This document shows positions 1 through 64,000 of a stretch of DNA of 64,000 nucleotides, piece after piece (position 1 is the stretch's first letter; every line of letters begins with the position of its first letter). The stretch is from contig OZ242005.1 in the NCBI GenBank assembly GCA_965204725.1, positions 2,560,001 through 2,624,000 on the forward strand, written 5' to 3'. Below the pieces are notes generated by a model. The model was not told where the DNA came from and did no database searches. It saw only the letters and a list, made by a program, of their open reading frames with translations. The translations under genes and the position numbers were made by a program. This stretch comes from Candidatus Latescibacterota bacterium. GTDB taxonomy: Bacteria > Latescibacterota > UBA2968 > UBA8231.

Positions 1-160
1 TTTTTGTGGTTGAGGGGGCGTGTTAAAGGCTCTGTCCAAATGGACGGGGCTTTTTTGTGTCTTAGGTCTTTTTTCAAAAAAGAGGACGGCATTTCTGTTT
101 TTTGGGCTGCTTTTTCGTATTTCTCTCAGTATAGCTTTTTTAGTGCTCTCACCAAGGAGG

Positions 161-508
161 ATGACGATGACGATGAAAACGCCTCGATTAGATAAGGCCA
201 TCGCCCATCTCGACCGCAAGGCGCGTTTTTGGGGTGCTTTGCAGCGGGAGGTGGCGGTGGAGCCGTTGCCGGGCTTGTCGGCGGCTGATATGCCTGCGCG
301 CCAGTATTGTCAGCGGCACAAGGATTCGGATGGGGCGTACTGGCATTTACACGAATCGCTTTTGACGGCGGTGCTCATGGATATACTGGAGCACTCGCCT
401 CAAGGATTAGACGAGCGGACCTTGAGTACTCGCAGTCGGGTTATTTTGCAGGCTCGCTTGGGGTTGACGGATGCGTTTGTGAACTGTCCGATGCCGGGGT
501 CTGGTTGA
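161..508 (+). CDS. Hypothetical protein
   Basis: AAGGAGG directly before ATG at 161 (further in-frame ATGs at 167 and 173); ORF MTMTMKTPRLDK...; no recognisable motif. Confidence 0.5.
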   Translation: MTMTMKTPRLDKAIAHLDRKARFWGALQREVAVEPLPGLSAADMPARQYCQRHKDSDGAYWHLHESLLTAVLMDILEHSPQGLDERTLSTRSRVILQARLGLTDAFVNCPMPGSG

Positions 509-817
509 TGGCGAGTTATTGGGCGGTGGCACGGAAGGTGCATAGTACGGGCGGTTCGAGTTCGAGTTCGGGGGGCACGGAACCGACACGGGTGGACGAT
601 CACGCGCCGCAGCTTCGGCGCGGGCGGCGCGTCATGCGTTGCTGTTGCGTTGGGCGGATGGTTCGGGGTGAGGCGCGGCGTTGGGGTTTGGCGGTCTGGT
701 CTCTGATCCAGTAATCGTTGAGTGCGGCCGCGGTCAATGGGGGGCCGCAATCGGGGTTGGCGCGTGATCGTTCAGCGGGCCGGATTGTGTGAATTGTGCG
801 TATTTGAGCGGCGTTCT

Positions 818-1102
818 ATGAAGGCTGTCTTGTTCTTGCTATTCGCCTTGCTCCCGTTCTCAGCCCCTATGCAAGCGCATGGGGCGACGATTGAGGAGAC
901 ACTGGCCTTGTGCCGTGCGAAGGGGGCGGCGGAGCGGTTGGCTTGCTATGGCGAGTTGGCGCGGGCGGCGGCTGAGGGTGTTTCGCTGCCGTCGTTGCCG
1001 GACGCGGGTATAGGCAAATGGATACTTGACCAAGAGTTGGACCCGATTGATGACACGCTGAACATATTCGCTATATTTGGTTCGCGTATCGTCCATCCGT
1101 AA
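818..1102 (+). pseudogene. Secreted protein, probably truncated (reminiscent of T6SS-associated VasI/TagO N-terminus)
   Basis: Signal peptide MKAVLFLLFALLPFSAPMQAHG, C-x9-RLACY motif and W...DPIDD; stops 15 bp before the Rpn gene. Confidence 0.4.
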
Positions 1103-1117
1103 TCCCAAGGTGCTGCA

Positions 1118-2101
1118 ATGGCCGAATACGATACCATTTCCAAACACCTGATCCAAACCTACCCCGACGACTTCGTCCGCTTCACCCTCCAACGCGACGA
1201 TGTGGCGGTCTGCGAAGTCCTAGACCCGGTGCAACCCACCGTTGAATCCCACCAAACCGATAGCCTCCTGCTCGTCCAGATCGCCGGCGAGGAGGCGTTG
1301 GTGCATCACGAATTCCAAACCACCGACCACCCGCTCATGCCGCTCCGCATGGCCAGCTATATCATCCGCGCCATTGAGCACCATCGCCAGCCGGTCTATT
1401 CCAGCGTGATCTACCTGCGGCCTGATGCCGGTCGGCGCGATCCGGGCTACTACGCCCAAGACCTGCCCGGCCACCGCATCTTGGTACAATACAAGGTCCT
1501 TCGGTTGAGCGAGATCGACGGGCAAGCGCTGGTCCAAGGCGGTCCGTCGGGCTTGCTTCCGTTCACGCCCTTGATGAAGCCGCCAGCGGGCATGGCCGCG
1601 GAAGCGTGGTTGCGCCAGTGCATTCAGGCGACCCAAGCCGTGCCGTTGGACCCGGCGGTCAAGGTTGACTTTTTGGGCGGCTTGGCGATACTGAGTGGGT
1701 TAGCGTACGAGTGGACCACCATTCAACGTATTATTTCTCAGGAGGGTCTTATGGACACGATCATGCGCGAATCATCCTTTGCCCAATACCTCACCCAACA
1801 GGGCCTTGAGCAGGGCATTAAGCAGGGCCTTGAGCAGGGCCTTGAACAGGGCCTTGAGCAGGGCCTTGAACAGGGTATTGAGCAGGGCCTTGAGCAGGGC
1901 CTTGAGCAGGGAGGCCGACAACGCGCCATTGAAGATATTCTTGACGTGTTGGAGATTCGCTTTGGGCCGGCCTCCGCCCATTCATTGGCCGCCCGCATTG
2001 CCGCGCTGGACGATTTGCACCGGCTCAAGCAGTTGCATCGCACAGCGGTGCAAGCCGCCGATCTGGCGACCTTTCAGCGGCACTTGGATAGCACCGAGTG
2101 A
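1118..2101 (+). CDS. Rpn family recombination-promoting nuclease/putative transposase (PD-(D/E)XK)
   Basis: YDTISKHLI start, DSLLLV...HHEFQT PD-(D/E)XK-like core, MPLRMASY, GLEQ repeats, C-terminal LEIRFG domain. Confidence 0.88.
   Translation: MAEYDTISKHLIQTYPDDFVRFTLQRDDVAVCEVLDPVQPTVESHQTDSLLLVQIAGEEALVHHEFQTTDHPLMPLRMASYIIRAIEHHRQPVYSSVIYLRPDAGRRDPGYYAQDLPGHRILVQYKVLRLSEIDGQALVQGGPSGLLPFTPLMKPPAGMAAEAWLRQCIQATQAVPLDPAVKVDFLGGLAILSGLAYEWTTIQRIISQEGLMDTIMRESSFAQYLTQQGLEQGIKQGLEQGLEQGLEQGLEQGIEQGLEQGLEQGGRQRAIEDILDVLEIRFGPASAHSLAARIAALDDLHRLKQLHRTAVQAADLATFQRHLDSTE
1800..1910 (+). repeat. 12-bp tandem repeat (GGGCCTTGAGCA-like, about 9 copies) encoding GLEQ/GIEQ
   Basis: Directly visible tandem repeat inside the Rpn gene. 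Confidence 0.95.
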
Positions 2102-2152
2102 CGCGAGGGGGCACAACACACCTCATTTTCAGAATAAGCAAAAGGAGGAAGA

Positions 2153-2386
2153 ATGCCTTCCATTTCAAAGAGTAAATTGAAAGCCAATATGCTGCGCATC
2201 TTTCGCGATATTGAAGAAACAGGCGAAGAATGGGTCGTCACCGATCACAATCGCCCGGTCTTGCGCATTCAGCCGATTGGGCAAAAAAAGACTGTGGAAG
2301 AGGTATTCGGAGCGATTCAGGGCAAAGTCATCTATCGCGAAGACATCAATGCGCCGACCACCGCCGAATGGGGCATGCTGTCGTGA
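2153..2386 (+). CDS. Phd/YefM family antitoxin
   Basis: ISKSKLKANMLRIFRDIEETGEEWVVTDHNRPV pattern; AAGGAGG RBS; GTGA overlap with PIN fragment. Confidence 0.85.
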   Translation: MPSISKSKLKANMLRIFRDIEETGEEWVVTDHNRPVLRIQPIGQKKTVEEVFGAIQGKVIYREDINAPTTAEWGMLS

Positions 2387-2523
2387 TCGTCTTGGACACT
2401 TCAGCCCTCGTATTCTGGACCCTAGATCGGGATCGACTATCGCAAACCGCAGCACGAGCCATCGCAGACGCCGACCGCATTGCCCTTAGTTCCAATCAAC
2501 CCGCCATACCCACTCTGATATAA
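2383..2523 (+). pseudogene. Truncated PIN/VapC toxin
   Basis: GTG start, MIVLDTSALVFW...RLSQTAARAI typical PIN N-terminus; only about 46 aa before stop. Confidence 0.8.
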
Positions 2524-2675
2524 TCCGACGCATTGTCGAGCAGCTTTTCGCGGTTTTCGTAATAGTGCTTCGCCTGCATCAAGGACCGGGAGGGCCTCGC
2601 GGCGATTGTCGAGCACATTCTCAGGGCGTGGGCGACGGCCATCTGTCGGGGGTGAGCCACACCTATCCGCTTGGG

Positions 2676-3089
2676 TCAGCCGATCACCCCGAACGCGAAA
2701 TACCGGCGGCCACGTCTAATGCGATAGATGGCGAAATCCTTGCGATCAACAGTGAAAATCGTCCGCAGGTTGCGGCTTTCCGCCACGGCGACGAGCGAGG
2801 CATCGGCGAGGTCCATTGGCGCATCGCGGTATTGAACCATGAGTTCAAGAGCGCGTCTGAGTAGTTGATCATCGAGGAAGAGTACCTCAATGCCACCGCC
2901 GGTAATAAAGTCTATTAGGCACTGCGTCCCGATACTCCCCGGCTGCAATAAGTGAACGGCCTCGGTCAGGACGGGGAGCGTCGTACCTATCGGTTCGGAA
3001 ATGGCCTTGAGCACCTCAATGCACCTTGCATGTGCCTCGTCTCTGGGATCAAACAGGGCGACCAGCGGGCCGGTGTCCACTAGAATCAC
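2676..3089 (-). CDS. PIN domain (VapC) toxin
   Basis: MILVDTGPLVAL, VLTEAVHLL, MDLADASLVA, IFTVDRKDF. Confidence 0.92.
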   Translation of the reverse strand: MILVDTGPLVALFDPRDEAHARCIEVLKAISEPIGTTLPVLTEAVHLLQPGSIGTQCLIDFITGGGIEVLFLDDQLLRRALELMVQYRDAPMDLADASLVAVAESRNLRTIFTVDRKDFAIYRIRRGRRYFAFGVIG

Positions 3090-3349
3090 TGCCGATGTTT
3101 CTTTCTAATGGCCTCGGTCGTGGCCTTCTTGGCACTCTTGGCCGAGGCAATGGCATAGCCACCCGGTCCCAAATCGAGACGGCTAAAGACTTGGTATGGC
3201 GTTTCGGCGGTTGGCACCTTGGGAGACAACGCCGCATACGCTTGGAGGCCGCGCTTGAGCACCTCTGAGATGGAAAGGCCGGTCTGGTTGCACAAGACGG
3301 ACAAGGTAGCTTCGGCATCGTCGTCGAGTTGGATCGTTCTAGTACCCAT
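3086..3349 (-). CDS. RHH/CopG-type antitoxin
   Basis: MGTRTIQLDDD...LSISEVLKRGL; 4-bp overlap with PIN toxin. Confidence 0.8.
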   Translation of the reverse strand: MGTRTIQLDDDAEATLSVLCNQTGLSISEVLKRGLQAYAALSPKVPTAETPYQVFSRLDLGPGGYAIASAKSAKKATTEAIRKKHRQ

Positions 3350-3443
3350 CGGAAACTCCCATTGTTGGCTGTAAAACCGTTTTTGAAGTTTGTGTAATAG
3401 CATTCCTCTTGATGTTTTCCTTTTCAAAGATAGACGCATCTTC

Positions 3444-4619
3444 TCAATGGTGAAAAAGCCGCACCCCCGAATGAATCATGAGCATTCCGTATTCGTCTGC
3501 TGCCTCAATTACCCGATCGTCCCGCGTTGACCCACCAGCTTGGACCAAGTACTCAACGCCTGAACGCTGCGCCCGGTCGATGTTGTCGCGGAAGGGGAAA
3601 AAGGCGTCTGAACTCAGCACTACGCCTTGGAGGCGGTCCAGCCACGCCCGTTTCTCTGCGGCGCTGAGCCGTTCTGGAACCGCACGGAAATTGGCTTCCC
3701 AAGCCCGGAGTTCGGCTGGGGTGACGTCGTCTTGCAGATAGATGTCGATGGCGTTGATTTTTTCCGGGCGCTTGAGGCCCTTGGCGAATTTCATGCCCAA
3801 CACTTTGGGGTGTAGGCGCAGATACCAATTGTCGGCCTTGGCGCAGGCCAAGCGCACGCAGTGGATGCGCGACTGCTGGCCGGCGCCGATGCCGATGACT
3901 TGGCCGTCGCGAGCTAGACACACCGAGTTGGATTGGGTGTACTTGAGGGCGATGGTCGCCACCGTTAGGTCGCGACGCGCACTCGCCGGCAAGTTTTTGC
4001 GGGCCGTGACGATGGGGCGGAAAAAGGCGTCGTCGGGAATAAAATCGTTGCGTTGTTGCGCGAGTTGGACGCCGAATATCTGACGTTGCTCGGTCGCCTT
4101 CGGCGCGTAGTCTGGGTCAATTTGCAGGATGCGGTACTGACCGCCCTTTTTCTTTTTTAGAATCGCTAAGGCCTCCCGCTCGTAGCCCGGGGCGATGATC
4201 CCATCGGAAACCTCAGCGCGGATGAGCTCGGCCGTAGGGACATCGACCACGTCGCTCAGGGCGATCCAGTCGCCAAAGGAGGCGAGGCGGTCGGCACCGC
4301 GCGCCCGGGCGTATGCTGTGGCCAGCGGGCTGAGGGCGCGGTTGGCGACGAAGTAGGACGCGCTCAGGGCCTCGTCGAGCGGTGCCGCCACGGCCGCACC
4401 CGCCGGAGAGACGTGTTTGAACGAAGCGGCCGCCGGCCGGCCGAGGGCGCGCTTGAGGTCGCGGACGAGCTGCCAAGCGTTGAGCGCGTCCATGAGATTG
4501 ATGTAGCTGGGGGCGTCGTTGAGCGGCTCGATGGGCAGGGCGCGGCCATCGGCCATGAAGCAGCGGGCCGCTGCTTGGTGGGGGTTGCATCCGTAGCGCA
4601 TGTCGATTGTAGCGGGCAC
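3444..4619 (-). CDS. purH: AICAR transformylase (PurH C-terminal domain only)
   Basis: [53 protein letters not shown]; no IMP cyclohydrolase N-terminal domain. Confidence 0.9.
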
Positions 4620-4740
4620 AGTTTCTCCCCGACGAGATCATTTGACAAAGGTTGGGGTGGCATATTATGTTCGGCAATCGCGGCGAAAAGACAATCGCCA
4701 ATCCACTCCCTTTTGACAAGCAAGGCGAGGTAAAGCGACC

Positions 4741-5775
4741 ATGTTCAAAGGTTGTAGCACAGCCCTAGTGACGCCCATGAGCGCAGACGGCAGCATTGAC
4801 TACGGCGGCTTGGAGCAACTCGTGGAATTCCAAATTGCCAACAACATCCAAGCCGTGCTCGCGGTCGGCACGACCGGCGAAAGCCCGACCCTGTTGTGGG
4901 AGGAGCACAACGAAGTCATCGACCGCACGGTCGCGCTGGCCAAAGGCCGCACCCTAGCCATTGCCGGCACGGGCAGCAACTCCACCAAGGAGACCTTGGC
5001 CGGCAGCGAGCACGCCGCCCACATTGGCGCGGACGCCGTGCTTTTGGTCGATCCCTACTACAATGGCCCCAGCTCCTTGGAGATTCGGCGCGAATACATC
5101 GAGCCGGTGGCACGCGCTTTTCCCAATTTGCAGATCATTCCCTATGTCATCCCCGGGCGCACCGGCTGCATGATGCAGGTGGAGGATTTGGCCATCCTCG
5201 CCCACCAATACCCCAACGTGGCCCAAGTCAAAGAGGCGACCGGCGACTTGGACAACATGGCCAAGACGCGCCGGCTCTGCGGCGACGATTTTACCATCCT
5301 CTCGGGCGACGACGACAAGACTGTGGCGATGATGAAGAGCGAGGACATCCGGGCCGCGGGCGTGATCTCGGTGATGTCCAACGTCATTCCGGGTCCCATC
5401 CAGCGGCTCACCGAGCTGCTCAACGCCGGTCGAGAGGACGAGGCCGATGGTTTGGCTGAAAAACTGGCACCGCTTTTTGGCATCGTCGGCGTTACGACCA
5501 CGGAGCAAAGCATGTACGGCCCGGTCGAGTGCAAGGCGCGCAACCCCGTGCCGATTAAGACGCTGATGAATATCCTCGGCATGCCGGCCGGGCCAGTGCG
5601 GCAGCCGCTGGGCAAGATGACAGCCACGGGCGCGCAAACGGTGCTGGAGGCCGCGCGCCAAGTACACGCAAACGACCCAACGGCTTTCGCGCCGGTCGCC
5701 GAGTTCTTCGGGGTGGATGTGGAAGCGCGTCTGCACGACGCCTCGCTGGTCGAGCGCGTATATCCATCGTATTAA
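4741..5775 (+). CDS. dapA: 4-hydroxy-tetrahydrodipicolinate synthase
   Basis: TALVTPM, GTTGESPTL, AGTGSNST, PYYN, VKEATG, ILSGDD. Confidence 0.95.
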   Translation: MFKGCSTALVTPMSADGSIDYGGLEQLVEFQIANNIQAVLAVGTTGESPTLLWEEHNEVIDRTVALAKGRTLAIAGTGSNSTKETLAGSEHAAHIGADAVLLVDPYYNGPSSLEIRREYIEPVARAFPNLQIIPYVIPGRTGCMMQVEDLAILAHQYPNVAQVKEATGDLDNMAKTRRLCGDDFTILSGDDDKTVAMMKSEDIRAAGVISVMSNVIPGPIQRLTELLNAGREDEADGLAEKLAPLFGIVGVTTTEQSMYGPVECKARNPVPIKTLMNILGMPAGPVRQPLGKMTATGAQTVLEAARQVHANDPTAFAPVAEFFGVDVEARLHDASLVERVYPSY

Positions 5776-5789
5776 CCGAGGCTAGCGCG

Positions 5790-6593
5790 ATGACTAAAAT
5801 CGTACTCTGCGGAGTGGCCGGGCGCATGGGCCAGCGGCTGGCTCACTTGACGTTGGCGGCCCCTGATTTGGAGCTATGCGGCGGCAAGGAACACCCGGCT
5901 CACGAGGCTGTGGGGCGCGACATCGGCGAAGTGGTCGGCACCCGGCACCTCGATTTGCCCATCAGCGACACGCTGGCGGGCATCGTCGAGCCGGACCGAG
6001 TAGTAATCAATTTTACGACCCCGGAGGCGACCCTTGAAGACGCGGCTCTCTGCGCGGTGCGCGGGGTGCCCATGGTGGTCGGGACCACGGGTTTTAACCC
6101 GGAGCAACTCGCGGAATTCAAGCGCACGGTAGCAGACACTACCTGCGTGTTTGCGTCGAATTTTAGCACCGCCATGAACGTGCTCTTCAAGCTGGTCGAA
6201 GAGGCCGCCCGGATCTTGGGCGACGACTACGATGTGGAAATCATTGAAGCGCATCACCGGCACAAGGTCGATGCGCCCTCTGGGTCGGCGCTGACGCTGG
6301 CTGAGCGGGCGGCGGGCGGGTTGGGTCGCACCTTGCGCGAGGTGGCCGTACACGGGCGGTCGGGCGTGGTCGGCGAGCGTTCTCGCCAAGAGATTGGCCT
6401 ACACGCGGTCCGCGCTGGCGACTTGGCGGGCGAACACTCAGTGCTCTGCGCGGCCCCGGGCGAATGCCTAGAGCTGCGGCACCGCGCCACGAGCCGCGAC
6501 TGCTTTGCCTTGGGCGCGTTGCGCGCCGCTCGTTTTGCCGCGCAGGCCGCGCCGGGGATGTACTCGATGGGAGATGTGTTGGGGCTGGGTTGA
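5790..6593 (+). CDS. dapB: 4-hydroxy-tetrahydrodipicolinate reductase
   Basis: GVAGRMG, VVGTTGF, EAHHRHKVDAPSGSA, HAVRAGD, HRATSR. Confidence 0.95.
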   Translation: MTKIVLCGVAGRMGQRLAHLTLAAPDLELCGGKEHPAHEAVGRDIGEVVGTRHLDLPISDTLAGIVEPDRVVINFTTPEATLEDAALCAVRGVPMVVGTTGFNPEQLAEFKRTVADTTCVFASNFSTAMNVLFKLVEEAARILGDDYDVEIIEAHHRHKVDAPSGSALTLAERAAGGLGRTLREVAVHGRSGVVGERSRQEIGLHAVRAGDLAGEHSVLCAAPGECLELRHRATSRDCFALGALRAARFAAQAAPGMYSMGDVLGLG

Positions 6594-6597
6594 TCGC

Positions 6598-7365
6598 TCA
6601 GCGCTGGGGGCGGAGGAGATGCTGAGGCCCTGGCCACAGGGTCTGAATTTTGTCGCGGAGCCGCGCGGCTTCCTCAAAGTTTTCCGCCTCCACGGCCACC
6701 TGTAAGTCGCGCTCTAATTGCTCGCGCCGCGACAGCGGCCGCTCCTGCTCTAATTCCTCGTACCACTCGCGCAAAAAGGAAATCTCGGGCAAGTCCTCGT
6801 CTGGCTCGGATTCCCATTCCTCGACAAAGCCCTCAATGTGGGCAATGCCTTCTTCCACGGCGTGCATGGCCGCTGGATAGTCGTCGTTTTGCAGGGCTAG
6901 CATGGCGTGCGCCCGGGTCTGCATCATAACCGCGTGTGGATAGTACTGCTCAAAGTACCAGCGGATCTCGTCGTTGGGCGAATGCAGATCGACCAATTCA
7001 AAAATCTGTAGCGTGTGCTCGGTATCGGCGATGACCCCTTCGTAGTCCTCTAGGTTGAACAGACTTAAATAGCGGTGATAGTACTGCCAAGCCTCTTGGA
7101 AGAGTTCTTCACACTCTCCCTCCTTTAGCGCGAAGCCTTGCGGGGTGCCGCGTGATTCGATGAGTTCTTGGTAGTAGTCAAGCAGCGAGGGGCAACCGTG
7201 CGGTTGTTGGCCGTCGGGACGACCATCCAATTCGAGCTGAAGGAGCCCCATGTCAATGCGGATTTGAAGTTTTTCCTCGCCCTTGCTGGTGCGGATGCGC
7301 CGGGCGAGAAATTCGTCGGGCTTGAACTCCCAACCGTTGAGCAAGTCGCCGATATCGTAATTCAT
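6598..7365 (-). CDS. UvrB/UvrC-motif protein
   Basis: QIRIDMGLLQLELDGRPDG; C-terminal AVEAENFEEAARLRDKI UVR motif. Confidence 0.8.
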   Translation of the reverse strand: MNYDIGDLLNGWEFKPDEFLARRIRTSKGEEKLQIRIDMGLLQLELDGRPDGQQPHGCPSLLDYYQELIESRGTPQGFALKEGECEELFQEAWQYYHRYLSLFNLEDYEGVIADTEHTLQIFELVDLHSPNDEIRWYFEQYYPHAVMMQTRAHAMLALQNDDYPAAMHAVEEGIAHIEGFVEEWESEPDEDLPEISFLREWYEELEQERPLSRREQLERDLQVAVEAENFEEAARLRDKIQTLWPGPQHLLRPQR

Positions 7366-7559
7366 GGGCGCGCTCTCTGCGAAAATAGAATGAAGAAACC
7401 AGCCCCAAGGAGGTTGGGGAACGCAGGGGACAATATACGGCAGAACTGGGTACTGCGCTACTAGCACCGCCATTAATATATAATATACGAAAAAAGAAAG
7501 AGAGTGTCCAGTAAATTTATTTAAGTGGAATATAAATAACAGGTTATAAAAATTTTATC

Positions 7560-7588
7560 TTGACACTGACTGCCGTCTAATCTACCTT
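7560..7588 (+). promoter_or_regulatory. Sigma70-like promoter in an AT-rich intergenic region
   Basis: TTGACA-17bp-TACCTT upstream of AGGAGG/ATG at 7638. Confidence 0.55.
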
Positions 7589-7637
7589 AAAACCGCCCCC
7601 AATTTCCAACTCATTCCATATACCTACAGGAGGACCG

Positions 7638-8396
7638 ATGTCCCAGCACGAGCACAATGCGCTGCAAGTGCAGGGCGACCGAGTGGTGCTAGGGGAGTGG
7701 TCGGGCGATCTGGAGGAATTGATTGCCAAGAACGTCGCCTTGCGTCAGATGCTGCGCGAAGGGCGCGCCGACGAGGCCCATGCGCTGCTCAAGGCGCAGG
7801 TGGTTGAGGAACAAGCCGCGTTGGTGGCTATAGACGAAAACCCCGAGGAGGTACTCTCCCTGACCGGCATGGACGCCAAAGGCCGCCCGGGGTACTTGCC
7901 CGCCGTCGTCGATAAGCTGCCGTCGGAGATCATCGCCGAGTTAGTCGCCCCCAGCGAGTACAAGCTGGCGCGGTTCAACACCGCGCTTTTGCAAACCATG
8001 TCGGCGGAGTCGTTTGCCCGCGCCGTAGAGGACGCGCTCGACCCAATTTATTACCACGGCAACCGCACTCAGGTATCGTGGGAATGGCTCGAAGCGGTTG
8101 CCGCGCTCGACGATCACAACAAGCGCGCCGCGCTCTTGTACAAGGTGGACCAGAGCCTGTTAGAGGAAGCCTTCCTCGACAAGGTCGATGGCATCGACAT
8201 GCATGCCCAAGTCGGAATCGAGAAACCCGTTTCGGCTTTTCGCCTGTTGTCGGAATCGGGCCAAGCCGTGGTGTTGCCGCCGATCGGCGACCCAGAGATC
8301 GCCGAGGTCATCCACGCCTTGCACCAAGCCGCGCCCGACCTGCTGGCAGCGGTGCTGCGCGCCGCTTGGGAACGAGCCAGCCGAGGGGCGTCGTGA
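7638..8396 (+). CDS. Hypothetical alpha-helical protein
   Basis: AGGAGG RBS; 252-aa ORF; GTGA overlap with the next gene. Confidence 0.75.
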   Translation: MSQHEHNALQVQGDRVVLGEWSGDLEELIAKNVALRQMLREGRADEAHALLKAQVVEEQAALVAIDENPEEVLSLTGMDAKGRPGYLPAVVDKLPSEIIAELVAPSEYKLARFNTALLQTMSAESFARAVEDALDPIYYHGNRTQVSWEWLEAVAALDDHNKRAALLYKVDQSLLEEAFLDKVDGIDMHAQVGIEKPVSAFRLLSESGQAVVLPPIGDPEIAEVIHALHQAAPDLLAAVLRAAWERASRGAS

Positions 8397-9289
8397 GCCA
8401 GCTAGCGCACGTCGATCTCAACCAAGTCCCACTCGACCGCCATAGTTTCATCGGCCAAGCGGTCGCGGCCGGCCTCGAATACGAGCAGTTGCCGCCGCAC
8501 TTTATGGATTCGCTGCGGGCTTACCTGCGGATTCGCGGGTTGGGCTTTGCCCAGCGCCAGCGCACGGGCATCGCCCTCGGCCGCGACCTGTTGCGCCAAG
8601 GCATGGAGCGGGGCTTGGCCTGCATGGACTTGGCGCTAGAAGAAGCAAGCGGCGGCGACCTCAACGCAGCCGTCGCCCAGCTCAAGAGCGACCCATTTGA
8701 CGCGCTCTACAAGCGGGGTTGGGAGTGCGCTTTCCAGTGCTTAAAGGCGATGCGCCAGCAGGCCCGCGCCTTGGTCGGCTGTCCCGAGCTGGGCTTCTGG
8801 CCCGAGCTACAGCCCAAAGTCGCGGTCTGGGCGCAGCTCGTCCCGGAGACTTGGGCCGGCCCCAGCGTCATCGACCTGCGTACCGACGGCCAGACGCTGC
8901 AAGAGCTAGCTGGCAAAGTGGCCTTTGTCCGCTCGTTGCCCAAGCCATCGGTCGCCGCTTTGCTCGAGCAGGTCGGGGTGGATTTCGCCGGGGTGCTACA
9001 CCGCGTCGTTTTGGCGTTGGCGTTGGGACGGACCGAGCTCGTGGCCAGCGAGGCGCACGTGGCGCGCTTTCGCGCCGAGTGCTTTGCCGCGGGGAGGCTG
9101 CGTCCGCAGGTGCGTCGGCAGGTGTTGGAGCAGGTCGCCGGGCACTTGGAGAACGAGGTAGAAGCCCCGGCGGTCCGGGCCAAAATTGCCGCTGAGTTGG
9201 GCACGGAAATCGCCGTGCTAGAGCGGGCCGCGGTGCGCGACGACCTAGCGGCGTTCTTTTTGTCGCCTTTTTCCGCTCGGGGAATTTGA
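8393..9289 (+). CDS. Hypothetical protein (reminiscent of DUF6179-like)
   Basis: GTG start overlapping the upstream stop; LALEEASGGDLNAAVAQL...LYKRGW pattern. Confidence 0.65.
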   Translation: MSQLAHVDLNQVPLDRHSFIGQAVAAGLEYEQLPPHFMDSLRAYLRIRGLGFAQRQRTGIALGRDLLRQGMERGLACMDLALEEASGGDLNAAVAQLKSDPFDALYKRGWECAFQCLKAMRQQARALVGCPELGFWPELQPKVAVWAQLVPETWAGPSVIDLRTDGQTLQELAGKVAFVRSLPKPSVAALLEQVGVDFAGVLHRVVLALALGRTELVASEAHVARFRAECFAAGRLRPQVRRQVLEQVAGHLENEVEAPAVRAKIAAELGTEIAVLERAAVRDDLAAFFLSPFSARGI

Positions 9290-9339
9290 GTAGCTTTGCA
9301 AGTCTACTTCCCATGCACTCCCACCTTCTCCGAGGTCTT

Positions 9340-10260
9340 ATGGCTCATCACCAATTCACTCCCACCCACTACCACACGACCATCGGCTGGCACGAGCCGG
9401 TGCTGGCCATCGCCCCGGGCGACGCGGTCTCTACCACGACCGTTGACGCCCGCGGCCAAGACCAGCACGGCGAGCGGGTCACCGAGCGCGGCAACCCCAT
9501 GACCGGCCCTTTCTACGTAGAGGGGGCCGAGCCGGGCGATACGCTGGTCGTTCACTTCGACAAGCTCTATCCCAACCGCGATTGGGGCTGGACGGGCAAG
9601 AGCATCGCTCCCAACGTGCTAGACCCGGGTTTTGCAACCGGGATTGAGCGCGGCGACCCACCGCTCCGGTGGCCGATTGACCTCGCCGCGGGCACGGCAA
9701 CCCAGCCGGAGGTCCTGCCGGGCTTGGTGCTGCCCCTCAGCCCGATGCTGGGCTGTTTTGGAGTGGCCCCGCCGCGCGGTCAGGCCATTTCCACGGCCAC
9801 CTCTTCGACCCACGGCGGCAACATGGACTACCGAGGCTTTGTCGCGGGCGCGACCGTCTATTTGCCGGTTGAGGCCCCGGGGGGCCTCTTCCACCTAGGC
9901 GACGGGCACGCCATCCAAGGCGACGGCGAAATAGTCGGCACGGGCGTGGAAATCTCCTTTGACGCGACGTTTACTGTCGAGGTGATCAAGGGCCGGTCGA
10001 TCGGCTGGCCCCGCGCTGAAAACGCCACCCACATCCTCGCCGTCGGCAATGCGCGTCCCTTAGACCAATGCGTCCAGCACGCCACCAGCGAGCTGGTGAA
10101 TTGGCTCACCCAAGACTACGCGCTTACCGAGTTGAGTGCGCACGCGCTATTGGGACAGTGTGTGGAATACGATCTGGGGAACGTGTACGACCCGGCGTAC
10201 ACCATGGTTTGCAAGGTCGCCAAGGCGCGGCTGGCGGCTCTGGGCGTCGAGCGTTCATAG
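9340..10260 (+). CDS. Acetamidase/formamidase family protein
   Basis: NPMTGPFYVEGAEPGD, HGGNMD, GDGHAIQGDGEIVGTGVE. Confidence 0.92.
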   Translation: MAHHQFTPTHYHTTIGWHEPVLAIAPGDAVSTTTVDARGQDQHGERVTERGNPMTGPFYVEGAEPGDTLVVHFDKLYPNRDWGWTGKSIAPNVLDPGFATGIERGDPPLRWPIDLAAGTATQPEVLPGLVLPLSPMLGCFGVAPPRGQAISTATSSTHGGNMDYRGFVAGATVYLPVEAPGGLFHLGDGHAIQGDGEIVGTGVEISFDATFTVEVIKGRSIGWPRAENATHILAVGNARPLDQCVQHATSELVNWLTQDYALTELSAHALLGQCVEYDLGNVYDPAYTMVCKVAKARLAALGVERS

Positions 10261-11751
10261 GTCGGCGATGGAGTCGAGGCCCTCGGGCTGCGGCAGGACA
10301 TAGCGGACGGGCTGGATGGTGCCGTCGCGGCGGCGCACCTGTTCGACCCGCTTGCACTTGATGACCGAGTGTTCTATTAGCAGGTCGTCGTCGATTTGGC
10401 AGCCGTAGAGGTAGCTGGTGCCCTTGATAGTTACGCGCTCGCCCACGCGCATGGGGTGCTCGTCGCTGCCGGTCAGGAGCACGCCCGACTCAATGCGGCT
10501 GTGCGCTCCAATCCGCAGGTTTCCCTTGATGATATTGCGGCTGAGTACTTCGACGCGCTCGCCCAGAGCGAGGGTTTGTGCGGGATAAGCACTCAGCTCG
10601 ACGCCGACGCCAATTTGCACCCCCTCGCCGAGCACCACGTGGCCGCTCAGGTGGCTGCGGTCCCCAATGGCGACTCGGCGGTTGAGCTGGACTTGGGGGC
10701 CGATGTAAGTGCCCTTGCCGATGACGATGTCCAAGGGGCCACGCTCTGCATCTAGACTGAGGATCTGTTCAATGACCTCGTCGGCGATGAAGAAGTCCTC
10801 CTCGTCGGCGATGGTGATGGTGTCCTTGAGTCTGTCGTAGGCCCAGCGGCGGGCGATGGCCTCCATCTGCCGCCAGACGCTTTTGACGTTGAAGGCGAGG
10901 AGCGCCTCTTCGCTGTCGGCCGTGGCGGCCCGCACCACGAGCTGGTGCCGATTGAAAATTTGCACCAAGTCGGTCAGCAGCAGCTCGCCTTGGGCATTGT
11001 CGGTGTCGAGGTGCGGGATGTACGTCCGCAGCGCGCTTTCTCTGAAGGCGACGCCGCCGGTGTTGATCTCGCGCGTTTCCAACAACTCTTGGCGGGTAAA
11101 GGTGTAGGTGCGGCCATTGTAGATGGCCTCGTAGGGCGTTGTTGCATCGAGGCTGAGGATGTCCTTGTGCTCCCGGATTTCAATGACCTTGTCGCGGTCG
11201 GCACCCGCTGGCTGTCCCTCGGCGTCGGTGGCTGGGACGCGCACGATGCGGCCATAGAAGTTGGTCTCGGCCGGGCCGCTGTACAGGCAGGTGAGCACCA
11301 TCATGTCGCAGTCGGCGTTTTCAAAGTGGGCGCGGAAGTGGGCTACGACTTGCCCGGTCAACAAGCCCATGTCCCCCAAAAAGATGTACACGTCGCGGTC
11401 GGTCGCCGGCGCCGGGAAGGCTTGGAGGCCGACGCGCACGGCGTCGCCGGTGCCGGCTGGCCGGCCGAGGACCGGGTTTTCTTGGTACGCGAAAAGCCGG
11501 CCCGGCTGGGGGCCGGCCGCGCGGGCGACGTCCTCGCCCTTGATGCCCACGACGATGACCTGATTGGGGCTGTCGAGGCCCTGTTGCACGGCGCGGGCCA
11601 CGCGCACGGCCGTCGGCTGGCCCCAAATCTCGTGCAGCATCTTGGAGGTCTCCGAGCGGATGCGCTTGCCGTGCCCAGCCGCCAAAACGATGCCGATGCG
11701 ATGGATGTCGTCTAAAATGGGCGAACTAATTTTTGCGAGCAGGTCGTGCAT
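10255..11751 (-). CDS. GlmU-like NTP transferase with left-handed beta-helix C-terminus
   Basis: VLAAGHGKRIRS, GTGDAV, FLGD, YGRIVR, EINTG, DNAQGE; hexapeptide repeats. Confidence 0.8.
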   Translation of the reverse strand: MHDLLAKISSPILDDIHRIGIVLAAGHGKRIRSETSKMLHEIWGQPTAVRVARAVQQGLDSPNQVIVVGIKGEDVARAAGPQPGRLFAYQENPVLGRPAGTGDAVRVGLQAFPAPATDRDVYIFLGDMGLLTGQVVAHFRAHFENADCDMMVLTCLYSGPAETNFYGRIVRVPATDAEGQPAGADRDKVIEIREHKDILSLDATTPYEAIYNGRTYTFTRQELLETREINTGGVAFRESALRTYIPHLDTDNAQGELLLTDLVQIFNRHQLVVRAATADSEEALLAFNVKSVWRQMEAIARRWAYDRLKDTITIADEEDFFIADEVIEQILSLDAERGPLDIVIGKGTYIGPQVQLNRRVAIGDRSHLSGHVVLGEGVQIGVGVELSAYPAQTLALGERVEVLSRNIIKGNLRIGAHSRIESGVLLTGSDEHPMRVGERVTIKGTSYLYGCQIDDDLLIEHSVIKCKRVEQVRRRDGTIQPVRYVLPQPEGLDSIADL

Positions 11752-11767
11752 TGTTCTCCTTTCCGGT

Positions 11768-13852
11768 TCACGCGCCCTCTAAGGCGTCGAGGTCCTCGCC
11801 GAGGGCCGCGCGCATGAGTACCTCCTGCATACTATGGCTGGAAACGCCGCGCTCGGGCTGGCGGCGGAGGTACGTGCCGTCTGGGCGCATCTGCCGCGAT
11901 TTGGTGCGATCGGCCAGCGCCAGCGCCAGCAACTCGCGATAGATGCGCCGCTTCAGGCCCGGGTCCAAGATGGGGAAGACGACTTCGACCCGGCCACGCA
12001 GGTTGCGATTCATCCAGTCCGCGCTGCCGAGCCAGACTTCCTCGTCGCCGCCGTTGGCAAAGTAAAAGACCCGGCTGTGTTCTAAGAAGCGGCCAATGAT
12101 GCTGTACACGCGGATGTTTTCGCTGATGCCGTCGAGCCCGGCGCGCAAGCAGCATATCCCGCGCACGATTAGATCGATTTCCACGCCGGCCTGCGAGGCC
12201 GCGTACAAGGCGTTGATGATGGCCGGATCCATGAGGCCGTTCATCTTGGCAATGATGGCGGCCGGCCGATCGGCGCGGGCGTGTTGGCTCTCGCGCTCAA
12301 TGCGGTCGAGCATGCCCTGCATCAGGCCGGCCGGGGCGACTAGCAGTTTTTTGAATTGGCTGGCGCGGTTGTGGGCGGTGAGTAGGTTGAAGACCTCGGC
12401 CACCTCGGCGGTGATCGTCGGCTCCGCGGTGATCAGCCCCAGATCCGTGTAGAGCCGAGCGGTGGTATGGTTGTAATTGCCGGTCCCCAAGTGGGCGTAG
12501 CGGCGCAGGCGATCTTGGTCGCGGCGCACCAGCATGGAGAGCTTGCAATGGGTCTTCAGGCCCATGATGCCATAGACCACGTGGATGCCGCTGTCTTCGA
12601 GCCGCTTGGCCCACTCGATATTGGCCTCTTCGTCGCCGCGGGCCTTTAGCTCGACGAGCACGGTCACCTCCTTGCGGCGCTCGGCCGCGTCGATGAGGGC
12701 CTGTCCCACCTCTGAATCGTCGCCCGTGCGGTAGATGGTCTGCTTGATCGCCAGCACTTTGGGATCGTTGGCCGCCATGCGGATGAATTCAGTGACCGTG
12801 GCAAACGACTCGTAGGGGTGGTGCAGGAGGACGTCGCCGGCGCGAATGGACGCGAAGAACGCCTCCGGCTCTTGGGGGAGGTCGCGTTTGACTGGCGAGA
12901 AGGGGGCGTCCTTGAGCTTGGGGCGCGGGACGAGGCCGTACAGGGTCATGACTCGGTGGAGATTGACCGGCCCGGCCACCCGAAACACGAGGCGGTCGTC
13001 GAGGTCGAACTCCTGTTGCAAAAGCGATACCAACCGATCGGGCGCACCGGCGGCGATTTCCAGCCGCACCGCGTCGGCTTGACGCTGCTTGGTTACTTGC
13101 TCGGCAATTTCTTCGAGCAGGTTGTCGGCGTCTTCTTCGTTGACGTACAGCTCGCTGTTGCGGGTGATGCGGAACGGGGCCGAGCCGAGGACCTCGTAGC
13201 CGCGGAACAGCGCTCTGACTTGCAGGTCCATGATCCCGGCCAAGGTCACAAAGTGGTGGTCGGAGCCTTGGCCGGGCAGGCGCAGGATGCGCGGCAATAC
13301 GCGCGGCACGGTCGCCACGCCCATCACCGACTGGCCCTGTCCTTCGAGCAAAGCCCCGATGCACAGGGCCTTGTTGAGCACGCGGGGGAAGGGATGAGCC
13401 GGATCGACGATGATGGGCGTGAGGATGGGTTCGAGCTCTTCTTCCCAGTATTGATGCACAAAGTCGAGGTGCTCGCCTTTGAGCTGGCGCGCTTCCCACA
13501 GATAGATGCCCTCGGCCGCCAGTGCCGGAATGAGGTCCTCGTTCCAGCAGCGATACTGCTCGGCAACCTGCTCGTGGGCCTGTTGGGCGATGCGCTCTAG
13601 CTGCTCGGCCGGGGTCATCCCGTCGGGGCGGCTGGGGTTGGCCCCCGACTCGTGTAATTGCAACAAGCCAGCGACCCGGATTTCGTAGAACTCGTCGAGG
13701 TTGCTGGCGACGATGGCCATGAACTTGACGCGCTCCAACAGGGGGTTGCGCTCGTCTTGGGCTTCTTCGAGCACCCGGGCGTTAAAGTCGAGCCAAGACA
13801 GCTCGCGGTTGATGTAGAGCGAGGGATGGCCTATTGAGTCTTTAGCCGACAT
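11768..13852 (-). CDS. ppk1: Polyphosphate kinase 1
   Basis: NRELSWLDFNARVL, LLHHPYESF, IKQTIYR, HLGTGNYN, GRFLEHSR, SADWMNRNL. Confidence 0.97.
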   Translation of the reverse strand: MSAKDSIGHPSLYINRELSWLDFNARVLEEAQDERNPLLERVKFMAIVASNLDEFYEIRVAGLLQLHESGANPSRPDGMTPAEQLERIAQQAHEQVAEQYRCWNEDLIPALAAEGIYLWEARQLKGEHLDFVHQYWEEELEPILTPIIVDPAHPFPRVLNKALCIGALLEGQGQSVMGVATVPRVLPRILRLPGQGSDHHFVTLAGIMDLQVRALFRGYEVLGSAPFRITRNSELYVNEEDADNLLEEIAEQVTKQRQADAVRLEIAAGAPDRLVSLLQQEFDLDDRLVFRVAGPVNLHRVMTLYGLVPRPKLKDAPFSPVKRDLPQEPEAFFASIRAGDVLLHHPYESFATVTEFIRMAANDPKVLAIKQTIYRTGDDSEVGQALIDAAERRKEVTVLVELKARGDEEANIEWAKRLEDSGIHVVYGIMGLKTHCKLSMLVRRDQDRLRRYAHLGTGNYNHTTARLYTDLGLITAEPTITAEVAEVFNLLTAHNRASQFKKLLVAPAGLMQGMLDRIERESQHARADRPAAIIAKMNGLMDPAIINALYAASQAGVEIDLIVRGICCLRAGLDGISENIRVYSIIGRFLEHSRVFYFANGGDEEVWLGSADWMNRNLRGRVEVVFPILDPGLKRRIYRELLALALADRTKSRQMRPDGTYLRRQPERGVSSHSMQEVLMRAALGEDLDALEGA

Positions 13853-13858
13853 GAGGCC

Positions 13859-14662
13859 CTAGCCGAGCGCGGCGATGGTTGCGCGCACGAATTCCACCGA
13901 TTTTCTGAGTGCTTCCCGGCGCTCGCCGGCAATGCCGCACTCGTAGGCCAGATACCCGCTAAAGCCGATGTCCTTGAGGGCCTGTAAGCCGGCTCGCCAA
14001 TCGATGTCGCCAGTGCCCGGCTGTAGGCGCGTGTTGTCTGCCAAATGGACGTGGGCTACGTGCTTGCCGGCTTGGCGGAAGGCGGCGGGCGTGTCGGTCT
14101 CTTCGATGTGCATGTGGAAGAAGTCGCTGAGCAGGGCCACGCCTTGGGGGCTGCCGGCGCGCTCGATGATTTCGACGCCATCGGCTTGGCGGCGCAAGAG
14201 GTGTTGCTCGTAGCGGTTGAGCGGTTCGAGCAAGAGCAGGGTGCCCTTGCTGGCGGCCCAAGCGGCGAGCTCTTTTACCAACTCGACGAGCAGGGCCTTC
14301 TCTAGGGAAATGGCGTCTTGCAGCGGCGACAGGTCGGGGATGCGCGGCGGCCCAAAGATGGGCGGGACGATCTGGCCGACCGCTTGGAAGTGCCCGCAGG
14401 CGGTGAGTTGGCGGCGCGTCTCGGCGAGGCTGTTGGCGCGCTTGCGCGGGTCGGGGTCGAGCCAGTCAAAGGTCTCTTGGCCGCATATAGAAGCAATCTT
14501 AATAGAGCGACCAGCGAGGGCCTTTTCGTACTTTTCAATGTGGTCGTACAGGCGCGTGCCGCCGCTGACCTCTAGCCCTTCAATGGCGAGCGATTCGGCG
14601 AAGTCGAGCTTTTCGGCGAGGCTTTCTCCGGGCAGTAGCCCTTCCTGTAAGGCAATTTTCAT
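13859..14662 (-). CDS. Sugar phosphate isomerase/epimerase (AP endonuclease 2 TIM barrel)
   Basis: LEPLNRYE, DFFHMHIEE, HVHLADN, PGTG. Confidence 0.88.
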   Translation of the reverse strand: MKIALQEGLLPGESLAEKLDFAESLAIEGLEVSGGTRLYDHIEKYEKALAGRSIKIASICGQETFDWLDPDPRKRANSLAETRRQLTACGHFQAVGQIVPPIFGPPRIPDLSPLQDAISLEKALLVELVKELAAWAASKGTLLLLEPLNRYEQHLLRRQADGVEIIERAGSPQGVALLSDFFHMHIEETDTPAAFRQAGKHVAHVHLADNTRLQPGTGDIDWRAGLQALKDIGFSGYLAYECGIAGERREALRKSVEFVRATIAALG

Positions 14663-14775
14663 GGCGTCCTTTCTCGCGGCGTCTCAGCATTAAAACTGGA
14701 CGCCGCGCTTGACGTTAAGTTCGTTTTTAAGGTTTATAGCGAGCCAAAATATACACTGCCAAAGGAGGATATGCC

Positions 14776-15738
14776 ATGCCAGAACGCGTACAGATCGTAG
14801 TGCCCGGCGACAATCCCACTCAGATCGCCGGTTCGCCGCATTTGCAGCGGCTCGCGCCCTACGGGGACGTCACCCTGTTTGCGGATACGCCGCAAAGCGC
14901 GGGCGAGAAAATCGCCCGGGCCGAGGGGGCCCAAATCATCATCAACTCGCGCGGGGTCGTCACGTGGCGCGAGGAAATGCGCCGCTTGCCCGCGCTCAAA
15001 ATGATCGCCACCTGCTCCATCGGCACGGACATGATCGACTTGGCGATTGCCAAGGAGTGCGGAATCGTGGTGTCGAACCAGCCCGGCCGCACCGCGCCCG
15101 TGGTGGCCGAACACATGTTCGGGCTGATGTTTGCCCTGTCCAAGCGCGCTTATTTTCAGACGGCCGAGCTCAAGGCGGGGCGCTGGACGCGCAAGATGAA
15201 CACCATGCTACAGGGCAAGGTGCTGGGCGTGGTCGGCACGGGGCCGATTGGCGCGGAGATGGCGCGGTTGGGGCGGGCTATCGGCATGGAGGTCATCGCG
15301 TGGACCTTTCATCCGTCGCCGCAGCGTGCGGCCGAATACGGGGTGCGCTTCGTCGCGCTCGACGAGCTGTTGCAGACAGCGGACGTGGTCAGCCTGCACG
15401 TGCGGCTGACCGAGGATACTCGGCACTTGCTCGGGGCGCGCGAGTTTGGCCTAATGAAGGAGGGGGCGCTGGTGTTGAACGGCGCGCGCGGCGATGTGCT
15501 CGACATCCATGCCTTACGCACGGCCCTGTTGTCCGGGCATTTGGGCGGCGCCGGGCTCGACGTATTTTCACAGGAGCCGCTGCCGAGCGACGACCCCATT
15601 CTCGATTGCGAGCAGGTGGTGCTGACGCCGCATGCCGCGGATCAAACGCCTGAGGGAGTGGATTTGTTGAACGAGGGCGCGGTAGATAATGTGATTGCGT
15701 TTTTGCAGGGGCGGCCGCAAAACAACGTGGCCGTGTGA
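14776..15738 (+). CDS. D-2-hydroxyacid dehydrogenase
   Basis: GVVGTGPIG, VSLHV, NGARG, GLDVF, LTPHAA. Confidence 0.92.
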   Translation: MPERVQIVVPGDNPTQIAGSPHLQRLAPYGDVTLFADTPQSAGEKIARAEGAQIIINSRGVVTWREEMRRLPALKMIATCSIGTDMIDLAIAKECGIVVSNQPGRTAPVVAEHMFGLMFALSKRAYFQTAELKAGRWTRKMNTMLQGKVLGVVGTGPIGAEMARLGRAIGMEVIAWTFHPSPQRAAEYGVRFVALDELLQTADVVSLHVRLTEDTRHLLGAREFGLMKEGALVLNGARGDVLDIHALRTALLSGHLGGAGLDVFSQEPLPSDDPILDCEQVVLTPHAADQTPEGVDLLNEGAVDNVIAFLQGRPQNNVAV

Positions 15739-15772
15739 GTGCGAGATACGACGGCCATAATTAGGAGAGGCT

Positions 15773-16483
15773 ATGAATGACGAAAAGCAGCTAGAACGAG
15801 AAAACAAGAAATTTGTCGCGGCCTTGGGGCGCGAGCCGTCCTTGGAAGCAGTGGACGATGCGAAGCGGACGGATCTGCACCATGCAGCCGCATTGAACCT
15901 GCCCGCCCTTTCTACCTTCCTGCTGCACGGCGGGGCCGATGTCAACGCCAAGGACGAGGAAGGGATGATACCGCTGCACAGCGCGTCAATGAAGGATGCG
16001 CTTGAGGTCGCGAGGATTTTGCTGGACCGCGACACAGATGTCAACGCCAAGGACAAGGACGGCCTGACGCCCCTGCATGTTGCGACCGCACGGAATGCGC
16101 TGACGGTGGCGGAGTTTCTGCTCGAAAACGGCGCGGATATCAACGCCAAAAACTACTACAATGGCCTGACGCCTTTGCACCTTGCAACCGCGCGGAATGA
16201 GGTGGCGGTGGCGGAGTTTCTGCTCGAAAACGGCGCGGATGCCAACGCCAAGAACTACCACGACGGCCTGACGCCCCTGCACATTGCGACGATGCGGAAT
16301 GTTTTTCGGGTAGCCGAAATTTTGCTCGACAACGGCGCAGATGTCAACGCCAAGACGCGCGACGGCTGGACGCCGCTGTTTCTTGCCAAGCACAAAAAAG
16401 ACACGGTCGGGTTGGTGCTTCGCTTCTTTGGGATGGAGACGAGTATGGTTCGTTTGTTGCGCTGGCACGGGGGCGAGGAATAA
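15773..16483 (+). CDS. Ankyrin repeat protein 1 (about 6 repeats, divergent type, no shared leader)
   Basis: GLTPLH..A...LLENGADVNAK repeats. Confidence 0.92.
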   Translation: MNDEKQLERENKKFVAALGREPSLEAVDDAKRTDLHHAAALNLPALSTFLLHGGADVNAKDEEGMIPLHSASMKDALEVARILLDRDTDVNAKDKDGLTPLHVATARNALTVAEFLLENGADINAKNYYNGLTPLHLATARNEVAVAEFLLENGADANAKNYHDGLTPLHIATMRNVFRVAEILLDNGADVNAKTRDGWTPLFLAKHKKDTVGLVLRFFGMETSMVRLLRWHGGEE

Positions 16484-16517
16484 ACAGTTGGGAGCACGTC
16501 AAACGAAAGGAAAACCC

Positions 16518-17546
16518 ATGAAAAACGTCGAGCAGGATGCGCCGCCACTAAAGCAGCCTAAGCAGCCCCGACCTAAGCGGCTTGCCCTAGCCTTGGGCGT
16601 GGCGGCGGTCTTGGTGGGGGGCATAATGTGTGGTGGACAGGACTCGGAGATGGACCCCGCAGAAAACGAGAGCTGGACGCTACTGCATCACGCGGCGTGG
16701 AAGGATTCTTCTGCGACAGCGAAGATGCTGCTGGAAAACGGAGCAGACCCAAACGCAAAAGACGACGAGGACCGGACGCCCCTGCACTGGGCGGCGTCGG
16801 GTCGTGCCATTGCGACGACGACGATGCTGCTCGAAAACGGAGCAGACGCAAGAGCAAAAGACAGCGAGGGCAAGACATCGCTGCACTGGGCGGCGTCTTC
16901 TAATGCCGATATGGTAACAACGATGTTGCTGGAAAACGGGGCGGACGTAAACGCAAAAGACGACGAGGACCGGACGCCCCTGCACTGGGCGATATCTTTT
17001 GGTGCCGTTGCGACCGCAAAGGTGTTGCTGGAAAGCGGCGCAGACGTAAACGCAAAAAACAACCACAGCCGGACGCCCCTGCACGAAACGGCGTGGCAGA
17101 AAGCGGCGGCGGCGGCGAGGATATTGCTGGAAAACGGCGCGGATGCAAACGTCAAAAGCAGCAAAGGCCGGACGCCCCTGCACGAAACGGCGGCGACGGA
17201 TGCGGCGGCGGTGGCGATGCTGCTGCTGGAGAACGGCGCAGACGTAAACGTCCGAGAAAACGAGGGCAGAACGCCGCTGCACGAAGCGGCGGGGAAGGAT
17301 GCCGTTGCGACCGCGAAGGTGTTGTTAGAAAATGGAGCGGATGTAAACGCCAAGAGCAACAAGGGCCGGACGCCCCTGCACTGGGCGGTGGTAGTGGATG
17401 CGGCGGCGACAACAAAAGTGTTGCTGGAAAACGGAGCACACGTAAACGCCCAGGACAACGAAGGCTGGACGCCGCTAATCTGGGCGGAGTTTAAGAATGC
17501 CGCTGCGGCAACGGAGGTATTGCACCAGTACGGTGCGCGCAAGTGA
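16518..17546 (+). CDS. Ankyrin repeat protein 2 (about 9 repeats, hydrophobic leader)
   Basis: AAGGAAAACCC-ATG; leader KRLALALGVAAVLVGG; TPLH repeats; YGARK end. Confidence 0.92.
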   Translation: MKNVEQDAPPLKQPKQPRPKRLALALGVAAVLVGGIMCGGQDSEMDPAENESWTLLHHAAWKDSSATAKMLLENGADPNAKDDEDRTPLHWAASGRAIATTTMLLENGADARAKDSEGKTSLHWAASSNADMVTTMLLENGADVNAKDDEDRTPLHWAISFGAVATAKVLLESGADVNAKNNHSRTPLHETAWQKAAAAARILLENGADANVKSSKGRTPLHETAATDAAAVAMLLLENGADVNVRENEGRTPLHEAAGKDAVATAKVLLENGADVNAKSNKGRTPLHWAVVVDAAATTKVLLENGAHVNAQDNEGWTPLIWAEFKNAAAATEVLHQYGARK

Positions 17547-17577
17547 AAGGCTCAGTTTCCAATGGCAAGGAAAACCC

Positions 17578-18291
17578 ATGAAAAGCGTTGAGCCGGACGC
17601 GCCGCCACGGGAGCGGCCTGAGAAGACCCGATTTAAGCAGCTTGCCGTAGCCTTGGGCGTGGCGGCTGTCTTGGTTGGGGGCCTATCCCTATTCACCGCC
17701 AAAAACGACGCCGGACGGACACCCCTGCACGAAGCGGCGAGAGCAGATGCTACGGCGACCGCGAAGATGCTGCTCGAAAACGGAGCACACGTAAACGCAA
17801 AAGACAACAGGGGCCGGACGCCCCTACAAAGAGCGGCGGGGGTGGATGGGGCGGCGACCGCGAAGATGCTGCTCGAAAACGGGGCGCACGTAAACGCAAA
17901 GGACAACGACGGCTGGACACCGCTGCACGGAGCGGCGTTTGCGGATGGGGCGGCGACCGCGAAGATGCTGCTGGAAAACGGAGCACACGTAAACGCAAAA
18001 GACAACAAGAGCCGGACACCGCTACACGAAGCGGCGTTTGCGGATGCGGCGGCGACCGCGAAGATATTGTTGGAAAACGGGGCGCACGTAAACGCAAAAA
18101 GCAACAAGGGCCGGACGCCCCTGCACTGGGCGGTGGTAGTCGATGCGGCGGCAACAACAAAAGTGTTGCTGGAAAACGGAGCACACGTAAACGCAAAAGA
18201 CAACGAGGGCTGGACGCCCCTGATCTGGGCGGAGTTTAAGAATGCTGATGCGGCAACGGAGGTGTTGCACCAGTACGGTGCGCGCAAGTGA
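17578..18291 (+). CDS. Ankyrin repeat protein 3 (about 6 repeats)
   Basis: Same leader and YGARK end as neighbours. Confidence 0.92.
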   Translation: MKSVEPDAPPRERPEKTRFKQLAVALGVAAVLVGGLSLFTAKNDAGRTPLHEAARADATATAKMLLENGAHVNAKDNRGRTPLQRAAGVDGAATAKMLLENGAHVNAKDNDGWTPLHGAAFADGAATAKMLLENGAHVNAKDNKSRTPLHEAAFADAAATAKILLENGAHVNAKSNKGRTPLHWAVVVDAAATTKVLLENGAHVNAKDNEGWTPLIWAEFKNADAATEVLHQYGARK

Positions 18292-18329
18292 AAGGCTCAG
18301 TTTCCAATGGAGCTTGGCAAGGAAAACCT

Positions 18330-19244
18330 ATGAAAAACGTTGAGCCGGATGCGCCGCCACGGGAGCGGCCTGAGAAAACCCGATTTAAGCGGCTTGCCGT
18401 AGCCTTGGGCGTGGCGGCTGTCTTGGTTGGGGGCCTATCCCTGCTCACGGCCAAAAACGACGAAGGCGGGACGCCCCTGCACGAAGCGGCGAAGGCGGAT
18501 GCGGCGGCGACGGCAAAGATACTGCTGGAAAACGGAGCAGACGTAAATGCCCAAGACGATAAAGGCCGGACGCCGCTACACCGGGCGGCGAGGAAGGATG
18601 CCGTTGCAACAGCGAAGATACTGCTGGAAAACGGAGCAGACGTAAACGCAAAAAACAACAAGAGCCGGACACCCCTGCACGAAGCGGCGACAACAGATGC
18701 TGCTACGACGGCGAAGCTACTGCTAGAAAACGGCATAGCGGTAAACGCAAAAGGCAACAACGACCGGACACCCCTGCACGAAGCGGCGAGGACAGATGCT
18801 GCTACGACCGTGAAGATGCTGCTAGAAAACGGGGCAGACGTAAACGCAAAAAATAACGGAGGCCGGAGGCCGCTGGACCACGCGGCGGCGAATGATGCCG
18901 TTGCGACGGCGAAGCTACTGCTGGATAACGGAGCAGACGTAAACGCAAAAGACTACAACGGCTGGACACCGCTGCACTGGGCGGCGTTTGCGGATGCCGT
19001 TGCGACGGCGAAGATGCTGCTGGATAACGGAGCGCACACAAACGCAAAAGACAACGAAGGCTGGACGCCCCTGCACGAAGCGGCGAAGGCGGATGCGGCG
19101 GCAACAGCGAAGATACTGCTGGAAAACGGGGCAGACGTAAACGCAAAAGACAACGAAGGCTGGACGCCCCTGCACTGGGCGGAAGTTAAGAGTGCCGCTG
19201 CGACAGTGGAGGTGTTGCGCCGGTACGGGGGCGTTGGAGGCTAG
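18330..19244 (+). CDS. Ankyrin repeat protein 4 (about 8 repeats)
   Basis: Same leader; TPLH repeats. Confidence 0.92.
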   Translation: MKNVEPDAPPRERPEKTRFKRLAVALGVAAVLVGGLSLLTAKNDEGGTPLHEAAKADAAATAKILLENGADVNAQDDKGRTPLHRAARKDAVATAKILLENGADVNAKNNKSRTPLHEAATTDAATTAKLLLENGIAVNAKGNNDRTPLHEAARTDAATTVKMLLENGADVNAKNNGGRRPLDHAAANDAVATAKLLLDNGADVNAKDYNGWTPLHWAAFADAVATAKMLLDNGAHTNAKDNEGWTPLHEAAKADAAATAKILLENGADVNAKDNEGWTPLHWAEVKSAAATVEVLRRYGGVGG

Positions 19245-19264
19245 TGTCGTGTAGTAAGGGCAGG

Positions 19265-19382
19265 ACCTATCGGGGCTTTGACCACAGTTTGAATAAGCCC
19301 GTCGCCATCAAGGAATACCGGCCCACCGACATTGCCACCCGCACCGCAAGCCAGCGACTTTCACAGCGACTTCCCATGGGGC
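19265..19382 (+). pseudogene. Ser/Thr protein kinase relic (subdomains I-II)
   Basis: Translates TYRGFDHSLNKPVAIKEYRPTDIATR (VAIK catalytic Lys motif), then DFPWG in a shifted frame. Confidence 0.75.
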
Positions 19383-19386
19383 ACCA

Positions 19387-20001
19387 ATGAAAAGCGTTGA
19401 GCCGGATGCGCCGCCACGGGAGCGGCCTGAGAAGACCCGATTTAAGTGGCTTGCCGCAGCCTTGGGCGTGGTTGCCCTCTTGGTTGGGGGCCTATCCCTG
19501 CTCACCGCCAAAGACGACAGAGACCGGACGCCCCTGCACTACGCAGCGAGGAAAGATGCCGTTGCAACAGCGAAGCTACTGCTGGAAAACGGAGCAGACG
19601 TAAACGCAAAAGCCAATAGAGGCCAGACGCCCCTGCACGAAACGGCGTGGATGGATGCGGCGGCGACCGCGAAGCTATTGCTGGAAAACGGGGCAGACGT
19701 AAATGCAAAAAACAACCACAGCCGGACGCCCCTGCACTACGCGGCGTGGAAGGATGCCGTTGCAACAGCGAAGGTGTTACTGGAAAACGGGGCAGACGTA
19801 AATGCCCAAGACGACAAAGGCTGGACGCCCCTGCACAAAACGTCGTGGATGGATGCGGCGGCGACCGCGAAGCTATTGCTGGAAAACGGGGCAGACGTAA
19901 ATGCCAAGGACAACGAGGGCTGGACGCCCCTGATCTGGACGGAGTTTAAGAATGCCGATGCGACAACGGAGGTGTTGCACCGGTACGGTGCGCGAAAGTG
20001 A
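19387..20001 (+). CDS. Ankyrin repeat protein 5 (about 5 repeats)
   Basis: Same leader and YGARK end. Confidence 0.92.
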   Translation: MKSVEPDAPPRERPEKTRFKWLAAALGVVALLVGGLSLLTAKDDRDRTPLHYAARKDAVATAKLLLENGADVNAKANRGQTPLHETAWMDAAATAKLLLENGADVNAKNNHSRTPLHYAAWKDAVATAKVLLENGADVNAQDDKGWTPLHKTSWMDAAATAKLLLENGADVNAKDNEGWTPLIWTEFKNADATTEVLHRYGARK

Positions 20002-20039
20002 AAGGCTCGACTTCCCATGGGGCTTGGCAAGGAAAACCA

Positions 20040-21083
20040 ATGAAAAGCGTTGAGCCGGATGCGCCGCCGCTAGAGCCGCCTAAGAAGCCCCGATTTAAGC
20101 GGCTTGCCGCAGCCTTGGGCGCGGTTGCCCTCTTGGTTGGGGGCATAATGTATGTTGGCTCCCTGCTCACATCGGGCGCGGACGTAAACACCCAAGACAA
20201 CAACGAATGGACGCCCCTGCACGAAGCGGCGTGGAAGGATGATTCTGCGACCGCAACGGTGTTGCTGGAGAACGGGGCGCACGTAAACGCAAAAGAAAAG
20301 AACGGCTGGACACCCCTGCATGAAGCAGCGAGGGCGGATGCCGTTGCAACAGTGAAGGTGCTGCTCGAAAACGGAGCAGACGTAAACGCAAAAAACAACG
20401 AGGGCAAGGTGCCCCTGCACTACGCGGCGGGGGCGGATGCCGCTGCGACCGCAAAGGTGTTGCTCGAAAACGGGGCGCACGTAAACACAAAAGACAACAA
20501 CGAGGGCAAGGCCCCCCTACACTACGCGGCGATAGTGGCTACTGCTGCGACCGCAAAGGTGTTGCTGGAGAACGGAGCGCACGTAAACACCCAAGACAAC
20601 AACGAATGGACACCCCTGCACGAAGCAGCGAAGACGGATGCCGCTGTAATAGCGGAGGTGCTGCTCGAAAATGGCGCAGACATAAACGCAAAAGACTACA
20701 ACGGCTGGACGCCCCTGCACGAAGCGGCGTGGAAGGATGCCGTTGCGACTGCGGAGGTGTTGCTCAAAAACGGCGCAGACGTAAACACCCAAGACAGCAG
20801 GGGCTGGACGCCCCTGCACTGGGCGGCGTCTTACGATGTCTCTGCGGCAGCGAAGCTGTTGCTAGATAACGGAGCGGACGCAAACGCAAAAACCAATAAG
20901 GGCCGGACGCCCCTGCACCGGGCGGCGTGGAATGATGCTGCGGCGACCGCGGAGGTGTTGCTCGAAAACGGCGCAGACGTAAACGCCAAAAACAACCATG
21001 GCTGGACGCCCCTGCACTGGGCGGAGGTTAAGAATGCCGCGGCAACAGCGGAGGTACTGCGCCGGTACGGTGCGCGAAAGTGA
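20040..21083 (+). CDS. Ankyrin repeat protein 6 (about 9 repeats)
   Basis: Same leader and YGARK end. Confidence 0.92.
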   Translation: MKSVEPDAPPLEPPKKPRFKRLAAALGAVALLVGGIMYVGSLLTSGADVNTQDNNEWTPLHEAAWKDDSATATVLLENGAHVNAKEKNGWTPLHEAARADAVATVKVLLENGADVNAKNNEGKVPLHYAAGADAAATAKVLLENGAHVNTKDNNEGKAPLHYAAIVATAATAKVLLENGAHVNTQDNNEWTPLHEAAKTDAAVIAEVLLENGADINAKDYNGWTPLHEAAWKDAVATAEVLLKNGADVNTQDSRGWTPLHWAASYDVSAAAKLLLDNGADANAKTNKGRTPLHRAAWNDAAATAEVLLENGADVNAKNNHGWTPLHWAEVKNAAATAEVLRRYGARK

Positions 21084-21147
21084 AAGGCGCGGACCGGCGA
21101 TGTCAGGTGATTCGGTTGATCGGGTTGGATGGCGAGACGTATTCGCG

Positions 21148-21249
21148 GCCGATTTCCAATGGGGCTTGGAGCGATTCTTGGACGAAGCCCGCACCTTGGC
21201 GCGGTTCCAGCACCCCAACATCGTCCGCGTCCTTCACTTCTTTGAAGCG
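21148..21249 (+). pseudogene. Ser/Thr protein kinase relic (subdomains III-IV)
   Basis: ADFQWGLERFLDEARTLARFQHPNIVRVLHFFEA. Confidence 0.8.
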
Positions 21250-21303
21250 CAATTGCAGGGCGAACCAACCCGCACCGTCACCAACCAACGCAAAGGAGAA
21301 GCT

Positions 21304-22149
21304 ATGTTTCGCTCACTATCGCCGGGGGCCATCGGCGCAAGCGTAGAAAACCTCGCCGACGGGCTTGATTTGGCCGCACGGCACGGGTTCGCTGGGTATC
21401 ACTTTAGCATCGGCGAAGTCGCGACCATGGGCGCGGAAGAGGCCCTCGCGTTGGCCGAGCGCAAGGGCGTGCGCCTGTCGGCGTGGGGATTCCCCGTCGA
21501 TTTTCGCGGGGCGGAGGCCGCATACCAAGCGAGCTTGGCGCAGTTGCCGACCTTGGCCAAAGTAGCCGCGGCCTTGGGGGTGCGGCGGACGGCGACTTGG
21601 ATCATGCCGGCCTCGGACGAGTTGACCTATCAAGAGAACTTCGCCTTTCACGTTGAGCGGCTGCGGCCGGCCGCGGCCATACTCGCCGACGAAGGCGTGT
21701 GGTTGGGCTTGGAATACGTCGCGCCGAAAACCTCGCGGGCGAGCAAGCAATACGAGTTTGTCCACACGATGGCGCAAATGGCGGAACTGGGCCAAGCCGT
21801 AGGCGAGAACGTGGGCTTTCTGCTCGATAGCTGGCATTGGTACACGGCCAGCGAAACCGCGGCGGATGTGCGCCGCCTGCGCGCTCAGCAAGTGGTCGAT
21901 GTTCACGTCAACGACGCACCGGCCGGCGTGGAAATTGACGACCAACTCGACAACGTGCGCGACTTGCCTGGGGCGACCGGCGCAATCGACATTGCGGCGT
22001 TCCTCAGCGCCTTACAGCACATTGGCTACGACGGCCCGGTCATGGTCGAGCCGTTCAGCCAGCGCGTGCGCGCCATGGAGCGGGAAGAAGCGGTGGCAGC
22101 TACGACCGCCGCGCTGGGCCGCGTGTGGGAGCAAGCCGGACTCAGCTAA
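21304..22149 (+). CDS. Sugar phosphate isomerase/epimerase family
   Basis: AAGGAG RBS; GLEYVAP, LLDSWHW, VHVNDA, MVEPF. Confidence 0.85.
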   Translation: MFRSLSPGAIGASVENLADGLDLAARHGFAGYHFSIGEVATMGAEEALALAERKGVRLSAWGFPVDFRGAEAAYQASLAQLPTLAKVAAALGVRRTATWIMPASDELTYQENFAFHVERLRPAAAILADEGVWLGLEYVAPKTSRASKQYEFVHTMAQMAELGQAVGENVGFLLDSWHWYTASETAADVRRLRAQQVVDVHVNDAPAGVEIDDQLDNVRDLPGATGAIDIAAFLSALQHIGYDGPVMVEPFSQRVRAMEREEAVAATTAALGRVWEQAGLS

Positions 22150-22150
22150 C

Positions 22151-23905
22151 GTGGAAACCCGCACCATTGAATGCGACGTCTTGGTCTTGGGCGGCGGCTT
22201 GGGGGGCGTGGCCGCGGCCGTGCGCGCCGCCCGCTTGGGCTATCGAGTTTGCCTGACCGAAGAGAACCCGTGGATCGGCGGCCAAGCCACCAGCCAAGGC
22301 GTAGCCGCCTTAGACGAGCATCCGCACATAGAGCGCTTTGGCGGCACGGCCCTCTACGGCGAATTCCGCGCCGGCATCCGCGCGTACTATCGCCGCAAAT
22401 ACCAACTGAAAAACCCAGACGATCCGCACTTCAACCCCGGGGCCGGCTGGGTCTCGGCCCTGTGCTTTGAGCCGCGCGCCGGCCTAACGGCCCTGCTGTC
22501 GTTAGTCGTACCCCAAGTCGAAGCCGGCCGCCTGACGCTCTTTTACCGCGCCCGGGCGTCGGCGGCCCACGTCCAAGGCCAGTCCATCCGCACCGTGGAC
22601 GTCGTCCAAGACGGTGGTACGCACGTCTTGCGCTTTGTTCCCACGTATGTGCTCGACGCCACCGAGCTAGGCGACCTGCTCCCCCTGCTGCCCGTCCCCT
22701 ACGTCTCAGGCGCTGAAAGCCGCGACCAAACCGGCGAGCCGCACGCCCGCGCGGCCGGCCCCGCGCCGCATTTGACCCAGTCTTTTACCTGCCCGTTTGC
22801 GGTCGATTTCTGCCCGGGTCGAGACCACACCATTCCCCGCCCGCCTAACTACGAGCACCACCGCGACCAGCAGCCCTTCACCTTGACCTTGCAGTACGCC
22901 CGCGGCTGGCGCACGTACCGATTCTTCGAGACCGCTGGCGACCTACCCGGCTCCTTTTGGGCCTACCGCCGCTTGTTGTGCGCCGATCAATTCGCCGAAG
23001 GGCAGGTGCCCGGGGACGTGGCGTTGATCAACTGGCCGGGCAACGACTACACCGGCGGCACCCTCATCGACGTATCGCCGACCGAGCAAGCGCAGCAGAT
23101 AGCGGCGGCCAAGGAACTGAGCTTGGGCTTGCTGTACTGGCTACAAACCGAGGTGCTGCGCGACGACGGGCGAGGCCGCGGCTATCCCGAGCTGCGGCTG
23201 CGCCCCGACATCATGGGGACTGCCGATGGCTTCTCCCAGCACCCGTACATCCGCGAATCCCGGCGCATAGAAGCGCACAAGACCATTGTCGAGCAAGAGG
23301 TGGCCGCTTCGCACCAGCCCAATGCGCGCGCCGCTCCTTTTGGCGACAGCGTCGGCGTGGGTTGGTATGCCATCGACATCCACGGCCAAGCTACGGACGT
23401 GGTGTACATCGCGCCGACCAAGCCCTTCCAGATCCCGCTGAGCGCGCTCGTGTCGCGGCACTTGGACAACTTGCTAGCGGCCGGCAAAAACATCGGCACT
23501 ACGCACATCACCAATGGCTGCTACCGCCTGCATCCCGTGGAGTGGAACATCGGCGAGGCCGCGGGTGCTTTGGCTGCTTTTTGCCTCGGCCAGCGACGAA
23601 CTCCAGCGACAGTGTGCCGCAACGTGGCGGTGTGCCGCCAGTACCAGCAGACCTTGCTGGCAGCCGGTGTGCCGCTGTATTGGTATGAGGATGTGCCGCT
23701 AGGGCATCCGGCCTTTGCGGCCGTACAGAGGCTGGCGGTGGCGGGGCTATGGCCGGGCCGGGCCGATCATTTGCGCTTCGACCCCGATGCCCTAGTCGAC
23801 GCGCCGGCCGAGCACCTGCGGGCCGCTGGCCTGTCGCCGGACTTGGCCGGCCGCGATCCCATGACGCGCGGGGACTTGGCTCGTCGGATGGCCCAGCATT
23901 TGTAA
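22151..23905 (+). CDS. FAD-dependent oxidoreductase
   Basis: DVLVLGGGLGGVAAA, GGQATSQG, DATELGD, YIRESRRI, AAGKNIG. Confidence 0.88.
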   Translation: METRTIECDVLVLGGGLGGVAAAVRAARLGYRVCLTEENPWIGGQATSQGVAALDEHPHIERFGGTALYGEFRAGIRAYYRRKYQLKNPDDPHFNPGAGWVSALCFEPRAGLTALLSLVVPQVEAGRLTLFYRARASAAHVQGQSIRTVDVVQDGGTHVLRFVPTYVLDATELGDLLPLLPVPYVSGAESRDQTGEPHARAAGPAPHLTQSFTCPFAVDFCPGRDHTIPRPPNYEHHRDQQPFTLTLQYARGWRTYRFFETAGDLPGSFWAYRRLLCADQFAEGQVPGDVALINWPGNDYTGGTLIDVSPTEQAQQIAAAKELSLGLLYWLQTEVLRDDGRGRGYPELRLRPDIMGTADGFSQHPYIRESRRIEAHKTIVEQEVAASHQPNARAAPFGDSVGVGWYAIDIHGQATDVVYIAPTKPFQIPLSALVSRHLDNLLAAGKNIGTTHITNGCYRLHPVEWNIGEAAGALAAFCLGQRRTPATVCRNVAVCRQYQQTLLAAGVPLYWYEDVPLGHPAFAAVQRLAVAGLWPGRADHLRFDPDALVDAPAEHLRAAGLSPDLAGRDPMTRGDLARRMAQHL

Positions 23906-23928
23906 AGGAATACCCGAAGGCGTATAAT
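23900..23928 (+). promoter_or_regulatory. Sigma70 promoter for tRNA-Thr
   Basis: TTGTAA-17bp-TATAAT, 10 bp upstream of the tRNA. Confidence 0.75.
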
Positions 23929-23938
23929 CTGAAGGTGA

Positions 23939-24014
<76 letters not shown>

Positions 24015-24016
24015 AT

Positions 24017-24042
24017 TTTTTTTGTGGACTTACACAAAAAAA
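24017..24042. terminator. Weak inverted repeat after tRNA (T7GTG-6-CACA7)
   Basis: Inverted repeat visible; AT-rich stem. Confidence 0.35.
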
Positions 24043-24138
24043 TGAAAAATGAACTTTTTGGAGGTTTCTATGGTCGGCCAATCCGCGTGGATAGGGGCGC
24101 TTGGCCGGTCGCCTCTACATAAAGGAGGATAACCAGCC

Positions 24139-24408
24139 ATGCAAACCTACATCGTCTCTTACGATAGGGCTCGGGGAGGCGATTACAACGCCCTCCACAA
24201 AGCCATCAAGGGCTACGGTACTTGGGCCCATATTACCGAGTCAACATGGGCAGTGGTGGCAGGGCCCGAATATAGCGCGGAGACGATTCGCGATCACTTG
24301 AGCGGATACCTGCCTGATGAAAGCAGTCTTTTCGTCGTCAAGTCGGGCATTGAAGCAGCTTGGCGAAATGTGTTCTGTCGCAGCAAATGGCTAAAAAGGA
24401 GCCTTTAG
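24139..24408 (+). CDS. Cas2/VapD-like ferredoxin-fold small protein (copy 1)
   Basis: YIVSYD N-terminal strand with Asp, WAHITESTW, SAETIRDHL; AAGGAGG RBS. Confidence 0.7.
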   Translation: MQTYIVSYDRARGGDYNALHKAIKGYGTWAHITESTWAVVAGPEYSAETIRDHLSGYLPDESSLFVVKSGIEAAWRNVFCRSKWLKRSL

Positions 24409-24410
24409 CC

Positions 24411-24797
24411 ATGTCCCAGTCGGAAGATAGTACCCAAGAGCAAAACGGTGGCAAGAGATACATAGAGATTCGGCGAGGCACAGTTGATTCGCTGTTGGTG
24501 TGCGAAATTACAGAGTATGAATGGGATAGTCTAAAAAGAGGAACGTCTGAAAGTATCTTCCTAAACTTGGGTATTGCCTTATTGTCCATTAGCTGCTCTT
24601 TTCTCATCGCCCTTCTCACAACAAAAATAGATTCTCGCGTCTTTATTGTATTTACCGTAATTGTTTCCACCTTTGCCATCAGTGGTCTCATATTGATGTG
24701 TTTGTGGTGGCGTGAGCGGAAGTCAACCAACCCATTGATTAAAGAGATCGATCGCAGATTTAGCAGAGCAGGTGCCCAAGGCAAGGATGCAGAATAA
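24411..24797 (+). CDS. Two-TM membrane protein
   Basis: Two hydrophobic segments (IFLNLGIALLSISCSFLIALL; VFIVFTVIVSTFAISGLILMCLWW); lower GC; starts 2 bp after the upstream stop. Confidence 0.75.
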   Translation: MSQSEDSTQEQNGGKRYIEIRRGTVDSLLVCEITEYEWDSLKRGTSESIFLNLGIALLSISCSFLIALLTTKIDSRVFIVFTVIVSTFAISGLILMCLWWRERKSTNPLIKEIDRRFSRAGAQGKDAE

Positions 24798-24870
24798 GGC
24801 AAGGCTTAGGCTCACCAGACTCCCGGCCCCATCCGAGATTGAGCAAGCTATTTCAGAAGGATAACCAGCC

Positions 24871-25188
24871 ATGCAAACCTATATCGTCTCTTACGATATG
24901 GCTTGGGGAGGTGATTACAACGCCCTCCACGAAGCTATCCAAAGTTATTCGGCTTGTGCGCCTATTACCGAATCAACATGGGCAGTATTGACCGAATACA
25001 GCGCGGAAATGATTCGCGATCACTTGAGCGAGTACCTGCCCGATGGAAGCCGTCTTTTCGTCGTCCGCTCGGGCGATGAAGCGGCGTGGCAATACCTGAA
25101 CAGCTCCTCCGAATGGTTGGAAGCCATCCTGTTGCAAGATGCAGGCCGCCTCAATAAACTGCACTCAACCATGCAACTTGATTCGTAA
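24871..25188 (+). CDS. Cas2/VapD-like small protein (copy 2, paralogue)
   Basis: Near-identical start region to copy 1 including upstream GGATAACCAGCCATG. Confidence 0.7.
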   Translation: MQTYIVSYDMAWGGDYNALHEAIQSYSACAPITESTWAVLTEYSAEMIRDHLSEYLPDGSRLFVVRSGDEAAWQYLNSSSEWLEAILLQDAGRLNKLHSTMQLDS

Positions 25189-25211
25189 AATATCGCACCG
25201 CTAGCGCACCC

Positions 25212-26300
25212 CTACTTAGCCAATCCCCGCTCGACCTTGCGCTCAAAGTCGCGCATCTCATCCGCCCCGTCTAACACGCCGATTTCCATGTTGAACTCGC
25301 GCACCTCGCCCGGCTCGATGTACTGCAAAGTCCCGTGCTTGCGGTTCCAAGCGCGGCCGAGCACCGAGCAGTTGCCCGGCTCAATACCGGTGACGTAAGT
25401 CCCTTTGTGGAAGTGCTGCCAGTGGTTGACGATGGGAATCTCGCTGTGCTTGAACTGCCAATACAAGCCCAAGCCCAACTTGTCGTTGAGGAGGCCGATG
25501 TGGACGCGCCCTTGGCGGTCGGTGCGGGGCCGATGCACGTACACATCGTCGTAAGCCCGCGGCTGCGGCCCCTTGGCCACGGCGTAGTCCTCGGGACCGA
25601 CGGGGCTGTCGTCGATCCACTCGGTGCTCGTGCGGCTGTGGAGGACGAGGCGGGTCCCTTCGTCGAGGAGGGGGAAGCCGGGGTTGCAGTGGTACACAAA
25701 CATGAGCGGCGAGCGGTCGGCCGCGAGATTTTCAATGCGGTCGCGGATGTGGATGCTCCGCTGGCCGAGCACGGTCGAGATCTCGCGCGACAGCTCTAAG
25801 TTTTCGGCAAAGACCTCGGCTTGGCGCATCTGGCCGCGGATGCGCACGACGTAATCTCCGCCTTCCCAGCCAGCCTCAATGCCGACGTTCTTAGCCGGTA
25901 TGTACGAGAGGCGACCGTGTAGCGGCATCTCGGCGTTTTCCTCTTCGGGATCGACTTCGGGGTGGCCGACAAAGTCGAGGCCGCAAGAGGTTACGAGCCC
26001 ACCGAACCAGCCGCGCCCCCATTTGAAGCCCTCTGGCTCGTAGAAGGCCGGCCCAACGTCGCCGGGGGCGGAGCGAAAGCACAGCGACTGGCCCTTGTAG
26101 TGGGCCGAGGCAATGTCGAGGGCGCGGCCGGGCAAGACGGAAAACCCCAAGCCCGAAGCGTTGAATACGTCGATGAGGTCGGCACCGCGCTCAAAGCCTT
26201 CGCTGCGCTCGGCGCGGCGGGCGTAGATGAGCTGGCTGATGTCGCCGACGCGATTGAGCAGTTGGCGACGGGTGAAGTTGCGGCCGAAGAGCTTGGGCAT
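25212..26300 (-). CDS. Aldose 1-epimerase family / DUF4432 protein
   Basis: VLPGRALDI, PLHGR, YHCNPGFPL, GIEPGN. Confidence 0.85.
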   Translation of the reverse strand: MPKLFGRNFTRRQLLNRVGDISQLIYARRAERSEGFERGADLIDVFNASGLGFSVLPGRALDIASAHYKGQSLCFRSAPGDVGPAFYEPEGFKWGRGWFGGLVTSCGLDFVGHPEVDPEEENAEMPLHGRLSYIPAKNVGIEAGWEGGDYVVRIRGQMRQAEVFAENLELSREISTVLGQRSIHIRDRIENLAADRSPLMFVYHCNPGFPLLDEGTRLVLHSRTSTEWIDDSPVGPEDYAVAKGPQPRAYDDVYVHRPRTDRQGRVHIGLLNDKLGLGLYWQFKHSEIPIVNHWQHFHKGTYVTGIEPGNCSVLGRAWNRKHGTLQYIEPGEVREFNMEIGVLDGADEMRDFERKVERGLAK

Positions 26301-26385
26301 GAGGAATCTCCTAAGTCAAATGCTGAGCTGCGGTTGGGCTTTGTTGTGTTCGATGGCGGGAACGTCATGCCGCCGGCGGCCCCGG

Positions 26386-27375
26386 CTAGACGCTACGGTT
26401 GTAGATCCAACTAAACTGTAGCGGCGCGGCGTGGGTTTGTCGGCGCTCGTTGCGCTCGGCTAGCTTGGCGTAGCGCGGCCCGAGCGAGCATAGGTAATCT
26501 TGGGCGGCGGCCGCTTCACCGGTGAGGCCGGCGAGCGAATCCAACCCCCACTGGCGGACTAGGTGCTGGGTGATTTCGGAGTAATGCTGGGCCGTGTACA
26601 CCCCGAGCCGCTGGGCCACCATGGAGAAGCGTTCAAAGAGGTTGGGGCCTTGCCCGTCGGTCATCAGGTGAGCGGGCATAACGACTTGGCGTTTCATCAG
26701 GTCGCGGAAGGCCAATATCGCGCCGTTGGGATCGAGCTCGAAAATTTTCTTGATAAAGCTCGTGTACGCTTTTTCGTGGCGGGCTTCGTCGCCGGCCACG
26801 ACGCCGCAGATGGTCTTGAGGTTTGAATCGCCGGCCTTTTGCGCCAAGCGGGCCACGTTGCTGTGGGAGATGCGGGTCGCCCGCTCTTGGAAAGACGTAT
26901 AGACGAAGCCTTTGTAGGGATCTTGGGCGGCCTGCGGGTTGAAGCCGTTGCGCAACAGGTATTGGATCGTCTTCTCGATGGCGCGCATATCGACGCGGCC
27001 CGTGAGGAAGAGGTATTTGTTGAGCAGGTCGCCGTGGCGATTTTCTTCAGCCGTCCAACCGCGCGACCACTGGGCCCACGCGCTGGTATCCGTGCCGGTG
27101 GTGTCCGACACGCCTTCAAAGCTGTTGAGCAGGGTCTGATAGGTGGGCAGGGCTTCCTCGGTGATCATGTCGCCGACGAGGACGACGAGGACATCGTCGG
27201 GAAGCGCTTGGGCGCGGGTGCGGAATTCGCGGATGGAGTCTTCCCAGTTTTCCGCGACCATATTGGGGAGAAAATCGTCGGGCTGCCAACTCTCTTCTAC
27301 GGGTTTGAGCAACTGGAGCTGGTCGCTGACAAAATCCTCCATGCTCGCAATGACTTCTCTCTTGTGCGGATTCAA
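26386..27375 (-). CDS. Acyl-ACP desaturase (soluble di-iron, plant/mycobacterial type)
   Basis: WQPDDFLP, GDMITEEALPTY, WTAEENRHG, YTSFQERAT, DEARHE. Confidence 0.93.
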   Translation of the reverse strand: MNPHKREVIASMEDFVSDQLQLLKPVEESWQPDDFLPNMVAENWEDSIREFRTRAQALPDDVLVVLVGDMITEEALPTYQTLLNSFEGVSDTTGTDTSAWAQWSRGWTAEENRHGDLLNKYLFLTGRVDMRAIEKTIQYLLRNGFNPQAAQDPYKGFVYTSFQERATRISHSNVARLAQKAGDSNLKTICGVVAGDEARHEKAYTSFIKKIFELDPNGAILAFRDLMKRQVVMPAHLMTDGQGPNLFERFSMVAQRLGVYTAQHYSEITQHLVRQWGLDSLAGLTGEAAAAQDYLCSLGPRYAKLAERNERRQTHAAPLQFSWIYNRSV

Positions 27376-27653
27376 CGGAGTTTCTCCATCGCGGAGTGAT
27401 TGAAAGATACCCTGACCGGGTACGCGGGCGGCATGGAAGATACTATAAACTTACTCGTTTAGCCCGTCAACGAGCGAGCGGCTGGCGGCTCGCGCCAAAA
27501 GTGGCGAATGCCGCCATAGACGCGGGCGGCCCCCACGGTCCCCTTAAAACCCTATCTAATTGTCGGCAAATAAGTTATACTCAGCGCAAAACTGCGGTAC
27601 GCCCTTTGCTAATAACCGGGTAGTTCCCTTACCCCAACAAGGAGGATACCTCG

Positions 27654-27848
27654 GTGAACAAAGGATTTCGTAGGGAGCAAATCGAGCGCGTAGCGCGGAT
27701 GTATAAATGCAATCTGGACGCCAGTCGGGCACTGGGGATCACGATTCGCAGCTTTAGCCGGCTCTGTCGCAAATACGATATTGAATCGCCCTTTGCACGG
27801 CGGCAGCGCCAGCGCGGTCGGGCGGCCAAAAACACCAAACCCGAATAG
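27654..27848 (+). CDS. Small Fis-like HTH protein
   Basis: AAGGAGG RBS + GTG; ASRALGITIRSFSRLCRKYDI. Confidence 0.7.
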   Translation: MNKGFRREQIERVARMYKCNLDASRALGITIRSFSRLCRKYDIESPFARRQRQRGRAAKNTKPE

Positions 27849-27858
27849 GAGGGCTATC

Positions 27859-28524
27859 ATGGGAGCAATAGAGCGGATCGCCGCCATCTGGAAGGCGAAC
27901 CTCAACGAGGTGCTGGACCGGATCGAGGATCCAGCGAAAATGGTGGATCAGATCGTCCGCGACGTAGAGCGCGCCGTTGACCAAGCCGTAGCCGCGCTGG
28001 TCAAGGCGCGCGCCACCAAGCGGCGTCTAGAGCGCGACCTCCAGCGCAACGCCGAGGATATGCAGATGTGGCAAGCAAAGGCCGCAGCCGCGGTGGAGGC
28101 CGGAAACGACGAAGGCGCCCGGCTCGCCTTGATCCAGAAGACCGAGCGGGAGCAAGCGCATGTCGGGCTGGAACCGGCTCTCGCAGATAGCTGCGATACC
28201 GTGGTCCAGCTAGAGGAGCAGGTCGAGGTCCTGCGTCAAAAGCTGCGCGATGTTCGGGCGCGGCGGGGCAAGCTGCTCGCCCGCTGTTCCGCCGAGCGCG
28301 ACCGCGGTGCAGCAGGCGGAGAAGACGCGACCGCGCTCCGCTTTGCCGCGATCGCGCAGCGGGTGCAGCAAAGCGAGTGCGAGCTGACGCGCTTTGAGGA
28401 ACAGGTAGATCGGGCCGTTGCTGAGGCCGAAGTGCTACGCGAATTGGCCGCTGAGTGCCGAGCCGAGCGCGACCGCAAGGTCGCAGAGGATCTGGCCGCG
28501 CTAAAAGCGGAAAAGGCATCGTAA
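27859..28524 (+). CDS. PspA/IM30 family protein
   Basis: KANLNEVLDRIEDPAKMVDQIVRD, WQAKAAAAVEAG, coiled coil. Confidence 0.9.
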   Translation: MGAIERIAAIWKANLNEVLDRIEDPAKMVDQIVRDVERAVDQAVAALVKARATKRRLERDLQRNAEDMQMWQAKAAAAVEAGNDEGARLALIQKTEREQAHVGLEPALADSCDTVVQLEEQVEVLRQKLRDVRARRGKLLARCSAERDRGAAGGEDATALRFAAIAQRVQQSECELTRFEEQVDRAVAEAEVLRELAAECRAERDRKVAEDLAALKAEKAS

Positions 28525-28536
28525 AGGAGGTCTGTC

Positions 28537-28904
28537 ATGTTGGCCAGAATACTAGGTGCGATACTGCTAATTGGGGGCGTTATTTGGTCGATCAAGCTGA
28601 TCTGGCCGTGTTCGGCAACTTATTTGGCTTGCTCGGCGCGGTGGTGATCGGCCTCTTGGCTGCCGGGGCACTCTACGTGGGCCTGCGCTGGCTGCGCGGC
28701 GAGAGCATCTTGGGCCGGGTCGTCGGGGCCTTGGTTCTGCTCGCCGGTGTCGGGCTGGCCTTTAAGGCCGCGTGGAGCTTGGTGTCCGGCGTCCTTGGCT
28801 TCGCGTTTTTGCTGTTCCAAGTCGCTTTGGTGCTGGCGATGCTCTACGTGGGCTGGCGGTGGCTGGACAACGGCGAGTTTAGCCTGCGGCGCTGGAGGGT
28901 TTGA
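28537..28904 (+). pseudogene. Four-TM membrane protein of the psp operon, frameshifted near 28603
   Basis: AGGAGG/ATG MLARILGAILLIGGVIWSIKLI continues as a hydrophobic protein only in another frame (AVFGNLFGLLGAVV...). Confidence 0.6.
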
Positions 28905-28927
28905 GGGCCTAAAAGGGATTAAAGTGC

Positions 28928-28981
28928 TTGACAACTGCACTTGTGTTCAGTATATTGTTGGCTACTGAACACAAGTGCAGT
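28928..28981 (+). promoter_or_regulatory. Sigma70 promoter overlapped by a perfect 19-bp inverted repeat
   Basis: TTGACA(28928)-17-TATATT(28951); arms ACTGCACTTGTGTTCAGTA 28934-28952 and TACTGAACACAAGTGCAGT 28963-28981. Confidence 0.8.
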
Positions 28982-29051
28982 AAGCCGTAAATAATTCCCC
29001 ACGTCCTCTCTGGCGCACCCCTGAGCGCCAGTACTCCCTTAGGAGGTTCCA

Positions 29052-29345
29052 ATGCACAGGCAGCGCGCATTCCCCACGTCCCCCTCGGTATCCCGTCTGG
29101 GCGGCGAGCTCAGCGCAGTCATCAATCGGGTGCGGAGTGCTTTCGGTCCCATTCCCATGCGCGGCTTAGCCGGCCGGCCCCAAGTTCAGCGGGCCGAGCA
29201 AGTCGTCGATCAAACCGCCCGTCAGCTCCTCCGCGGCCAAGCGGATTGGAGCGCGTGGTATCGGGTGCTGCGTCAGTACGAAGATGCTTGGATGCTAGAG
29301 TTGGAAAGGATGCGCAGCACCCGCGCCGAGCGCTGTGCGGCTTGA
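29052..29345 (+). CDS. Hypothetical protein
   Basis: AGGAGG RBS, downstream of the promoter above. Confidence 0.65.
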   Translation: MHRQRAFPTSPSVSRLGGELSAVINRVRSAFGPIPMRGLAGRPQVQRAEQVVDQTARQLLRGQADWSAWYRVLRQYEDAWMLELERMRSTRAERCAA

Positions 29346-29347
29346 GG

Positions 29348-29611
29348 CTAACCGAGGTGGATCTCATCCACTTTGCCGACGATGGCTGCATCCGTAGGCA
29401 GTGGAGGGGCAAAGGCATTGCAGGCTTCGCGGGCGACCTCGACGATCACGGCGTCGCCCTCGCGCAGGGCCGCCCAAGTCGCGCAGACCTCGGCCTCGCC
29501 TATTTGCTCTAGGTGCTCGTCAAGGTCTTGGGTCAGGTGCAATATCTGGCCGCGGAACGGCTCAATGCACTGCGAGAGCACTACCGTGCCCACCACCTTG
29601 GCCAACTTCAC
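29348..29611 (-). CDS. EutN/CcmL BMC vertex protein
   Basis: KLAKVVGTVV...DAAIVGKVD. Confidence 0.85.
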   Translation of the reverse strand: MKLAKVVGTVVLSQCIEPFRGQILHLTQDLDEHLEQIGEAEVCATWAALREGDAVIVEVAREACNAFAPPLPTDAAIVGKVDEIHLG

Positions 29612-29868
29612 GCGGCCACCTCCTCGTCGATAATTCCCACGATCACACTCCTGCATGGGGGGTGCTTGGCCCCGGTCACCTCGGCCCCAGCAGCCCCAGA
29701 CTGAACGACCAACACTTTGCTGCCGATTCCCGCTTGGACTCCATCCACCGCCACCTGCAAAGCACCGCCTTCCTCGCCTTCGGGGCGCACCACCATGATC
29801 TTCTGCCCGGCGAGCAAGGGATGTTTGCTGCTGGCGACTACGTGGCCAACGACGCGGCAGACCCTCAT
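29608..29868 (-). CDS. EutN/CcmL BMC vertex protein
   Basis: MRVCRVVGHVVASSKH...AVDGVQAGIG...IVGIID. Confidence 0.92.
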   Translation of the reverse strand: MRVCRVVGHVVASSKHPLLAGQKIMVVRPEGEEGGALQVAVDGVQAGIGSKVLVVQSGAAGAEVTGAKHPPCRSVIVGIIDEEVAA

Positions 29869-30167
29869 GCGACTTGCTTTTCTAGGGCGCGTCCAAACGC
29901 CTGTAGCGAATCCACGATACCGATAATCAGCGCATCTACTGGCCTCTGATCCATGCCTGGGGCCTGCCGCGCCGAGCTGCCCTGCACGACGACCACCAGT
30001 TCGCCTTCGCCCGCTTGCACAGCGTCGATGCAGACGAGGTGTTTCTGGGTATGCTGCAAGCCCTCGGGCGTGGCGGCGAGGATTTCGACTATCAGTAGTT
30101 TCTCGCCCTCAAGGGCATCTACCTTGGCACTCGAAACCACGTGCCCTTTGACGAGGCCGAGTATCAC
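29865..30167 (-). CDS. EutN/CcmL BMC vertex protein
   Basis: GLVKGHVVSSAK...DAVQAGEGE...GSSAR...PVDALIIGIVD. Confidence 0.92.
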   Translation of the reverse strand: MILGLVKGHVVSSAKVDALEGEKLLIVEILAATPEGLQHTQKHLVCIDAVQAGEGELVVVVQGSSARQAPGMDQRPVDALIIGIVDSLQAFGRALEKQVA

Positions 30168-31459
30168 GGGCCGTCCTCAAAAAGTTGCAAGCGGGCGGCG
30201 TTGATTTCTTGTGCGCCGTACCCGTACAAGCCGGCGACCTTCTCCAATACTTGGTTCATGAGAATATCCGGGCAGGACGCGCCCGAGGTAATGACGAGCC
30301 GCACGGGCAGGGGGCGCGGCAGCCAGCCTTCGCTCTCGATTACTTTCTTCGCGTGGATGTCGAAATGGCGGATGCGCTGGGCCGATAGGATCTCGTCGCT
30401 GTTGGCAATGAGAAAGCTCGGCATGGATTGGAGGCATAGCTCGACTAAATGCGAGGTGTTCGAGCTATTGTAGCCGCCGACAATCAGCGCCAAATCGGCA
30501 CCCGAGCTTAACAGCGTGCGCGTGGCGTTCTGGTTTTGGTGGGTGGCGTAGCACAGGGTGTCGTTGGTGTCGGCGCAGTGGTAGTCGAGGTTTTCCGCGC
30601 CGTAGCGCTGGCGCATGGCACGGCGCAGAATGGCGGCCACTTCCTGTGTTTCCTCCGCGAGCATGGTCGTCTGGTTGACCACGGCCACCCGCTCTAAGTC
30701 CTTTTGTGGGTCGAAACCCTCTGAGCATTTGTCGGCAAAGGTGCGCTTGAAGTCGGCGAGCGACATCGCGCCCGTGATGTACGCGGCCACCTTTTCGGCT
30801 TCGGTCGCGTCGAACACCACGAGGGTCTTGGCGTGTGCCTCGGTGTGCGAATGAGTCGCTTGCGTCTCCGCGTGGTTGTACGTGCCGTGGATGATGATGG
30901 TATAGCCTTGGCGGCCTAGCTCCTCGCCGCGCTTCCACACCTTGGACACAAAGGGGCAGGTGGTATCGTAGTTTTCCCGGTACTCCTCGGACTCGGTGGC
31001 AATGCCGCTTTGACGGAGCGATTCCTCGACCTGCGTGGTGGTGCCAAAGGCCGGGATCAGGGCGATGTCTTCGCCGCTCAGTTCCTCCTCGGCGATCTGG
31101 CGGTCTCCCTTAGTGTCGTAGATGAAGCGGACGCCTTGCTTTTTGAGGTCGTTGTTGACTAGGGGGTTGTGGATGATCTCGCTGACGAGGTACGTGTTGC
31201 GACCCGGGTTTTCCTTTAAGGCCGAAAAGGCCATGTGAATGGCCCGCTCAACCCCGAAGCAAAAGCCAAAGTGCCGGGGGATTAAAACCTGTAGCTGGCC
31301 GATCGCTAGGAGCGTTGGGCACAGCGAACGCTTGCCGTTTTTCAGGCGGTAGTCCTTGACGCGCTGGATGATGGGGCCGGCGTAGTGATTGGGGACCCGG
31401 TCGAATTGCGAATACGCCATGCGAAGCTCCTCGTGGAATTCTATGTCTATGAAAGACAT
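30164..31459 (-). CDS. ispH: 4-hydroxy-3-methylbut-2-enyl diphosphate reductase
   Basis: GFCFGVERAI, IIHNP, DTTCPFV, NQTT, DTLCYAT, GGYNSSNT, TSGASCPD. Confidence 0.93.
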   Translation of the reverse strand: MSFIDIEFHEELRMAYSQFDRVPNHYAGPIIQRVKDYRLKNGKRSLCPTLLAIGQLQVLIPRHFGFCFGVERAIHMAFSALKENPGRNTYLVSEIIHNPLVNNDLKKQGVRFIYDTKGDRQIAEEELSGEDIALIPAFGTTTQVEESLRQSGIATESEEYRENYDTTCPFVSKVWKRGEELGRQGYTIIIHGTYNHAETQATHSHTEAHAKTLVVFDATEAEKVAAYITGAMSLADFKRTFADKCSEGFDPQKDLERVAVVNQTTMLAEETQEVAAILRRAMRQRYGAENLDYHCADTNDTLCYATHQNQNATRTLLSSGADLALIVGGYNSSNTSHLVELCLQSMPSFLIANSDEILSAQRIRHFDIHAKKVIESEGWLPRPLPVRLVITSGASCPDILMNQVLEKVAGLYGYGAQEINAARLQLFEDGP

Positions 31460-31558
31460 AGTACAGCATCCGATTAAACTGTCAATAGCGCGTCCTGCTT
31501 GGGGCCGGGCGATTGGTTATATTGCCCGATGCTGAATTCACCAAGGGAGTGTCAACCC

Positions 31559-32623
31559 ATGAAATTCGTCATTCGCGCCGGCGGGATCGGTACGCGGCTG
31601 TGGCCCTATAGCCGCGAGCGCAAGCCCAAACAGTTCCACAGCTTGGTCGGCGAGCAGACCATGCTCCAAGCCGCGGTCGCCCGCATCGGCGCGATTGCCG
31701 CGCCGACCGATGTGTATGTATCAACCGGCCGTCGGTTGCAGTCGCTGGTGCGCCAACAGGTGCCGACGCTGTCGCCCGAGCGGATCATCGTCGAGCCGGC
31801 CCTGCGCAACACCGGGCCGGCCATCGGCTTGGAGTGTGCGTTGTTGGAGGCGCACCATCCGGGCTGTACGGTCGCCAGCTTGGGATCGGATCACTACATA
31901 GGCCGGCCCGAGGAGTTCTGCCGCTTGTTGCAGGTCGCCGACCAAGCCCTAACCGACCGGCCCGACTACTTGTTCACGCTAGGGGTCCAGCCGACGCGCC
32001 CAGAGACCGGCTACGGCTACATCCGCCGCGGCCCGGTGCTGGCCGAGGTGCGCGGGACGCCGGTGTACGCCGTGGCCGAGTTTGCGGAAAAGCCCGCTGC
32101 ACCACAGGCGACCGAGTACGCAGCCAGCGGCCACTACTTGTGGAATAGCAACACGTTTGTCTGGAAGGCGGCGACCGTGCTGGAGCTTTTCGCCCGCTTT
32201 GAGCCAACCCTGTACGCCGGGTTGCAGCGCATCCAAGCAGCCGTTGGCACGCCGGAAGAGGACGCGGTCATCGCCCGCGAGTATCCACAACTCAAGCCGA
32301 TCTCCATCGATCACGCCTTAGTCGAGCGCGCCCCCAAGGTGGCTACGCTGGCGGCGGACATTGACTGGGGCGACATCGGTTCTTGGGCCGCGCTGACGGA
32401 TGTATTGCCGACGGATGCGGCGGGCAATTTGCTGGCGGGCGAGGTGGTGGCATTGGACGCGGCCCGTTCGACGGTGTACGGGCAAGGCGACAAGATCGTG
32501 CTGCTATTGGGGGTGGAGGATTTGGTCGTGGTGGATACCCAAGACGCGCTGCTGGTGTGCGCCAAGGGGGCGGCGCAGCAGGTGAAAGACGCGGTGGCCC
32601 GTCTCCAAGAGAAATATCGCTGA
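31559..32623 (+). CDS. manC: Mannose-1-phosphate guanylyltransferase
   Basis: AGGIGTRLWPYSR..PKQF, EPALRNTG, SDH, ETGYGYI, FAEKP, WGDIGSW. Confidence 0.88.
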   Translation: MKFVIRAGGIGTRLWPYSRERKPKQFHSLVGEQTMLQAAVARIGAIAAPTDVYVSTGRRLQSLVRQQVPTLSPERIIVEPALRNTGPAIGLECALLEAHHPGCTVASLGSDHYIGRPEEFCRLLQVADQALTDRPDYLFTLGVQPTRPETGYGYIRRGPVLAEVRGTPVYAVAEFAEKPAAPQATEYAASGHYLWNSNTFVWKAATVLELFARFEPTLYAGLQRIQAAVGTPEEDAVIAREYPQLKPISIDHALVERAPKVATLAADIDWGDIGSWAALTDVLPTDAAGNLLAGEVVALDAARSTVYGQGDKIVLLLGVEDLVVVDTQDALLVCAKGAAQQVKDAVARLQEKYR

Positions 32624-32643
32624 AAACCCGCCAAGTTGATTTT

Positions 32644-32919
32644 TTAGCCCTGATTGGGGCTTATAGGTTGCGTAAAGCCAGTTAGCAAGGAAAAAATGAT
32701 GAGACCCAAGATTGCGATCAATAAGTAGCAGCCGAGCATTCGCTTAAATGATCCCTGATACTCTCTATCAAAACGTTCAGCAAATGTCCCGTCTTTCTTG
32801 TCGCCTGACATCGCTCTCATTGCCGCGCCTATACCTAACAGTAGAAAAAGGATCGCCACTGGTGGCAATGGTATTGTCGCGAAGGCGAGTATAACAAGAA
32901 TGACAGCAAGGCATCCCAT
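32644..32919 (-). CDS. Small membrane protein
   Basis: GGAGG RBS; hydrophobic N- and C-terminal segments. Confidence 0.6.
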   Translation of the reverse strand: MGCLAVILVILAFATIPLPPVAILFLLLGIGAAMRAMSGDKKDGTFAERFDREYQGSFKRMLGCYLLIAILGLIIFSLLTGFTQPISPNQG

Positions 32920-33010
32920 TGATTTTCCTCCGAATTTTCGGAGCTATAGCAGTCCTAAATGACTCGAAAGCATGGAATGTTGATCGGCACGGTCTTTTTT
33001 GCCTATCAGG

Positions 33011-33038
33011 CGTCATTCCCGCGAACGCGGGAATCCAG
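33011..33038. repeat. REP/dRS3-like palindrome CGTCATTCCCGCGAACGCGGGAATCCAG
   Basis: ATTCCC-N8-GGGAAT hairpin. Confidence 0.7.
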
Positions 33039-33075
33039 TCTTGAAGGATGTAGGATGGCTATATTTAACAAGGTA

Positions 33076-33903
33076 TCAGAACGCTTCATTCACCATCAGC
33101 TTGTAGAAACGCGCCTCCACGGCCCTCAAACGATCTTGATAGAGCTTTTTGTCCGTTGGGCCGGTTGAATCAAAAACTCTCACGAAAAACCGGCACTTTC
33201 TCGATTTAGACCACTCGAATAAGTCAGACGTTGAAGAAAGAAAAAGTTGTTCCGATACATCTTGATCCAAGACGATGTTTTGAATGGGTAGCGTCTGCCG
33301 TTCACTCGCTCGCTGCGGCAGGTCGGTCTCCCGCACGACTAGGCCAGCGGGCGTCAGGTTCACGTCGTATATGTATTCAATGGTTCCATCGTCGAGCGTC
33401 CAGCAGGATGGAACCTCGGTCCCTTTGCCGGCTGAGTATTCCTGCACCAGTTCCAATAGCTTTTCTACATTCCTCTCGCCAGCCGGTAGAAGCTCCCGAA
33501 TGGTTGAGTACTCACGTCCCATTTCTAGCGTGTTTATTATAGCTTCCGGTTCGGACAAAAAGCCAGCTTCCTCTGCGGTGCTGTGAAGCCTTTCAAGCTG
33601 TTGCTTTGCATCGCTGAGAAGTACCAATTCCCGCTGTAATTCCTCGATATTCTTACCGCCATCTGGCAGTATCTCTTGGATGGCGGCAAACTGCGCCTCA
33701 AGTTGTGCCTCAAGTAGGGTGATTGTTTCTTGCCGTTCCTCTGCGACGCGCTCGGCTTCCTTCTGCTTCTCTTGTTGGCGCACCAACAAGGCGGCAAAAG
33801 CGAGCAGTAGAACGAAGATGATGAGAATGGCGATCTCAGCCATGGTGAGGCCGAGAATAAGACCTCGTCGGTAGGCAGAGGTCTGCTTTCCAAGGGATGC
33901 CAT
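33076..33903 (-). CDS. MotB/ExbD/ZorB-like single-TM protein with coiled coil and non-OmpA C-terminal domain
   Basis: GLTMAEIAILIIFVLLL TM with an acidic residue at its start; follows a MotA-like gene. Confidence 0.6.
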   Translation of the reverse strand: MASLGKQTSAYRRGLILGLTMAEIAILIIFVLLLAFAALLVRQQEKQKEAERVAEERQETITLLEAQLEAQFAAIQEILPDGGKNIEELQRELVLLSDAKQQLERLHSTAEEAGFLSEPEAIINTLEMGREYSTIRELLPAGERNVEKLLELVQEYSAGKGTEVPSCWTLDDGTIEYIYDVNLTPAGLVVRETDLPQRASERQTLPIQNIVLDQDVSEQLFLSSTSDLFEWSKSRKCRFFVRVFDSTGPTDKKLYQDRLRAVEARFYKLMVNEAF

Positions 33904-33929
33904 ATTGATTTGTGTTCAGTCTCGCCTTG

Positions 33930-35195
33930 CTACTTCTCGTCTTTGTCTTGACGGGCTCGCCATTCGTCAAACCGCGTGTAACTAGCTTGTAGTTCTTGTT
34001 CGTTCGTGTTTGTCTCTGCGGATTGCGTCTCTTGTTGATCGGTTTTTCTATCTGCGGCTCGGAGTTTGGCTTGGTCGGTGTCGCTCATAAACTGCGCCGC
34101 CAGATCGGTCGTGCGAGGCGGAATAGCTTCCTTTTCAATCTGCTGGATCGGAACTTTCAGCAGCCGTTCGAGCAGGTCTTCGGGCACGTTCAGCCTGTTG
34201 ATCTTCTCAACAAGCTCTCCTATGCTGGCAGATACCTCGTTTGCAGCCTGTTGTAAACCTCGCTCTAATTCGTCGGTCGGAATCTGCACACTGTTGAGTC
34301 GATTCGCGAGTGCTTCTCCGGCTGCGCCAATTTGTTCGGCCCCCGCTTTAATCTGCTCGATCGGAACTTTCAGCAACTGTTCGAGTAGGTCTTCGGGCAC
34401 GTTCAGCCTGTTAATCTTCTCGACAAGTTCTCCTATGCTGGCAGATACTGCGTCCGAACTGACATTTATCACACCCACACTAGCAGACACCGCGTCCGAA
34501 CTAGCTTTTACTGCACTGTCGAGGTTTGATACTCGCTCATTGAGACCGGACACCGTATTGCCGAAACTGTCGAGGTTGGCTTGAAACTGCTCGCGACTTT
34601 CTTCAACGGTTTTGGTGAAGCGAGTAACTGATGCCTTGAATTGAGAAATAGCTTCCTTTTGTCTGTCGGAGCTCTCTCTAAGAATTTGCTCTAGCTCTAT
34701 TCTAAAAGTTGAAAACTTGCTTAGTTGATAATCAAGTTCGGATACTCTCTCGCTGAGATCGGATACCACATTGCCGAATTCGGATACCACATTGCCGAAT
34801 TTGGAGGTGGCTTCTTCTTCTGGGGATTCTTCAGATTGGTTAAATAAGACCCGGAAAATGATGCCAAATATCGTCGAAGCGATAGCGATGCCAAAATTCG
34901 TGATGATTTGGGTAATTTTTTCGCCAGATTCTTCACTGAGGGAAAATTCAAAAAGCGACACCCCCAAGCTGACGAGGGTATATAAAAACCCAAGGTAATA
35001 GAGGTTATCGCCGACTTTACCGAGTAGATGTTTCTGCTTGCGACAATACCAATAATACCCTGCATATATCAACATGATCGCAACGGGAAAGGCAGTCACG
35101 AAAACCTGATTCACATGGAGCTGCTTGAGAATTATAATCCCTACAGCTCCTATCAAGAAACATGCAAAGAGAATCTGTGAATCTCGTTTATCCAT
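33930..35195 (-). CDS. MotA/TolQ/ExbB/ZorA-like membrane protein with a long repetitive helical tail
   Basis: GDNLYYLGFLYTLVSLGVSL...FGIAIASTIFGIIFR, like the GLLGT...ALxTT helix pair; about 300-aa tail. Confidence 0.65.
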   Translation of the reverse strand: MDKRDSQILFACFLIGAVGIIILKQLHVNQVFVTAFPVAIMLIYAGYYWYCRKQKHLLGKVGDNLYYLGFLYTLVSLGVSLFEFSLSEESGEKITQIITNFGIAIASTIFGIIFRVLFNQSEESPEEEATSKFGNVVSEFGNVVSDLSERVSELDYQLSKFSTFRIELEQILRESSDRQKEAISQFKASVTRFTKTVEESREQFQANLDSFGNTVSGLNERVSNLDSAVKASSDAVSASVGVINVSSDAVSASIGELVEKINRLNVPEDLLEQLLKVPIEQIKAGAEQIGAAGEALANRLNSVQIPTDELERGLQQAANEVSASIGELVEKINRLNVPEDLLERLLKVPIQQIEKEAIPPRTTDLAAQFMSDTDQAKLRAADRKTDQQETQSAETNTNEQELQASYTRFDEWRARQDKDEK

Positions 35196-36007
35196 CAGTC
35201 GTTCATCCCGGAGGTTCTAAGTACGCGTACTACTTGGCCTCCGTGCTGCGAGAGCCAAGATTGGAAGAATTTCAACGGAGGGCCGCCGTCTCCCTGCTGT
35301 CGTTGCCGCCGCTGAATGAGCCATAGTTCTATATCGACGCCCCGCAGATCGGGGTTTAGGCCGCGAGATTCATGGGTGTGCTGGAAGCGGTCGAAATCTG
35401 GCGGCTCCCGATAAAACGAACAGGCGGCACTATTCTGTAGAAGGTCTGAGATAATGATGAGACGCCGTGGGACCGTGCGACGTTTGGTGTCTTGGAAATG
35501 CGTTAGGGAAATCGACTGCACGGATTCCATAATGGGCGACGATGGTGCTTCCTTTTCGGCGAGCAGGGTTTGCAGTTCTTCTTCTAGAGGTTGCCGGAAT
35601 TTCTTCTGCCAGTTTCGACGAACTATTGCTTGGGATTGGACTAGCGGATCGACGTTTTCAGGGTCGCCGGGATTGCAGACCTTAATGATCGGATCGAGGC
35701 CGCGTTCTTGCGTGGATTCCACTGCAAAAAGGCTAATTTCGTGATTTTCTTTGGCCGTATCTAACAGGTTCTGGATTTGAACTTTCAGGTCGTTCTTGGT
35801 CTGAGCACCAAAGGAATCGGTGCGGTCGAGCAGAAGGGCCGTAATCGAATACGGCCCCTCGGTTCTGCAAAGGGTTTCGGGATCGCGGACGATGGGATCG
35901 GGTTTCAACAGTACTAGAGCAACTATAGCTACGAGAACTAGGGCCATCATCGTCCCACCGGCGATGTAGTACCACAGCCCGTCTGGTAGCCTATCTTTTA
36001 ATGACAT
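35195..36007 (-). CDS. Membrane-anchored vWA-like domain protein
   Basis: N-terminal TM; LLLDRTDS (MIDAS-like), SPIMES, RLIIISDLLQNS; Cys residues. Confidence 0.6.
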   Translation of the reverse strand: MSLKDRLPDGLWYYIAGGTMMALVLVAIVALVLLKPDPIVRDPETLCRTEGPYSITALLLDRTDSFGAQTKNDLKVQIQNLLDTAKENHEISLFAVESTQERGLDPIIKVCNPGDPENVDPLVQSQAIVRRNWQKKFRQPLEEELQTLLAEKEAPSSPIMESVQSISLTHFQDTKRRTVPRRLIIISDLLQNSAACSFYREPPDFDRFQHTHESRGLNPDLRGVDIELWLIQRRQRQQGDGGPPLKFFQSWLSQHGGQVVRVLRTSGMND

Positions 36008-36056
36008 GAGCGATCTTTCCGCTTGTTTTTTCGTCTCGACATAATCGGCAGCTAGG

Positions 36057-37487
36057 CTATTCGGTTGGTGGTGGTAGGCGGTGCGGGGCCAATTCCCGCC
36101 ACTCCTTACTATTACGGACGCTATCGTACTTTTCTTTCAATTCCTCCGCGCCGTCCTTAACGCCTGCTCTCGTCTCAGCAATGATCTCTGAAATTTCTTC
36201 GCGTTTCAGCAAAGCCTCTGGCAAGGCACTGTCCATTGGCGATCGTTCTTCCAATTCCCATTTATCATTGAAGCGAGTAGGTGCTTCTCCGCCTCGGCTC
36301 GCACGGTTAACCTCTCGGTAGCGTTTGAGCAAATCGTCTCCTGCCCGCTCCAAGTGGTTGAGGTAGTCCTCGTGCGACTTGATAACGTGCCTATGTCCGT
36401 CCAAGATAGACACGCGGGCCGCCTCGAATCCCGTGAGTCTTTGCTCGATGCTGTTCAGTGTTTTGACCGCCTCATCAAATATCTTTTCTAGGTCTTTTTG
36501 ATGATTGTCATAAGCAGCTTGGTAGTCTTCATATTCACCCTGATAGCGATAGAACACCTTGCTATAACCGGGGTAGGGATCGCCAGCCAATTTTATGCCA
36601 TCGATAAAGCTAATAATTGCAAATAGGAAGCCCATGCAGAACAGCATCCATGACTGGAAGTCCCTTAATCCCAATGGATTCTCGCGAAAAGCAGACATGG
36701 CTAGCTGCCCGCCTTCGTCGAGCACGGTGCCCGTTATTTCTCGATAGTGTGCAACCATTAGGTTAAAGAAGAAGGCAAAGACTACAAATGCAACTGCGGC
36801 GAGGATGCCCACGGATTTTCTACGCCAGTCAATATGGTGACAGTAGGTAATAAGCCGCCTCCCGAGTAAGAAAGCGACCCCGAGATTGGCAAACGAAATA
36901 ACAATAGCTTCAGTATAGGCACCGAATAGCCCCAATTCGTTGCCCTTTGCCAGAAAGGACGCATTGCCCAAGGTCTCAATTAGAAAGAGCAGGGCGATAA
37001 TACCTGAAGCAAAAAACTTGTATGCCCCACTATTTTGCTTAATCGCCTCGCGATACAGGTCATTGTCCTTCTGAAACTTCGTCAAGCGATCTTCTGCTAT
37101 TTTTAACGCTCTTTTCTTCGATCGCAAATTCGTTTTAGCATTCTCGACCTTCTGTTCAAGTTTTACTTTACTATTGCGAATTTCTCCATCAACAGCACCA
37201 ATAGAGTGATTGCGGAATTCTGTGTTGAGTTTGATAAGACGCTTGCGGTATGCGTCTAGCTCTTCATCGCCTCTATCCTTTGCTTTTGACTGATATGTGC
37301 TGATCCGCCCGACAATCTTATTTTCGGTGTCGTCGAGGCTTGGATTGTCTAGCGCAGGCAATCCCCGTTTCGCTGCTGCTTCAGCCTCTTCTGTTAGATG
37401 CAGTTCTTCTGCTATCTTACTTACATCGACTTTCTCAAACAGGTCAGTTGGCATCGCATGGTCCTCCTCATGGGTAAAATCAGTCAC
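36057..37487 (-). CDS. Multi-TM protein with N- and C-terminal coiled coils
   Basis: About 4 hydrophobic segments flanked by heptad-rich regions; start may be the ATG of MPTDLF. Confidence 0.75.
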   Translation of the reverse strand: MTDFTHEEDHAMPTDLFEKVDVSKIAEELHLTEEAEAAAKRGLPALDNPSLDDTENKIVGRISTYQSKAKDRGDEELDAYRKRLIKLNTEFRNHSIGAVDGEIRNSKVKLEQKVENAKTNLRSKKRALKIAEDRLTKFQKDNDLYREAIKQNSGAYKFFASGIIALLFLIETLGNASFLAKGNELGLFGAYTEAIVISFANLGVAFLLGRRLITYCHHIDWRRKSVGILAAVAFVVFAFFFNLMVAHYREITGTVLDEGGQLAMSAFRENPLGLRDFQSWMLFCMGFLFAIISFIDGIKLAGDPYPGYSKVFYRYQGEYEDYQAAYDNHQKDLEKIFDEAVKTLNSIEQRLTGFEAARVSILDGHRHVIKSHEDYLNHLERAGDDLLKRYREVNRASRGGEAPTRFNDKWELEERSPMDSALPEALLKREEISEIIAETRAGVKDGAEELKEKYDSVRNSKEWRELAPHRLPPPTE

Positions 37488-37730
37488 CTAGGGGCGTTTG
37501 ATCCACCAACGGGTATAAGAATGCAACGACCCAGCAGGGTGCCGGGCCATGTAGCCATCTCACAGGTTTTTAGGAGAAGTTCTGCCTATTTGCCGGGCTT
37601 CAGGGAGCTACCCTGTGCCGAATAAAGGCTATTTTATTCAACAGATAACCCGACGGGGCGCGGGCACCTGTGATATGGCTACGGGCAAGAAAGATATAGC
37701 GGTAATTTTTTCGGTCAACAAAAAAATCGC

Positions 37731-37890
37731 CTGCCGACGGACGCGGCGGGCGAGGTGGTGGCGTTGGACTCGGCCTTACGGGCAGGCCGACAAAATCGTG
37801 CTGCTACTGGACTTGGTGCTGCTGGTGTGCGCGAAAGGAGCGGACTCGCAAGCGAAAGACGCGGCGGAGCACCTCAAAGAGAAATACCGC
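37731..37890 (+). repeat. Degenerate direct-repeat copy of the manC 3' end
   Basis: ctgccgacggacgcggcgggcgaggtggtggcgttggac...aaagagaaataccgc matches 32405-32620 with internal deletions. Confidence 0.85.
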
Positions 37891-37895
37891 GAGTT

Positions 37896-38653
37896 TCACT
37901 CCACGTCGAGGATGTAGCGCGCCAGCGGCGAGAGCCGCTCGGCGGTTTCCGGCCGCAAATACGCACGCTGGTCGGTCTGCTGCGGGTGCTCGCGGGCGAT
38001 AAAGGCGCAGTGCAGGGTGCGGCGGGGACGGCTGCTGAGGTTGCGATACGAGCCGTGCCAGAGGCTGCCATTAAACACGGCCACCGAGCCAGCGCGGCCC
38101 GTCAGATGAACCTGCTCTGGATGGTCAGCCAAACGATCGGCCAAATGGTCGGCTACCCTGCCGGATTGGCGGTGGCTGCCCGGGACGCAGCGAGTCGCGC
38201 CGTTGGCTTGGGTGAAATCGTCGAGCATCCACATGGAGTTGACCACGTGATACGGCCCGCCGGGCACAGTGGGCCGCCCCAATCCGCATGCAGGGCCTGT
38301 AAGCCGTGGCCGGGCAGTGGATCGTGCCCGTTGAGCGAGTGCAGCTTAAACGGCCGCTGCAACAGGTGGAAGACCGCCGTCAGCAGCACCGGCTGTAGGT
38401 ACACCGCGTCAAAGACAGGCCCCTTGTTGACCAGATCGGCGAGGCGGCGCACACCCTCCATTTGGGCTACCTCCGCACCGGCCCGGTCGCCCTCGCGGGC
38501 AAAAATCGCGTCAAAAGCACGGCGCAACTCGGCCAGCCAGTCGGGGCCGATGACCCCTTCCAAGACGATGAAGCCGTGGGTGTCTAGCGCACTGCATTGC
38601 GCGGGAGTCAGCGGCTGAGGGACGAATCCCCGTTGCAGTAATTCGCGGTCCAT
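37896..38653 (-). pseudogene. Phytanoyl-CoA dioxygenase (PhyH) family, split by a 1-nt frameshift near 38280
   Basis: GFIVLEG...QALHADW in one frame; VNSMWMLDDFTQANGAT..PGSH..LWHG in the other; G-run at the junction. Confidence 0.8.
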
Positions 38654-38657
38654 TGGC

Positions 38658-39821
38658 TTAGCGACCGGCGCGGCGGGCGAATTCACACAGGGCGGTCACG
38701 CCGCGGCGGATGTGCTCTTCTGAGGCGGCGATGGAGACGCGCACGTGGTCGCGGCACGTCTGGCCAAAGGTGCTGCCCGGCGCCACAGCCACGCGCTGCT
38801 CGTTGAGGAGCCGGACAGCGAATTCGCCAGAGTCCATGCCCGCCGCGGCGATGTCGATCATGAGGTAAATCGCGCCGCCCGGGGTATAGCGGTACAAGCC
38901 ATATTCTCTCAGGACATCAAGGGCCAAGTCGCGGCGGTGCTTATAGCTGCGGCGCATCTCGGCCACGTCATCTTGCGGGCCATTGAGCGCGTCGGCGGCC
39001 GCGAGCTGGGAAAAGCCCGTGCCGCACGAGACAAAAGGCTCTTGCAGCTTGGCGGCCAGTTCGATGTACTCGGGCTGGGCGCGGGTAAAGCCCACTCGGT
39101 AGCCGGTCATGGCGTAGCTTTTGGACATGCCGGAGACCACGATGGCGCGTCCGTCAGCGTCGTAGGGCAGGGCGCTTTGATGCGGTTGGTCAAAGACGAT
39201 CTGGCCGTAGATCTCGTCGGACAGCACCCACAAATCGCGGCGCTGGGCCCAGTGCATAAGCTGGCGCATGAGCGTCTCGTCGTACACTTGGCCGGTGGGA
39301 TTGGAGGGCGTACAGAGGAGGAGGAGTTTGGTGCGGGGGCTGACGAGGCGATCCATCTCGTCGAGGTCGGGCAGAAAGTGGTTTTCCGCCCGCAGCTTGT
39401 AAAAGACGGGTTGGCCGTGGGCCATGGAGACCGCCATCTCGTAGTTGGGCCAGCCCGGATCGGGCAACAGGGCCTCGTCGCCCGGTTCGAGCAGGGCCAG
39501 AAAAGCGGTCGCCACGCTCATGACGGCCCCGGGGGTGACGAGGATGTTTTCCTCGGTGGTCGGCACGCCGGTGCTGCGCTCGAAGTAGCGAGCTGCGGCC
39601 GCGCGCAACGCATCGACGCCGGCATTGGGGATGTACTTGGTGTGGCCGGCGCGCACGTAGCGGCAGGTGGCTTCGACAATGGGCGCGGGCGTGGCAAAAT
39701 CGGGTTGGCCTACTTCGAGGTGAATGACCTCGCCCGTTTTCTCAATGTCCCAAGCCAGTTCCATGATCTCGCGGATGCCCGAGCGAGGAATCGACGCGGC
39801 GATGCGGGCGAAAGGCTTCAT
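38658..39821 (-). CDS. Class I/II PLP-dependent aminotransferase
   Basis: GQPDF, PSNPTG, SDEIY, SKSYAMTGYRVG. Confidence 0.93.
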   Translation of the reverse strand: MKPFARIAASIPRSGIREIMELAWDIEKTGEVIHLEVGQPDFATPAPIVEATCRYVRAGHTKYIPNAGVDALRAAAARYFERSTGVPTTEENILVTPGAVMSVATAFLALLEPGDEALLPDPGWPNYEMAVSMAHGQPVFYKLRAENHFLPDLDEMDRLVSPRTKLLLLCTPSNPTGQVYDETLMRQLMHWAQRRDLWVLSDEIYGQIVFDQPHQSALPYDADGRAIVVSGMSKSYAMTGYRVGFTRAQPEYIELAAKLQEPFVSCGTGFSQLAAADALNGPQDDVAEMRRSYKHRRDLALDVLREYGLYRYTPGGAIYLMIDIAAAGMDSGEFAVRLLNEQRVAVAPGSTFGQTCRDHVRVSIAASEEHIRRGVTALCEFARRAGR

Positions 39822-40615
39822 CGGATGTGGATGCCCGGGCCGGTCGCGCCGATCATCTGCACGGTGTTGTAGATAGACGCGGGCGTCGAAGCGCCGGTGA
39901 CGCCGGTGATGCCTTCGCTGCGCGCGACCTTGAGGTCAATGCCCGGGCCTTGGGCGTGGATTTCGACGACGGCTTCGCTCCACTCAGGGCTTACCAACAG
40001 CAACGAGTGCGTGCGGTCGAAGCCAATGCCGGCGTACGCAATGGCGGCGTGGGTGTTGACGTTGCGCGGGAAGAGCGGGCAAATGCCGCGCGTCGGGCCG
40101 TCGTAGAGGACCGTTTCCTCTTTAATGTCGTCGGGGTCGAGGCCAGCGGCCGCGCAATCGACGTTGTGCGGGGGCTTTTTCATCACCACATCGACCGACT
40201 CCCACACGTCGCGGTTTTCCAACAGCGCGTCCATGCCGACCACACCGCCGTGCGGGACAAAGGCGCGGGTCCCGGCGCGTCGGGTCGTCTCCTCAAGGGT
40301 GGCTTCCACGGCTGGGTCGGCCAAGGCGGTCACCGAAATGAACATGTAGTTGGTTTTTTCGAGTATGATGCGTCCCCACTGGCGGGTGACATCCGGGTGG
40401 GCCATCTCGACGACGAGGTCGGGCTGGCGCGCGGCAAAGTCGCCCAAATCCGCCAAACAGAGGTCGGCGGGGAGGTTTTGGACGGCCGCAGCTATTTGAT
40501 CGTGAACGAAGACGACTTCCATGCCGTTGGCTGGGTCGGCGTCTATCATCTCGTGGACGGCTTGGCCGATCTGGCCGTAGCCGATTAGGCCGATGCGGGT
40601 CGGTTTTTGGTGCAT
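39818..40615 (-). CDS. Aspartate dehydrogenase-like (NadX/DUF108)
   Basis: IGLIGYGQIG, VVEMA, KKPP, FPRNVNTHA. Confidence 0.82.
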   Translation of the reverse strand: MHQKPTRIGLIGYGQIGQAVHEMIDADPANGMEVVFVHDQIAAAVQNLPADLCLADLGDFAARQPDLVVEMAHPDVTRQWGRIILEKTNYMFISVTALADPAVEATLEETTRRAGTRAFVPHGGVVGMDALLENRDVWESVDVVMKKPPHNVDCAAAGLDPDDIKEETVLYDGPTRGICPLFPRNVNTHAAIAYAGIGFDRTHSLLLVSPEWSEAVVEIHAQGPGIDLKVARSEGITGVTGASTPASIYNTVQMIGATGPGIHIR

Positions 40616-40703
40616 GGTCTGGCTCCTCAAAACGGGTGAAATCAGCCGTAGCGAATATAGGCACTCGCCAAGGATAGGGCGAACAAAGGCCGCGCCGCCC
40701 AAT

Positions 40704-43106
40704 CTATTTGCGCTCGGCGATTTTGCAGACCCAGATGCTGATTTCGTACAGCAGGAGCAAGGGCAGGGCCATTAGGATCTGGGAGACCGGGTCCGGCGGC
40801 GTGAAGATCGCGCCGAGGACGAAGATGCCGATGATGGCATAGCGGCGGATATGGCGCATCCGCGCCGCAGTCAGCACCCCGACCTTGGCCAAAAAGAGCG
40901 ACAGCACGGGCATTTCAAAGACGATGCCAAAACCCGCTATGAGCCGCAGCACAAAGCCGATGTACTCGTCGGCTGCCCATTGCGAGGTCATGTCGGGCGG
41001 CTCGAGCGAGAGGAAAAAGCGCAGCCCGAGCGGGAGGACGATGGAGTAGGCAATCAGCGCCCCGACCGCGAAGCAGAAAACGCTCAGCGAGATAATGGGC
41101 ACCATGAGTTGTTTCTCGCGCTGCAAAAGCCCCGGCGCCACAAAGCGCCAAGTTTGGTAAAAGACGACCGGCAGCGCGAGCAACAGCCCACCGACAAAGG
41201 CGATTTGCAGGCTGATGAAAAAGTAAGTCATGGGCCGCAGGGCTTGCAGTCGGCGCGTCGGCGGCAGGTCGGCGGGGGGCGCGTCCGGTTGGGGCGCAGC
41301 ATCGGACAGGCCCAACCACTGGCGCACCAGTTGTTCGACGGCCCGCACCGCGCCCGCGGATTGCTGGCTCTCCAAGCTGAAGACGGCTTCTTCGTACGGC
41401 CGGGTCAAGATCTGCATGATCGAGTCGGAGAAGGCGAAGCAGAGTACCGCGCCCACAGTGAGCGCGCCGAGGGCCTTGAGAATGCGCCAGCGGAGTTCTT
41501 CGAGGTGGTCGAGAAAGGGCATGTTGGCTTCCCGGGGCGGGTCTGGCGGGTCTGGTTCGGGGCGAGCGTCTGCTTCTGCGGGTTCGGGGGCCTTGCGGAA
41601 GAGGGCGACGAACGCGCCCAAGGCGATTAGCAGGCAGCCGTAGGCAAAGAGGTCGCCGTGCCGCGTGTAAAAGGTCGTCGGCTGGCCGACCGGCACCGTC
41701 GCGACCGCAACCGCCGGCGCGAAGAGGTCGGTCGCCTCGTAGGTGCGGCCAAACGGGTCGATGAACAGGGAAATGCCGGTGGTGGCTGCGCGGGCGATGG
41801 CCGTGCGGTTTTCAACGGCGCGCATGGCGTTGATGAGCGCGTGTTGGTAAGGGCCGGCGCTGCGGCCGAACCACGAGTCATTGGTGATGTTGACCAGCAC
41901 CCGCGCCCCAGCCGCCACGTGCTGGCGCACTAACGCGGGAAAGATGGACTCAAAGCAGATAAGCACGGCAAAGGGGTGCCGAGGATGGGCAAAAATCGCG
42001 TGTTCCGTGCCGCGCGCGAATTCGGCCGGGCCGAGGTCGCCGGTCAGGCGGGTCCAGTCGATGTCGCGCAGCAGGGGGATGGCGTCTCGATAGGGCGTCC
42101 GCTCGCCAAAGGGCACCAAGTGCATCTTGGCGTACCAAGGCAGGGCAGTGGCCTCGGGCTCGACGAAGAAGGCCGCGTTGTACTGGGCGTGCGGCGCGCC
42201 GGTGAGCACGGGAATGTCCAGTTCCTCGACGAGTGCTTGGACGCGGCCTCGGCAATCGGCTCGGCGTACGGGGTCGCACGGCAGGGCGGTTTCGGGCCAG
42301 ACCAGCAGCTCGGGATCGCGCTTGGCCGCTTGGCGCGAGAGGGTGGCGAGGGCCGAGAAACTGCGCTCCAGCCCGTTTGGACCCCACTTGTCGGCGTAGG
42401 TGGTGTTCGGTTGGATCAGGCCGATGCGCAGGCCCTCGGCCGGGACGGCCGCTGCTAGGGCGCTCTGCGCGTGGAGCCAAGGCAAGAGATAGCCCAAGGC
42501 AACGCCCCCGAGAAAGACTCGGCGCTCAACGAGTGCCAAATAGAACAGCGCGTTGAGACCGACGACCCAGCAGGAGACGCCAAAGACCCCGGTTGCGGTG
42601 GCGTATTGGATGAAATGGGGCAGGGCCGCTTGGCTGTGCCCCAGCAAGAGCCAAGGAAACCCCAACTCCCCGAGCGAGAGCGCATACTCCTGCCCGGTCC
42701 ACAACAAGGGCAGCAGCGCGAGGGCCTTGGTGCCCCACCGCACGGCGAGCACGTTGAACAGCCCAGTGCAAAGGCCGGTAAAAAGGCCCAAATAAGCGGC
42801 CATCAGCCCGGTGCCCGCGACGACGGCCGGGCCTCCGCCTTGGGTATAGGCCACCCAGTACAGGGACAGCAGGTTCCAGACCAAACCGCTGATCCAGCCC
42901 ATGGCCAAGCCGGCTTTGAAGCCGCGATCTTTCAGGGCCAGCAGCAAAGGCACCAAGGCACCATGGGCCCAGAGCGGATGATAGAGAACGGCGAGCGGGT
43001 GATCCGGGTGGTTGGGAAAGGCCAGCGAGAGCAAGGCCCCGCTTAGTGCAGCGAGCAGCAGGCGGTGCAGCGAGGTTGGGGCTAGGACCAAGCGCGGGTT
43101 AGACAT
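40704..43106 (-). CDS. lnt-tatC: Apolipoprotein N-acyltransferase (Lnt) - TatC in-frame fusion
   Basis: Lnt: GFPW, WPETA, KMHLVPFGE, ICFES, NDSWFG. TatC from about 41522: MPFLDHLEELR, FVAPGL, FEMP, TPPDPVSQ, LYEISI. Confidence 0.9.
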   Translation of the reverse strand: MSNPRLVLAPTSLHRLLLAALSGALLSLAFPNHPDHPLAVLYHPLWAHGALVPLLLALKDRGFKAGLAMGWISGLVWNLLSLYWVAYTQGGGPAVVAGTGLMAAYLGLFTGLCTGLFNVLAVRWGTKALALLPLLWTGQEYALSLGELGFPWLLLGHSQAALPHFIQYATATGVFGVSCWVVGLNALFYLALVERRVFLGGVALGYLLPWLHAQSALAAAVPAEGLRIGLIQPNTTYADKWGPNGLERSFSALATLSRQAAKRDPELLVWPETALPCDPVRRADCRGRVQALVEELDIPVLTGAPHAQYNAAFFVEPEATALPWYAKMHLVPFGERTPYRDAIPLLRDIDWTRLTGDLGPAEFARGTEHAIFAHPRHPFAVLICFESIFPALVRQHVAAGARVLVNITNDSWFGRSAGPYQHALINAMRAVENRTAIARAATTGISLFIDPFGRTYEATDLFAPAVAVATVPVGQPTTFYTRHGDLFAYGCLLIALGAFVALFRKAPEPAEADARPEPDPPDPPREANMPFLDHLEELRWRILKALGALTVGAVLCFAFSDSIMQILTRPYEEAVFSLESQQSAGAVRAVEQLVRQWLGLSDAAPQPDAPPADLPPTRRLQALRPMTYFFISLQIAFVGGLLLALPVVFYQTWRFVAPGLLQREKQLMVPIISLSVFCFAVGALIAYSIVLPLGLRFFLSLEPPDMTSQWAADEYIGFVLRLIAGFGIVFEMPVLSLFLAKVGVLTAARMRHIRRYAIIGIFVLGAIFTPPDPVSQILMALPLLLLYEISIWVCKIAERK

Positions 43107-43284
43107 CGGCTAGTGGGGGGGAGGTAGTGTGCATCAATTATAGAAGGGCGGGCGGGGCGGAGCAAGGCGCTGGCACGGATTCTGCTTATACGTCGGTTGC
43201 GTCTAGTGTCTCGATGTTCGTGGGGGCTAGACGCTACATTCGCGTGGTTTTTTTGTTACAGCTTTGCCCAAGGAGGAACGCGCC

Positions 43285-44004
43285 GTGCCAACGCACACTC
43301 AGCCCATTGACTACGACTTTGCCGCCCGCATTGTGGGCGAGGGGCCGCCCGCCCGCCCCGACGAACTGCCGCGGGAGCGGCTCGCACGCTTGGGGCCGCA
43401 GGCCCTCAAGGACCCAGAGCTGTTGGCCGTGGCTTTGGGGACGGGGTATCGCGGTCGGCACGTGCTGGACTTGGCCGAGAGCATCCTCGCCGATTACCCC
43501 AAGGAATCGCTGGTAGATATGGATTTGGGGCAACTGAGCCGGATCAAGGGGCTGGGCAAGGCCAAGGCCGGGGTCTTGGTCGCGGCGTTTGAACTGGCCC
43601 GCCGCGGGTTGCACAAGGGCTTGGGGGTGCGCCCGGTGATTAGTGCGCCCGGCGACGCGCTGTCCATGCTTTCCGACATCAAGGACCAGCAGCGCGAACA
43701 CTTCCTCTGCCTGTATCTCAACGCCCGCAATCAGGTGATCCACAAGGAAGTCGTGTCCATCGGCAGTCTATCTTCGGCCATCGTGCATCCGCGCGAGGTT
43801 TTTCGCACGGCTGTTGCGCAGGCTGCGGCCAGCGTCATATTGGCGCACAACCATCCCTCCGGCGATGTGTCGCCCAGTCAGGACGACATCAACCTGACGC
43901 GGCGCTTGGTGCAGGCCGGCGAAATCATGGGCATTGACGTGCTCGACCATCTCATCATTGGCAGCGACGATTTTCTCAGCTTGAAGGAGCGCGGCTTGAT
44001 ATGA
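43285..44004 (+). CDS. radC: RadC (JAB domain) protein
   Basis: PRERL, VHPREVF, AHNHPSG, VLDHLII. Confidence 0.93.
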   Translation: MPTHTQPIDYDFAARIVGEGPPARPDELPRERLARLGPQALKDPELLAVALGTGYRGRHVLDLAESILADYPKESLVDMDLGQLSRIKGLGKAKAGVLVAAFELARRGLHKGLGVRPVISAPGDALSMLSDIKDQQREHFLCLYLNARNQVIHKEVVSIGSLSSAIVHPREVFRTAVAQAAASVILAHNHPSGDVSPSQDDINLTRRLVQAGEIMGIDVLDHLIIGSDDFLSLKERGLI

Positions 44005-44081
44005 AGCGAGAAAATTGTATTTGCCCGGCAAAAGCCTATATTACTGACGAGCGCAGCAATCTACACGAGGATACTCCAGCA

Positions 44082-44765
44082 ATGAAAGACGAAAACGGTC
44101 ATCTGATCCCGGTGTACATTTTCGACATGTACTCCTATCCAGACGCGGAGCAGGGTTTGGGCCTGCCGCAGAAGTACTTGGTTTTGCTCAAGGGCGCGGA
44201 AAACAGCGTAGTCCCCATTACGATCGGTCACTTTGAGGGCCAAGCCCTCGCCATGGCGGTCCGCAAAATCGCCTTGCCGCGCCCCCTGCCGCACGATCTG
44301 TTGTGCAACCTGCTCAAGCGAATCAACGCCGTGGTCCACAAGCTGGTGATCCACACCCTCAAAGAAGACGTTTTCCATGCGTACCTGCTGGTCCAAGCCC
44401 AAGGCCAGTCCTTCTATCTCGACTGTCGCCCCAGCGACGGCATGGTCGTGGCCACGCTCTTGGGCGTACCGCTCTTTCTGACCCCAGAGGTAATGGAGGC
44501 GGCTGGCCAACCGCTGGAGCGCTCCGACCAGCGCGAAGCGGCCCAGAGCGAACAAGCCGCTGCCCCCGAGGTAGCCCCAGACGCGCCCGCAGAGGATGCG
44601 GGTGCCGCGCGAAAGGCCGAGGCGTTCGTGGACCCGCAGACCGGCGAGCCGATAAGCCAGTTGGAGCAACTCAAGGCGCACTTGGACTGGCTCATCGCCC
44701 AAGAGGCCTACGAGCAGGCCGCCAAGGTCCGCGACCGCATCAGCGAGCTAGAATCCGAAGGCTAA
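44082..44765 (+). CDS. Bifunctional nuclease (DUF151) with C-terminal UVR motif
   Basis: PITIGHFEG, RPLPHDL, DCRPSD, EAYEQAAKVRD. Confidence 0.88.
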   Translation: MKDENGHLIPVYIFDMYSYPDAEQGLGLPQKYLVLLKGAENSVVPITIGHFEGQALAMAVRKIALPRPLPHDLLCNLLKRINAVVHKLVIHTLKEDVFHAYLLVQAQGQSFYLDCRPSDGMVVATLLGVPLFLTPEVMEAAGQPLERSDQREAAQSEQAAAPEVAPDAPAEDAGAARKAEAFVDPQTGEPISQLEQLKAHLDWLIAQEAYEQAAKVRDRISELESEG

Positions 44766-44852
44766 AGGAGACACTCGCCGCGCCGCGGTTGGACGCTCTT
44801 GCACTGCTGTTGTGGGTGTAGGGGCGTTTTTTTATGCAACTGCCTGCCGTCG

Positions 44853-46751
44853 TCAGCCCGTGCGTCGTTTTGATCGTCCTTGGGTATGGGCGTGGAGGAA
44901 GACCATTAGCGAGGAGAGGTCGGCCGGCGAGACCCCGGAAATGCGCGATGCCTGTCCTAGGGTCTGTGGGCGAATCGCCGCGAGCTTTTGGCGCGCTTCG
45001 GTCGAAATGTTCAGCCCGGGAGCGGCGAAGTCAAAATCGGTCGGCAGGCGCAGGGATTCGAGGCGCTTGAGCTTTTGCGCTTGGGTTTCTTGGCGCTTGA
45101 TGTACCCCGCGTATTTGATCTCGGCTTCGACGTGTTCGGCCGCATCCGGGGCGAGAGGCTGTGGCGGCGGGGCAAATTCGCAGAGGTGGTCGTAGTTGAG
45201 TTGGGGGCGGCGCAGCAACTCGGCGAGCGAGGTTGATTCGGTGATGGGAGCCGTGTCCTGCCGCGCCAAGACCTCTCGCACCTTCTCGGTCGGTTTGACG
45301 CGCTCGTGCCGCAGGCGTTCGCGCTCGGCTTTGACCTGTTGCTGCTTGGTCTGGAACCGACGCCACAGGTCGTCGCCGATCAACCCCAGTGCTCGGCCCT
45401 TGGCCATCAGCCGATCGTCGGCGTTGTCCTCGCGCAAGAGCAGGCGATGCTCGGCCCGCGAGGTGAAGATGCGGTACGGCTCGAGCGTACCTTTGGTCAC
45501 TAAGTCGTCAATTAGGACGCCGATGTAGGCATCGGCGCGGGTGAGGACCAGCGGGTCGTCGCCGCGCGCCTTGAGCACGGCGTTGATGCCCGCCATAATC
45601 CCTTGGGCCGCGGCTTCTTCGTAGCCAGTGGTGCCGTTGATCTGGCCGGCGAAGAACAAATTGGCCACGCGCTTGGTCTCTAGGTGCGGGTAGAGTTGGG
45701 TCGGCGGGGCGTAATCGTATTCGACCGCGTAGGCCGGGCGCATGATCTCAGCCCGTTCGAGACCGGGCAGGGAGCGCACGATCGGGGTTTGCAGGGCCTC
45801 CGGCAGGCTCATCGACAGGCCATTGAGATAAAACTCAAGGGTGCGACGCCCTTCTGGCTCGACGAAAACTTGGTGCCGCTCCTTGTCGGCAAAGCGCGCA
45901 ATTTTGTCCTCTATGGAGGGGCAGTAGCGCGGGCCGATGCCTTCGATGCGCCCGCTGTACATGGCCGAGTGCGACAGGTTGGCTCGGACGATCTCGTGGG
46001 TGTGGGCATGGGTGTAGGTGATCCAGCAGGGCATTTGCGGCTGGACAATTTTTTCCACCGCATAGGAAAAGGGGCGCGGGGGATCATCTCCGGGCTGTTC
46101 CTCAAACGCGGCAAAGTCGAGTGTGCGGCCGTTGACGCGGGGGGGGGTGCCCGTTTTGAGCCGGCCGGTCTCAAAACCGAGCGCGACCAAGCCTTCGGCG
46201 GCCTTTTCAGCGGCGGTCTCGCCAGCGCGACCTGCGCTATAAGAAAAATCGCCGACGTGGATCTTGCCGCGGAGGAAGGTGCCGGTCGTCAGAATGACGG
46301 TGCGCCCTCGGTAGGCAATGCCGCCCTTGACGCCAATGCCTTGGACGGCCCCTTCCTCAATCAGCAAGCGCTCCATCAGACCTTGGCGGATGTCGAGATG
46401 CGCTTGCTGTTCGCAGGCGTACTTCAGCTCAAATTGGTAATCCTTTTTGTCGGCTTGCGCCCGCGAGGCGCGCACGGCCGGCCCACGCGAGGTGTTGAGG
46501 CGGCGGAACTGAATGCCGGTGCGGTCGATATTGACGGCCATCTGGCCGCCGAGCGCGTCGATTTCCTTGACGATGTGCCCCTTGCCGATCCCGCCGATAG
46601 CCGGGTTGCAGGATAGCTGGCCAATCGTGTCCAAGTTCATGGTCAGGAGCAAGGTCTCGGCTCCCATGCGCGCGGCGGCGAGCGCGGCCTCCGTGCCGGC
46701 GTGGCCGCCACCGACGACGATGACTTGGTACGCTTTCTCGTAGAAAATCAC
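44853..46751 (-). CDS. mnmG: tRNA uridine 5-carboxymethylaminomethyl modification enzyme
   Basis: [52 protein letters not shown]. Confidence 0.97.
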
Positions 46752-47029
46752 GACTGTTTGTACGCGGCGAGGATGCGGTCGCCTTCCTCTTGGGTTTCGC
46801 GCAGGAGCGTTTGTAGCACGTCTTCGGGGGTGCCGGTGCGCTCTTGCTTGGCGGACCAGTGCCACTGCTCCAAGTAGGCGTCGCTGCCGACGAGCCCTTC
46901 CTGCATGGCGATGCGGTCGATCGCCTGTTGGAAGCGGGCGGGCAGGGTATGCGAGCGCGGCCGGCGGTCGACAAAGAGCTTGATTTGCGCGGGAATGTCG
47001 CGCCAGTAGAGGACTTGGTATTGAATCAT
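46748..47029 (-). CDS. 'Virulence factor' family small protein (usually linked to split MetH)
   Basis: [10 protein letters not shown]...[13 protein letters not shown]...YLEQW. Confidence 0.8.
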
Positions 47030-48030
47030 GCGGCTAGTACTTGGCGAAAGGCGCGGATGTGGTCGGGCGTGGTGCCGCAGCAGCCGCCGATGATCTGGAC
47101 GCCGGCCGCGGCCAAGTCTGGGAGGTGCGCGGCCATTTCCGCGGGGCTTTGCGAGTAGATGGTGCGGAGGGCGCTGTTAAGCCGCGGCATGCCGGCGTTG
47201 GGATAGGTCATCAGCTTCTTGTCGAGGCCGCGCTCCTGCATGGCGGCCTTAAACTGGGCAACGCCGTGGAGGGCGTACGGCATGCCGGTGTGCTCGTTGC
47301 GCCGGGTCTCGGCACCGCAGTTGACCCCGACGAGGTGGACGTGGTCGAGCAGGTTGTCGCCCCCGGAGTATTGGCCCGAGGCGAGTATGTCCAAAAGGTC
47401 GGCGGCCGAGTGCCCCCAATCGGTGCGATAGACGATCTGCTTGCTTTTGCGGTCCCGCGTGTATTTAAGCGCGAGGTTGACGGCCATGGGCAGGCCGGTC
47501 TGGCGGACGATATTGCAGATCATGGCCGCTTCGACCGCGGAAAACTGAGTCTCAACCGAGAAGAAATCGACCCCGCCTTCGTAAAGCGCGTCGATGATGC
47601 GCTGATGCGCGGCGCGGACCTTGTCGTTGGCAATGCCGAAATCCGTACTGCCCGCGTCGGCTTCAATGGCCCCGGGGGAGGGGCCGATGGAGCCGGCGAT
47701 GAAGACATCCCGCTCGCCGAGTTCCCGGGCGCGCTGGGCGAGCTCGGCCCCGCGCTGGGCCAGCGCACCGGCTTGAGCCGGGTCTTTGCCGGCCATGGCC
47801 AAGTGCAACTCCGAGGCGACAAAGGTGTTGGTGCCAATGCAGTCGGCCCCCGCGGCAATGTAGTCGGCATGAATGGCGACGACGGCCTCGGGGTGGCTTT
47901 CGTTGGCGAGGGTGGAGTTGGTCAGCTCGACTTGGCGAGCGAAAAGCTCGGAGCCAAAGCCGCCATCGTACAAGAGAGGGCGCGGGTCGTCGAGGCACTG
48001 GAGGAAAGGGGACACAGGGCAGGTCTCCAT
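47026..48030 (-). CDS. Homocysteine S-methyltransferase domain protein
   Basis: [43 protein letters not shown]. Confidence 0.9.
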
Positions 48031-48064
48031 CTAGGACAGGGTGTCGGCGCAGGAGCCGCTGAAC

Positions 48065-48086
48065 AGCCATTCGAGCAAGCGTTGGC
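48065..48086. repeat. 22-bp direct repeat, left copy (AGCCATTCGAGCAAGCGTTGGC)
   Basis: Identical to 55461-55482. Confidence 0.9.
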
Positions 48087-48148
48087 TAAGATATGAGAGA
48101 CATCTTTATCGCGGGATAGCGAAAGCGCATTATCTATCATTTATTGTG

Positions 48149-49207
48149 CTAACTGTAGTTGAATTGCACCAGTTTAAGGGCTTTTTTCGGTTCCAACGGA
48201 TGTAGGTGGGCAAGGTTATTGCGGGCGTCACGTAGGTATTTGACTTTGTTATGAACTTTACAATAAGTATGGGACCACACAGACCTCTCAAGTTCACTGA
48301 GCTCCACATCAAGAGGATCCTTACACTGTAACGCTCTCTGAAATTTAGACATGTTGTTGCGGACGATCTTGACACGTTGGGACTCTATCTGTGGTAAAAG
48401 CACTGCTGCTTGGGCACTCCAAAGGCGGATCTGGAGTGTACGCGGTGGCTCCTCAAGAGAGGCGAGAGCGGCATGCTCGATTCCAGACTTTGACGCGGTT
48501 CCAAGTTGCCAATCTAAGGGTGTGTGGAGCGTCCATCCTTTTTCTTTCGCAACAGATCGCAGCATTTCGCAAGGTGACAGAATAACATGGGGCCTCTCGT
48601 CGAGTAAGCGCATTGCGATGTCGAAATCCCAAGATGCTATGTAGGCTACCGTTGTGGCTAGAAGGATGCGTTGGGAATAGTTCATTCCTTTTTGCAACAG
48701 ACGGTCATTGGCCCAGAACAGGAGGTCCATTTCGTCAAGAACATCGCTCCAGTCATGTGTTTCCATCGTCACATCGTTTTTCGGTGGCTCCTCGGGCGGC
48801 TTTCCCTCAAGAGGCACAATAAATAAGGTCCGACCAAGAGATGACATGGCCCGATTCACCTGCGCGTATTTGGTGAGGAATTCTTGCCATTGCTGCCACA
48901 CCTTGGGGTGTACGCTGTCCAACCAAATAAGCTTGCCACGAAAACCCTCGTGTTCACAGAGTCCATGCAAGTCTCCTGTATTCGATAATACGCTAGGTGC
49001 GTACTTCTTACATAGCCCCTCAAACGGAGAACTCGTACACTTGAACCTTACAAAGTTCAATCCTTGCACATCTTTTATAATCGCATCTTGGAATCCTAGT
49101 GGCATCGTACCTGGGAACCTTACGATTACGCTCACACCATCGTTTAATGATCGCCCTATCGCTTTCAGAAAACGTACGGCACCGGACAATTCCCAAAGTC
49201 TCATCAT
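48149..49207 (-). CDS. Hypothetical protein with C-terminal HEPN-like RxxxxH motif
   Basis: LRDARNNLAHL near the C-terminus; ATGA overlap with the NTPase gene. Confidence 0.65.
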   Translation of the reverse strand: MMRLWELSGAVRFLKAIGRSLNDGVSVIVRFPGTMPLGFQDAIIKDVQGLNFVRFKCTSSPFEGLCKKYAPSVLSNTGDLHGLCEHEGFRGKLIWLDSVHPKVWQQWQEFLTKYAQVNRAMSSLGRTLFIVPLEGKPPEEPPKNDVTMETHDWSDVLDEMDLLFWANDRLLQKGMNYSQRILLATTVAYIASWDFDIAMRLLDERPHVILSPCEMLRSVAKEKGWTLHTPLDWQLGTASKSGIEHAALASLEEPPRTLQIRLWSAQAAVLLPQIESQRVKIVRNNMSKFQRALQCKDPLDVELSELERSVWSHTYCKVHNKVKYLRDARNNLAHLHPLEPKKALKLVQFNYS

Positions 49208-52200
49208 CCACTATCTTTCGTCAGAAGTCGCTTCACTAGTGGATTAAAAGACCAACTATCACGGTATTGCAGTAATCCGAGACGTTTAGCCCAATCCAGT
49301 CGTTGACTCAAAATCCCATCAGATGAAGAGTTTTCCTTCATCTCAGACAACAACTCCTCTACCCCTTTCGCATCCTCAGAAGTGAATGCCTCGTACTCAA
49401 GCAGAGCCTGAAGCTGATTTTTAATTTCAGGAGAGTCAATACCCAAGAGCTTTAGCCACTCCTCACGTTCTTCTATGATCGTGTTATTGATCTCCTCAAT
49501 TAGCGTGTCCAAGTTAGTCGATGATAGCTGGTAGAACTTCTCCAAGATAAAAGGCCATCCACCAGAGATGTCGAGCAAATCTTTCACCTTAGATTGGTCA
49601 ATTAGCAGGTTATTATCATCGCACCATTGGCGTAAAAAAATGTGATTCCATGGACCCGCATAAATCCAATCGATACGTCTATTGTCCTCAGTAGTCTCCA
49701 GTATGTGCCACAGCTTAGCCGAGTCCGCTACAAAAACGACTCGAATATAAGGTCCTCTCTGAATAGCATCTAGGGAATTGGTTGCTTCCTCGATCCAATG
49801 TACATCCCAAGAAGTCTCCAAAGGCACCAAATACACATGAGTGCCTTGTCTCGCATCTGGACGTAATTTTCTCAGATGCTTGCTGAAGGCATCCACATCC
49901 TTAAACCGCTCTAATTCTTGGTACAATGGGCTTTCTTTTTTAGGGTGGCCCAATTCTATACGGCCCGAAAGAAACTCTCCAATATCCTCAATATTCACCG
50001 CGTTTGTGCCCGTCACTACCGTCACGCCACCATTACGTCTTAGCTGTGCCTCCTGCTCATAGCTCAGTGGTCCACGCCTAGGTGATTTGTCATCTCCTTT
50101 GTATCTCGCATGGAACGAGGCGGGCTCAAAGACTTTTGGCATTTCGTGCTGTTTGTCAAGCACTTGCTCAATTTCATCACTCGTTCCTAATAACAAGAGA
50201 ATATTGGGATTGCGAAGGGTATATCGGGCACTATCTTTCACTTGGCGCAACACACCAAGACCCTCCATCTCATGGAGAAGTACGTACAACTCGACATCAG
50301 GAATTTCAAAACCTTCCGGCCACCAAGTTCGTACCACTTCCGCTATTCGGTATCGATTCAATCCTTGTGCAATGTTTTTAGCGTTTCCCTGCAATTCGAA
50401 TGCCATTGCATAAGCAATGACCTCGTATCGCGGGTCTAACTGCAAAGTTAGCAAAAAGCGTCCGCGAATGTTTTGTCGGAGTCCATCCCTGATAAACGAG
50501 GCTTCGATGTCCTCCATGCTTATTTTATAGTGAACTTCCTGTGAGGAATCCCGCAAGTACCTGAGAAGTTCGGCACCATATAGTTGAACGAGCGACGGGT
50601 AGTAGTTGGTCTGTGCAAGTATGTGAGTGATCAGGTTATCTCCTGCGAACTGATATCCAACTGAGGATAACGGCTGACGAATTAGAGATCGAGCTTCTTG
50701 CCATTCACCATTCGAGAGAAGCGGGCCAAGACAAATAGGTTCTCCTAAGTGGGCGAGAGGGTGATTGGCCTGCTCTGTAGTCCTCAAGACGTTGTGTAAT
50801 CCAGCAAAGACGACCTTGAATTTCCTGCCGGTTTCTTCCATCAACCCCTTTAGGCGTGTAGATTCGCGAAAATCCGATTTCGCATCGAGTTTCAAGAACT
50901 CGTCCGACTCGTCCAACAGCACCAATAACCGACCTTCTTTGCGTTCTCTGATGATGTTCTCGAGAGTACTGATCCAGCGACGATGTCCAGCTTGTCCCTG
51001 TCGCGCTTGACTGTCATCGGGCACGAGTTCGACCTTGATCAATTCGTCCCACAGAACACGCCATATATCTTCTGCTGGACGAGCGTAGCCTATCTCGCAA
51101 ACCTTGAGATCGACATATATAGCGACGTTTCCCTTCTCCGGGCGGTGGAAAGTAGCCTTGACGGAGCGAAGTAGGGCAGTCTTGCCGAGTTGACGGCCTC
51201 CGTAGACAAAACAGCTTCCGTATTCATCTATAATCGCACTGTGTTCTCTCGCACGGCCATAAAACATTTCAGGTGGCACCAAGCTCGAAGTCGTAATAAA
51301 CGGTTCGGCCGACGTAAATGGTAGGGTACAGCTAAAAAATGCATGTAACCGGCCGGAGGTCACAGTGGAAAGGAACAGGACGAGAGCCTCATCGACTACA
51401 AGAAACAATTTATGATGCTGTATCGCCCAGTTGCGGAGCCACTCGCGATCAGATGTCAATAGTCCAAAGTGGAAGACCATTGTATGGTCGTGTGCATCGC
51501 TCGACTGGATTAACGATTCTCTGGCCGGTTTCTTCCAATTCAATAGGATTCTATATTGTCCGTTTGCCGCCGAGCCAAATATATGGAGCGGGCATAGATC
51601 CCGATCTCGAAGGGGTTCCGTCTCTACCTTGGCGGATGTTTTGCTATCGGACGAGACACGTTTTACTACAAACCCCAATAGTTCCAAGAACTCTCTGAGG
51701 AGATGCTCGTCAACGTCATGGTATTGGAGTTTTGACATTTTATACCAAATCTCTAGTAAACGAGCCGCCCGTTTTGCGTCCTGTTTCGCAATAGAACTAA
51801 AATCGAGGCCTGCGACAGGTCTACATGTCGCCACAGTTCTTACGATCTTGTCGTACGTTGGACGGTCTGCCGCATCCAGAGTGCTCTCGATCTCCAATCT
51901 CTTCGTCTGGAATTCATCGAACTGACCGCGTTCATCCGATTGTTCTATTATCTGTTCGCCACTACTCAACCTTCCGATTTGTTCTCGGGCAGTTACGAAG
52001 TCGCCCTCTTCAATAGCGGCTTCCACAATCGACTTTTCTTTCGAGGTTATCTGAGGGAGCTCGTTCAAATAATTGCGAGTGTCCTCGACACCCTTAGTGC
52101 GATACTGAGCGAGGTATTCTCTAATATCAGCGAACTCTTTTTCGTTGTACAAGATAGACTCCGGAGTCGAGAATTCCTGCAGAATTCGCGCCGCTAGGTC

Positions 52201-55200
52201 GTTTCGTACGTCTTCGTCGATCCAACCCGAGTAGTAAGCCCGCTCTATTTCTTCGATTAGTTTAGACTGTTTGTTGCGTAGTTTTTCACATCGCTGACTG
52301 ACAACTTCCTTGAGTTTGGTTCGACAGTGAGCCTCGTCCTGATCGGTGATGGAAGCCATGTGGTCACAAACGAGATTTGCGCCGATTAAGTCATCCCGCT
52401 TCAGACGAGCATCGAACGCTTCTATCAGTGTCGAGACGTGAGAGTCCAAATCATTGAGATGATCAACAGCCGAGTTCGAGTCCTGATCAACGACTAGTTC
52501 GTATTCTCTGTTGATATCCAGTGCGGTAACGTAAAGAAGGTCTTGGGACAAGATGACGGCAGGTTTTTCGGTGAAGACAGAAGTGTCCGTATCTTCACTG
52601 ATCTCGAATAATCTCGTCAGTGCCTTGATAGTTTTGTGACTTATTGTGAGGGCGGATGCGAGCGGTAAGGGTGGGCATTCGCTTTGGACTTGCTCAATTG
52701 CTGCAAGTGCGGAATCCCTGTGCTGGATTACGACAGTACGCAACTCCTCGATAGCCCGCTCAAAGAATTTTTTCTGATCTGGCTTTACTTCCATCAGTGA
52801 CAACCATTCTTGAGCGAGATCAAGTATGGGTTTCAGATGGTTTTTGAGTTGCTCTAGAGCACGTGCCTCAATGTTCCGGCCAGTCTGCCGACCGATCTTG
52901 TTGCGATCGGTATCACGGACGAGGTTCTGAAACTCTCGTTGCTCCTTAAGCTGCTTCTGAAGTTCTTGAATTCTCGTTCGGTTCTTTTCTTCGGCATTCG
53001 ACAGCAACTCTGCAAGATCATGCAATATCTCACCCTTGAGTTGCCACCTTCGCCAGACTTCATGCGCCGGTGCAAACATGATTCGCTGAGCTTTCGCCTC
53101 GTCTCGCCACGCCTCGACTCTCGCTGCGTGATCTTTAAACCGGCTTTCTAGAAAGGTTTTGTTGAGTGCCGTTTGAAGTCTCATGACATCGAGAGGCACA
53201 TTATAAAATTTACCTATTTTGTCTATGACACCACGAGCGAACTCGGATACCGGCGCAAGTTTATCTAACAGCTTCACTTCTTTCAGAATCCGTAGGGCAC
53301 CGGTTTGCGGCGCAAATATAGCGGGTCGTAGTGCAGCGGAGAATAACAACAGGTTGAGCGCGTCTTGAGCTTTCTCTTGGACTTTAGTGTCGTAACGGGT
53401 CAAGTCGCCGATGGCGTTAAGGTGGTTTCCAAGCTCTTTTACGATCTCCCCCTCTGGCCCGTACACTGAATTTCCCAAGGCTGTTGCGGCAATCAGATCC
53501 GCAGGCGGAAATACCGCGCTCGTGCGGTCTTCTTCGGGAGTCAGCCGTGCTATGTGATACGCGATTCCTAGTCGGTCATTTCCTATAGTTCGCCACAGGT
53601 TGAGTGCTCGTAGGTCAAGTGGGGCGTCGCTGATCTCCGATCCTTGGTAGCGAACGTCGGTATCCTCGGACTCATACCGCGTACCAGCGTTGTCAGTGTC
53701 GCCATCGGATATGCTATTATCAGTCAATTCATCAGCACCCGGCAACATGGGTATAGGCAGTTCTGGGACATTCGTCTGGTGGGTTGCCGTGGTATCCTCA
53801 TCCGCTACGTTTAGGCGTGGCTCGCTCGCGTCTTGATCAGCTTGCTCCTGATCGGGAGCTTCCTGCTCTATGTCCTCTGACTGAATATCATCTCGGCCAT
53901 CGGTTGGTTCCACAACCGCGATACTAGGTGCTTGGAGATCTGCCCATTCGCGCTCATAATCTCGTTGATCTTCGTACTCATGACCTTCTGGCAATGCCGC
54001 TTTTAGAACACGGTACATCGCTTTGGTTTCTTGAGTTGTTGAATCAGCGAGATCAGTACGAAATTCCTCTATTTCCTCGCGGAGGCTGAATTGCAAGGAA
54101 GGGTCTTTTGTTACAGTATTTTCTGCTTCTGAGATTCTCTGCTTTAGTTCAGTGATACGGTCGGTCACCATGTGCAAATTACTGACAGCACTTGCTAAAT
54201 TTTGCTTGACGCGCTCTGCATCGGCTTGAAGGGCTTCAACGTCTGCTTGGTCCTCAACTAGGTAGGTGAGCTTCCAAACCGAATGTATCTTAGACAAAGG
54301 CAACCAAGATACGTCGCCGGTATGCAATCTGATGTCTTCGATAACTCCTTCCACAAGTCGTTCGGATTGAACTGCCACGTATGCCGTCAGTACAGATTCA
54401 CGAAGTTTCCCCACCTCATCAAACAGCCTCGACAGGTCGTTGAATAACAGGTCGTCTGACGGATTATCACCGAGTTTGTGTGCAGTGTCCGCTAGTGCCT
54501 CACACACTTTGCGAAACGCCCCCTCAACATCTTCTCTTTCCCCCTTAGCAGTCTCGCTGGGAAACTGTGGAAGAAGTGCTTCCTTTTCATGTGCGTCTAC
54601 GTTGGGGGCTGGAGATGAACTGGGTAAAGCAAACTCGAAATCCTCAGCAAGCTCCTCGACTTCGTTGGCTGCCCAGATGAGCAATCGGATGTCATCCAGA
54701 ATTGTCGCAACAGAGAATGCGGCGAGTGCAACATGGGTTTGTCGGTCCAGCGGAAGTTCGTTCCACTTCATTAGGTCGCTGTAGATCGCTGGCAGAGCGG
54801 CAAGAGCTGGCCTCTGCCAATCATTGGATTTGACAGAGGGCTCGAAGAAGTCAACACAATTATTAAGTGCTTCCTCGTCCATCTCAGCTTGGAATAGACC
54901 CTCGTCGTAGTTTTTGATTGCACATGCTTCCAAGGAACGGGAGAGAGGACTTTGAGTCTTGGCACCGTTAACCAAGTCCATCCATAGTTTTCGCCGTTCC
55001 TGAGGTAGTTCATAGAAGAACTGTAGACGAAGAGCCGGAGTCTGAAGATCGGGAGACAGGAGTCTGAGATCTTTTAGAGTACTTTTGATGAACGCGTCAA
55101 TCTTCCGCCTAACCGACCGGGCTTCAGCCTCAATGCCGAGAAGTACGCGAAGTGGCTTAAGATATCTCCCAGATAGTAATCGGCTGGGTAACCCTTTAGG

Positions 55201-55224
55201 CATCTTGTGATTTGCTTTCATCAT
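49204..55224 (-). CDS. Giant P-loop NTPase (STAND/AAA-like), 2006 aa
   Basis: MFYGRARE, Walker A YGGRQLGKT, Walker B LLVLLDESD, VVFAG; long helical N-terminus; GGAGG RBS. Confidence 0.8.
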   Translation of the reverse strand: MMKANHKMPKGLPSRLLSGRYLKPLRVLLGIEAEARSVRRKIDAFIKSTLKDLRLLSPDLQTPALRLQFFYELPQERRKLWMDLVNGAKTQSPLSRSLEACAIKNYDEGLFQAEMDEEALNNCVDFFEPSVKSNDWQRPALAALPAIYSDLMKWNELPLDRQTHVALAAFSVATILDDIRLLIWAANEVEELAEDFEFALPSSSPAPNVDAHEKEALLPQFPSETAKGEREDVEGAFRKVCEALADTAHKLGDNPSDDLLFNDLSRLFDEVGKLRESVLTAYVAVQSERLVEGVIEDIRLHTGDVSWLPLSKIHSVWKLTYLVEDQADVEALQADAERVKQNLASAVSNLHMVTDRITELKQRISEAENTVTKDPSLQFSLREEIEEFRTDLADSTTQETKAMYRVLKAALPEGHEYEDQRDYEREWADLQAPSIAVVEPTDGRDDIQSEDIEQEAPDQEQADQDASEPRLNVADEDTTATHQTNVPELPIPMLPGADELTDNSISDGDTDNAGTRYESEDTDVRYQGSEISDAPLDLRALNLWRTIGNDRLGIAYHIARLTPEEDRTSAVFPPADLIAATALGNSVYGPEGEIVKELGNHLNAIGDLTRYDTKVQEKAQDALNLLLFSAALRPAIFAPQTGALRILKEVKLLDKLAPVSEFARGVIDKIGKFYNVPLDVMRLQTALNKTFLESRFKDHAARVEAWRDEAKAQRIMFAPAHEVWRRWQLKGEILHDLAELLSNAEEKNRTRIQELQKQLKEQREFQNLVRDTDRNKIGRQTGRNIEARALEQLKNHLKPILDLAQEWLSLMEVKPDQKKFFERAIEELRTVVIQHRDSALAAIEQVQSECPPLPLASALTISHKTIKALTRLFEISEDTDTSVFTEKPAVILSQDLLYVTALDINREYELVVDQDSNSAVDHLNDLDSHVSTLIEAFDARLKRDDLIGANLVCDHMASITDQDEAHCRTKLKEVVSQRCEKLRNKQSKLIEEIERAYYSGWIDEDVRNDLAARILQEFSTPESILYNEKEFADIREYLAQYRTKGVEDTRNYLNELPQITSKEKSIVEAAIEEGDFVTAREQIGRLSSGEQIIEQSDERGQFDEFQTKRLEIESTLDAADRPTYDKIVRTVATCRPVAGLDFSSIAKQDAKRAARLLEIWYKMSKLQYHDVDEHLLREFLELLGFVVKRVSSDSKTSAKVETEPLRDRDLCPLHIFGSAANGQYRILLNWKKPARESLIQSSDAHDHTMVFHFGLLTSDREWLRNWAIQHHKLFLVVDEALVLFLSTVTSGRLHAFFSCTLPFTSAEPFITTSSLVPPEMFYGRAREHSAIIDEYGSCFVYGGRQLGKTALLRSVKATFHRPEKGNVAIYVDLKVCEIGYARPAEDIWRVLWDELIKVELVPDDSQARQGQAGHRRWISTLENIIRERKEGRLLVLLDESDEFLKLDAKSDFRESTRLKGLMEETGRKFKVVFAGLHNVLRTTEQANHPLAHLGEPICLGPLLSNGEWQEARSLIRQPLSSVGYQFAGDNLITHILAQTNYYPSLVQLYGAELLRYLRDSSQEVHYKISMEDIEASFIRDGLRQNIRGRFLLTLQLDPRYEVIAYAMAFELQGNAKNIAQGLNRYRIAEVVRTWWPEGFEIPDVELYVLLHEMEGLGVLRQVKDSARYTLRNPNILLLLGTSDEIEQVLDKQHEMPKVFEPASFHARYKGDDKSPRRGPLSYEQEAQLRRNGGVTVVTGTNAVNIEDIGEFLSGRIELGHPKKESPLYQELERFKDVDAFSKHLRKLRPDARQGTHVYLVPLETSWDVHWIEEATNSLDAIQRGPYIRVVFVADSAKLWHILETTEDNRRIDWIYAGPWNHIFLRQWCDDNNLLIDQSKVKDLLDISGGWPFILEKFYQLSSTNLDTLIEEINNTIIEEREEWLKLLGIDSPEIKNQLQALLEYEAFTSEDAKGVEELLSEMKENSSSDGILSQRLDWAKRLGLLQYRDSWSFNPLVKRLLTKDSG

Positions 55225-55447
55225 GCCTCCAAAGAGAGGGTATTAACTAAATCTTTCCGTGCAAGCTGTCAACCCTTGATTCGTCTCACTTAATACTTCA
55301 TTGCGCCCACAGGGCCTGAGGCCACCCGCTCGCAGATGCTTCTTCGCTATATCCGGTAGCAGTGGGCATAGCTCGGCTATCTTGGCAGTAGAAATTTTGA
55401 CGGGAGGGGGTATCTTCTGCGAGGGGATTGTTCGCTACGAGCTACTT

Positions 55448-56338
55448 TTACGCTCCTAGTAGCCATTCGAGCAAGCGTTGGCCAAAGTCCGGGGCCAAGT
55501 GCGGTACGTGCGCCCCTTGCACCATGGTCCACAACTCGATGGTGGCGTCGTTGCGGCAGCCCGTGCGGTAGCGGGTGCGGGTCGTCTCGGGGCCGTCGAG
55601 GTCTTGGTCGAGGTCGAGCGGGGGAAGGGTTTCTGGCTCGGTGAGGTTGCAGCGGGCGAGCGCGGCCCAGCGCAACGCGACTTCTTCCGCGCCGGCGTAC
55701 TCCTGCTCGCCGGTGCTCCCGTCGTAGGCTATTACTTGGTCGGCCGTGCCGTGGATTTGCAGCACCGAGACCGGGGACGCAAAGGCACAGCGCGAGGGGT
55801 CGCTAAAGGAAGTGCCGGCGAGGCTGGCAATGGCGACTAGCCGGGGGATGCCTTCGCAGGCGAGCCGGTAGGACATAAAGCCGCCGTTGGAGTGCCCGAG
55901 GACGAAGATGCGCTCTACGGCGATATGCGTGGCGGCCTCTTCGAGCAACCCTGAAAGGTACTGCACGTCATCGACTTGGGTGTTGTGGAGGTCGCAGCAG
56001 AAGTCCGTGGCGTTCCAGAAGCGATGGCCGTCGGGATCACGTGTGCCATTGGCCATAACGAGGGCGAAGCGATGGGCATTCACCCGCTTTGAGAGGCCAA
56101 AATAGCGGTCGTGCTCGGCCAAATGGCTAGTGAAACCGTGCAGGCTGAGCACGAGCGGAATCGGCGTTTCGGGGTCGTGGTCGGCTGGGAGAACTAGGAG
56201 GGCCGGGCGTTCGCCGCCTAACGTGTGGACGAGGTGATTTTCGCTTAGGTTGGAGATCAACTCGGTCGGGGACATTTCGCCACAGGCGAAGGATATCAGA
56301 GATGACAGAATAGCAAAAATGCTTCTTCTTTTTCTCAT
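55448..56338 (-). CDS. PHB depolymerase/LpqC-like alpha/beta hydrolase, possibly a lipoprotein
   Basis: LSLHG, WNATDFCC, GHSNGG, IHGTAD; signal ending SFAC. Confidence 0.85.
   Translation of the reverse strand: MRKRRSIFAILSSLISFACGEMSPTELISNLSENHLVHTLGGERPALLVLPADHDPETPIPLVLSLHGFTSHLAEHDRYFGLSKRVNAHRFALVMANGTRDPDGHRFWNATDFCCDLHNTQVDDVQYLSGLLEEAATHIAVERIFVLGHSNGGFMSYRLACEGIPRLVAIASLAGTSFSDPSRCAFASPVSVLQIHGTADQVIAYDGSTGEQEYAGAEEVALRWAALARCNLTEPETLPPLDLDQDLDGPETTRTRYRTGCRNDATIELWTMVQGAHVPHLAPDFGQRLLEWLLGA
55461..55482. repeat. 22-bp direct repeat, right copy
   Basis: Identical to 48065-48086; lies within the esterase 3' end. Confidence 0.9.
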
Positions 56339-56463
56339 AATATTAGCCCTCCTTTCCGTTTTCGATCTACAAATTGACGAAGAATGACGCCCACACTCAG
56401 TAGGCGGTGAACCGCCCAAAGCTCAATTTTAATCTACGGAATAAGACCAACAATACCAACGCG

Positions 56464-57492
56464 CTAGGCGGCGAGTTCGCCCTTGCGATAGGCGCGGAGG
56501 AAGGCGACGCAGTACTCGTCGCGGCCCAGCAGCATATCCTCGGCCAGTTGGTAGGGACGGGCTTGGCGGTCAATGGCAAAGAGGGCGGCTAGCGAGGTGG
56601 TCGTCGGATCCATAATCGCGCTGTCGGCACCCGCTTCGACGGCCAGCAAAAGGAAGACATCGTTGATCAAATGGCGGCAGGGCAGGCCGAAGGAGACGTT
56701 GGAGAAGCCGCCGGTGATGTGGACTTCGGCCCCCAACTCGTCGCGCAGTTGGCGAATGGCGTCAAAGGCGTGGTGGCCGAATTGCGCGTCAACCGAGATG
56801 GGGAAGATCAAGGGGTCGATGTAGAGGTCAGAAAGCGGCAGGTCCAATTCCTGTGCCTTATCGACCATGCGCCGAGCGTGATCAATTCGTTCCTCAGCAC
56901 TTTGCGGCATACCGGACTCGCCAGCCGCCGTGATGACGACTTGGGCGTTGTATTGTTTGGCCAGCACTAGGGCTTCGGGCCGCTCTAAAGACGCGGAGTT
57001 GAGCAGCAGGCGCTGGGGGTGGTCGGCACCGGCTTCGAGGCCGACGGCGAGGGTATCTATTTGGGAGGAGTCAATGGCCAGAGCCGTCTGCGACATGGCC
57101 GATACCGCCTGCACCAGCCAGCGCATGGCCTCTTGTTGCTCTGCCGGCTTGAGCGATATTTCATCGACATTGAGGTCGAGAAAATCGGTGCCGGCCGCTT
57201 CTTGGCGCTGTACTTGACGGCGGAGGTAGTCGAGGGCATCCGCGTTGCCGAGCATGGCCTGTTGCACGGCGATCTTGAGGTGTTTGACGCGGCCTTCCTC
57301 GTAGTCTTGGGTTGTTTTGACGGCGTCGGGAATCGAGAGGAAGCGGCGCGTGTTGTTGGCGTCGCGGAAGCGCACGGATTCAACGCCTTGGGGGTCTGGG
57401 CCGATGAGCTTGCCTTTGCGCAAGACGACGCGGGTGGTGTGGATGTTTTCGCCGATGACGACGAAGGGACGGTCCGTACCGGGGATGTTCAT
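56464..57492 (-). CDS. Pterin-binding methyltetrahydrofolate:corrinoid methyltransferase (MetH/AcsE module)
   Basis: VIGENIH, LDLNVD, AIDSS, LNSAS, IDPL, GGFSNVSFGLP. Confidence 0.88.
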   Translation of the reverse strand: MNIPGTDRPFVVIGENIHTTRVVLRKGKLIGPDPQGVESVRFRDANNTRRFLSIPDAVKTTQDYEEGRVKHLKIAVQQAMLGNADALDYLRRQVQRQEAAGTDFLDLNVDEISLKPAEQQEAMRWLVQAVSAMSQTALAIDSSQIDTLAVGLEAGADHPQRLLLNSASLERPEALVLAKQYNAQVVITAAGESGMPQSAEERIDHARRMVDKAQELDLPLSDLYIDPLIFPISVDAQFGHHAFDAIRQLRDELGAEVHITGGFSNVSFGLPCRHLINDVFLLLAVEAGADSAIMDPTTTSLAALFAIDRQARPYQLAEDMLLGRDEYCVAFLRAYRKGELAA

Positions 57493-57603
57493 TGGAGTTC
57501 CGTATTGGGGTGAATGGGCGTTGTTGCACGAAGTTGAATAAGATAGGCTCTAGGGATGCGATTCGCTGATTAGAATATCGCCTCCTCCATTTTGGGTCAA
57601 CCC

Positions 57604-58338
57604 TTAGAAGTGGGCGTCTCCAAGGTGTCCTTTCATCTCAAGTTGTAGCAAGCGACAGAGCCTGTCCGCGAACATCTCAACGCCGGGCAGTTCTGTGTAG
57701 TTGTGGGAATACACCGCCACGTTGAGTTCGTGGTGCCGGGCGTATTCGAGTAGATAAACATTGGTTTCTCCCGTCAGGTACATATCGATGTCATGGGCCA
57801 TGGCATCCCGAATGTAGCTGGTGTAGATACCGGCTCCCGTGACGCAACCTATCCGTTGAACTGTTCGATTCGCGTCGTACATGCTGCGTGGTTGCTCTTG
57901 CAGGAGCGAATTCAGTGTCGCGCAAACCGACTGGAAGCTCGTCGGGGCAGGCAGTTTGCCGATGCGAGCCTCGCCTGCTGAAGGTTTATAAACATGGCGA
58001 CACCCGATTTTGGCGAGCAGGGTGGACGATGTGCCAAAGTCTGCTAGATCCAACGGCAGATGCGCCCAGATATGCGTTAAGCCTTCGTCTTGGAGCAGAT
58101 CATGCACCGCATCTCTTTGCTCAAACATGAATTTCCACGCGTCGTGATGGGTCACAATGACATCTACGCGGCGGTCCACGGCCTCGTAGATCGTCCTAGG
58201 CGTAATCGTAGTCGAATAGCCCAACGAGGTCGGCTGGTCGCAGTGCTCTACGATTCCCCATTCATCCGGGTGATCATCGAGAAACCTTTTAGAAAAAAGA
58301 TCATCCAACGCAGCGCGAATCATGCTAGGGTTTCCCAC
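57604..58338 (-). CDS. Nif3-like dinuclear metal protein
   Basis: IVTHHD, AHLPLD, VTGAG, YLTGE, SHNYTE; lower GC than neighbours. Confidence 0.85.
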   Translation of the reverse strand: MGNPSMIRAALDDLFSKRFLDDHPDEWGIVEHCDQPTSLGYSTTITPRTIYEAVDRRVDVIVTHHDAWKFMFEQRDAVHDLLQDEGLTHIWAHLPLDLADFGTSSTLLAKIGCRHVYKPSAGEARIGKLPAPTSFQSVCATLNSLLQEQPRSMYDANRTVQRIGCVTGAGIYTSYIRDAMAHDIDMYLTGETNVYLLEYARHHELNVAVYSHNYTELPGVEMFADRLCRLLQLEMKGHLGDAHF

Positions 58339-58427
58339 TCTGATTTATTCTGGAGTGTACTCTTGGTGTTTGGATATATGCCTATTTTCTATCAGAATAT
58401 ACGGTCAATCTCAATTTGAAGCCGCGA

Positions 58428-61414
58428 TGAGAGCGAGACGGATGCGTGAATGGATCGCCGGCGTTGGGCTTGTAAGCCTAGTGCTGGGGTTAGGATGCGA
58501 GCCGGAAGTAGAGACCAAAACGGCGTCGGTCGAGGTGCAATTCGTCGATGTGACCGAGGCCGTTGGCCTCGATTTTCGCCAAGTCTCCGGTAGCGCAGAG
58601 CAGCACTATATTCTCGAGTCCATGTCGTCGGGTGCCGCCTTTTTCGACTACAATGGCGATGGGTATCTCGATGTATTCTTGGTCAACAGTACGCGAGTAG
58701 AGGCCGATTCTTCGCATCATTCCAATCGGCTCTACCGCAACACCAAAGGGGCCAATGGGCGCGTCTTTGAGGACCAAACCGACGAGGCTGGCCTGCGGCG
58801 GACGGGGTGGGGTATGGGGTGCGCGGTGGGAGATTACGACAACGACGGCGATTTGGACTTGTACGTCACCTATTGGGGGCCTAATGTATTCTATCGCAAC
58901 GACGGGGATAGGTTTGCCGAGGTCGAGCTGGGCGTAGAGGACGATGGCTGGGGAACCAGCGCGGCGTTTGGCGACGTGGATGCAGACGGTTTTTTAGACC
59001 TATACGCGGCCAACTATTTGGTTTTCGACCTGCAAAACCCGCCCGGCGGCGGTCAGCTCTGTAGCGGCTTCAAGGGGTTGGACGTCTATTGCGGGCCACA
59101 CGGCATGGTGCCCCAAGCCAACGTGCTCTACCGCAACGAGGGCGGGGGCGGCTTTGCGGATATGAGCCGGACGACGGGGATTGACGCAGACCAGCAAGCA
59201 TCTTTGGGAGTAGTCTTTCTCGACAGCGACAACGACGGGGACCAAGATCTCTACGTGGCCAACGACGGCTACCCCAACCTGCTCTATCGCAACGACGGCC
59301 CTTGGCAACTGGAGGAAGTAGCGGCCTTTGCCGGGGCGGCCTATAGCGAGGACGGGCGGGCGCAAGCCGGCATGGGCGCGGCGGCCGGCGACTACGACAA
59401 CGATGGCGATCTGGACCTGTACATGACCCACTTTTCGGACGACGTCAATACGCTGTACCAGAACGAGGGGAACGGCCATTTCGTCGATTTCACGGCGGCG
59501 GCCGGGCTAGGCGGTCCGGTGCGGCCCTACTTGGGCTGGAGCACGGGATTTTTTGACTACGACAACGATGGTTGGCTGGACCTCTTCGCGGTCAACGGTC
59601 ACATCTACCCCCAAGTCGCCCAGCATCCTTCGGGACTGCGCTATGCCCAGCGCAACCTGCTCTACCAGAATGCGGGTGGGACGTTTATCGAGGTTGGAGC
59701 TAGGGTTGGGCGGGGCTTTGCCCAAGAAAAGGTCAGTCGCGGCGGGGCGCTGGGAGACTACGACAATGATGGCGATCTGGACTTGCTGATAGTGAATCTG
59801 AATGACGCGCCGACGCTTTTGCACAATCGCGGCGGGAGCCGCAGCAATTGGCTGGGGATCGAACTGGTGGGCCGTGAGAGCAACCGCGACGCACAGGGGG
59901 CGCGGGTTGTGCTCTCGGCGGATAACGGACAACAGGTGCGGGAAGTACAGCGCGGAGTCGGGTACTTATCGCAAAGCGACGGCCGGGTGCTCTTCGGGTT
60001 GGGCGCGGCCGAGGAAGTAGAGAGCGTAGATATCCGTTGGCCTAGCGGGAGGGTACAAGTTTTGGAGCGACCGGAGACTCGGCACTACTGGGTAGTACGG
60101 GAAGGAGAAGAGGGCCTCGTTTCGAGCTATGTCGGGGCGGATACAGAGGACTTGGTCGCAGGCGAGCAGCCAGTCCAAATGGACAGCGCGCTGACGGTCT
60201 CCCCCTACGTGGCCGGGGACGACCAGACGGCCGCAGACCATTATAAAGCGGGCATTGAACGGTATCGACAAGGGTGCTATCAAGAGGCGATTGACGCCTT
60301 GAGCATGTCCATCCGCATGCAGCCGGACGATCTCAAAACCTACTACTCCTTGGGTATCGCGCTCTATTCGGGGCTGGGCCGGGCCGAGGAGGCCGCGGCG
60401 GTTTTGGAGGAGGTCGTAGGACGCGATTCGTCGTGGGCGCAGGTCTATCCGCTTTTGGGAGCGGTCTATATGGATCTCAACCGCAAAGACAGAGCCATTC
60501 AGCGACTCGAGCGCGCGGTGGCATTGGATCCTACGTGGGAAAACCACAACCGACTGGGGCTGGCCCAGCTCCGCAACGAAAATCCGACCGCGGCGATCGC
60601 AGCCTTTGAACGCGCCGTTCGCCAAGCACCGTGGCAGCCGCACCCGCACCTGAACCTAGCCCGGCTCTACGAGCAACAGGGCAGGGAGCAGGCGGCCGCA
60701 CGCCAGCGGCAAATTTTTGTGCAGTTGCAGCCTATAGAAGACAGAGTGCAGCGCCATTTGGATAACCTGTCCTCCTTTCCGGGCGATATCGAATCTCGCC
60801 ATCTGCTGGGCGAAGCCTACGTGGCACAGGGGCGCGTTGAGGAGGGGCTCGCCGCTTTTCGTCAGGTCATCGCCGCCGACTCCAGCTACGCACCGGCCCA
60901 TTACGGCTTGGGGGCTGCGTTGCACTACAAGAACGAATTGGACGCTGCGATTGCGGCCTATGAACGAGCCTGCAAGCTACAGCCGGGGCTGGTGGGAGCC
61001 TTTGCGGATCTAGGCCAAGCCTACCACCAACTCCGCGACTATGAACGGGCGATTGCCGCCTATCGTCAGGCTTTGGTGCTGCAACCGGATTTGCAGGTCG
61101 TGCGAACCAAACTAGGTATGGCCTACGCCCAGCAGGGTGACCTAGCGCAGGCCGTGGCGGCCTTCAAGACGGCCCTGAGTGCCGATTCCACCTTGGTCGC
61201 CGCCCGCGACGCTCTGGCACAGGTATATGCCGCACAGGGACAGTACGCAGCGGCCATTCGCGAGTGGGAGGCCGTGCTGCGGTTGGATCCTCGCTATCCC
61301 CGAGCGGTGAGTCAGTTGCGCTTAGCCCGCGACAAGCTCGCAAAAAAGAAAGCCCCCGTTCCGCAAACAGAAGCGAAACAGGGGCTTGGCAATGAGCAAG
61401 AAGCCAGCAGGTAG
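58428..61414 (+). CDS. FG-GAP/CRTAC1 + ASPIC/UnbV + TPR lipoprotein
   Basis: DYDNDGDLDLY repeats, GYLSQ...FGLG...IRWPSG, TPR C-terminus; LGLGC lipobox-like; start approximate. Confidence 0.88.
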
Positions 61415-61420
61415 GGTTAT

Positions 61421-62308
61421 CTATCGGCCCAAGCTACTCTTGAGCTGGCCCCAACTGGTTGCTTCGACGCTCGTCGACGAAAAGTCAATCCCCTCTTCGA
61501 GCGGCGCGAGGACAAAGTCGTTGAGCGCGATATTGCTGCTCTCTGGAGTGGTGCCCCAAAAGCCTTGGTAGGCGTGGTCGGACTGGGGCGCGTCAATATC
61601 GCCGTTGTTGATCGAGATATGGATGATATCCTCCTCTTCGAGGTCGTAAATCTCGATGTTGTCGGGCGTGGCATTCTCCCGAGGAATCAAGGCAATAGGC
61701 GTAATACCTAGTTCGTAGTAATAGGTACTTTCGCCGAACATGTCGCCATCGAAGGACCAGCCAAACGAAGTAAAGTCGCCCCCGTCCGAAAGCCACGCTA
61801 GGTTGCCGATGGGCTCGAGCGACTGATAGACGCCTTCGAGGGGCGGCACGACCCATTTATAGGCGATCCGGTTCACGGGCTCGGCGGCGAGGTTCTGCTC
61901 GTCGGCGGCGAGGTGGGTCGGGTTGACTTCCACCTCCCAGTTGTCATCGTCCCAATGGCGAGCTGGGTCCTCGCGGTCGGTATTGTGGATGTTGTCAAAG
62001 ACTTGGTTGGCGAAATAGAGCTTGTTGAGATTTTCGTTCCAACCGAGGATGTGAAGCGGGTTGAAGTCGCTGAGATCGAGCTCGCCGCGACCCGCTTCGT
62101 GGAACTGCGCTGGGTCGTAGAGCTTGTCGCTGCGGATCACATAGGGCTTGTCCGGGACGATATTCCAGTCCGAAAGGTCGCCGTCTATCGTCGGCACAGC
62201 ACCATCGGGAAACTGGAAGAGAAAGAAGAACTCACCCGGCGGGTTGTGGGCGTTAGCCAGCCCAGCCGATACGAGCAGGACCATCAGTCCTTTTGCGATT
62301 TTTTGCAT
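61421..62308 (-). CDS. Secreted protein (IDGDLSDW sugar-binding-like) with C-terminal VEATSWGQLK motif
   Basis: Signal peptide MQKIAKGLMVLLVSAGLANA; acidic mature domain. Confidence 0.75.
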   Translation of the reverse strand: MQKIAKGLMVLLVSAGLANAHNPPGEFFFLFQFPDGAVPTIDGDLSDWNIVPDKPYVIRSDKLYDPAQFHEAGRGELDLSDFNPLHILGWNENLNKLYFANQVFDNIHNTDREDPARHWDDDNWEVEVNPTHLAADEQNLAAEPVNRIAYKWVVPPLEGVYQSLEPIGNLAWLSDGGDFTSFGWSFDGDMFGESTYYYELGITPIALIPRENATPDNIEIYDLEEEDIIHISINNGDIDAPQSDHAYQGFWGTTPESSNIALNDFVLAPLEEGIDFSSTSVEATSWGQLKSSLGR

Positions 62309-62502
62309 GTTGAGAAACCTCCTCAGAATATCGGTATAGCGGTCATGGGACCAAGTTGGGTAGGAGATACGTTGCACGGGAATCGCCTGTCGAAAAAACC
62401 TCCTTTCGACGACCGGCTTGTGGAAAGTTTGGCTTCGCGCAGCATTTGGCTATACCCTACGACAATCGCAAAAAAATGTCAAACAAATCGCACGGACAGA
62501 AT

Positions 62503-64000
62503 TCAATACGCCACCGCGAGGAATCCCATCGTTCTTTCCGTTTGTTCGACATTGAGGGATAGGTCGTATAGGTAGATCCCGGGAGGGACTCGCTGGCCGT
62601 TCGCGTCGGTGCCGTCCCACTCTTGGCGAAACTGTCCGCTGCGGGACCGCGTTGGGGGCAATGCAGCCACCTCTTGCCCGGCTAGATTATAGATATGCAC
62701 CGAGACCGTGCGATCCGTTGCCACCTCGCGCAAACTATACGCGATGGTTAGCGTCTCGTTGATGCCGTCGCCATTGGGCGTAAAGGGGTTGGGGCCGACT
62801 TCCACATTGACCAGCAAATTGCCGCCCACCGGGGTTTTCACGGCGAGCACATCGCCGGAAAAACGGAAGGTGGCGTTGCCCGGCCGGACCTGCTGGCGAA
62901 TCTGATCGGGGTCCTCGCTGCTGAAAACCCAGCTACTGAATTCGGTCCCGTAGCGCAGCACGGGCGCGTTGAAGACCACCTCCAACTGCTTGAAGCTATC
63001 CTCTTCGCCCTTCACCGCTGGAAATTCCACTACGATCCGGTCGTCGAAGATCTCGTTTGGAAAGAGGCTGGGATCCACTCGGGTCCCGTCGAGCACGACC
63101 GCCTCGATAGTATCGACCCGGGCATGGGTGAGAATTTCTAGGTGGTCAAAGCCGATATTGTCCGCCCCAAAGGAGGGCAACACTACATAGGTGAAGGTAG
63201 CAGGCTCAAAGGAATCGACTTCAATGGGCCAAATCTCGCCGACGACTTCTTGGGCCGAAGGCACCTCACCCAACTGTAGTGAGAGTTGATCCAGCCGGGG
63301 GGCGGCAAAGGGGGCTGAAAAAAACCTGATGGCGATCTGGATATAGCGGCTAGGTCCTGGCGAGAGCAGGGGCGTGCCATCCTGCCAAGCCTCGGCGGGC
63401 AACGCCTCGTCGCGCAAGCCGGCCGCGAAATCGTAGGGCGGCGACCAGAAACTCCAATTTTCAGTATCGTACTGGGTGGGCAGGCGGGACAACGCGTCAA
63501 TTTTTAGGTATTCCTTCAGGGTGATCGGGTCCAGATCGCCATTGTTGTTGAGGACGAAGTAGAGCTTGGGGTCGGGGGTGTGCCCGGTGCGGGTGCGGAT
63601 CTCCGCCCGGGTGCCCTCGGGCAACTCGCCGCTCCAGCGGATCTGACCATAGCTGACCGGGCGGCCAAAGTCCAAGATCTGGGTAATGTAAATCATCTCT
63701 TCGACGAAGCCCTCGCCGTAGATTTCAAGCTCGGCGATTTCCCAGTTGCGCAAGGGGAAGGCTTGGAAGGCGAGGAAGCGAATGGACCTCGCCGTGAAGC
63801 TCAGGTCCGTCACCACGTCTAGGTTTTCGCGGGTGGAGTACAGCTCGGTCAGCAAGGGGTCGTTCCGCGTGATCCAGCGCCGGCCGGGCGTGCGACCGCA
63901 CGCGCCGTCTTGGAAGGGCAGCGAAGCATCGCCCACGCGGATATCAAACCAGCCTACGAAATTATCGGCGAAGCTGTCTGCACCAAAGGACTCAAGGGCC
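62503..64000 (-). CDS. FlgD-Ig C-terminal domain protein (5' part outside the window)
   Basis: PNPFTPNGDGIN, IYNLAG, WDGTDANG..VPPGIY. Confidence 0.85.
   Translation of the reverse strand, partial: ALESFGADSFADNFVGWFDIRVGDASLPFQDGACGRTPGRRWITRNDPLLTELYSTRENLDVVTDLSFTARSIRFLAFQAFPLRNWEIAELEIYGEGFVEEMIYITQILDFGRPVSYGQIRWSGELPEGTRAEIRTRTGHTPDPKLYFVLNNNGDLDPITLKEYLKIDALSRLPTQYDTENWSFWSPPYDFAAGLRDEALPAEAWQDGTPLLSPGPSRYIQIAIRFFSAPFAAPRLDQLSLQLGEVPSAQEVVGEIWPIEVDSFEPATFTYVVLPSFGADNIGFDHLEILTHARVDTIEAVVLDGTRVDPSLFPNEIFDDRIVVEFPAVKGEEDSFKQLEVVFNAPVLRYGTEFSSWVFSSEDPDQIRQQVRPGNATFRFSGDVLAVKTPVGGNLLVNVEVGPNPFTPNGDGINETLTIAYSLREVATDRTVSVHIYNLAGQEVAALPPTRSRSGQFRQEWDGTDANGQRVPPGIYLYDLSLNVEQTERTMGFLAVAY

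Follow-up and report, generated by a model that had tools for sequence, protein, structure and literature searches.

The described systems that most resemble the locus reported here are ion-driven stators of the 5:2 type, namely MotAB, ExbBD, TolQR and ZorAB. TolQR acts on TolA, and ExbBD acts on TonB. ZorA and ZorB belong to the Zorya anti-phage system (PDB 8qyd, 8vvi and 8vvn; PMC11946911, PMC11890865), in which, as the Zorya paper reports, Asp26 of ZorB contacts Thr147 and Ser184 of ZorA. Gene clusters that pair TolQ-like proteins with membrane-tethered vWA proteins have been predicted computationally (Mol Biol Evol 2025, PMC12204202), and that report describes them without experiments on their function. 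As described there, these clusters encode recognisable tolQ homologues together with vWA proteins that carry either an SHLS helix or an Asp-bearing pore helix without a separate tolR/exbD.

Here we describe a four-gene cassette, named TVAB, found in a 64,000-nucleotide stretch of contig OZ242005.1 from a Candidatus Latescibacterota bacterium (hereafter, the window). An initial annotation had proposed four tightly packed, co-oriented genes, and all four open reading frames are present on the minus strand. The first, T (36057-37487, 476 aa), encodes four transmembrane helices flanked by N- and C-terminal coiled-coil regions, which agrees with the four-helix coiled-coil protein that had been claimed upstream (ORF list and alignment A5). 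It is followed by V (35195-36007, 270 aa), with a single N-terminal membrane anchor and an alpha/beta-type domain (alignment A4); A (33930-35195, 421 aa), with four transmembrane helices and a helical tail (model and alignments A1 and A3); and B (33076-33903, 275 aa), with one transmembrane helix, a coiled-coil linker and a C-terminal domain. T and V are 49 nt apart, V and A overlap by 1 nt, and A and B are separated by 26 nt. The strings quoted in the annotation (YYLGFLYTLVSL, FGIAIASTIFG, TMAEIAILIIF, DRTDS and IISD) were all located in window ORFs. A small hydrophobic ORF, S (32644-32919, minus strand, 91 aa), lies downstream of B. Its homologue follows B in just two of 80 related loci (L001 and L006), so S is lineage-specific and its membership in TVAB is uncertain. 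None of the four window proteins scores above the cut-off of any Pfam, NCBIfam or PADLOC model, and these collections contain no matching described system. A search of open full-text articles likewise turned up no account of the cassette or of the protein accessions of its relative on plasmid pRL11.

The cassette is the cargo of an acquired, horizontally mobile island. The GC profile, flanking direct repeats and empty sites in relatives delimit an inserted low-GC segment (32621-37731) that carries S, B, A, V and T, with an insertion size of 5.3 kb. In line with the lower-GC island noted initially, GC content is 0.46-0.52 across 32500-37999 and 0.58-0.68 on either side. The left repeat (32406-32620, plus strand) is the 3' end of an intact nucleotidyl-transferase (ManC-like) gene at 31499-32623, and the right repeat (37732-37890, plus strand) is a diverged, displaced copy of the same 3' end, the two being 78-94% identical (repeat families D2, D3, D5, D8 and D9). 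The translation of an ORF at 37615-37917 resembles the end of the 31499-32623 product, and in L001 and L006 the gene at the corresponding neighbouring position matches NTP_transferase and ManC_GMP_beta-helix. At least 10 of 30 genomes of the genus have an empty insertion site, and two (G004 and G025) have the island at the same site. Relatives are also found on 24 of 72,556 plasmids, 11 of the 24 typed as conjugative. There is no integrase in the island by the ORF list and no tRNA gene within 25-45 kb of the window, and promoter and terminator scans came out close to shuffle expectation. A phage origin was considered and rejected because a relative occurs in just 1 of 2.9 million viral contigs; PHROGs gave weak coiled-coil matches only.

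Scanning of species genomes yielded 541 confirmed TVAB loci in many phyla and on plasmids. We examined a subset of 80 using iterative HMMs of the four window proteins. The T-V-A-B order on one strand is consistent in all 80 loci, of which 72 are clean, three are cut by contig ends and five have genes that are split or matched twice. T was detected in 79 of these loci and B in 78, always directly after A. This strict co-conservation, the outcome of the neighbourhood survey that the annotation had called for, is linkage far beyond chance, since all four genes keep one order and one strand across 80 related loci. T, V, A and B form one conserved, widely distributed and undescribed module. The core family of A comprises 2019 representative clusters at E<=1e-10.

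The annotation had described A and B as a MotA/MotB-like pair, and this claim draws on several structural and residue-level lines, each weak though mutually consistent, and falls short in profile-profile comparison. In the predicted model of A (pLDDT about 90 in the membrane part), helices span residues 3-25, 30-51, 55-86 and 93-121. The best membrane-protein fold matches of this model are ZorA, ExbB and TolQ, all of them stator A subunits, and TolQ/ExbB entries dominate the Foldseek list. Two threonines, T73 on helix 3 and T108 on helix 4, are invariant in 58 sequences. When the pore hairpin of A was aligned by hhalign, P was 0.0055 against 32 ExbB/TolQ-type proteins and 0.02 against 10 ZorA-like proteins. 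The unrelated T scored P 0.0068 against the ZorA alignment, and ZorA against ExbB/TolQ gave 3.8e-8, so by profile-profile comparison the resemblance of A to ExbB/TolQ or ZorA is at noise level, no better than the negative control. Both comparisons nevertheless share one register: T73 aligns with the threonine of GLLGT/GILGT, and S107-T108 align with the last-helix TT or TS pair. As in TolQ and ExbB, the pore-helix threonines of A fall in the same alignment register, and on this weak hhalign register T73 and T108 may be equivalent to Thr147 and Ser184 of ZorA.

Other sequence searches likewise gave A no significant link to the stators. PF01618 (MotA_ExbB) does not match A at E<=1 and, in a scan of its own genome, finds five other genes, A not among them; a PDB profile search returned no chains at E<=10. 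The ZorA models of NCBIfam and PADLOC touch only the coiled-coil tail, at 17-19 bits against cut-offs of 190-500 (NCBIfam ZorA_1, 17.7 bits against 190), and the genome as a whole has no ZorA_1 match at E<=1e-20. The tail itself was correctly anticipated: about 300 residues (approximately 122-421) are predicted to be helical, and the claimed repeats are visible as a 107-nt internal repeat (34134-34240 and 34347-34453, 91% identical). Alignment and model show the tail segmented by recurring 'VP.DLLE' breaks, which sets it apart from the ZorA tail, and the A family ranges from 207 to 1002 aa across the 80 loci.

The basic N-terminus that precedes the single helix of B suggests an N-in orientation. 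The annotation had placed a Glu at the proton-carrier position in TMAEIAILIIF, and this residue, Glu23 of GLTMAEI, is present in 75 of 75 motif-bearing homologues, none of which has Asp there. A coiled-coil linker of about 120 residues leads to a C-terminal domain (about 110 aa) in which C167 and C237 do not vary; its best fold match is TolR (5by4), with ExbD periplasmic domains also in the Foldseek list. A wide structure search with the whole B model gave coiled-coil matches to its long N-terminal helix. The description of B as MotB-like and lacking OmpA is right for the window copy, which has no OmpA match, and wrong for the family: 42 of 77 relatives, more than half, have an OmpA-like domain in the periplasm, so the lack of OmpA is limited to the window copy. 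A relationship between the Cys-type and OmpA-type domains was examined and rejected (hhalign P 0.6 with cleaned sets). B also has weak ZorB profile matches, which, along with the fold matches, the invariant Thr pair and Glu and the OmpA-bearing homologues, lend the MotA/MotB-like reading weak but consistent backing.

Together, these observations suggest that A and B are probably very divergent relatives of the 5:2-type ion-driven stators, and we consider it reasonably probable that the motor homology is real. The strongest alternative is that they form no ion motor at all. A would then be a four-helix anchor for a coiled-coil scaffold and B a bitopic cell-wall anchor, and with T and V they would make up a static scaffold or stress sensor whose likeness to stators is convergent. 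Such a reading draws on the noise-level outcome of every sequence test of stator homology, on the use of Glu rather than Asp as the conserved acidic residue of B, on soluble helical bundles whose match to the model of A equals that of ZorA, and on the weak matches of the A tail to many coiled-coil families (MCE, apolipophorin and JetC among them). We regard it as unlikely because an invariant, buried Glu in B combined with two invariant Thr on the last two helices of A is an ion-path signature not expected of a passive anchor, because the B architecture recurs with both kinds of periplasmic domain known from stator B subunits, and because the best membrane-protein folds for A are all stator A subunits. 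A predicted complex of four A(1-137) and two B(1-70) chains, a non-native 4:2 form run without controls, scored 0.09 against a mark of 0.32, an outcome that is neutral on binding.

If A and B are indeed stator subunits, they differ from each described branch. Relative to ZorA, A has one more helix at its N-terminus and is missing the cytoplasmic domain that sits between helices close to the membrane; B has Glu where ZorB has Asp, and both proteins score below the cut-offs of all ZorA and ZorB models. Zorya also encodes ZorC, ZorD or ZorE-type soluble helicases or nucleases, whereas the partners in TVAB are the membrane proteins T and V. The annotation had made the same distinction, and PADLOC cut-offs are indeed unmet for V and T (nothing for V, and for T only PbeC at an E-value of 0.31), with S as the only island gene beyond the four. 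The C-terminal domain of window B resembles those of TolR and ExbD, yet B differs from these proteins in its long linker and in its Glu. Compared with TolQ-TolR and ExbB-ExbD, A escapes PF01618 and has a long tail, and TVAB lacks a TolA/TonB-type partner bearing an SHLS helix. Against MotA/MotB and PomA/PomB, A is without the large cytoplasmic loop that links helices 2 and 3 and forms the torque interface; no flagellar genes lie near TVAB, and its distribution is patchy and mobile.

We next considered V and T, which, as far as profile searches can tell, are members of no known family. V had been labelled vWA-like, and this label found little backing. No Pfam family matches V, a PDB profile search gave nothing below E 0.27, and a PF13519 scan of the genome hit seven places, neither V nor the V paralogue among them; hhalign of V against the VWA_2 alignment gave P 0.19. 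One weak lead came from the Atlas, queried with the V homologue P0231 standing in for window V: a VWA_2-bearing cluster, in which 44% of the members carry VWA_2, appeared at rank 27 with a score of 0.86 and 158 shared features (guide value 170). D61, D64, C111, P113, S157, S187 and D188 are invariant in V, and C47 nearly so (alignment A4). A classical MIDAS motif consists of D-x-S-x-S with a downstream Thr and Asp. The V family instead has D61-x-[TS]-D64 followed by S157 and S187-D188, a MIDAS-like spacing without the classical motif. In T, the invariant polar residues in or near the membrane are E171, N175, N201, H247, R249, D303 and Y305, within motifs that include FLAKGNE, AHYRE, DPYPGY and YREAN (alignment A5, 46 sequences). 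T has no sequence relative in the PDB (the best match, E 0.052, is a designed helix bundle), and no Pfam family is common to more than one of its 46 members.

From charge, lipobox and Cys pairs, we infer a topology for TVAB in which the V domain is periplasmic and the N- and C-terminal coiled-coil regions of T are cytoplasmic. Most V homologues are Arg-rich ahead of the helix, and in two distant homologues a lipobox-like LLAC or LLGC replaces the helix. An anchored, periplasmic alpha/beta protein (possibly vWA-like) beside stator-like genes recalls the clusters of PMC12204202. TVAB differs from them in several respects: A cannot be recognised as a tolQ, the carboxylate is on a separate B, T is without a counterpart, and V, which VWA models miss, has neither the SHLS helix with its His nor a pore-helix Asp.

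This likeness raises the alternative that TVAB is an envelope machine powered by the PMF and serving housekeeping or physiology, in which A and B, in the manner of TolQR acting on TolA or ExbBD on TonB, pass force or a signal to periplasmic V for envelope maintenance, adhesion, uptake or secretion. Loci with T and V and without A and B fit this alternative. They occur as a second locus in the window's own genome and in G005, G132 and G135 (G008 also has T-V, on a contig that ends just past V), lie among ordinary metabolic genes and are retained in most genomes of the genus. Their existence also weighs against the stator-based explanation given below, in that the core job of the module does not require the motor. 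On pRL11, a gene for a PBP1A-type penicillin-binding protein also precedes the cassette. A housekeeping function sits poorly with the patchy distribution (of 121 genomes from the phylum, 8 have T), with an acquired island that has empty sites in relatives and copies on plasmids, and with the genes that frequently adjoin it. Among 29 sampled loci, eight have known defence genes nearby (IetAS, Lamassu LmuBC, PDC-S52, restriction-modification and mad3), a count made without a matched control, and seven have mobile-element genes; the window island itself has no nuclease and no known defence gene. Furthermore, the window V helix has no His or acidic residue, unlike both families of predicted vWA transducers, and the A tail is predicted to be cytoplasmic, the wrong side for an outward force transducer. 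We consider the envelope machine distinctly unlikely.

A secreted SNase-like or Endonuclease I gene is present in 24 of the 80 loci, within 500 bp in 18, and co-occurs with both B types. It is the sole widely recurring flank family (18 loci, against seven for the next largest). Because plasmids commonly carry SNase genes, part of this linkage may stem from the mobile-element setting. Next to the T-V locus of G005, a secreted nuclease of the S1/P1 type was suspected from its N-terminal sequence, an idea discarded when no Pfam family matched at 1e-5. It is very improbable that TVAB serves the DNA traffic of plasmids and integrative elements (exclusion of conjugative DNA, mating remodelling or DNA uptake) with a periplasmic nuclease as its working part: the 24 plasmid copies, 11 of them on conjugative types, the TrbL/VirB6 gene before and resolvase gene after the cassette in L069, and the SNase-like genes adjoining many alphaproteobacterial loci, with a thermonuclease gene abutting B on pRL11, would suit such a role, whereas 56 of the 80 loci, the window included, have no nuclease within 7 kb, and many chromosomal loci lack transfer genes nearby, with a conjugation gene in only 1 of 29 sampled loci.

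Our preferred explanation, which could plausibly be correct and is offered tentatively, is that TVAB is a mobile envelope module built on a divergent ion-driven stator, with a protective output against invading DNA. Helices 2-4 of A would build a ring in which the invariant Thr73 and Thr108 line the ion path, and the single helix of B would sit inside it, its Glu carrying the ion in place of the usual Asp. The C-terminal domain would anchor B in the periplasm; most relatives have an OmpA-like version of it, and the window copy a TolR-like one with a Cys pair. A would end in a cytoplasmic helical tail that resembles the ZorA tail and varies in length. T and V may represent an older pair, able to work alone. 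V and the B domain might sense a periplasmic disturbance or ligand that the motor and A tail relay to T, and the output may protect the cell from invading DNA, by way of a secreted nuclease in roughly a third of loci. A role in defence or envelope surveillance is possible, if somewhat doubtful. The fullest version is improbable: a new Glu-based class of 5:2 motor would couple periplasmic sensing through a ZorA-like tail to a novel membrane effector, T, and, joined by a secreted nuclease in roughly a third of lineages, would detect invading phage or plasmid DNA and destroy it at the envelope or within the periplasm, ahead of its entry into the cytoplasm.

Should A and B prove to be true stator subunits, they would add another branch to the 5:2 rotary-motor superfamily, invisible to current sequence models. 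It would be the first branch in which the ion-carrying residue is invariantly Glu, and so would directly probe whether the mechanism needs the 'universally conserved' Asp. The T-V loci without A and B offer a natural experiment on what a stator contributes to a pre-existing membrane module, and the recurring linkage to secreted nucleases, defence genes and mobile elements makes defence outside the cytoplasm a testable proposition. TVAB homologues occur in tractable bacteria, for example on plasmid pRL11 of Rhizobium johnstonii 3841. Among public runs, no RNA runs containing the sequence are listed; several metagenome runs contain 0.29-0.41 of the sampled words.

The module consists of four consecutive genes, all read from the minus strand, which we call T (36057-37487, 476 aa), V (35195-36007, 270 aa), A (33930-35195, 421 aa) and B (33076-33903, 275 aa). 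They are closely packed, with 49 nt between T and V, a 1-nt overlap of V and A, and 26 nt between A and B. A fifth, small hydrophobic ORF, S, lies 3' of B (32644-32919). Every sequence string quoted in the initial annotation was found in the window, and its observation of a four-gene set is confirmed. All five ORFs lie in a low-GC island (32621-37731); GC content is 0.46-0.52 over 32500-37999 and 0.58-0.68 outside. The final ~215 nt of a nucleotidyl-transferase gene (31499-32623, plus strand) reappear in diverged form at 37732-37890, with 78-94% identity, and this displaced gene end sits just past T. The island is an insertion. In a DNA search of 30 same-genus genomes, the flanks abut without the island in at least 10 (G002, G005, G014, G020, G022, G023, G027, G028, G029 and G033), and two others (G004 and G025) carry the island at the identical site. 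In further genomes, such as G001, G026 and G031, coordinates alone indicate 5-8 kb of DNA unlike the island between the flanks. Neither an integrase nor a tRNA gene was found at the island. The variable DNA lies between a ManC-like gene and a PhyH-like gene, and because non-matching DNA of this size parts the same flanks in several relatives, this site may be a hot spot for integration, with cargo that varies.

Between S and the end of B is a ~120-nt element (32945-33065) that is repeated across the window's own genome. It has 123 blastn matches on both strands, of which at least 17 cover nearly the whole element at 87-95% identity, and looks like a MITE or REP-type repeat. A segment between T and the displaced gene end (37513-37672) also recurs, both in relatives' genomes and in the window's own, where it has three blastn matches including the window copy, one of them 88% identical over 160 nt.

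Scanning one genome per species for the pattern gave 592 candidate stretches, 541 of which were confirmed, and the best 80 loci were fetched. These span Latescibacterota, many Alphaproteobacteria, Acidobacteriota, Gammaproteobacteria, Nitrospirales, Dehalococcoidia, Thermodesulfobacteriota and others; the closest relatives among them are from Latescibacterota (44-56% identity), and two are plasmid-borne. Iterative HMMs built from the four window proteins and run on six-frame ORFs of the 80 loci detected V in all of them, T in 79 and B in 78. In 72 clean loci the order T-V-A-B is kept on a single strand, while three of the remaining loci are truncated by contig ends, and in five a gene is split or has two matches. 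S was found again in only two of the 80. At E<=1e-3, a profile of the A core matched 2750 representative clusters among 1.84 billion; at the stricter E<=1e-10, it matched 2019. Relatives occur on 24 of 72,556 plasmids, 11 of those typed as conjugative, and on one of 2.9 million viral contigs; in the window's phylum, T is present in 8 of 121 sampled genomes. Examples of plasmids with the cassette are pRL11 of Rhizobium johnstonii 3841 (RL_RS31080-31100) and one from Methylomicrobium lacus, both hosts being tractable and non-pathogenic. We conclude that these four genes are a real module, both conserved and mobile.

T and V can stand without A and B. The window's own genome encodes a second, diverged T-V pair on contig 1 (492831-495133; 6832-9134 of fetched locus L156) at 69-72% nucleotide identity, with no A or B at that locus or elsewhere in the genome outside the window module. 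T-V without A-B is also found in G005, G132 and G135, and in G008 the contig stops just beyond V; the complete set is present in G110 and G113. The T-V-only loci sit amid ordinary metabolic genes, and their DNA is retained in most genomes of the genus.

None of T, V, A and B attains the cut-off of any Pfam, NCBIfam or PADLOC model, a PHROGs search of the module proteins added nothing, and all of their database homologues are unnamed or 'hypothetical'. When profiles of A, V and T were compared with every PDB sequence, no match was significant, and no Pfam family is common to any two of 46 T homologues. A full-text literature search found no description of the four-gene cassette.

The AlphaFold model of A has membrane helices at residues 3-25, 30-51, 55-86 and 93-121 (pLDDT about 90), and model and alignment together give a helical tail that is interrupted at recurring 'VP.DLLE' motifs. 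This tail is predicted to be cytoplasmic because helices 2 and 3 are joined by a basic loop and helices 3 and 4 by an acidic one. Across the best 80 loci, members of the A family vary in length from 207 to 1002 aa, which points to rapid evolution of tail length. The tail of the window copy has two duplications: a recent tandem one of 213 nt (71 aa) within 34134-34453, with 91% identity over 107 nt, and one of 21 nt at 34760-34799 (FGNVVSE/FGNVVSD). In a Foldseek search with A, TolQ or ExbB chains occupy 14 of the first 16 rows, followed by ZorA; with E-values of 0.044 or worse, the modelled fold is consistent with a stator yet not discriminating. We also aligned A by hhalign with 32 ExbB/TolQ-type proteins and with 10 ZorA-like proteins of the same phylum. 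Against both targets, T73 aligns with the GLLGT/GILGT threonine, and S107-T108 with a TT or TS pair in the last helix; neither T73 nor T108 varies across 58 sequences. The P values (0.0055 and 0.02, respectively) are no better than that of a negative control, T versus ZorA (0.0068), true relatives giving 3.8e-8.

B has a basic N-terminus followed by a single helix with the sequence G-L-T-M-A-E-I. The helix Glu is present in all 75 motif-bearing homologues, and Asp in none; five further ORF matches without the motif are fragments or variants. Four PADLOC ZorB profiles match the helix region below cut-off (E 6.1e-5 to 0.034), and hhalign of B versus ExbD spans only 8-10 helix residues. Beyond a coiled-coil linker, the C-terminal domain is confidently modelled (pLDDT above 90), with C167 and C237, a predicted disulfide pair, invariant. 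Across the family (n=77) this domain is of two unrelated types (P 0.6 by hhalign of cleaned sets): a Cys-pair domain in 31, plus three variants, and an OmpA-type domain in 42, plus one truncated. Pfam recognises OmpA in 13 of 58 scanned members, and the homologue on Rhizobium johnstonii plasmid pRL11 is named 'OmpA family protein' in RefSeq. The earlier description of a MotB-like protein lacking OmpA thus holds for the window's B but not for the family, in which the OmpA-type domain is common. The two domain types would correspond to those of MotB/ZorB and TolR/ExbD stator subunits.

V has an Arg-rich N-terminus before a single helix in most homologues, a lipobox-like signal in place of the helix in two distant ones, and two conserved Cys, C47 and C111, predicted to form a disulfide; on these grounds its domain is predicted to be periplasmic. 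Its invariant residues are D61, D64, C111, P113, S157, S187 and D188. The vWA label first given to V is not confirmed: the Pfam search, a PF13519 genome scan and the PDB profile search were negative, hhalign gave P 0.19, and the one lead is a weak Atlas feature score (0.86) to a cluster with VWA_2 in 44% of its members. In T, polar residues located in or at the membrane are invariant (E171, N175, N201, H247, R249, D303 and Y305), and the four helices have long coiled-coil regions before and after them. As the helix count is even, these regions should share one side, presumably the cytoplasm.

The TolQ-like motors with tethered vWA proteins predicted in PMC12204202 differ from the module in every defining detail that could be tested. 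In architecture, the nearest described system is ZorAB (PMC11946911, PMC11890865), in which ZorB Asp26 is reported to contact ZorA Thr147 and Ser184, these residues forming the ion filter (PMC11946911). The best reading of A and B is that they probably form a divergent ion-driven stator, since several weak lines agree, with no single strong one.

Clustering of flanking ORFs within 3 kb of the 80 loci gave a single family that recurs widely, an SNase-like nuclease with a signal peptide, at 18 loci; the second-largest family occurs at seven. By HMM, an SNase-like or Endonuclease I gene lies in the fetched flanks of 24 of the 80 loci, within 500 bp in 18, and accompanies both B types (14/42 and 10/34 loci). 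The window's island has no nuclease and no known defence gene. In a sample of 29 loci (140 of 146 chosen ORFs, six being dropped for size), known defence genes occur at eight and mobile-element genes at seven, both raw counts with no matched control. The defence genes are IetAS, Lamassu LmuBC, PDC-S52, four restriction-modification or methylase sets, and mad3. From this genomic context we tentatively propose a role in envelope surveillance or defence, as a possibility rather than an expectation.

Next to the island on the minus strand, overlapping ORFs at 38153-38686 and 37896-38282 resemble halves of one gene (37896-38686), whose counterpart in loci L001 and L006 matches PhyH; the split may reflect a frameshift or a mistake in the assembly. 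Further along, an 800-aa ORF (40704-43106, minus strand) seemingly joins a TatC part to one that resembles apolipoprotein N-acyltransferase (CN_hydrolase), and Pfam finds both in a single ORF in L001 and L006 as well.

Follow-up and report, generated by a model that had tools for sequence, protein, structure and literature searches.

A mobile gene pair from a Latescibacterota genome encoding a giant P-loop ATPase and a predicted pseudo-ATPase partner with a HEPN-like domain

Introduction

The nearest described counterpart of the locus reported here is the nSTAND2 operon (Kaur, Iyer, Burroughs, Aravind, eLife 2021, PMC8195603), which section 15 and the Figure 6C legend of that paper present as a mobile two-gene operon, with an active STAND protein and an eroded STAND module fused in most cases to a GT4 or a HEPN domain. 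That operon is a computational prediction, for which a hetero-oligomer has been proposed. Other points of comparison are the Avs proteins, the BREX components BrxC and BrxB, and the Hma or type-1 "BREX-related" HEPN-DUF499 systems. HEPN domains themselves are recognized by a catalytic signature, Rx4-6H with N, H, or D following the arginine (PMC3710099, section 6), and section 7 of the same paper locates this motif where a helix ends and the next loop starts.

Here, we describe two adjacent genes in a 64,000-nt stretch of a Candidatus Latescibacterota genome (the window, to which all nucleotide positions refer). Literature searches turned up no account of a 2000-aa ATPase with such a partner. 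From its sequence features, we predict that the pair is a form of NTPase-plus-HEPN conflict system, probably a new one. Our main reading, to which we assign a probability of roughly 0.55, is that it is a self-contained, horizontally mobile two-gene conflict system, probably anti-phage and of the abortive-infection type, which combines a giant sensor with a pseudo-ATPase-HEPN effector.

Results

A precise insertion with two genes as its cargo

A preliminary description of this DNA had reported two minus-strand genes for proteins of 2006 and 352 aa, coupled through an ATGA, with FYGR, Walker A, Walker B, and RNNLAH motifs, as the whole cargo of a repeat-bounded island. The ORF list and the sequence bear out the genes, their coupling, and the positions of the motifs, and a repeat pair together with five empty sites does the same for the island (Table 1). 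The stop codon of the giant gene (TGA, 49204-49206) overlaps the ATG of the partner gene (49205-49207), and GGAGG lies immediately ahead of the start codons. GC content is 0.44-0.52 over 48000-55000 versus about 0.63-0.65 in the flanks. The two repeat copies are identical at 24/25 positions; the left copy and the bases to its left are the original 3′ end of the neighboring hydrolase gene, now severed from it.

In five genomes of the same genus, the flanks adjoin and the repeat occurs once, the left copy being contiguous with the right flank, and the DNA matches in relatives begin at query base 13-14, which corresponds to window 55460/55461. The joined flanks with their single repeat therefore identify the island as a true insertion of 7371 nt, and a precise island with an empty site in sister genomes provides a natural with/without comparison. 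None of the ORFs listed inside 48090-55460 is an integrase, transposase, or recombinase. A promoter and terminator scan of the island returned nothing beyond shuffled expectation, and an Rfam scan of 47000-56500 at the gathering cut-off returned no match.

Table 1. Positions of the island, its repeats, its two genes, and their parts in the window
Feature	Position (nt)	Strand	Basis or remark
Left copy of 25-nt direct repeat AGCCATTCGAGCAAGCGTTGGCTAA	48065..48089	.	repeat family D8, 96% identity
Inserted island, ~7.4 kb (7371 nt)	48090..55460	.	GC ~0.44-0.52; cargo of two genes only
Partner gene (P0002), 352 aa	48149..49207	-	ORF list and translation
Partner aa 255-352, helical HEPN-like domain	48152..48445	-	motifs, model, profile match
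RNNLAH (Rx4H motif), partner aa 329-334	48206..48223	-	end of long helix and start of next loop in model
Partner aa 1-254, predicted inactive AAA+/STAND/ORC-Cdc6-like domain with helical lid	48446..49207	-	no GK[ST]
Giant ATPase gene (P0001), 2006 aa	49204..55224	-	ORF list and translation
Giant aa 1481-2006, conserved C-terminal half, no family	49207..50784	-	alignment and motifs
P-loop ATPase core, giant aa 1321-1480	50785..51264	-	FYGR, Walker A, Walker B, VVFAGLHN
Giant aa 1200-1310, conserved pre-ATPase domain	51295..51627	-	D and E of VVDE invariant
Giant aa 1-1199, no recognised family	51628..55224	-	weakly conserved
Non-coding leader of island, 236 nt	55225..55460	-	upstream of giant gene
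Right copy of direct repeat	55461..55485	.	within present 3′ end of alpha/beta-hydrolase gene (55448..56419, -)

A giant ATPase with a weakly conserved N-terminal region

The sole recognisable domain of the giant protein is a P-loop ATPase of the AAA_22/AAA_16 type at about aa 1321-1480. It begins with FYGR (aa 1321-1324) and continues with a Walker A motif of the form GxxxxGK[ST] (GGRQLGKT, aa 1342-1349, nt 51178-51201) and a Walker B motif of the form hhhhDE (LLVLLDESD, aa 1433-1441, nt 50902-50928). The G, K, D, and E of these motifs are invariant across 19 sequences, and the protein is a real NTPase, as had been proposed. Pfam families AAA_16, AAA_22, and ATPase_2 match it, all under their cut-offs (AAA_16 at 20.1 bits against 32.6; AAA_22 at 18.1 bits against 27), and among 24 homologues AAA_22 exceeds its cut-off in 7. 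In the Atlas, the nearest named clusters carry nSTAND1, AAA_35, ATPase_2, and TniB, and a search with the NTPase region alone, in which 8000 candidates were scored, gave 2764 matches with E ≤ 1e-3. The best result of a solved-structure search with the giant profile (A2) had an E value of 0.043 (6mfv_A, over 35 residues at the P-loop), and tblastn of the ATPase half against 50,697 phage records found no match. At the level of prediction, the fold would be that of an active ORC/Cdc6-STAND-type ATPase accompanied by a conserved C-terminal half. A second beta-alpha-like stretch in this half (GGVTVVTG, aa 1732-1739; SGGWP, aa 1887-1891) may, judging from its motifs, be a second, degenerate STAND-like module.

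The region ahead of the ATPase is of a different character. Mean column identity over aa 1-1199 is 12-43% per 50-aa block, and an acidic stretch (26% D+E) occupies aa 401-545. Pfam searches detected no family in the N-terminal part of about 1300 aa, and an Atlas search with aa 1-1236, restricted to named clusters, gave no usable match; no sensor domain was thus identified in the N-terminal 1200 aa with Pfam on the giant and its homologues or among the named Atlas clusters. Pfam also found no TPR or other repeat family in the giant, in keeping with an earlier remark that, unlike Avs, it has no obvious TPR sensor. Five close homologues, at 73-100% identity per 100-aa block, show no segment that is sharply hypervariable.

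A partner with a predicted pseudo-ATPase fold

The partner family comprises 55 homologues by word index and 2341 representative clusters (50% identity) at E ≤ 1e-3. In the N-terminal two thirds of the protein, VRFPGTMPLGF stands in place of the P-loop and LIWLD-S in place of Walker B, so that the Walker A lysine and the catalytic Walker B glutamate are both lost. The best structural matches of this domain are ORC/Cdc6-type and clamp-loader-type folds, and we predict from the model that it adopts an inactive AAA+/STAND-like fold. A solved-structure search with the partner profile (A1) gave nothing better than E 0.19. Comparison of the partner profile with the C-terminal 770 aa of the giant (hhalign, 0.5%) detected no paralogy between the pseudo-ATPase and the giant. 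Complex prediction for giant aa 1296-1936 with the whole partner, run with alignments, scored 0.00 twice; these runs had no controls and are neutral on binding.

The fold matches of the N-terminal domain could also suggest a housekeeping machine for RNA processing or chromosome maintenance that lies in a variable region by chance. We consider this extremely improbable, given a gene pair that occurs in 14 of 151 related genomes, is missing at this site from five close relatives, has a foreign GC content, exists in decayed copies, and is flanked by no conserved neighbors.

A HEPN-like domain at the partner's C-terminus

Three conserved motifs mark the C-terminal domain of the partner, RLWSAQ (aa 261-266), IESQR (aa 274-278), and RNNLAH. 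In 26 partner sequences reaching down to 28% identity, R329, N330, L332, and H334 are invariant. The preliminary description had named conservation of R and H in homologues as a check, and RxxxxH is retained by 184/186 full-length homologues, a count that left out 19/205 sequences shorter than 330 aa. Among the 186, 160 carry RNxL[A/S]H, 6 another RNxxxH, and 18 another RxxxxH (e.g. RHALAH and RDRLAH); the remaining 2 have lost the entire domain. The residue after the arginine is N, H, or D in nearly all of them, matching the HEPN form of Rx4-6H, in which this position is polar (N, D, or H). In the predicted model of the domain (pLDDT 89.9), helix 74-94 closes with R90-N91, the loop after it starts at H95, and the next helix is 101-109, a topology that agrees with the HEPN description in section 7 of PMC3710099. 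Against the HEPN reading, the acidic residue expected in helix 2 is conserved only in part: the consensus at aa 274-278 is I-E-x-x-R, i.e. E-x2-R versus the expected HEPN E-x3-[KR]; R278 is invariant in one partner alignment (A1) and nearly so in another (A3), but some rows have D or A in place of E275.

Pfam gave no match on the partner itself at E ≤ 1, but 17/86 of its homologues match HEPN_Swt1 (PF18731) at E ≤ 0.5, the best at 8.7e-4 and all under the 27.5-bit cut-off. Further matches among the 86 are to DUF4145 (5), HEPN pEK499_p136 (1), and Ribonuc_2-5A (1). All of these HEPN-family matches lie at the motif region, span about 30 residues, and fall below the gathering score; apart from them, no family recurs in more than 2 of the 86 homologues. 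When the partner-domain alignment was compared by hhalign with genuine HEPN_Swt1 domains, the probability was 88% (E 3e-6, 36 of about 113 columns), versus 0.5% and 0.6% for control pairs of unrelated profiles. The genuine domains came from ~1115-aa ORFs in relatives, ascribed to an Hma-type system by size and N-terminal HEPN only.

Might this domain instead be no nuclease but a conserved helix bundle for docking or regulation, while host factors or an unrecognised part of the giant supply the effector activity? When searched by itself, the C-terminal domain returned generic helical fold matches and no HEPN structure, the sequence matches are confined to the motif-bearing helix, no fold is assigned to about 1700 aa of the giant, and other enzymes accompany some distant relatives of the giant, either a PLD-SNF2 helicase or a partner homologue that carries an extra AAA_33 kinase-like domain. 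We nevertheless find it doubtful, as R, N, and H at the exact four-residue spacing in 184 of the 186 homologues correspond to the HEPN catalytic signature and not to a generic interface (PMC3710099, section 6), and the matches go to four different HEPN families. On these sequence grounds, partner aa 255-352 are a probable HEPN domain and probably an RNase.

Strict pairing, patchy distribution, and genomic context

The two genes are strictly paired and patchily distributed. Partner homologues occur in 6/30 genomes of the genus, and the genome studied here has a second pair elsewhere, 33% identical and likewise joined by an ATGA overlap. In 20 of the 32 genome loci found via the partner, an ORF of at least 1800 aa ends within a few bases of the partner start; at one further locus, the giant is broken into two ORFs. 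On plasmids, all three partner matches lie directly downstream of a giant homologue. Nothing except the pair itself is conserved across the 32 loci, and the earlier suggestion that it could be an orphaned part of a helicase-containing locus therefore does not fit this subfamily; a check for neighboring helicases found them beside distant, plasmid-borne relatives of the giant and not as a conserved feature of the loci.

Of 21 intact loci, 10 have one or more matches to PADLOC models (E ≤ 1e-20) among the four ORFs of ≥180 aa closest to the pair, and 11 have none, in raw counts uncorrected for background. Several neighboring genes are plainly metabolic, and others nearby encode transposases or integrases and an AbiEii protein. 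Neither protein matches any PADLOC-DB v2 model (BREX, Druantia, Avs, and others) at E ≤ 1, so the preliminary proposal does not run into a known system model there, and an NCBIfam scan of both gave nothing meaningful.

A selfish module for addiction or toxin control, which keeps the island or plasmids in place and has no role against phages, would account for the precise insertion and the plasmid occurrences, and HEPN proteins are frequent as toxins in toxin-antitoxin pairs (PMC3710099, abstract and table). However, a 2006-aa ATPase far exceeds any antitoxin in size, defence genes are frequent neighbors, and at three loci a truncated giant stands beside an intact partner ORF, an arrangement that would be lethal were the giant the antidote. 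We rate such a module as quite improbable.

Discussion

We propose that the giant is an ATP-driven sensor and scaffold, whose long and poorly conserved N-terminal region would be the sensing or regulatory part, and that the 352-aa protein is the effector subunit. The preliminary description had pictured an NTPase sensor that activates a separately encoded HEPN nuclease. Its NTPase, the conserved RxxxxH, the Swt1-like match, and the mobile pair all stand, but the partner is not predicted to be a free nuclease, as aa 1-254 are inactive and AAA+/STAND-like; the likely coupling is therefore of an ATPase to a pseudo-ATPase, and not of a sensor to a free nuclease. The pseudo-ATPase may dock on the ATPase module of the giant, in the way that inactive subunits dock in mixed AAA+ assemblies. 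HEPN RNases work as dimers that bring their two Rx4H motifs next to each other, and the likely switch is therefore a nucleotide-dependent assembly of the giant that pairs two partner HEPN domains. If the Swt1-like domain is an RNase, its pairing would lead to RNA cleavage and, in turn, to growth arrest.

A bolder version of this proposal is that the pair defines a distinct and very widespread two-gene abortive-infection family, in which a mixed assembly of giant and dead-ATPase-HEPN subunits uses ATP to pair HEPN domains, a novel N-terminal sensor of invaders is unrelated to the TPR-like sensors of Avs, and the chassis is reused with a PLD-SNF2 helicase, a kinase-like P-loop domain, or a pPIWI-RE neighbor; we offer this tentatively, as a possibility with the odds against it. 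In any case, the family is large and nameless, with neither protein modelled in Pfam, NCBIfam, or PADLOC. If the pair is indeed anti-phage, it would illustrate an uncommon principle, in which a pseudo-ATPase subunit carries the effector to an active ATPase of giant size, and would give an experimental handle on the computationally predicted pairs of active and inactive STAND proteins.

Could the pair be merely a divergent member of the predicted nSTAND2 operon? The published description fits a partner with an inactive STAND-like fold and a HEPN-like domain, and the nSTAND2 rows in the supplement of PMC8195603 display, by eye, a similar pattern of strand-Pro, hhhh-x-x-H, and a TVVELP-like string. 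On the other hand, the inactive module published there is about 315 aa, the single active row covers residues 76-351, no row of the nSTAND2 alignment has coordinates compatible with a 2000-aa protein, and six motif strings of the giant are missing from the supplements. Partner relatives of 661-2000 aa, such as GT4 fusions, were absent from a word-index search, which is weak evidence. The Pfam nSTAND models gave no match on the giant at E ≤ 1 and one weak match, to nSTAND_NTPase5, in 24 homologues. We therefore regard membership in that operon as unlikely, though it deserves serious consideration.

Under our preferred reading of a self-contained conflict system, the locus shares with the nSTAND2 operon, as described in the parts of PMC8195603 cited above, mobile adjacent genes for an active STAND-type NTPase and for an eroded STAND-like module fused to an effector, often HEPN; this likeness rests on architecture and mobility, and the published alignment was compared by eye and by motif strings. 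It differs in that the inactive module here is shorter, at ~250 aa, the active component is a 2006-aa protein in which ~1300 aa precede and ~500 aa follow the ATPase, and the sequences examined here have HEPN-type C-termini only, unlike the HEPN or GT4 domains described there. With Avs, it has in common a P-loop NTPase from the AAA_16/STAND neighborhood, a separate nuclease-type effector domain, a defence-island context, and a patchy distribution. An Avs protein, however, is a single chain that holds the effector, the NTPase, and a repeat sensor. The present pair has its effector on a separate protein, attached to a predicted dead ATPase fold; it shows no TPR-like sensor in the Pfam scan and matches none of the Avs models of PADLOC.

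The combination of a large active ATPase of the ORC/Cdc6-STAND type with a separate inactive STAND-like protein recalls BrxC, an AAA+ protein of the ORC/Cdc6 clade, and the inactive STAND protein BrxB in BREX, as reported in PMC12839542. The present locus, unlike BREX, has no methyltransferase, PglZ, or other BREX gene and no PADLOC BREX match, and its inactive subunit, unlike BrxB, bears a HEPN-like domain. Finally, a Swt1-like HEPN domain, probable in the present pair, occurs together with an AAA+ module of the ORC/Cdc6 type in the Hma and type-1 "BREX-related" HEPN-DUF499 systems as well, according to the table of PMC3710099 and sections 28-29 of PMC12839542. In Hma, the HEPN domain is N-terminal, fused to the active ATPase, and accompanied by a methylase and a helicase, whereas in the pair described here it lies C-terminal to the inactive module, in a unit of two genes.

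An insertion carrying two genes

The giant ATPase gene and the gene for its smaller partner are the sole ORFs of note within a 7371-nt segment, which is bounded by a 25-nt direct repeat with 24 of 25 positions identical and in which the ORF listing holds no integrase or transposase ORF. GC content across the two genes is 0.44-0.52, versus 0.63-0.65 in both flanks. The right repeat copy forms the current 3' end of an alpha/beta-hydrolase gene, and the left copy lies directly upstream of a homocysteine S-methyltransferase gene. Translated in the frame of the hydrolase, the left copy runs on to a TAG abutting the methyltransferase ATG, and we therefore take it to be where the hydrolase gene originally ended. 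Searched as DNA, the hydrolase gene matched 23 of the other 30 genus genomes, with alignments that begin at query base 13-14, the precise position of the repeat. Since left flank, a single repeat copy and right flank are contiguous in all five genus genomes aligned (G027, G019, G023, G007 and G011), the segment between the repeats is an insertion. In G006, another genus member, a close homologue of the partner lies about 6.3 kb from the hydrolase gene on the same contig; these two positions would fit the same island occupying this site there. The preliminary description had read this region as a repeat-bounded island with two translationally coupled genes as its whole cargo, and this holds: the giant's stop and the partner's start share ATGA, and the ORFs and motifs that it named all lie where it placed them.

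At the hydrolase gene, the island has replaced about 12 original codons with three new ones and a new stop. The pterin-binding, hydrolase and methyltransferase genes follow one another in the manner of a split methionine-synthase-like unit. Elsewhere in the window, a single ORF combines an apolipoprotein N-acyltransferase (LNT_N and CN_hydrolase) with a complete TatC domain, an unusual fusion.

Features of the island and its surroundings, in window coordinates
Feature	Position	Strand	Protein position	Remark
N-acyltransferase-TatC fusion ORF	40704-43106	-		800 aa
Homocysteine S-methyltransferase gene	47026..48030	-
Left repeat copy	48065-48089
Partner ORF	48149..49207	-		352 aa; ORF listing and translation
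RNNLAH	48206-48223	-	partner aa 329-334
Giant ORF	49204..55224	-		2006 aa; ORF listing and translation
Possible degenerate module	49552-50031	-	giant aa 1732-1891
Walker B LLVLLDESD	50902-50928	-	giant aa 1433-1441
Walker A GGRQLGKT	51178-51201	-	giant aa 1342-1349
FYGR			giant aa 1321-1324
Right repeat copy	55461-55485
Alpha/beta-hydrolase gene	55448..56419	-
Pterin-binding domain gene	56464-57492	-

The giant ATPase

The only Pfam matches of the giant are AAA_16, AAA_22 and ATPase_2 at aa 1321-1478, weak and all under curated cut-offs, and NCBIfam and PADLOC scans gave nothing meaningful. Across 24 homologues the ATPase region was again the sole recurrent Pfam match, with AAA_22 above its cut-off in seven. 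A word-index search with aa 1250-1800 (8000 candidates scored) returned 2764 proteins with E<=1e-3; among the 120 matches listed, most are 1800-2100 aa long with 50-60% identity over this region, and one bears a source name, hypothetical protein, and comes from a Gemmatimonadota MAG. When the protein was aligned with 21 relatives and mean column identity taken per 50-aa block, the conserved core proved to be aa 1200-1750 (43-77%), while aa 1-1200, which include an acidic stretch at aa 401-545 (D+E 26%), are far less conserved (11-43%). In the Atlas the giant falls among unnamed clusters, the nearest named ones carrying nSTAND1, AAA_35, ATPase_2 and TniB, and a search with its N-terminal 1236 aa found no named match. 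Neither TPRs nor any other repeat sensor could be recognized in the giant, in keeping with the earlier remark that a TPR sensor was not obvious.

In the giant's C-terminal half, a strand, a glycine-rich turn (GGVTVVTG) and further strands precede SGGWP, which resembles the GxP motif found in STAND lid domains; judged from these motifs, the giant may contain a second, degenerate ATPase-like module here.

The partner as a predicted pseudo-ATPase with a HEPN domain

The partner had no match in Pfam, NCBIfam or PADLOC scans. The word index gave 55 homologues, and a HMMER search with a 26-sequence profile gave 2341 representative clusters at E<=1e-3, of which 653 reach E<=1e-30; among the 150 matches listed, nearly all have 350-390 aa. 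An AlphaFold2 model built from the 26 sequences is confident (pLDDT 90.0, pTM 0.86) and predicts that aa 1-254 form an AAA+/STAND-type alpha-beta domain with a helical lid. Foldseek ranked the inactive delta subunit of the E. coli clamp loader first for it (E 3e-5); TM-scores were low, the domains being arranged differently. GK[ST] is absent from the partner, the P-loop position reads VRFPGTMPLGF, and a single acidic residue is kept at the Walker B position (LIWLD-S/G); by these two positions, the N-terminal domain is a predicted pseudo-ATPase.

The C-terminal domain carries the motif from which a HEPN RNase had been proposed. R329, N330, L332 and H334 are invariant in 26 partner sequences, down to 28% identity. 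In a census of the 186 of 205 homologues that are at least 330 aa long (19 shorter ones were dropped), 160 have RNxL[A/S]H, six another RNxxxH and 18 another RxxxxH in which the arginine is followed by H, D or R; the arginine and histidine are thus kept in 184 of 186, and the remaining two lack the entire domain. In HEPN domains the residue following the arginine is mostly N, D or H (PMC3710099, section 6), a rule that the census fits at the sequence level.

Among 86 partner homologues compared with Pfam at E<=0.5, HEPN_Swt1 was matched in 17 (best 8.7e-4), DUF4145 in five, and HEPN pEK499_p136 (5.4e-4) and Ribonuc_2-5A in one each; the HEPN-type matches all lie at the motif region, span about 30 residues and stay below gathering score, and unrelated families recur in at most two of the 86. 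A smaller Pfam scan of partner homologues gave 6 of 26. We also aligned genuine HEPN_Swt1 domains from the relatives' genomes (12 of 28 extracted rows used), which score 120-142 bits against a 27.5-bit cut-off and mostly lie N-terminally in open frames of about 1110-1140 aa. Compared with this alignment by hhalign, the partner domain (21 rows) gave a probability of 88% with E 3e-6; the 36 aligned columns make up a third of the domain and take in the motif, the helix ahead of it and the beginning of the following one, while two unrelated profile pairs gave 0.5% and 0.6%. The C-terminal domain modeled alone (pLDDT 89.9) has helices at 15-45, 47-54, 64-70, 74-94 and 101-109, with R90 and N91 closing the fourth and H95 opening the loop, a placement of the motif that agrees with the account of HEPN domains in PMC3710099, section 7. 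Motif conservation and the hhalign match thus speak for the HEPN assignment, but Foldseek with this model found nothing at E<=1e-3. On balance, we predict a divergent Swt1-like HEPN domain, with a probability of roughly three in four. The first reading was largely right but incomplete; it missed the pseudo-ATPase domain.

The window's own genome (G000) has two more Swt1-like HEPN domains above the Pfam cut-off, at G000:C1:1918744-1919085 (locus L047) and G000:C1:5068091-5068435, whose open frames measure 1115 and 1153 aa; in size and N-terminal HEPN, the former frame resembles the Hma/BREX-related HEPN-DUF499 ATPase.

Pairing, distribution and neighbors

The giant and the partner are strictly paired. 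A partner-pattern scan of one genome per species yielded 32 loci spread over Acidobacteriota, Gammaproteobacteria, Binatia and others, and in 20 of them the partner start lies a few bases at most from the end of an ORF of 1800 aa or more. At L015 the giant is split into two ORFs, and L019 and L027 reach contig ends. Among the remnants, L016 has an internal deletion, and at L003, L009, L012 and L026 the giant is reduced to its tail; decayed copies of this kind keep an intact partner ORF beside just the last 150-290 aa of the giant. L031, also a remnant, has a 679-aa ORF (8654-10693, +) in which aa 8-486 from the giant's N-terminus are joined to the C-terminal domain of the partner. The window's own genome holds a second, divergent pair with an ATGA overlap, flanked by ABC-transporter-type genes (G000:C1:5274438-5280873; L035 8438..14874, -). 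Its 1714-aa giant is 33% identical to the window giant in the ATPase half, and its 431-aa partner has the RLW..Q and RNxLAH blocks in common with the window partner, the latter block reading RNDLAH.

Of 151 related genomes, 14 have a partner homologue (E<=1e-5); within the genus the count is 6 of 30. The surroundings of 21 intact loci were sampled by the two closest ORFs of 180 aa or longer per side, 80 ORFs picked by a greedy longest-ORF rule that may include shadow frames. By raw count, at least one of these matched a PADLOC model (E<=1e-20) at 10 loci, namely a type I REase, PtuB/HNH, PDC-S01 (twice), PDC-M34B, PDC-M21B, TmtA and three methyltransferases; at the other 11, none of the four nearest ORFs did so. 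Transposase/integrase genes and an AbiEii gene are also among the neighbors. A PADLOC match at L006 was discounted, being DnaG primase by Pfam.

The preliminary description had allowed that the pair might be an orphaned part of a larger helicase-containing locus. Against this, an all-against-all comparison of flanking ORFs over the 32 loci found only giant and partner conserved, the remaining shared neighbors being limited to closely related genomes. Helicases do stand beside distant relatives on plasmids. A relative of the giant's ATPase half is present in 28 plasmid records. In three of these (Salinibacter, Agrobacterium and Thiodictyon) tblastn places the partner directly downstream. On the Brasilonema plasmid CP030123.1 (L088 4477-14736), aa 71-368 of a 2289-aa relative hold sigma-70 regions 1.2, 2, 3 and 4. 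The gene after it encodes a PLD-SNF2 helicase rather than the HEPN partner, and no partner homologue appears in the locus's annotation table, which may be incomplete. A copy in Methylocystis has a UvrD-type helicase on one side and, on the other, genes annotated as STY4851/ECs_5259 family and DEAD/DEAH helicase. On the Azospirillum plasmid NZ_CP029830.1 (L090 1546-12992), a 2403-aa giant relative comes directly after a pPIWI-RE Argonaute-like gene, and the end of the pPIWI-RE RNase H model matches the first 100 aa of this relative; downstream is a partner homologue (hhalign 98.8%, 334 columns) with an extra AAA_33 kinase-like domain and RRGMAH replacing RNxLAH.

Proposed mechanism and comparison with known systems

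HEPN RNases depend on dimerization. Our proposal builds on an intact P-loop ATPase, a translationally coupled partner predicted to be a pseudo-ATPase-HEPN protein, strict pairing and mobility. The partner's pseudo-ATPase would dock onto the giant's ATPase module, and a trigger would lead to nucleotide-driven assembly that pairs the HEPN domains and so switches on RNA cleavage. Mixed active/inactive ATPase designs have precedents in BrxC/BrxB, as described in PMC12839542, and in the nSTAND2 operon, a computational prediction in PMC8195603.

No catalogued PADLOC model matches the giant and partner; the family is very widespread, without name or model. The closest published text, section 15 of PMC8195603, describes a mobile two-gene operon in which both products have STAND modules, one of them inactive and fused to GT4 or HEPN. 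Compared by that description, the architecture is alike. The published nSTAND2 alignment differs from our pair, as its inactive module is about 315 aa and N-terminal and its sole active row spans residues 76-351; six motif strings of the window giant are absent from that alignment. We rate the finding as real and the pair, whose function is a prediction, as a giant-ATPase version of the active/inactive STAND and HEPN design.
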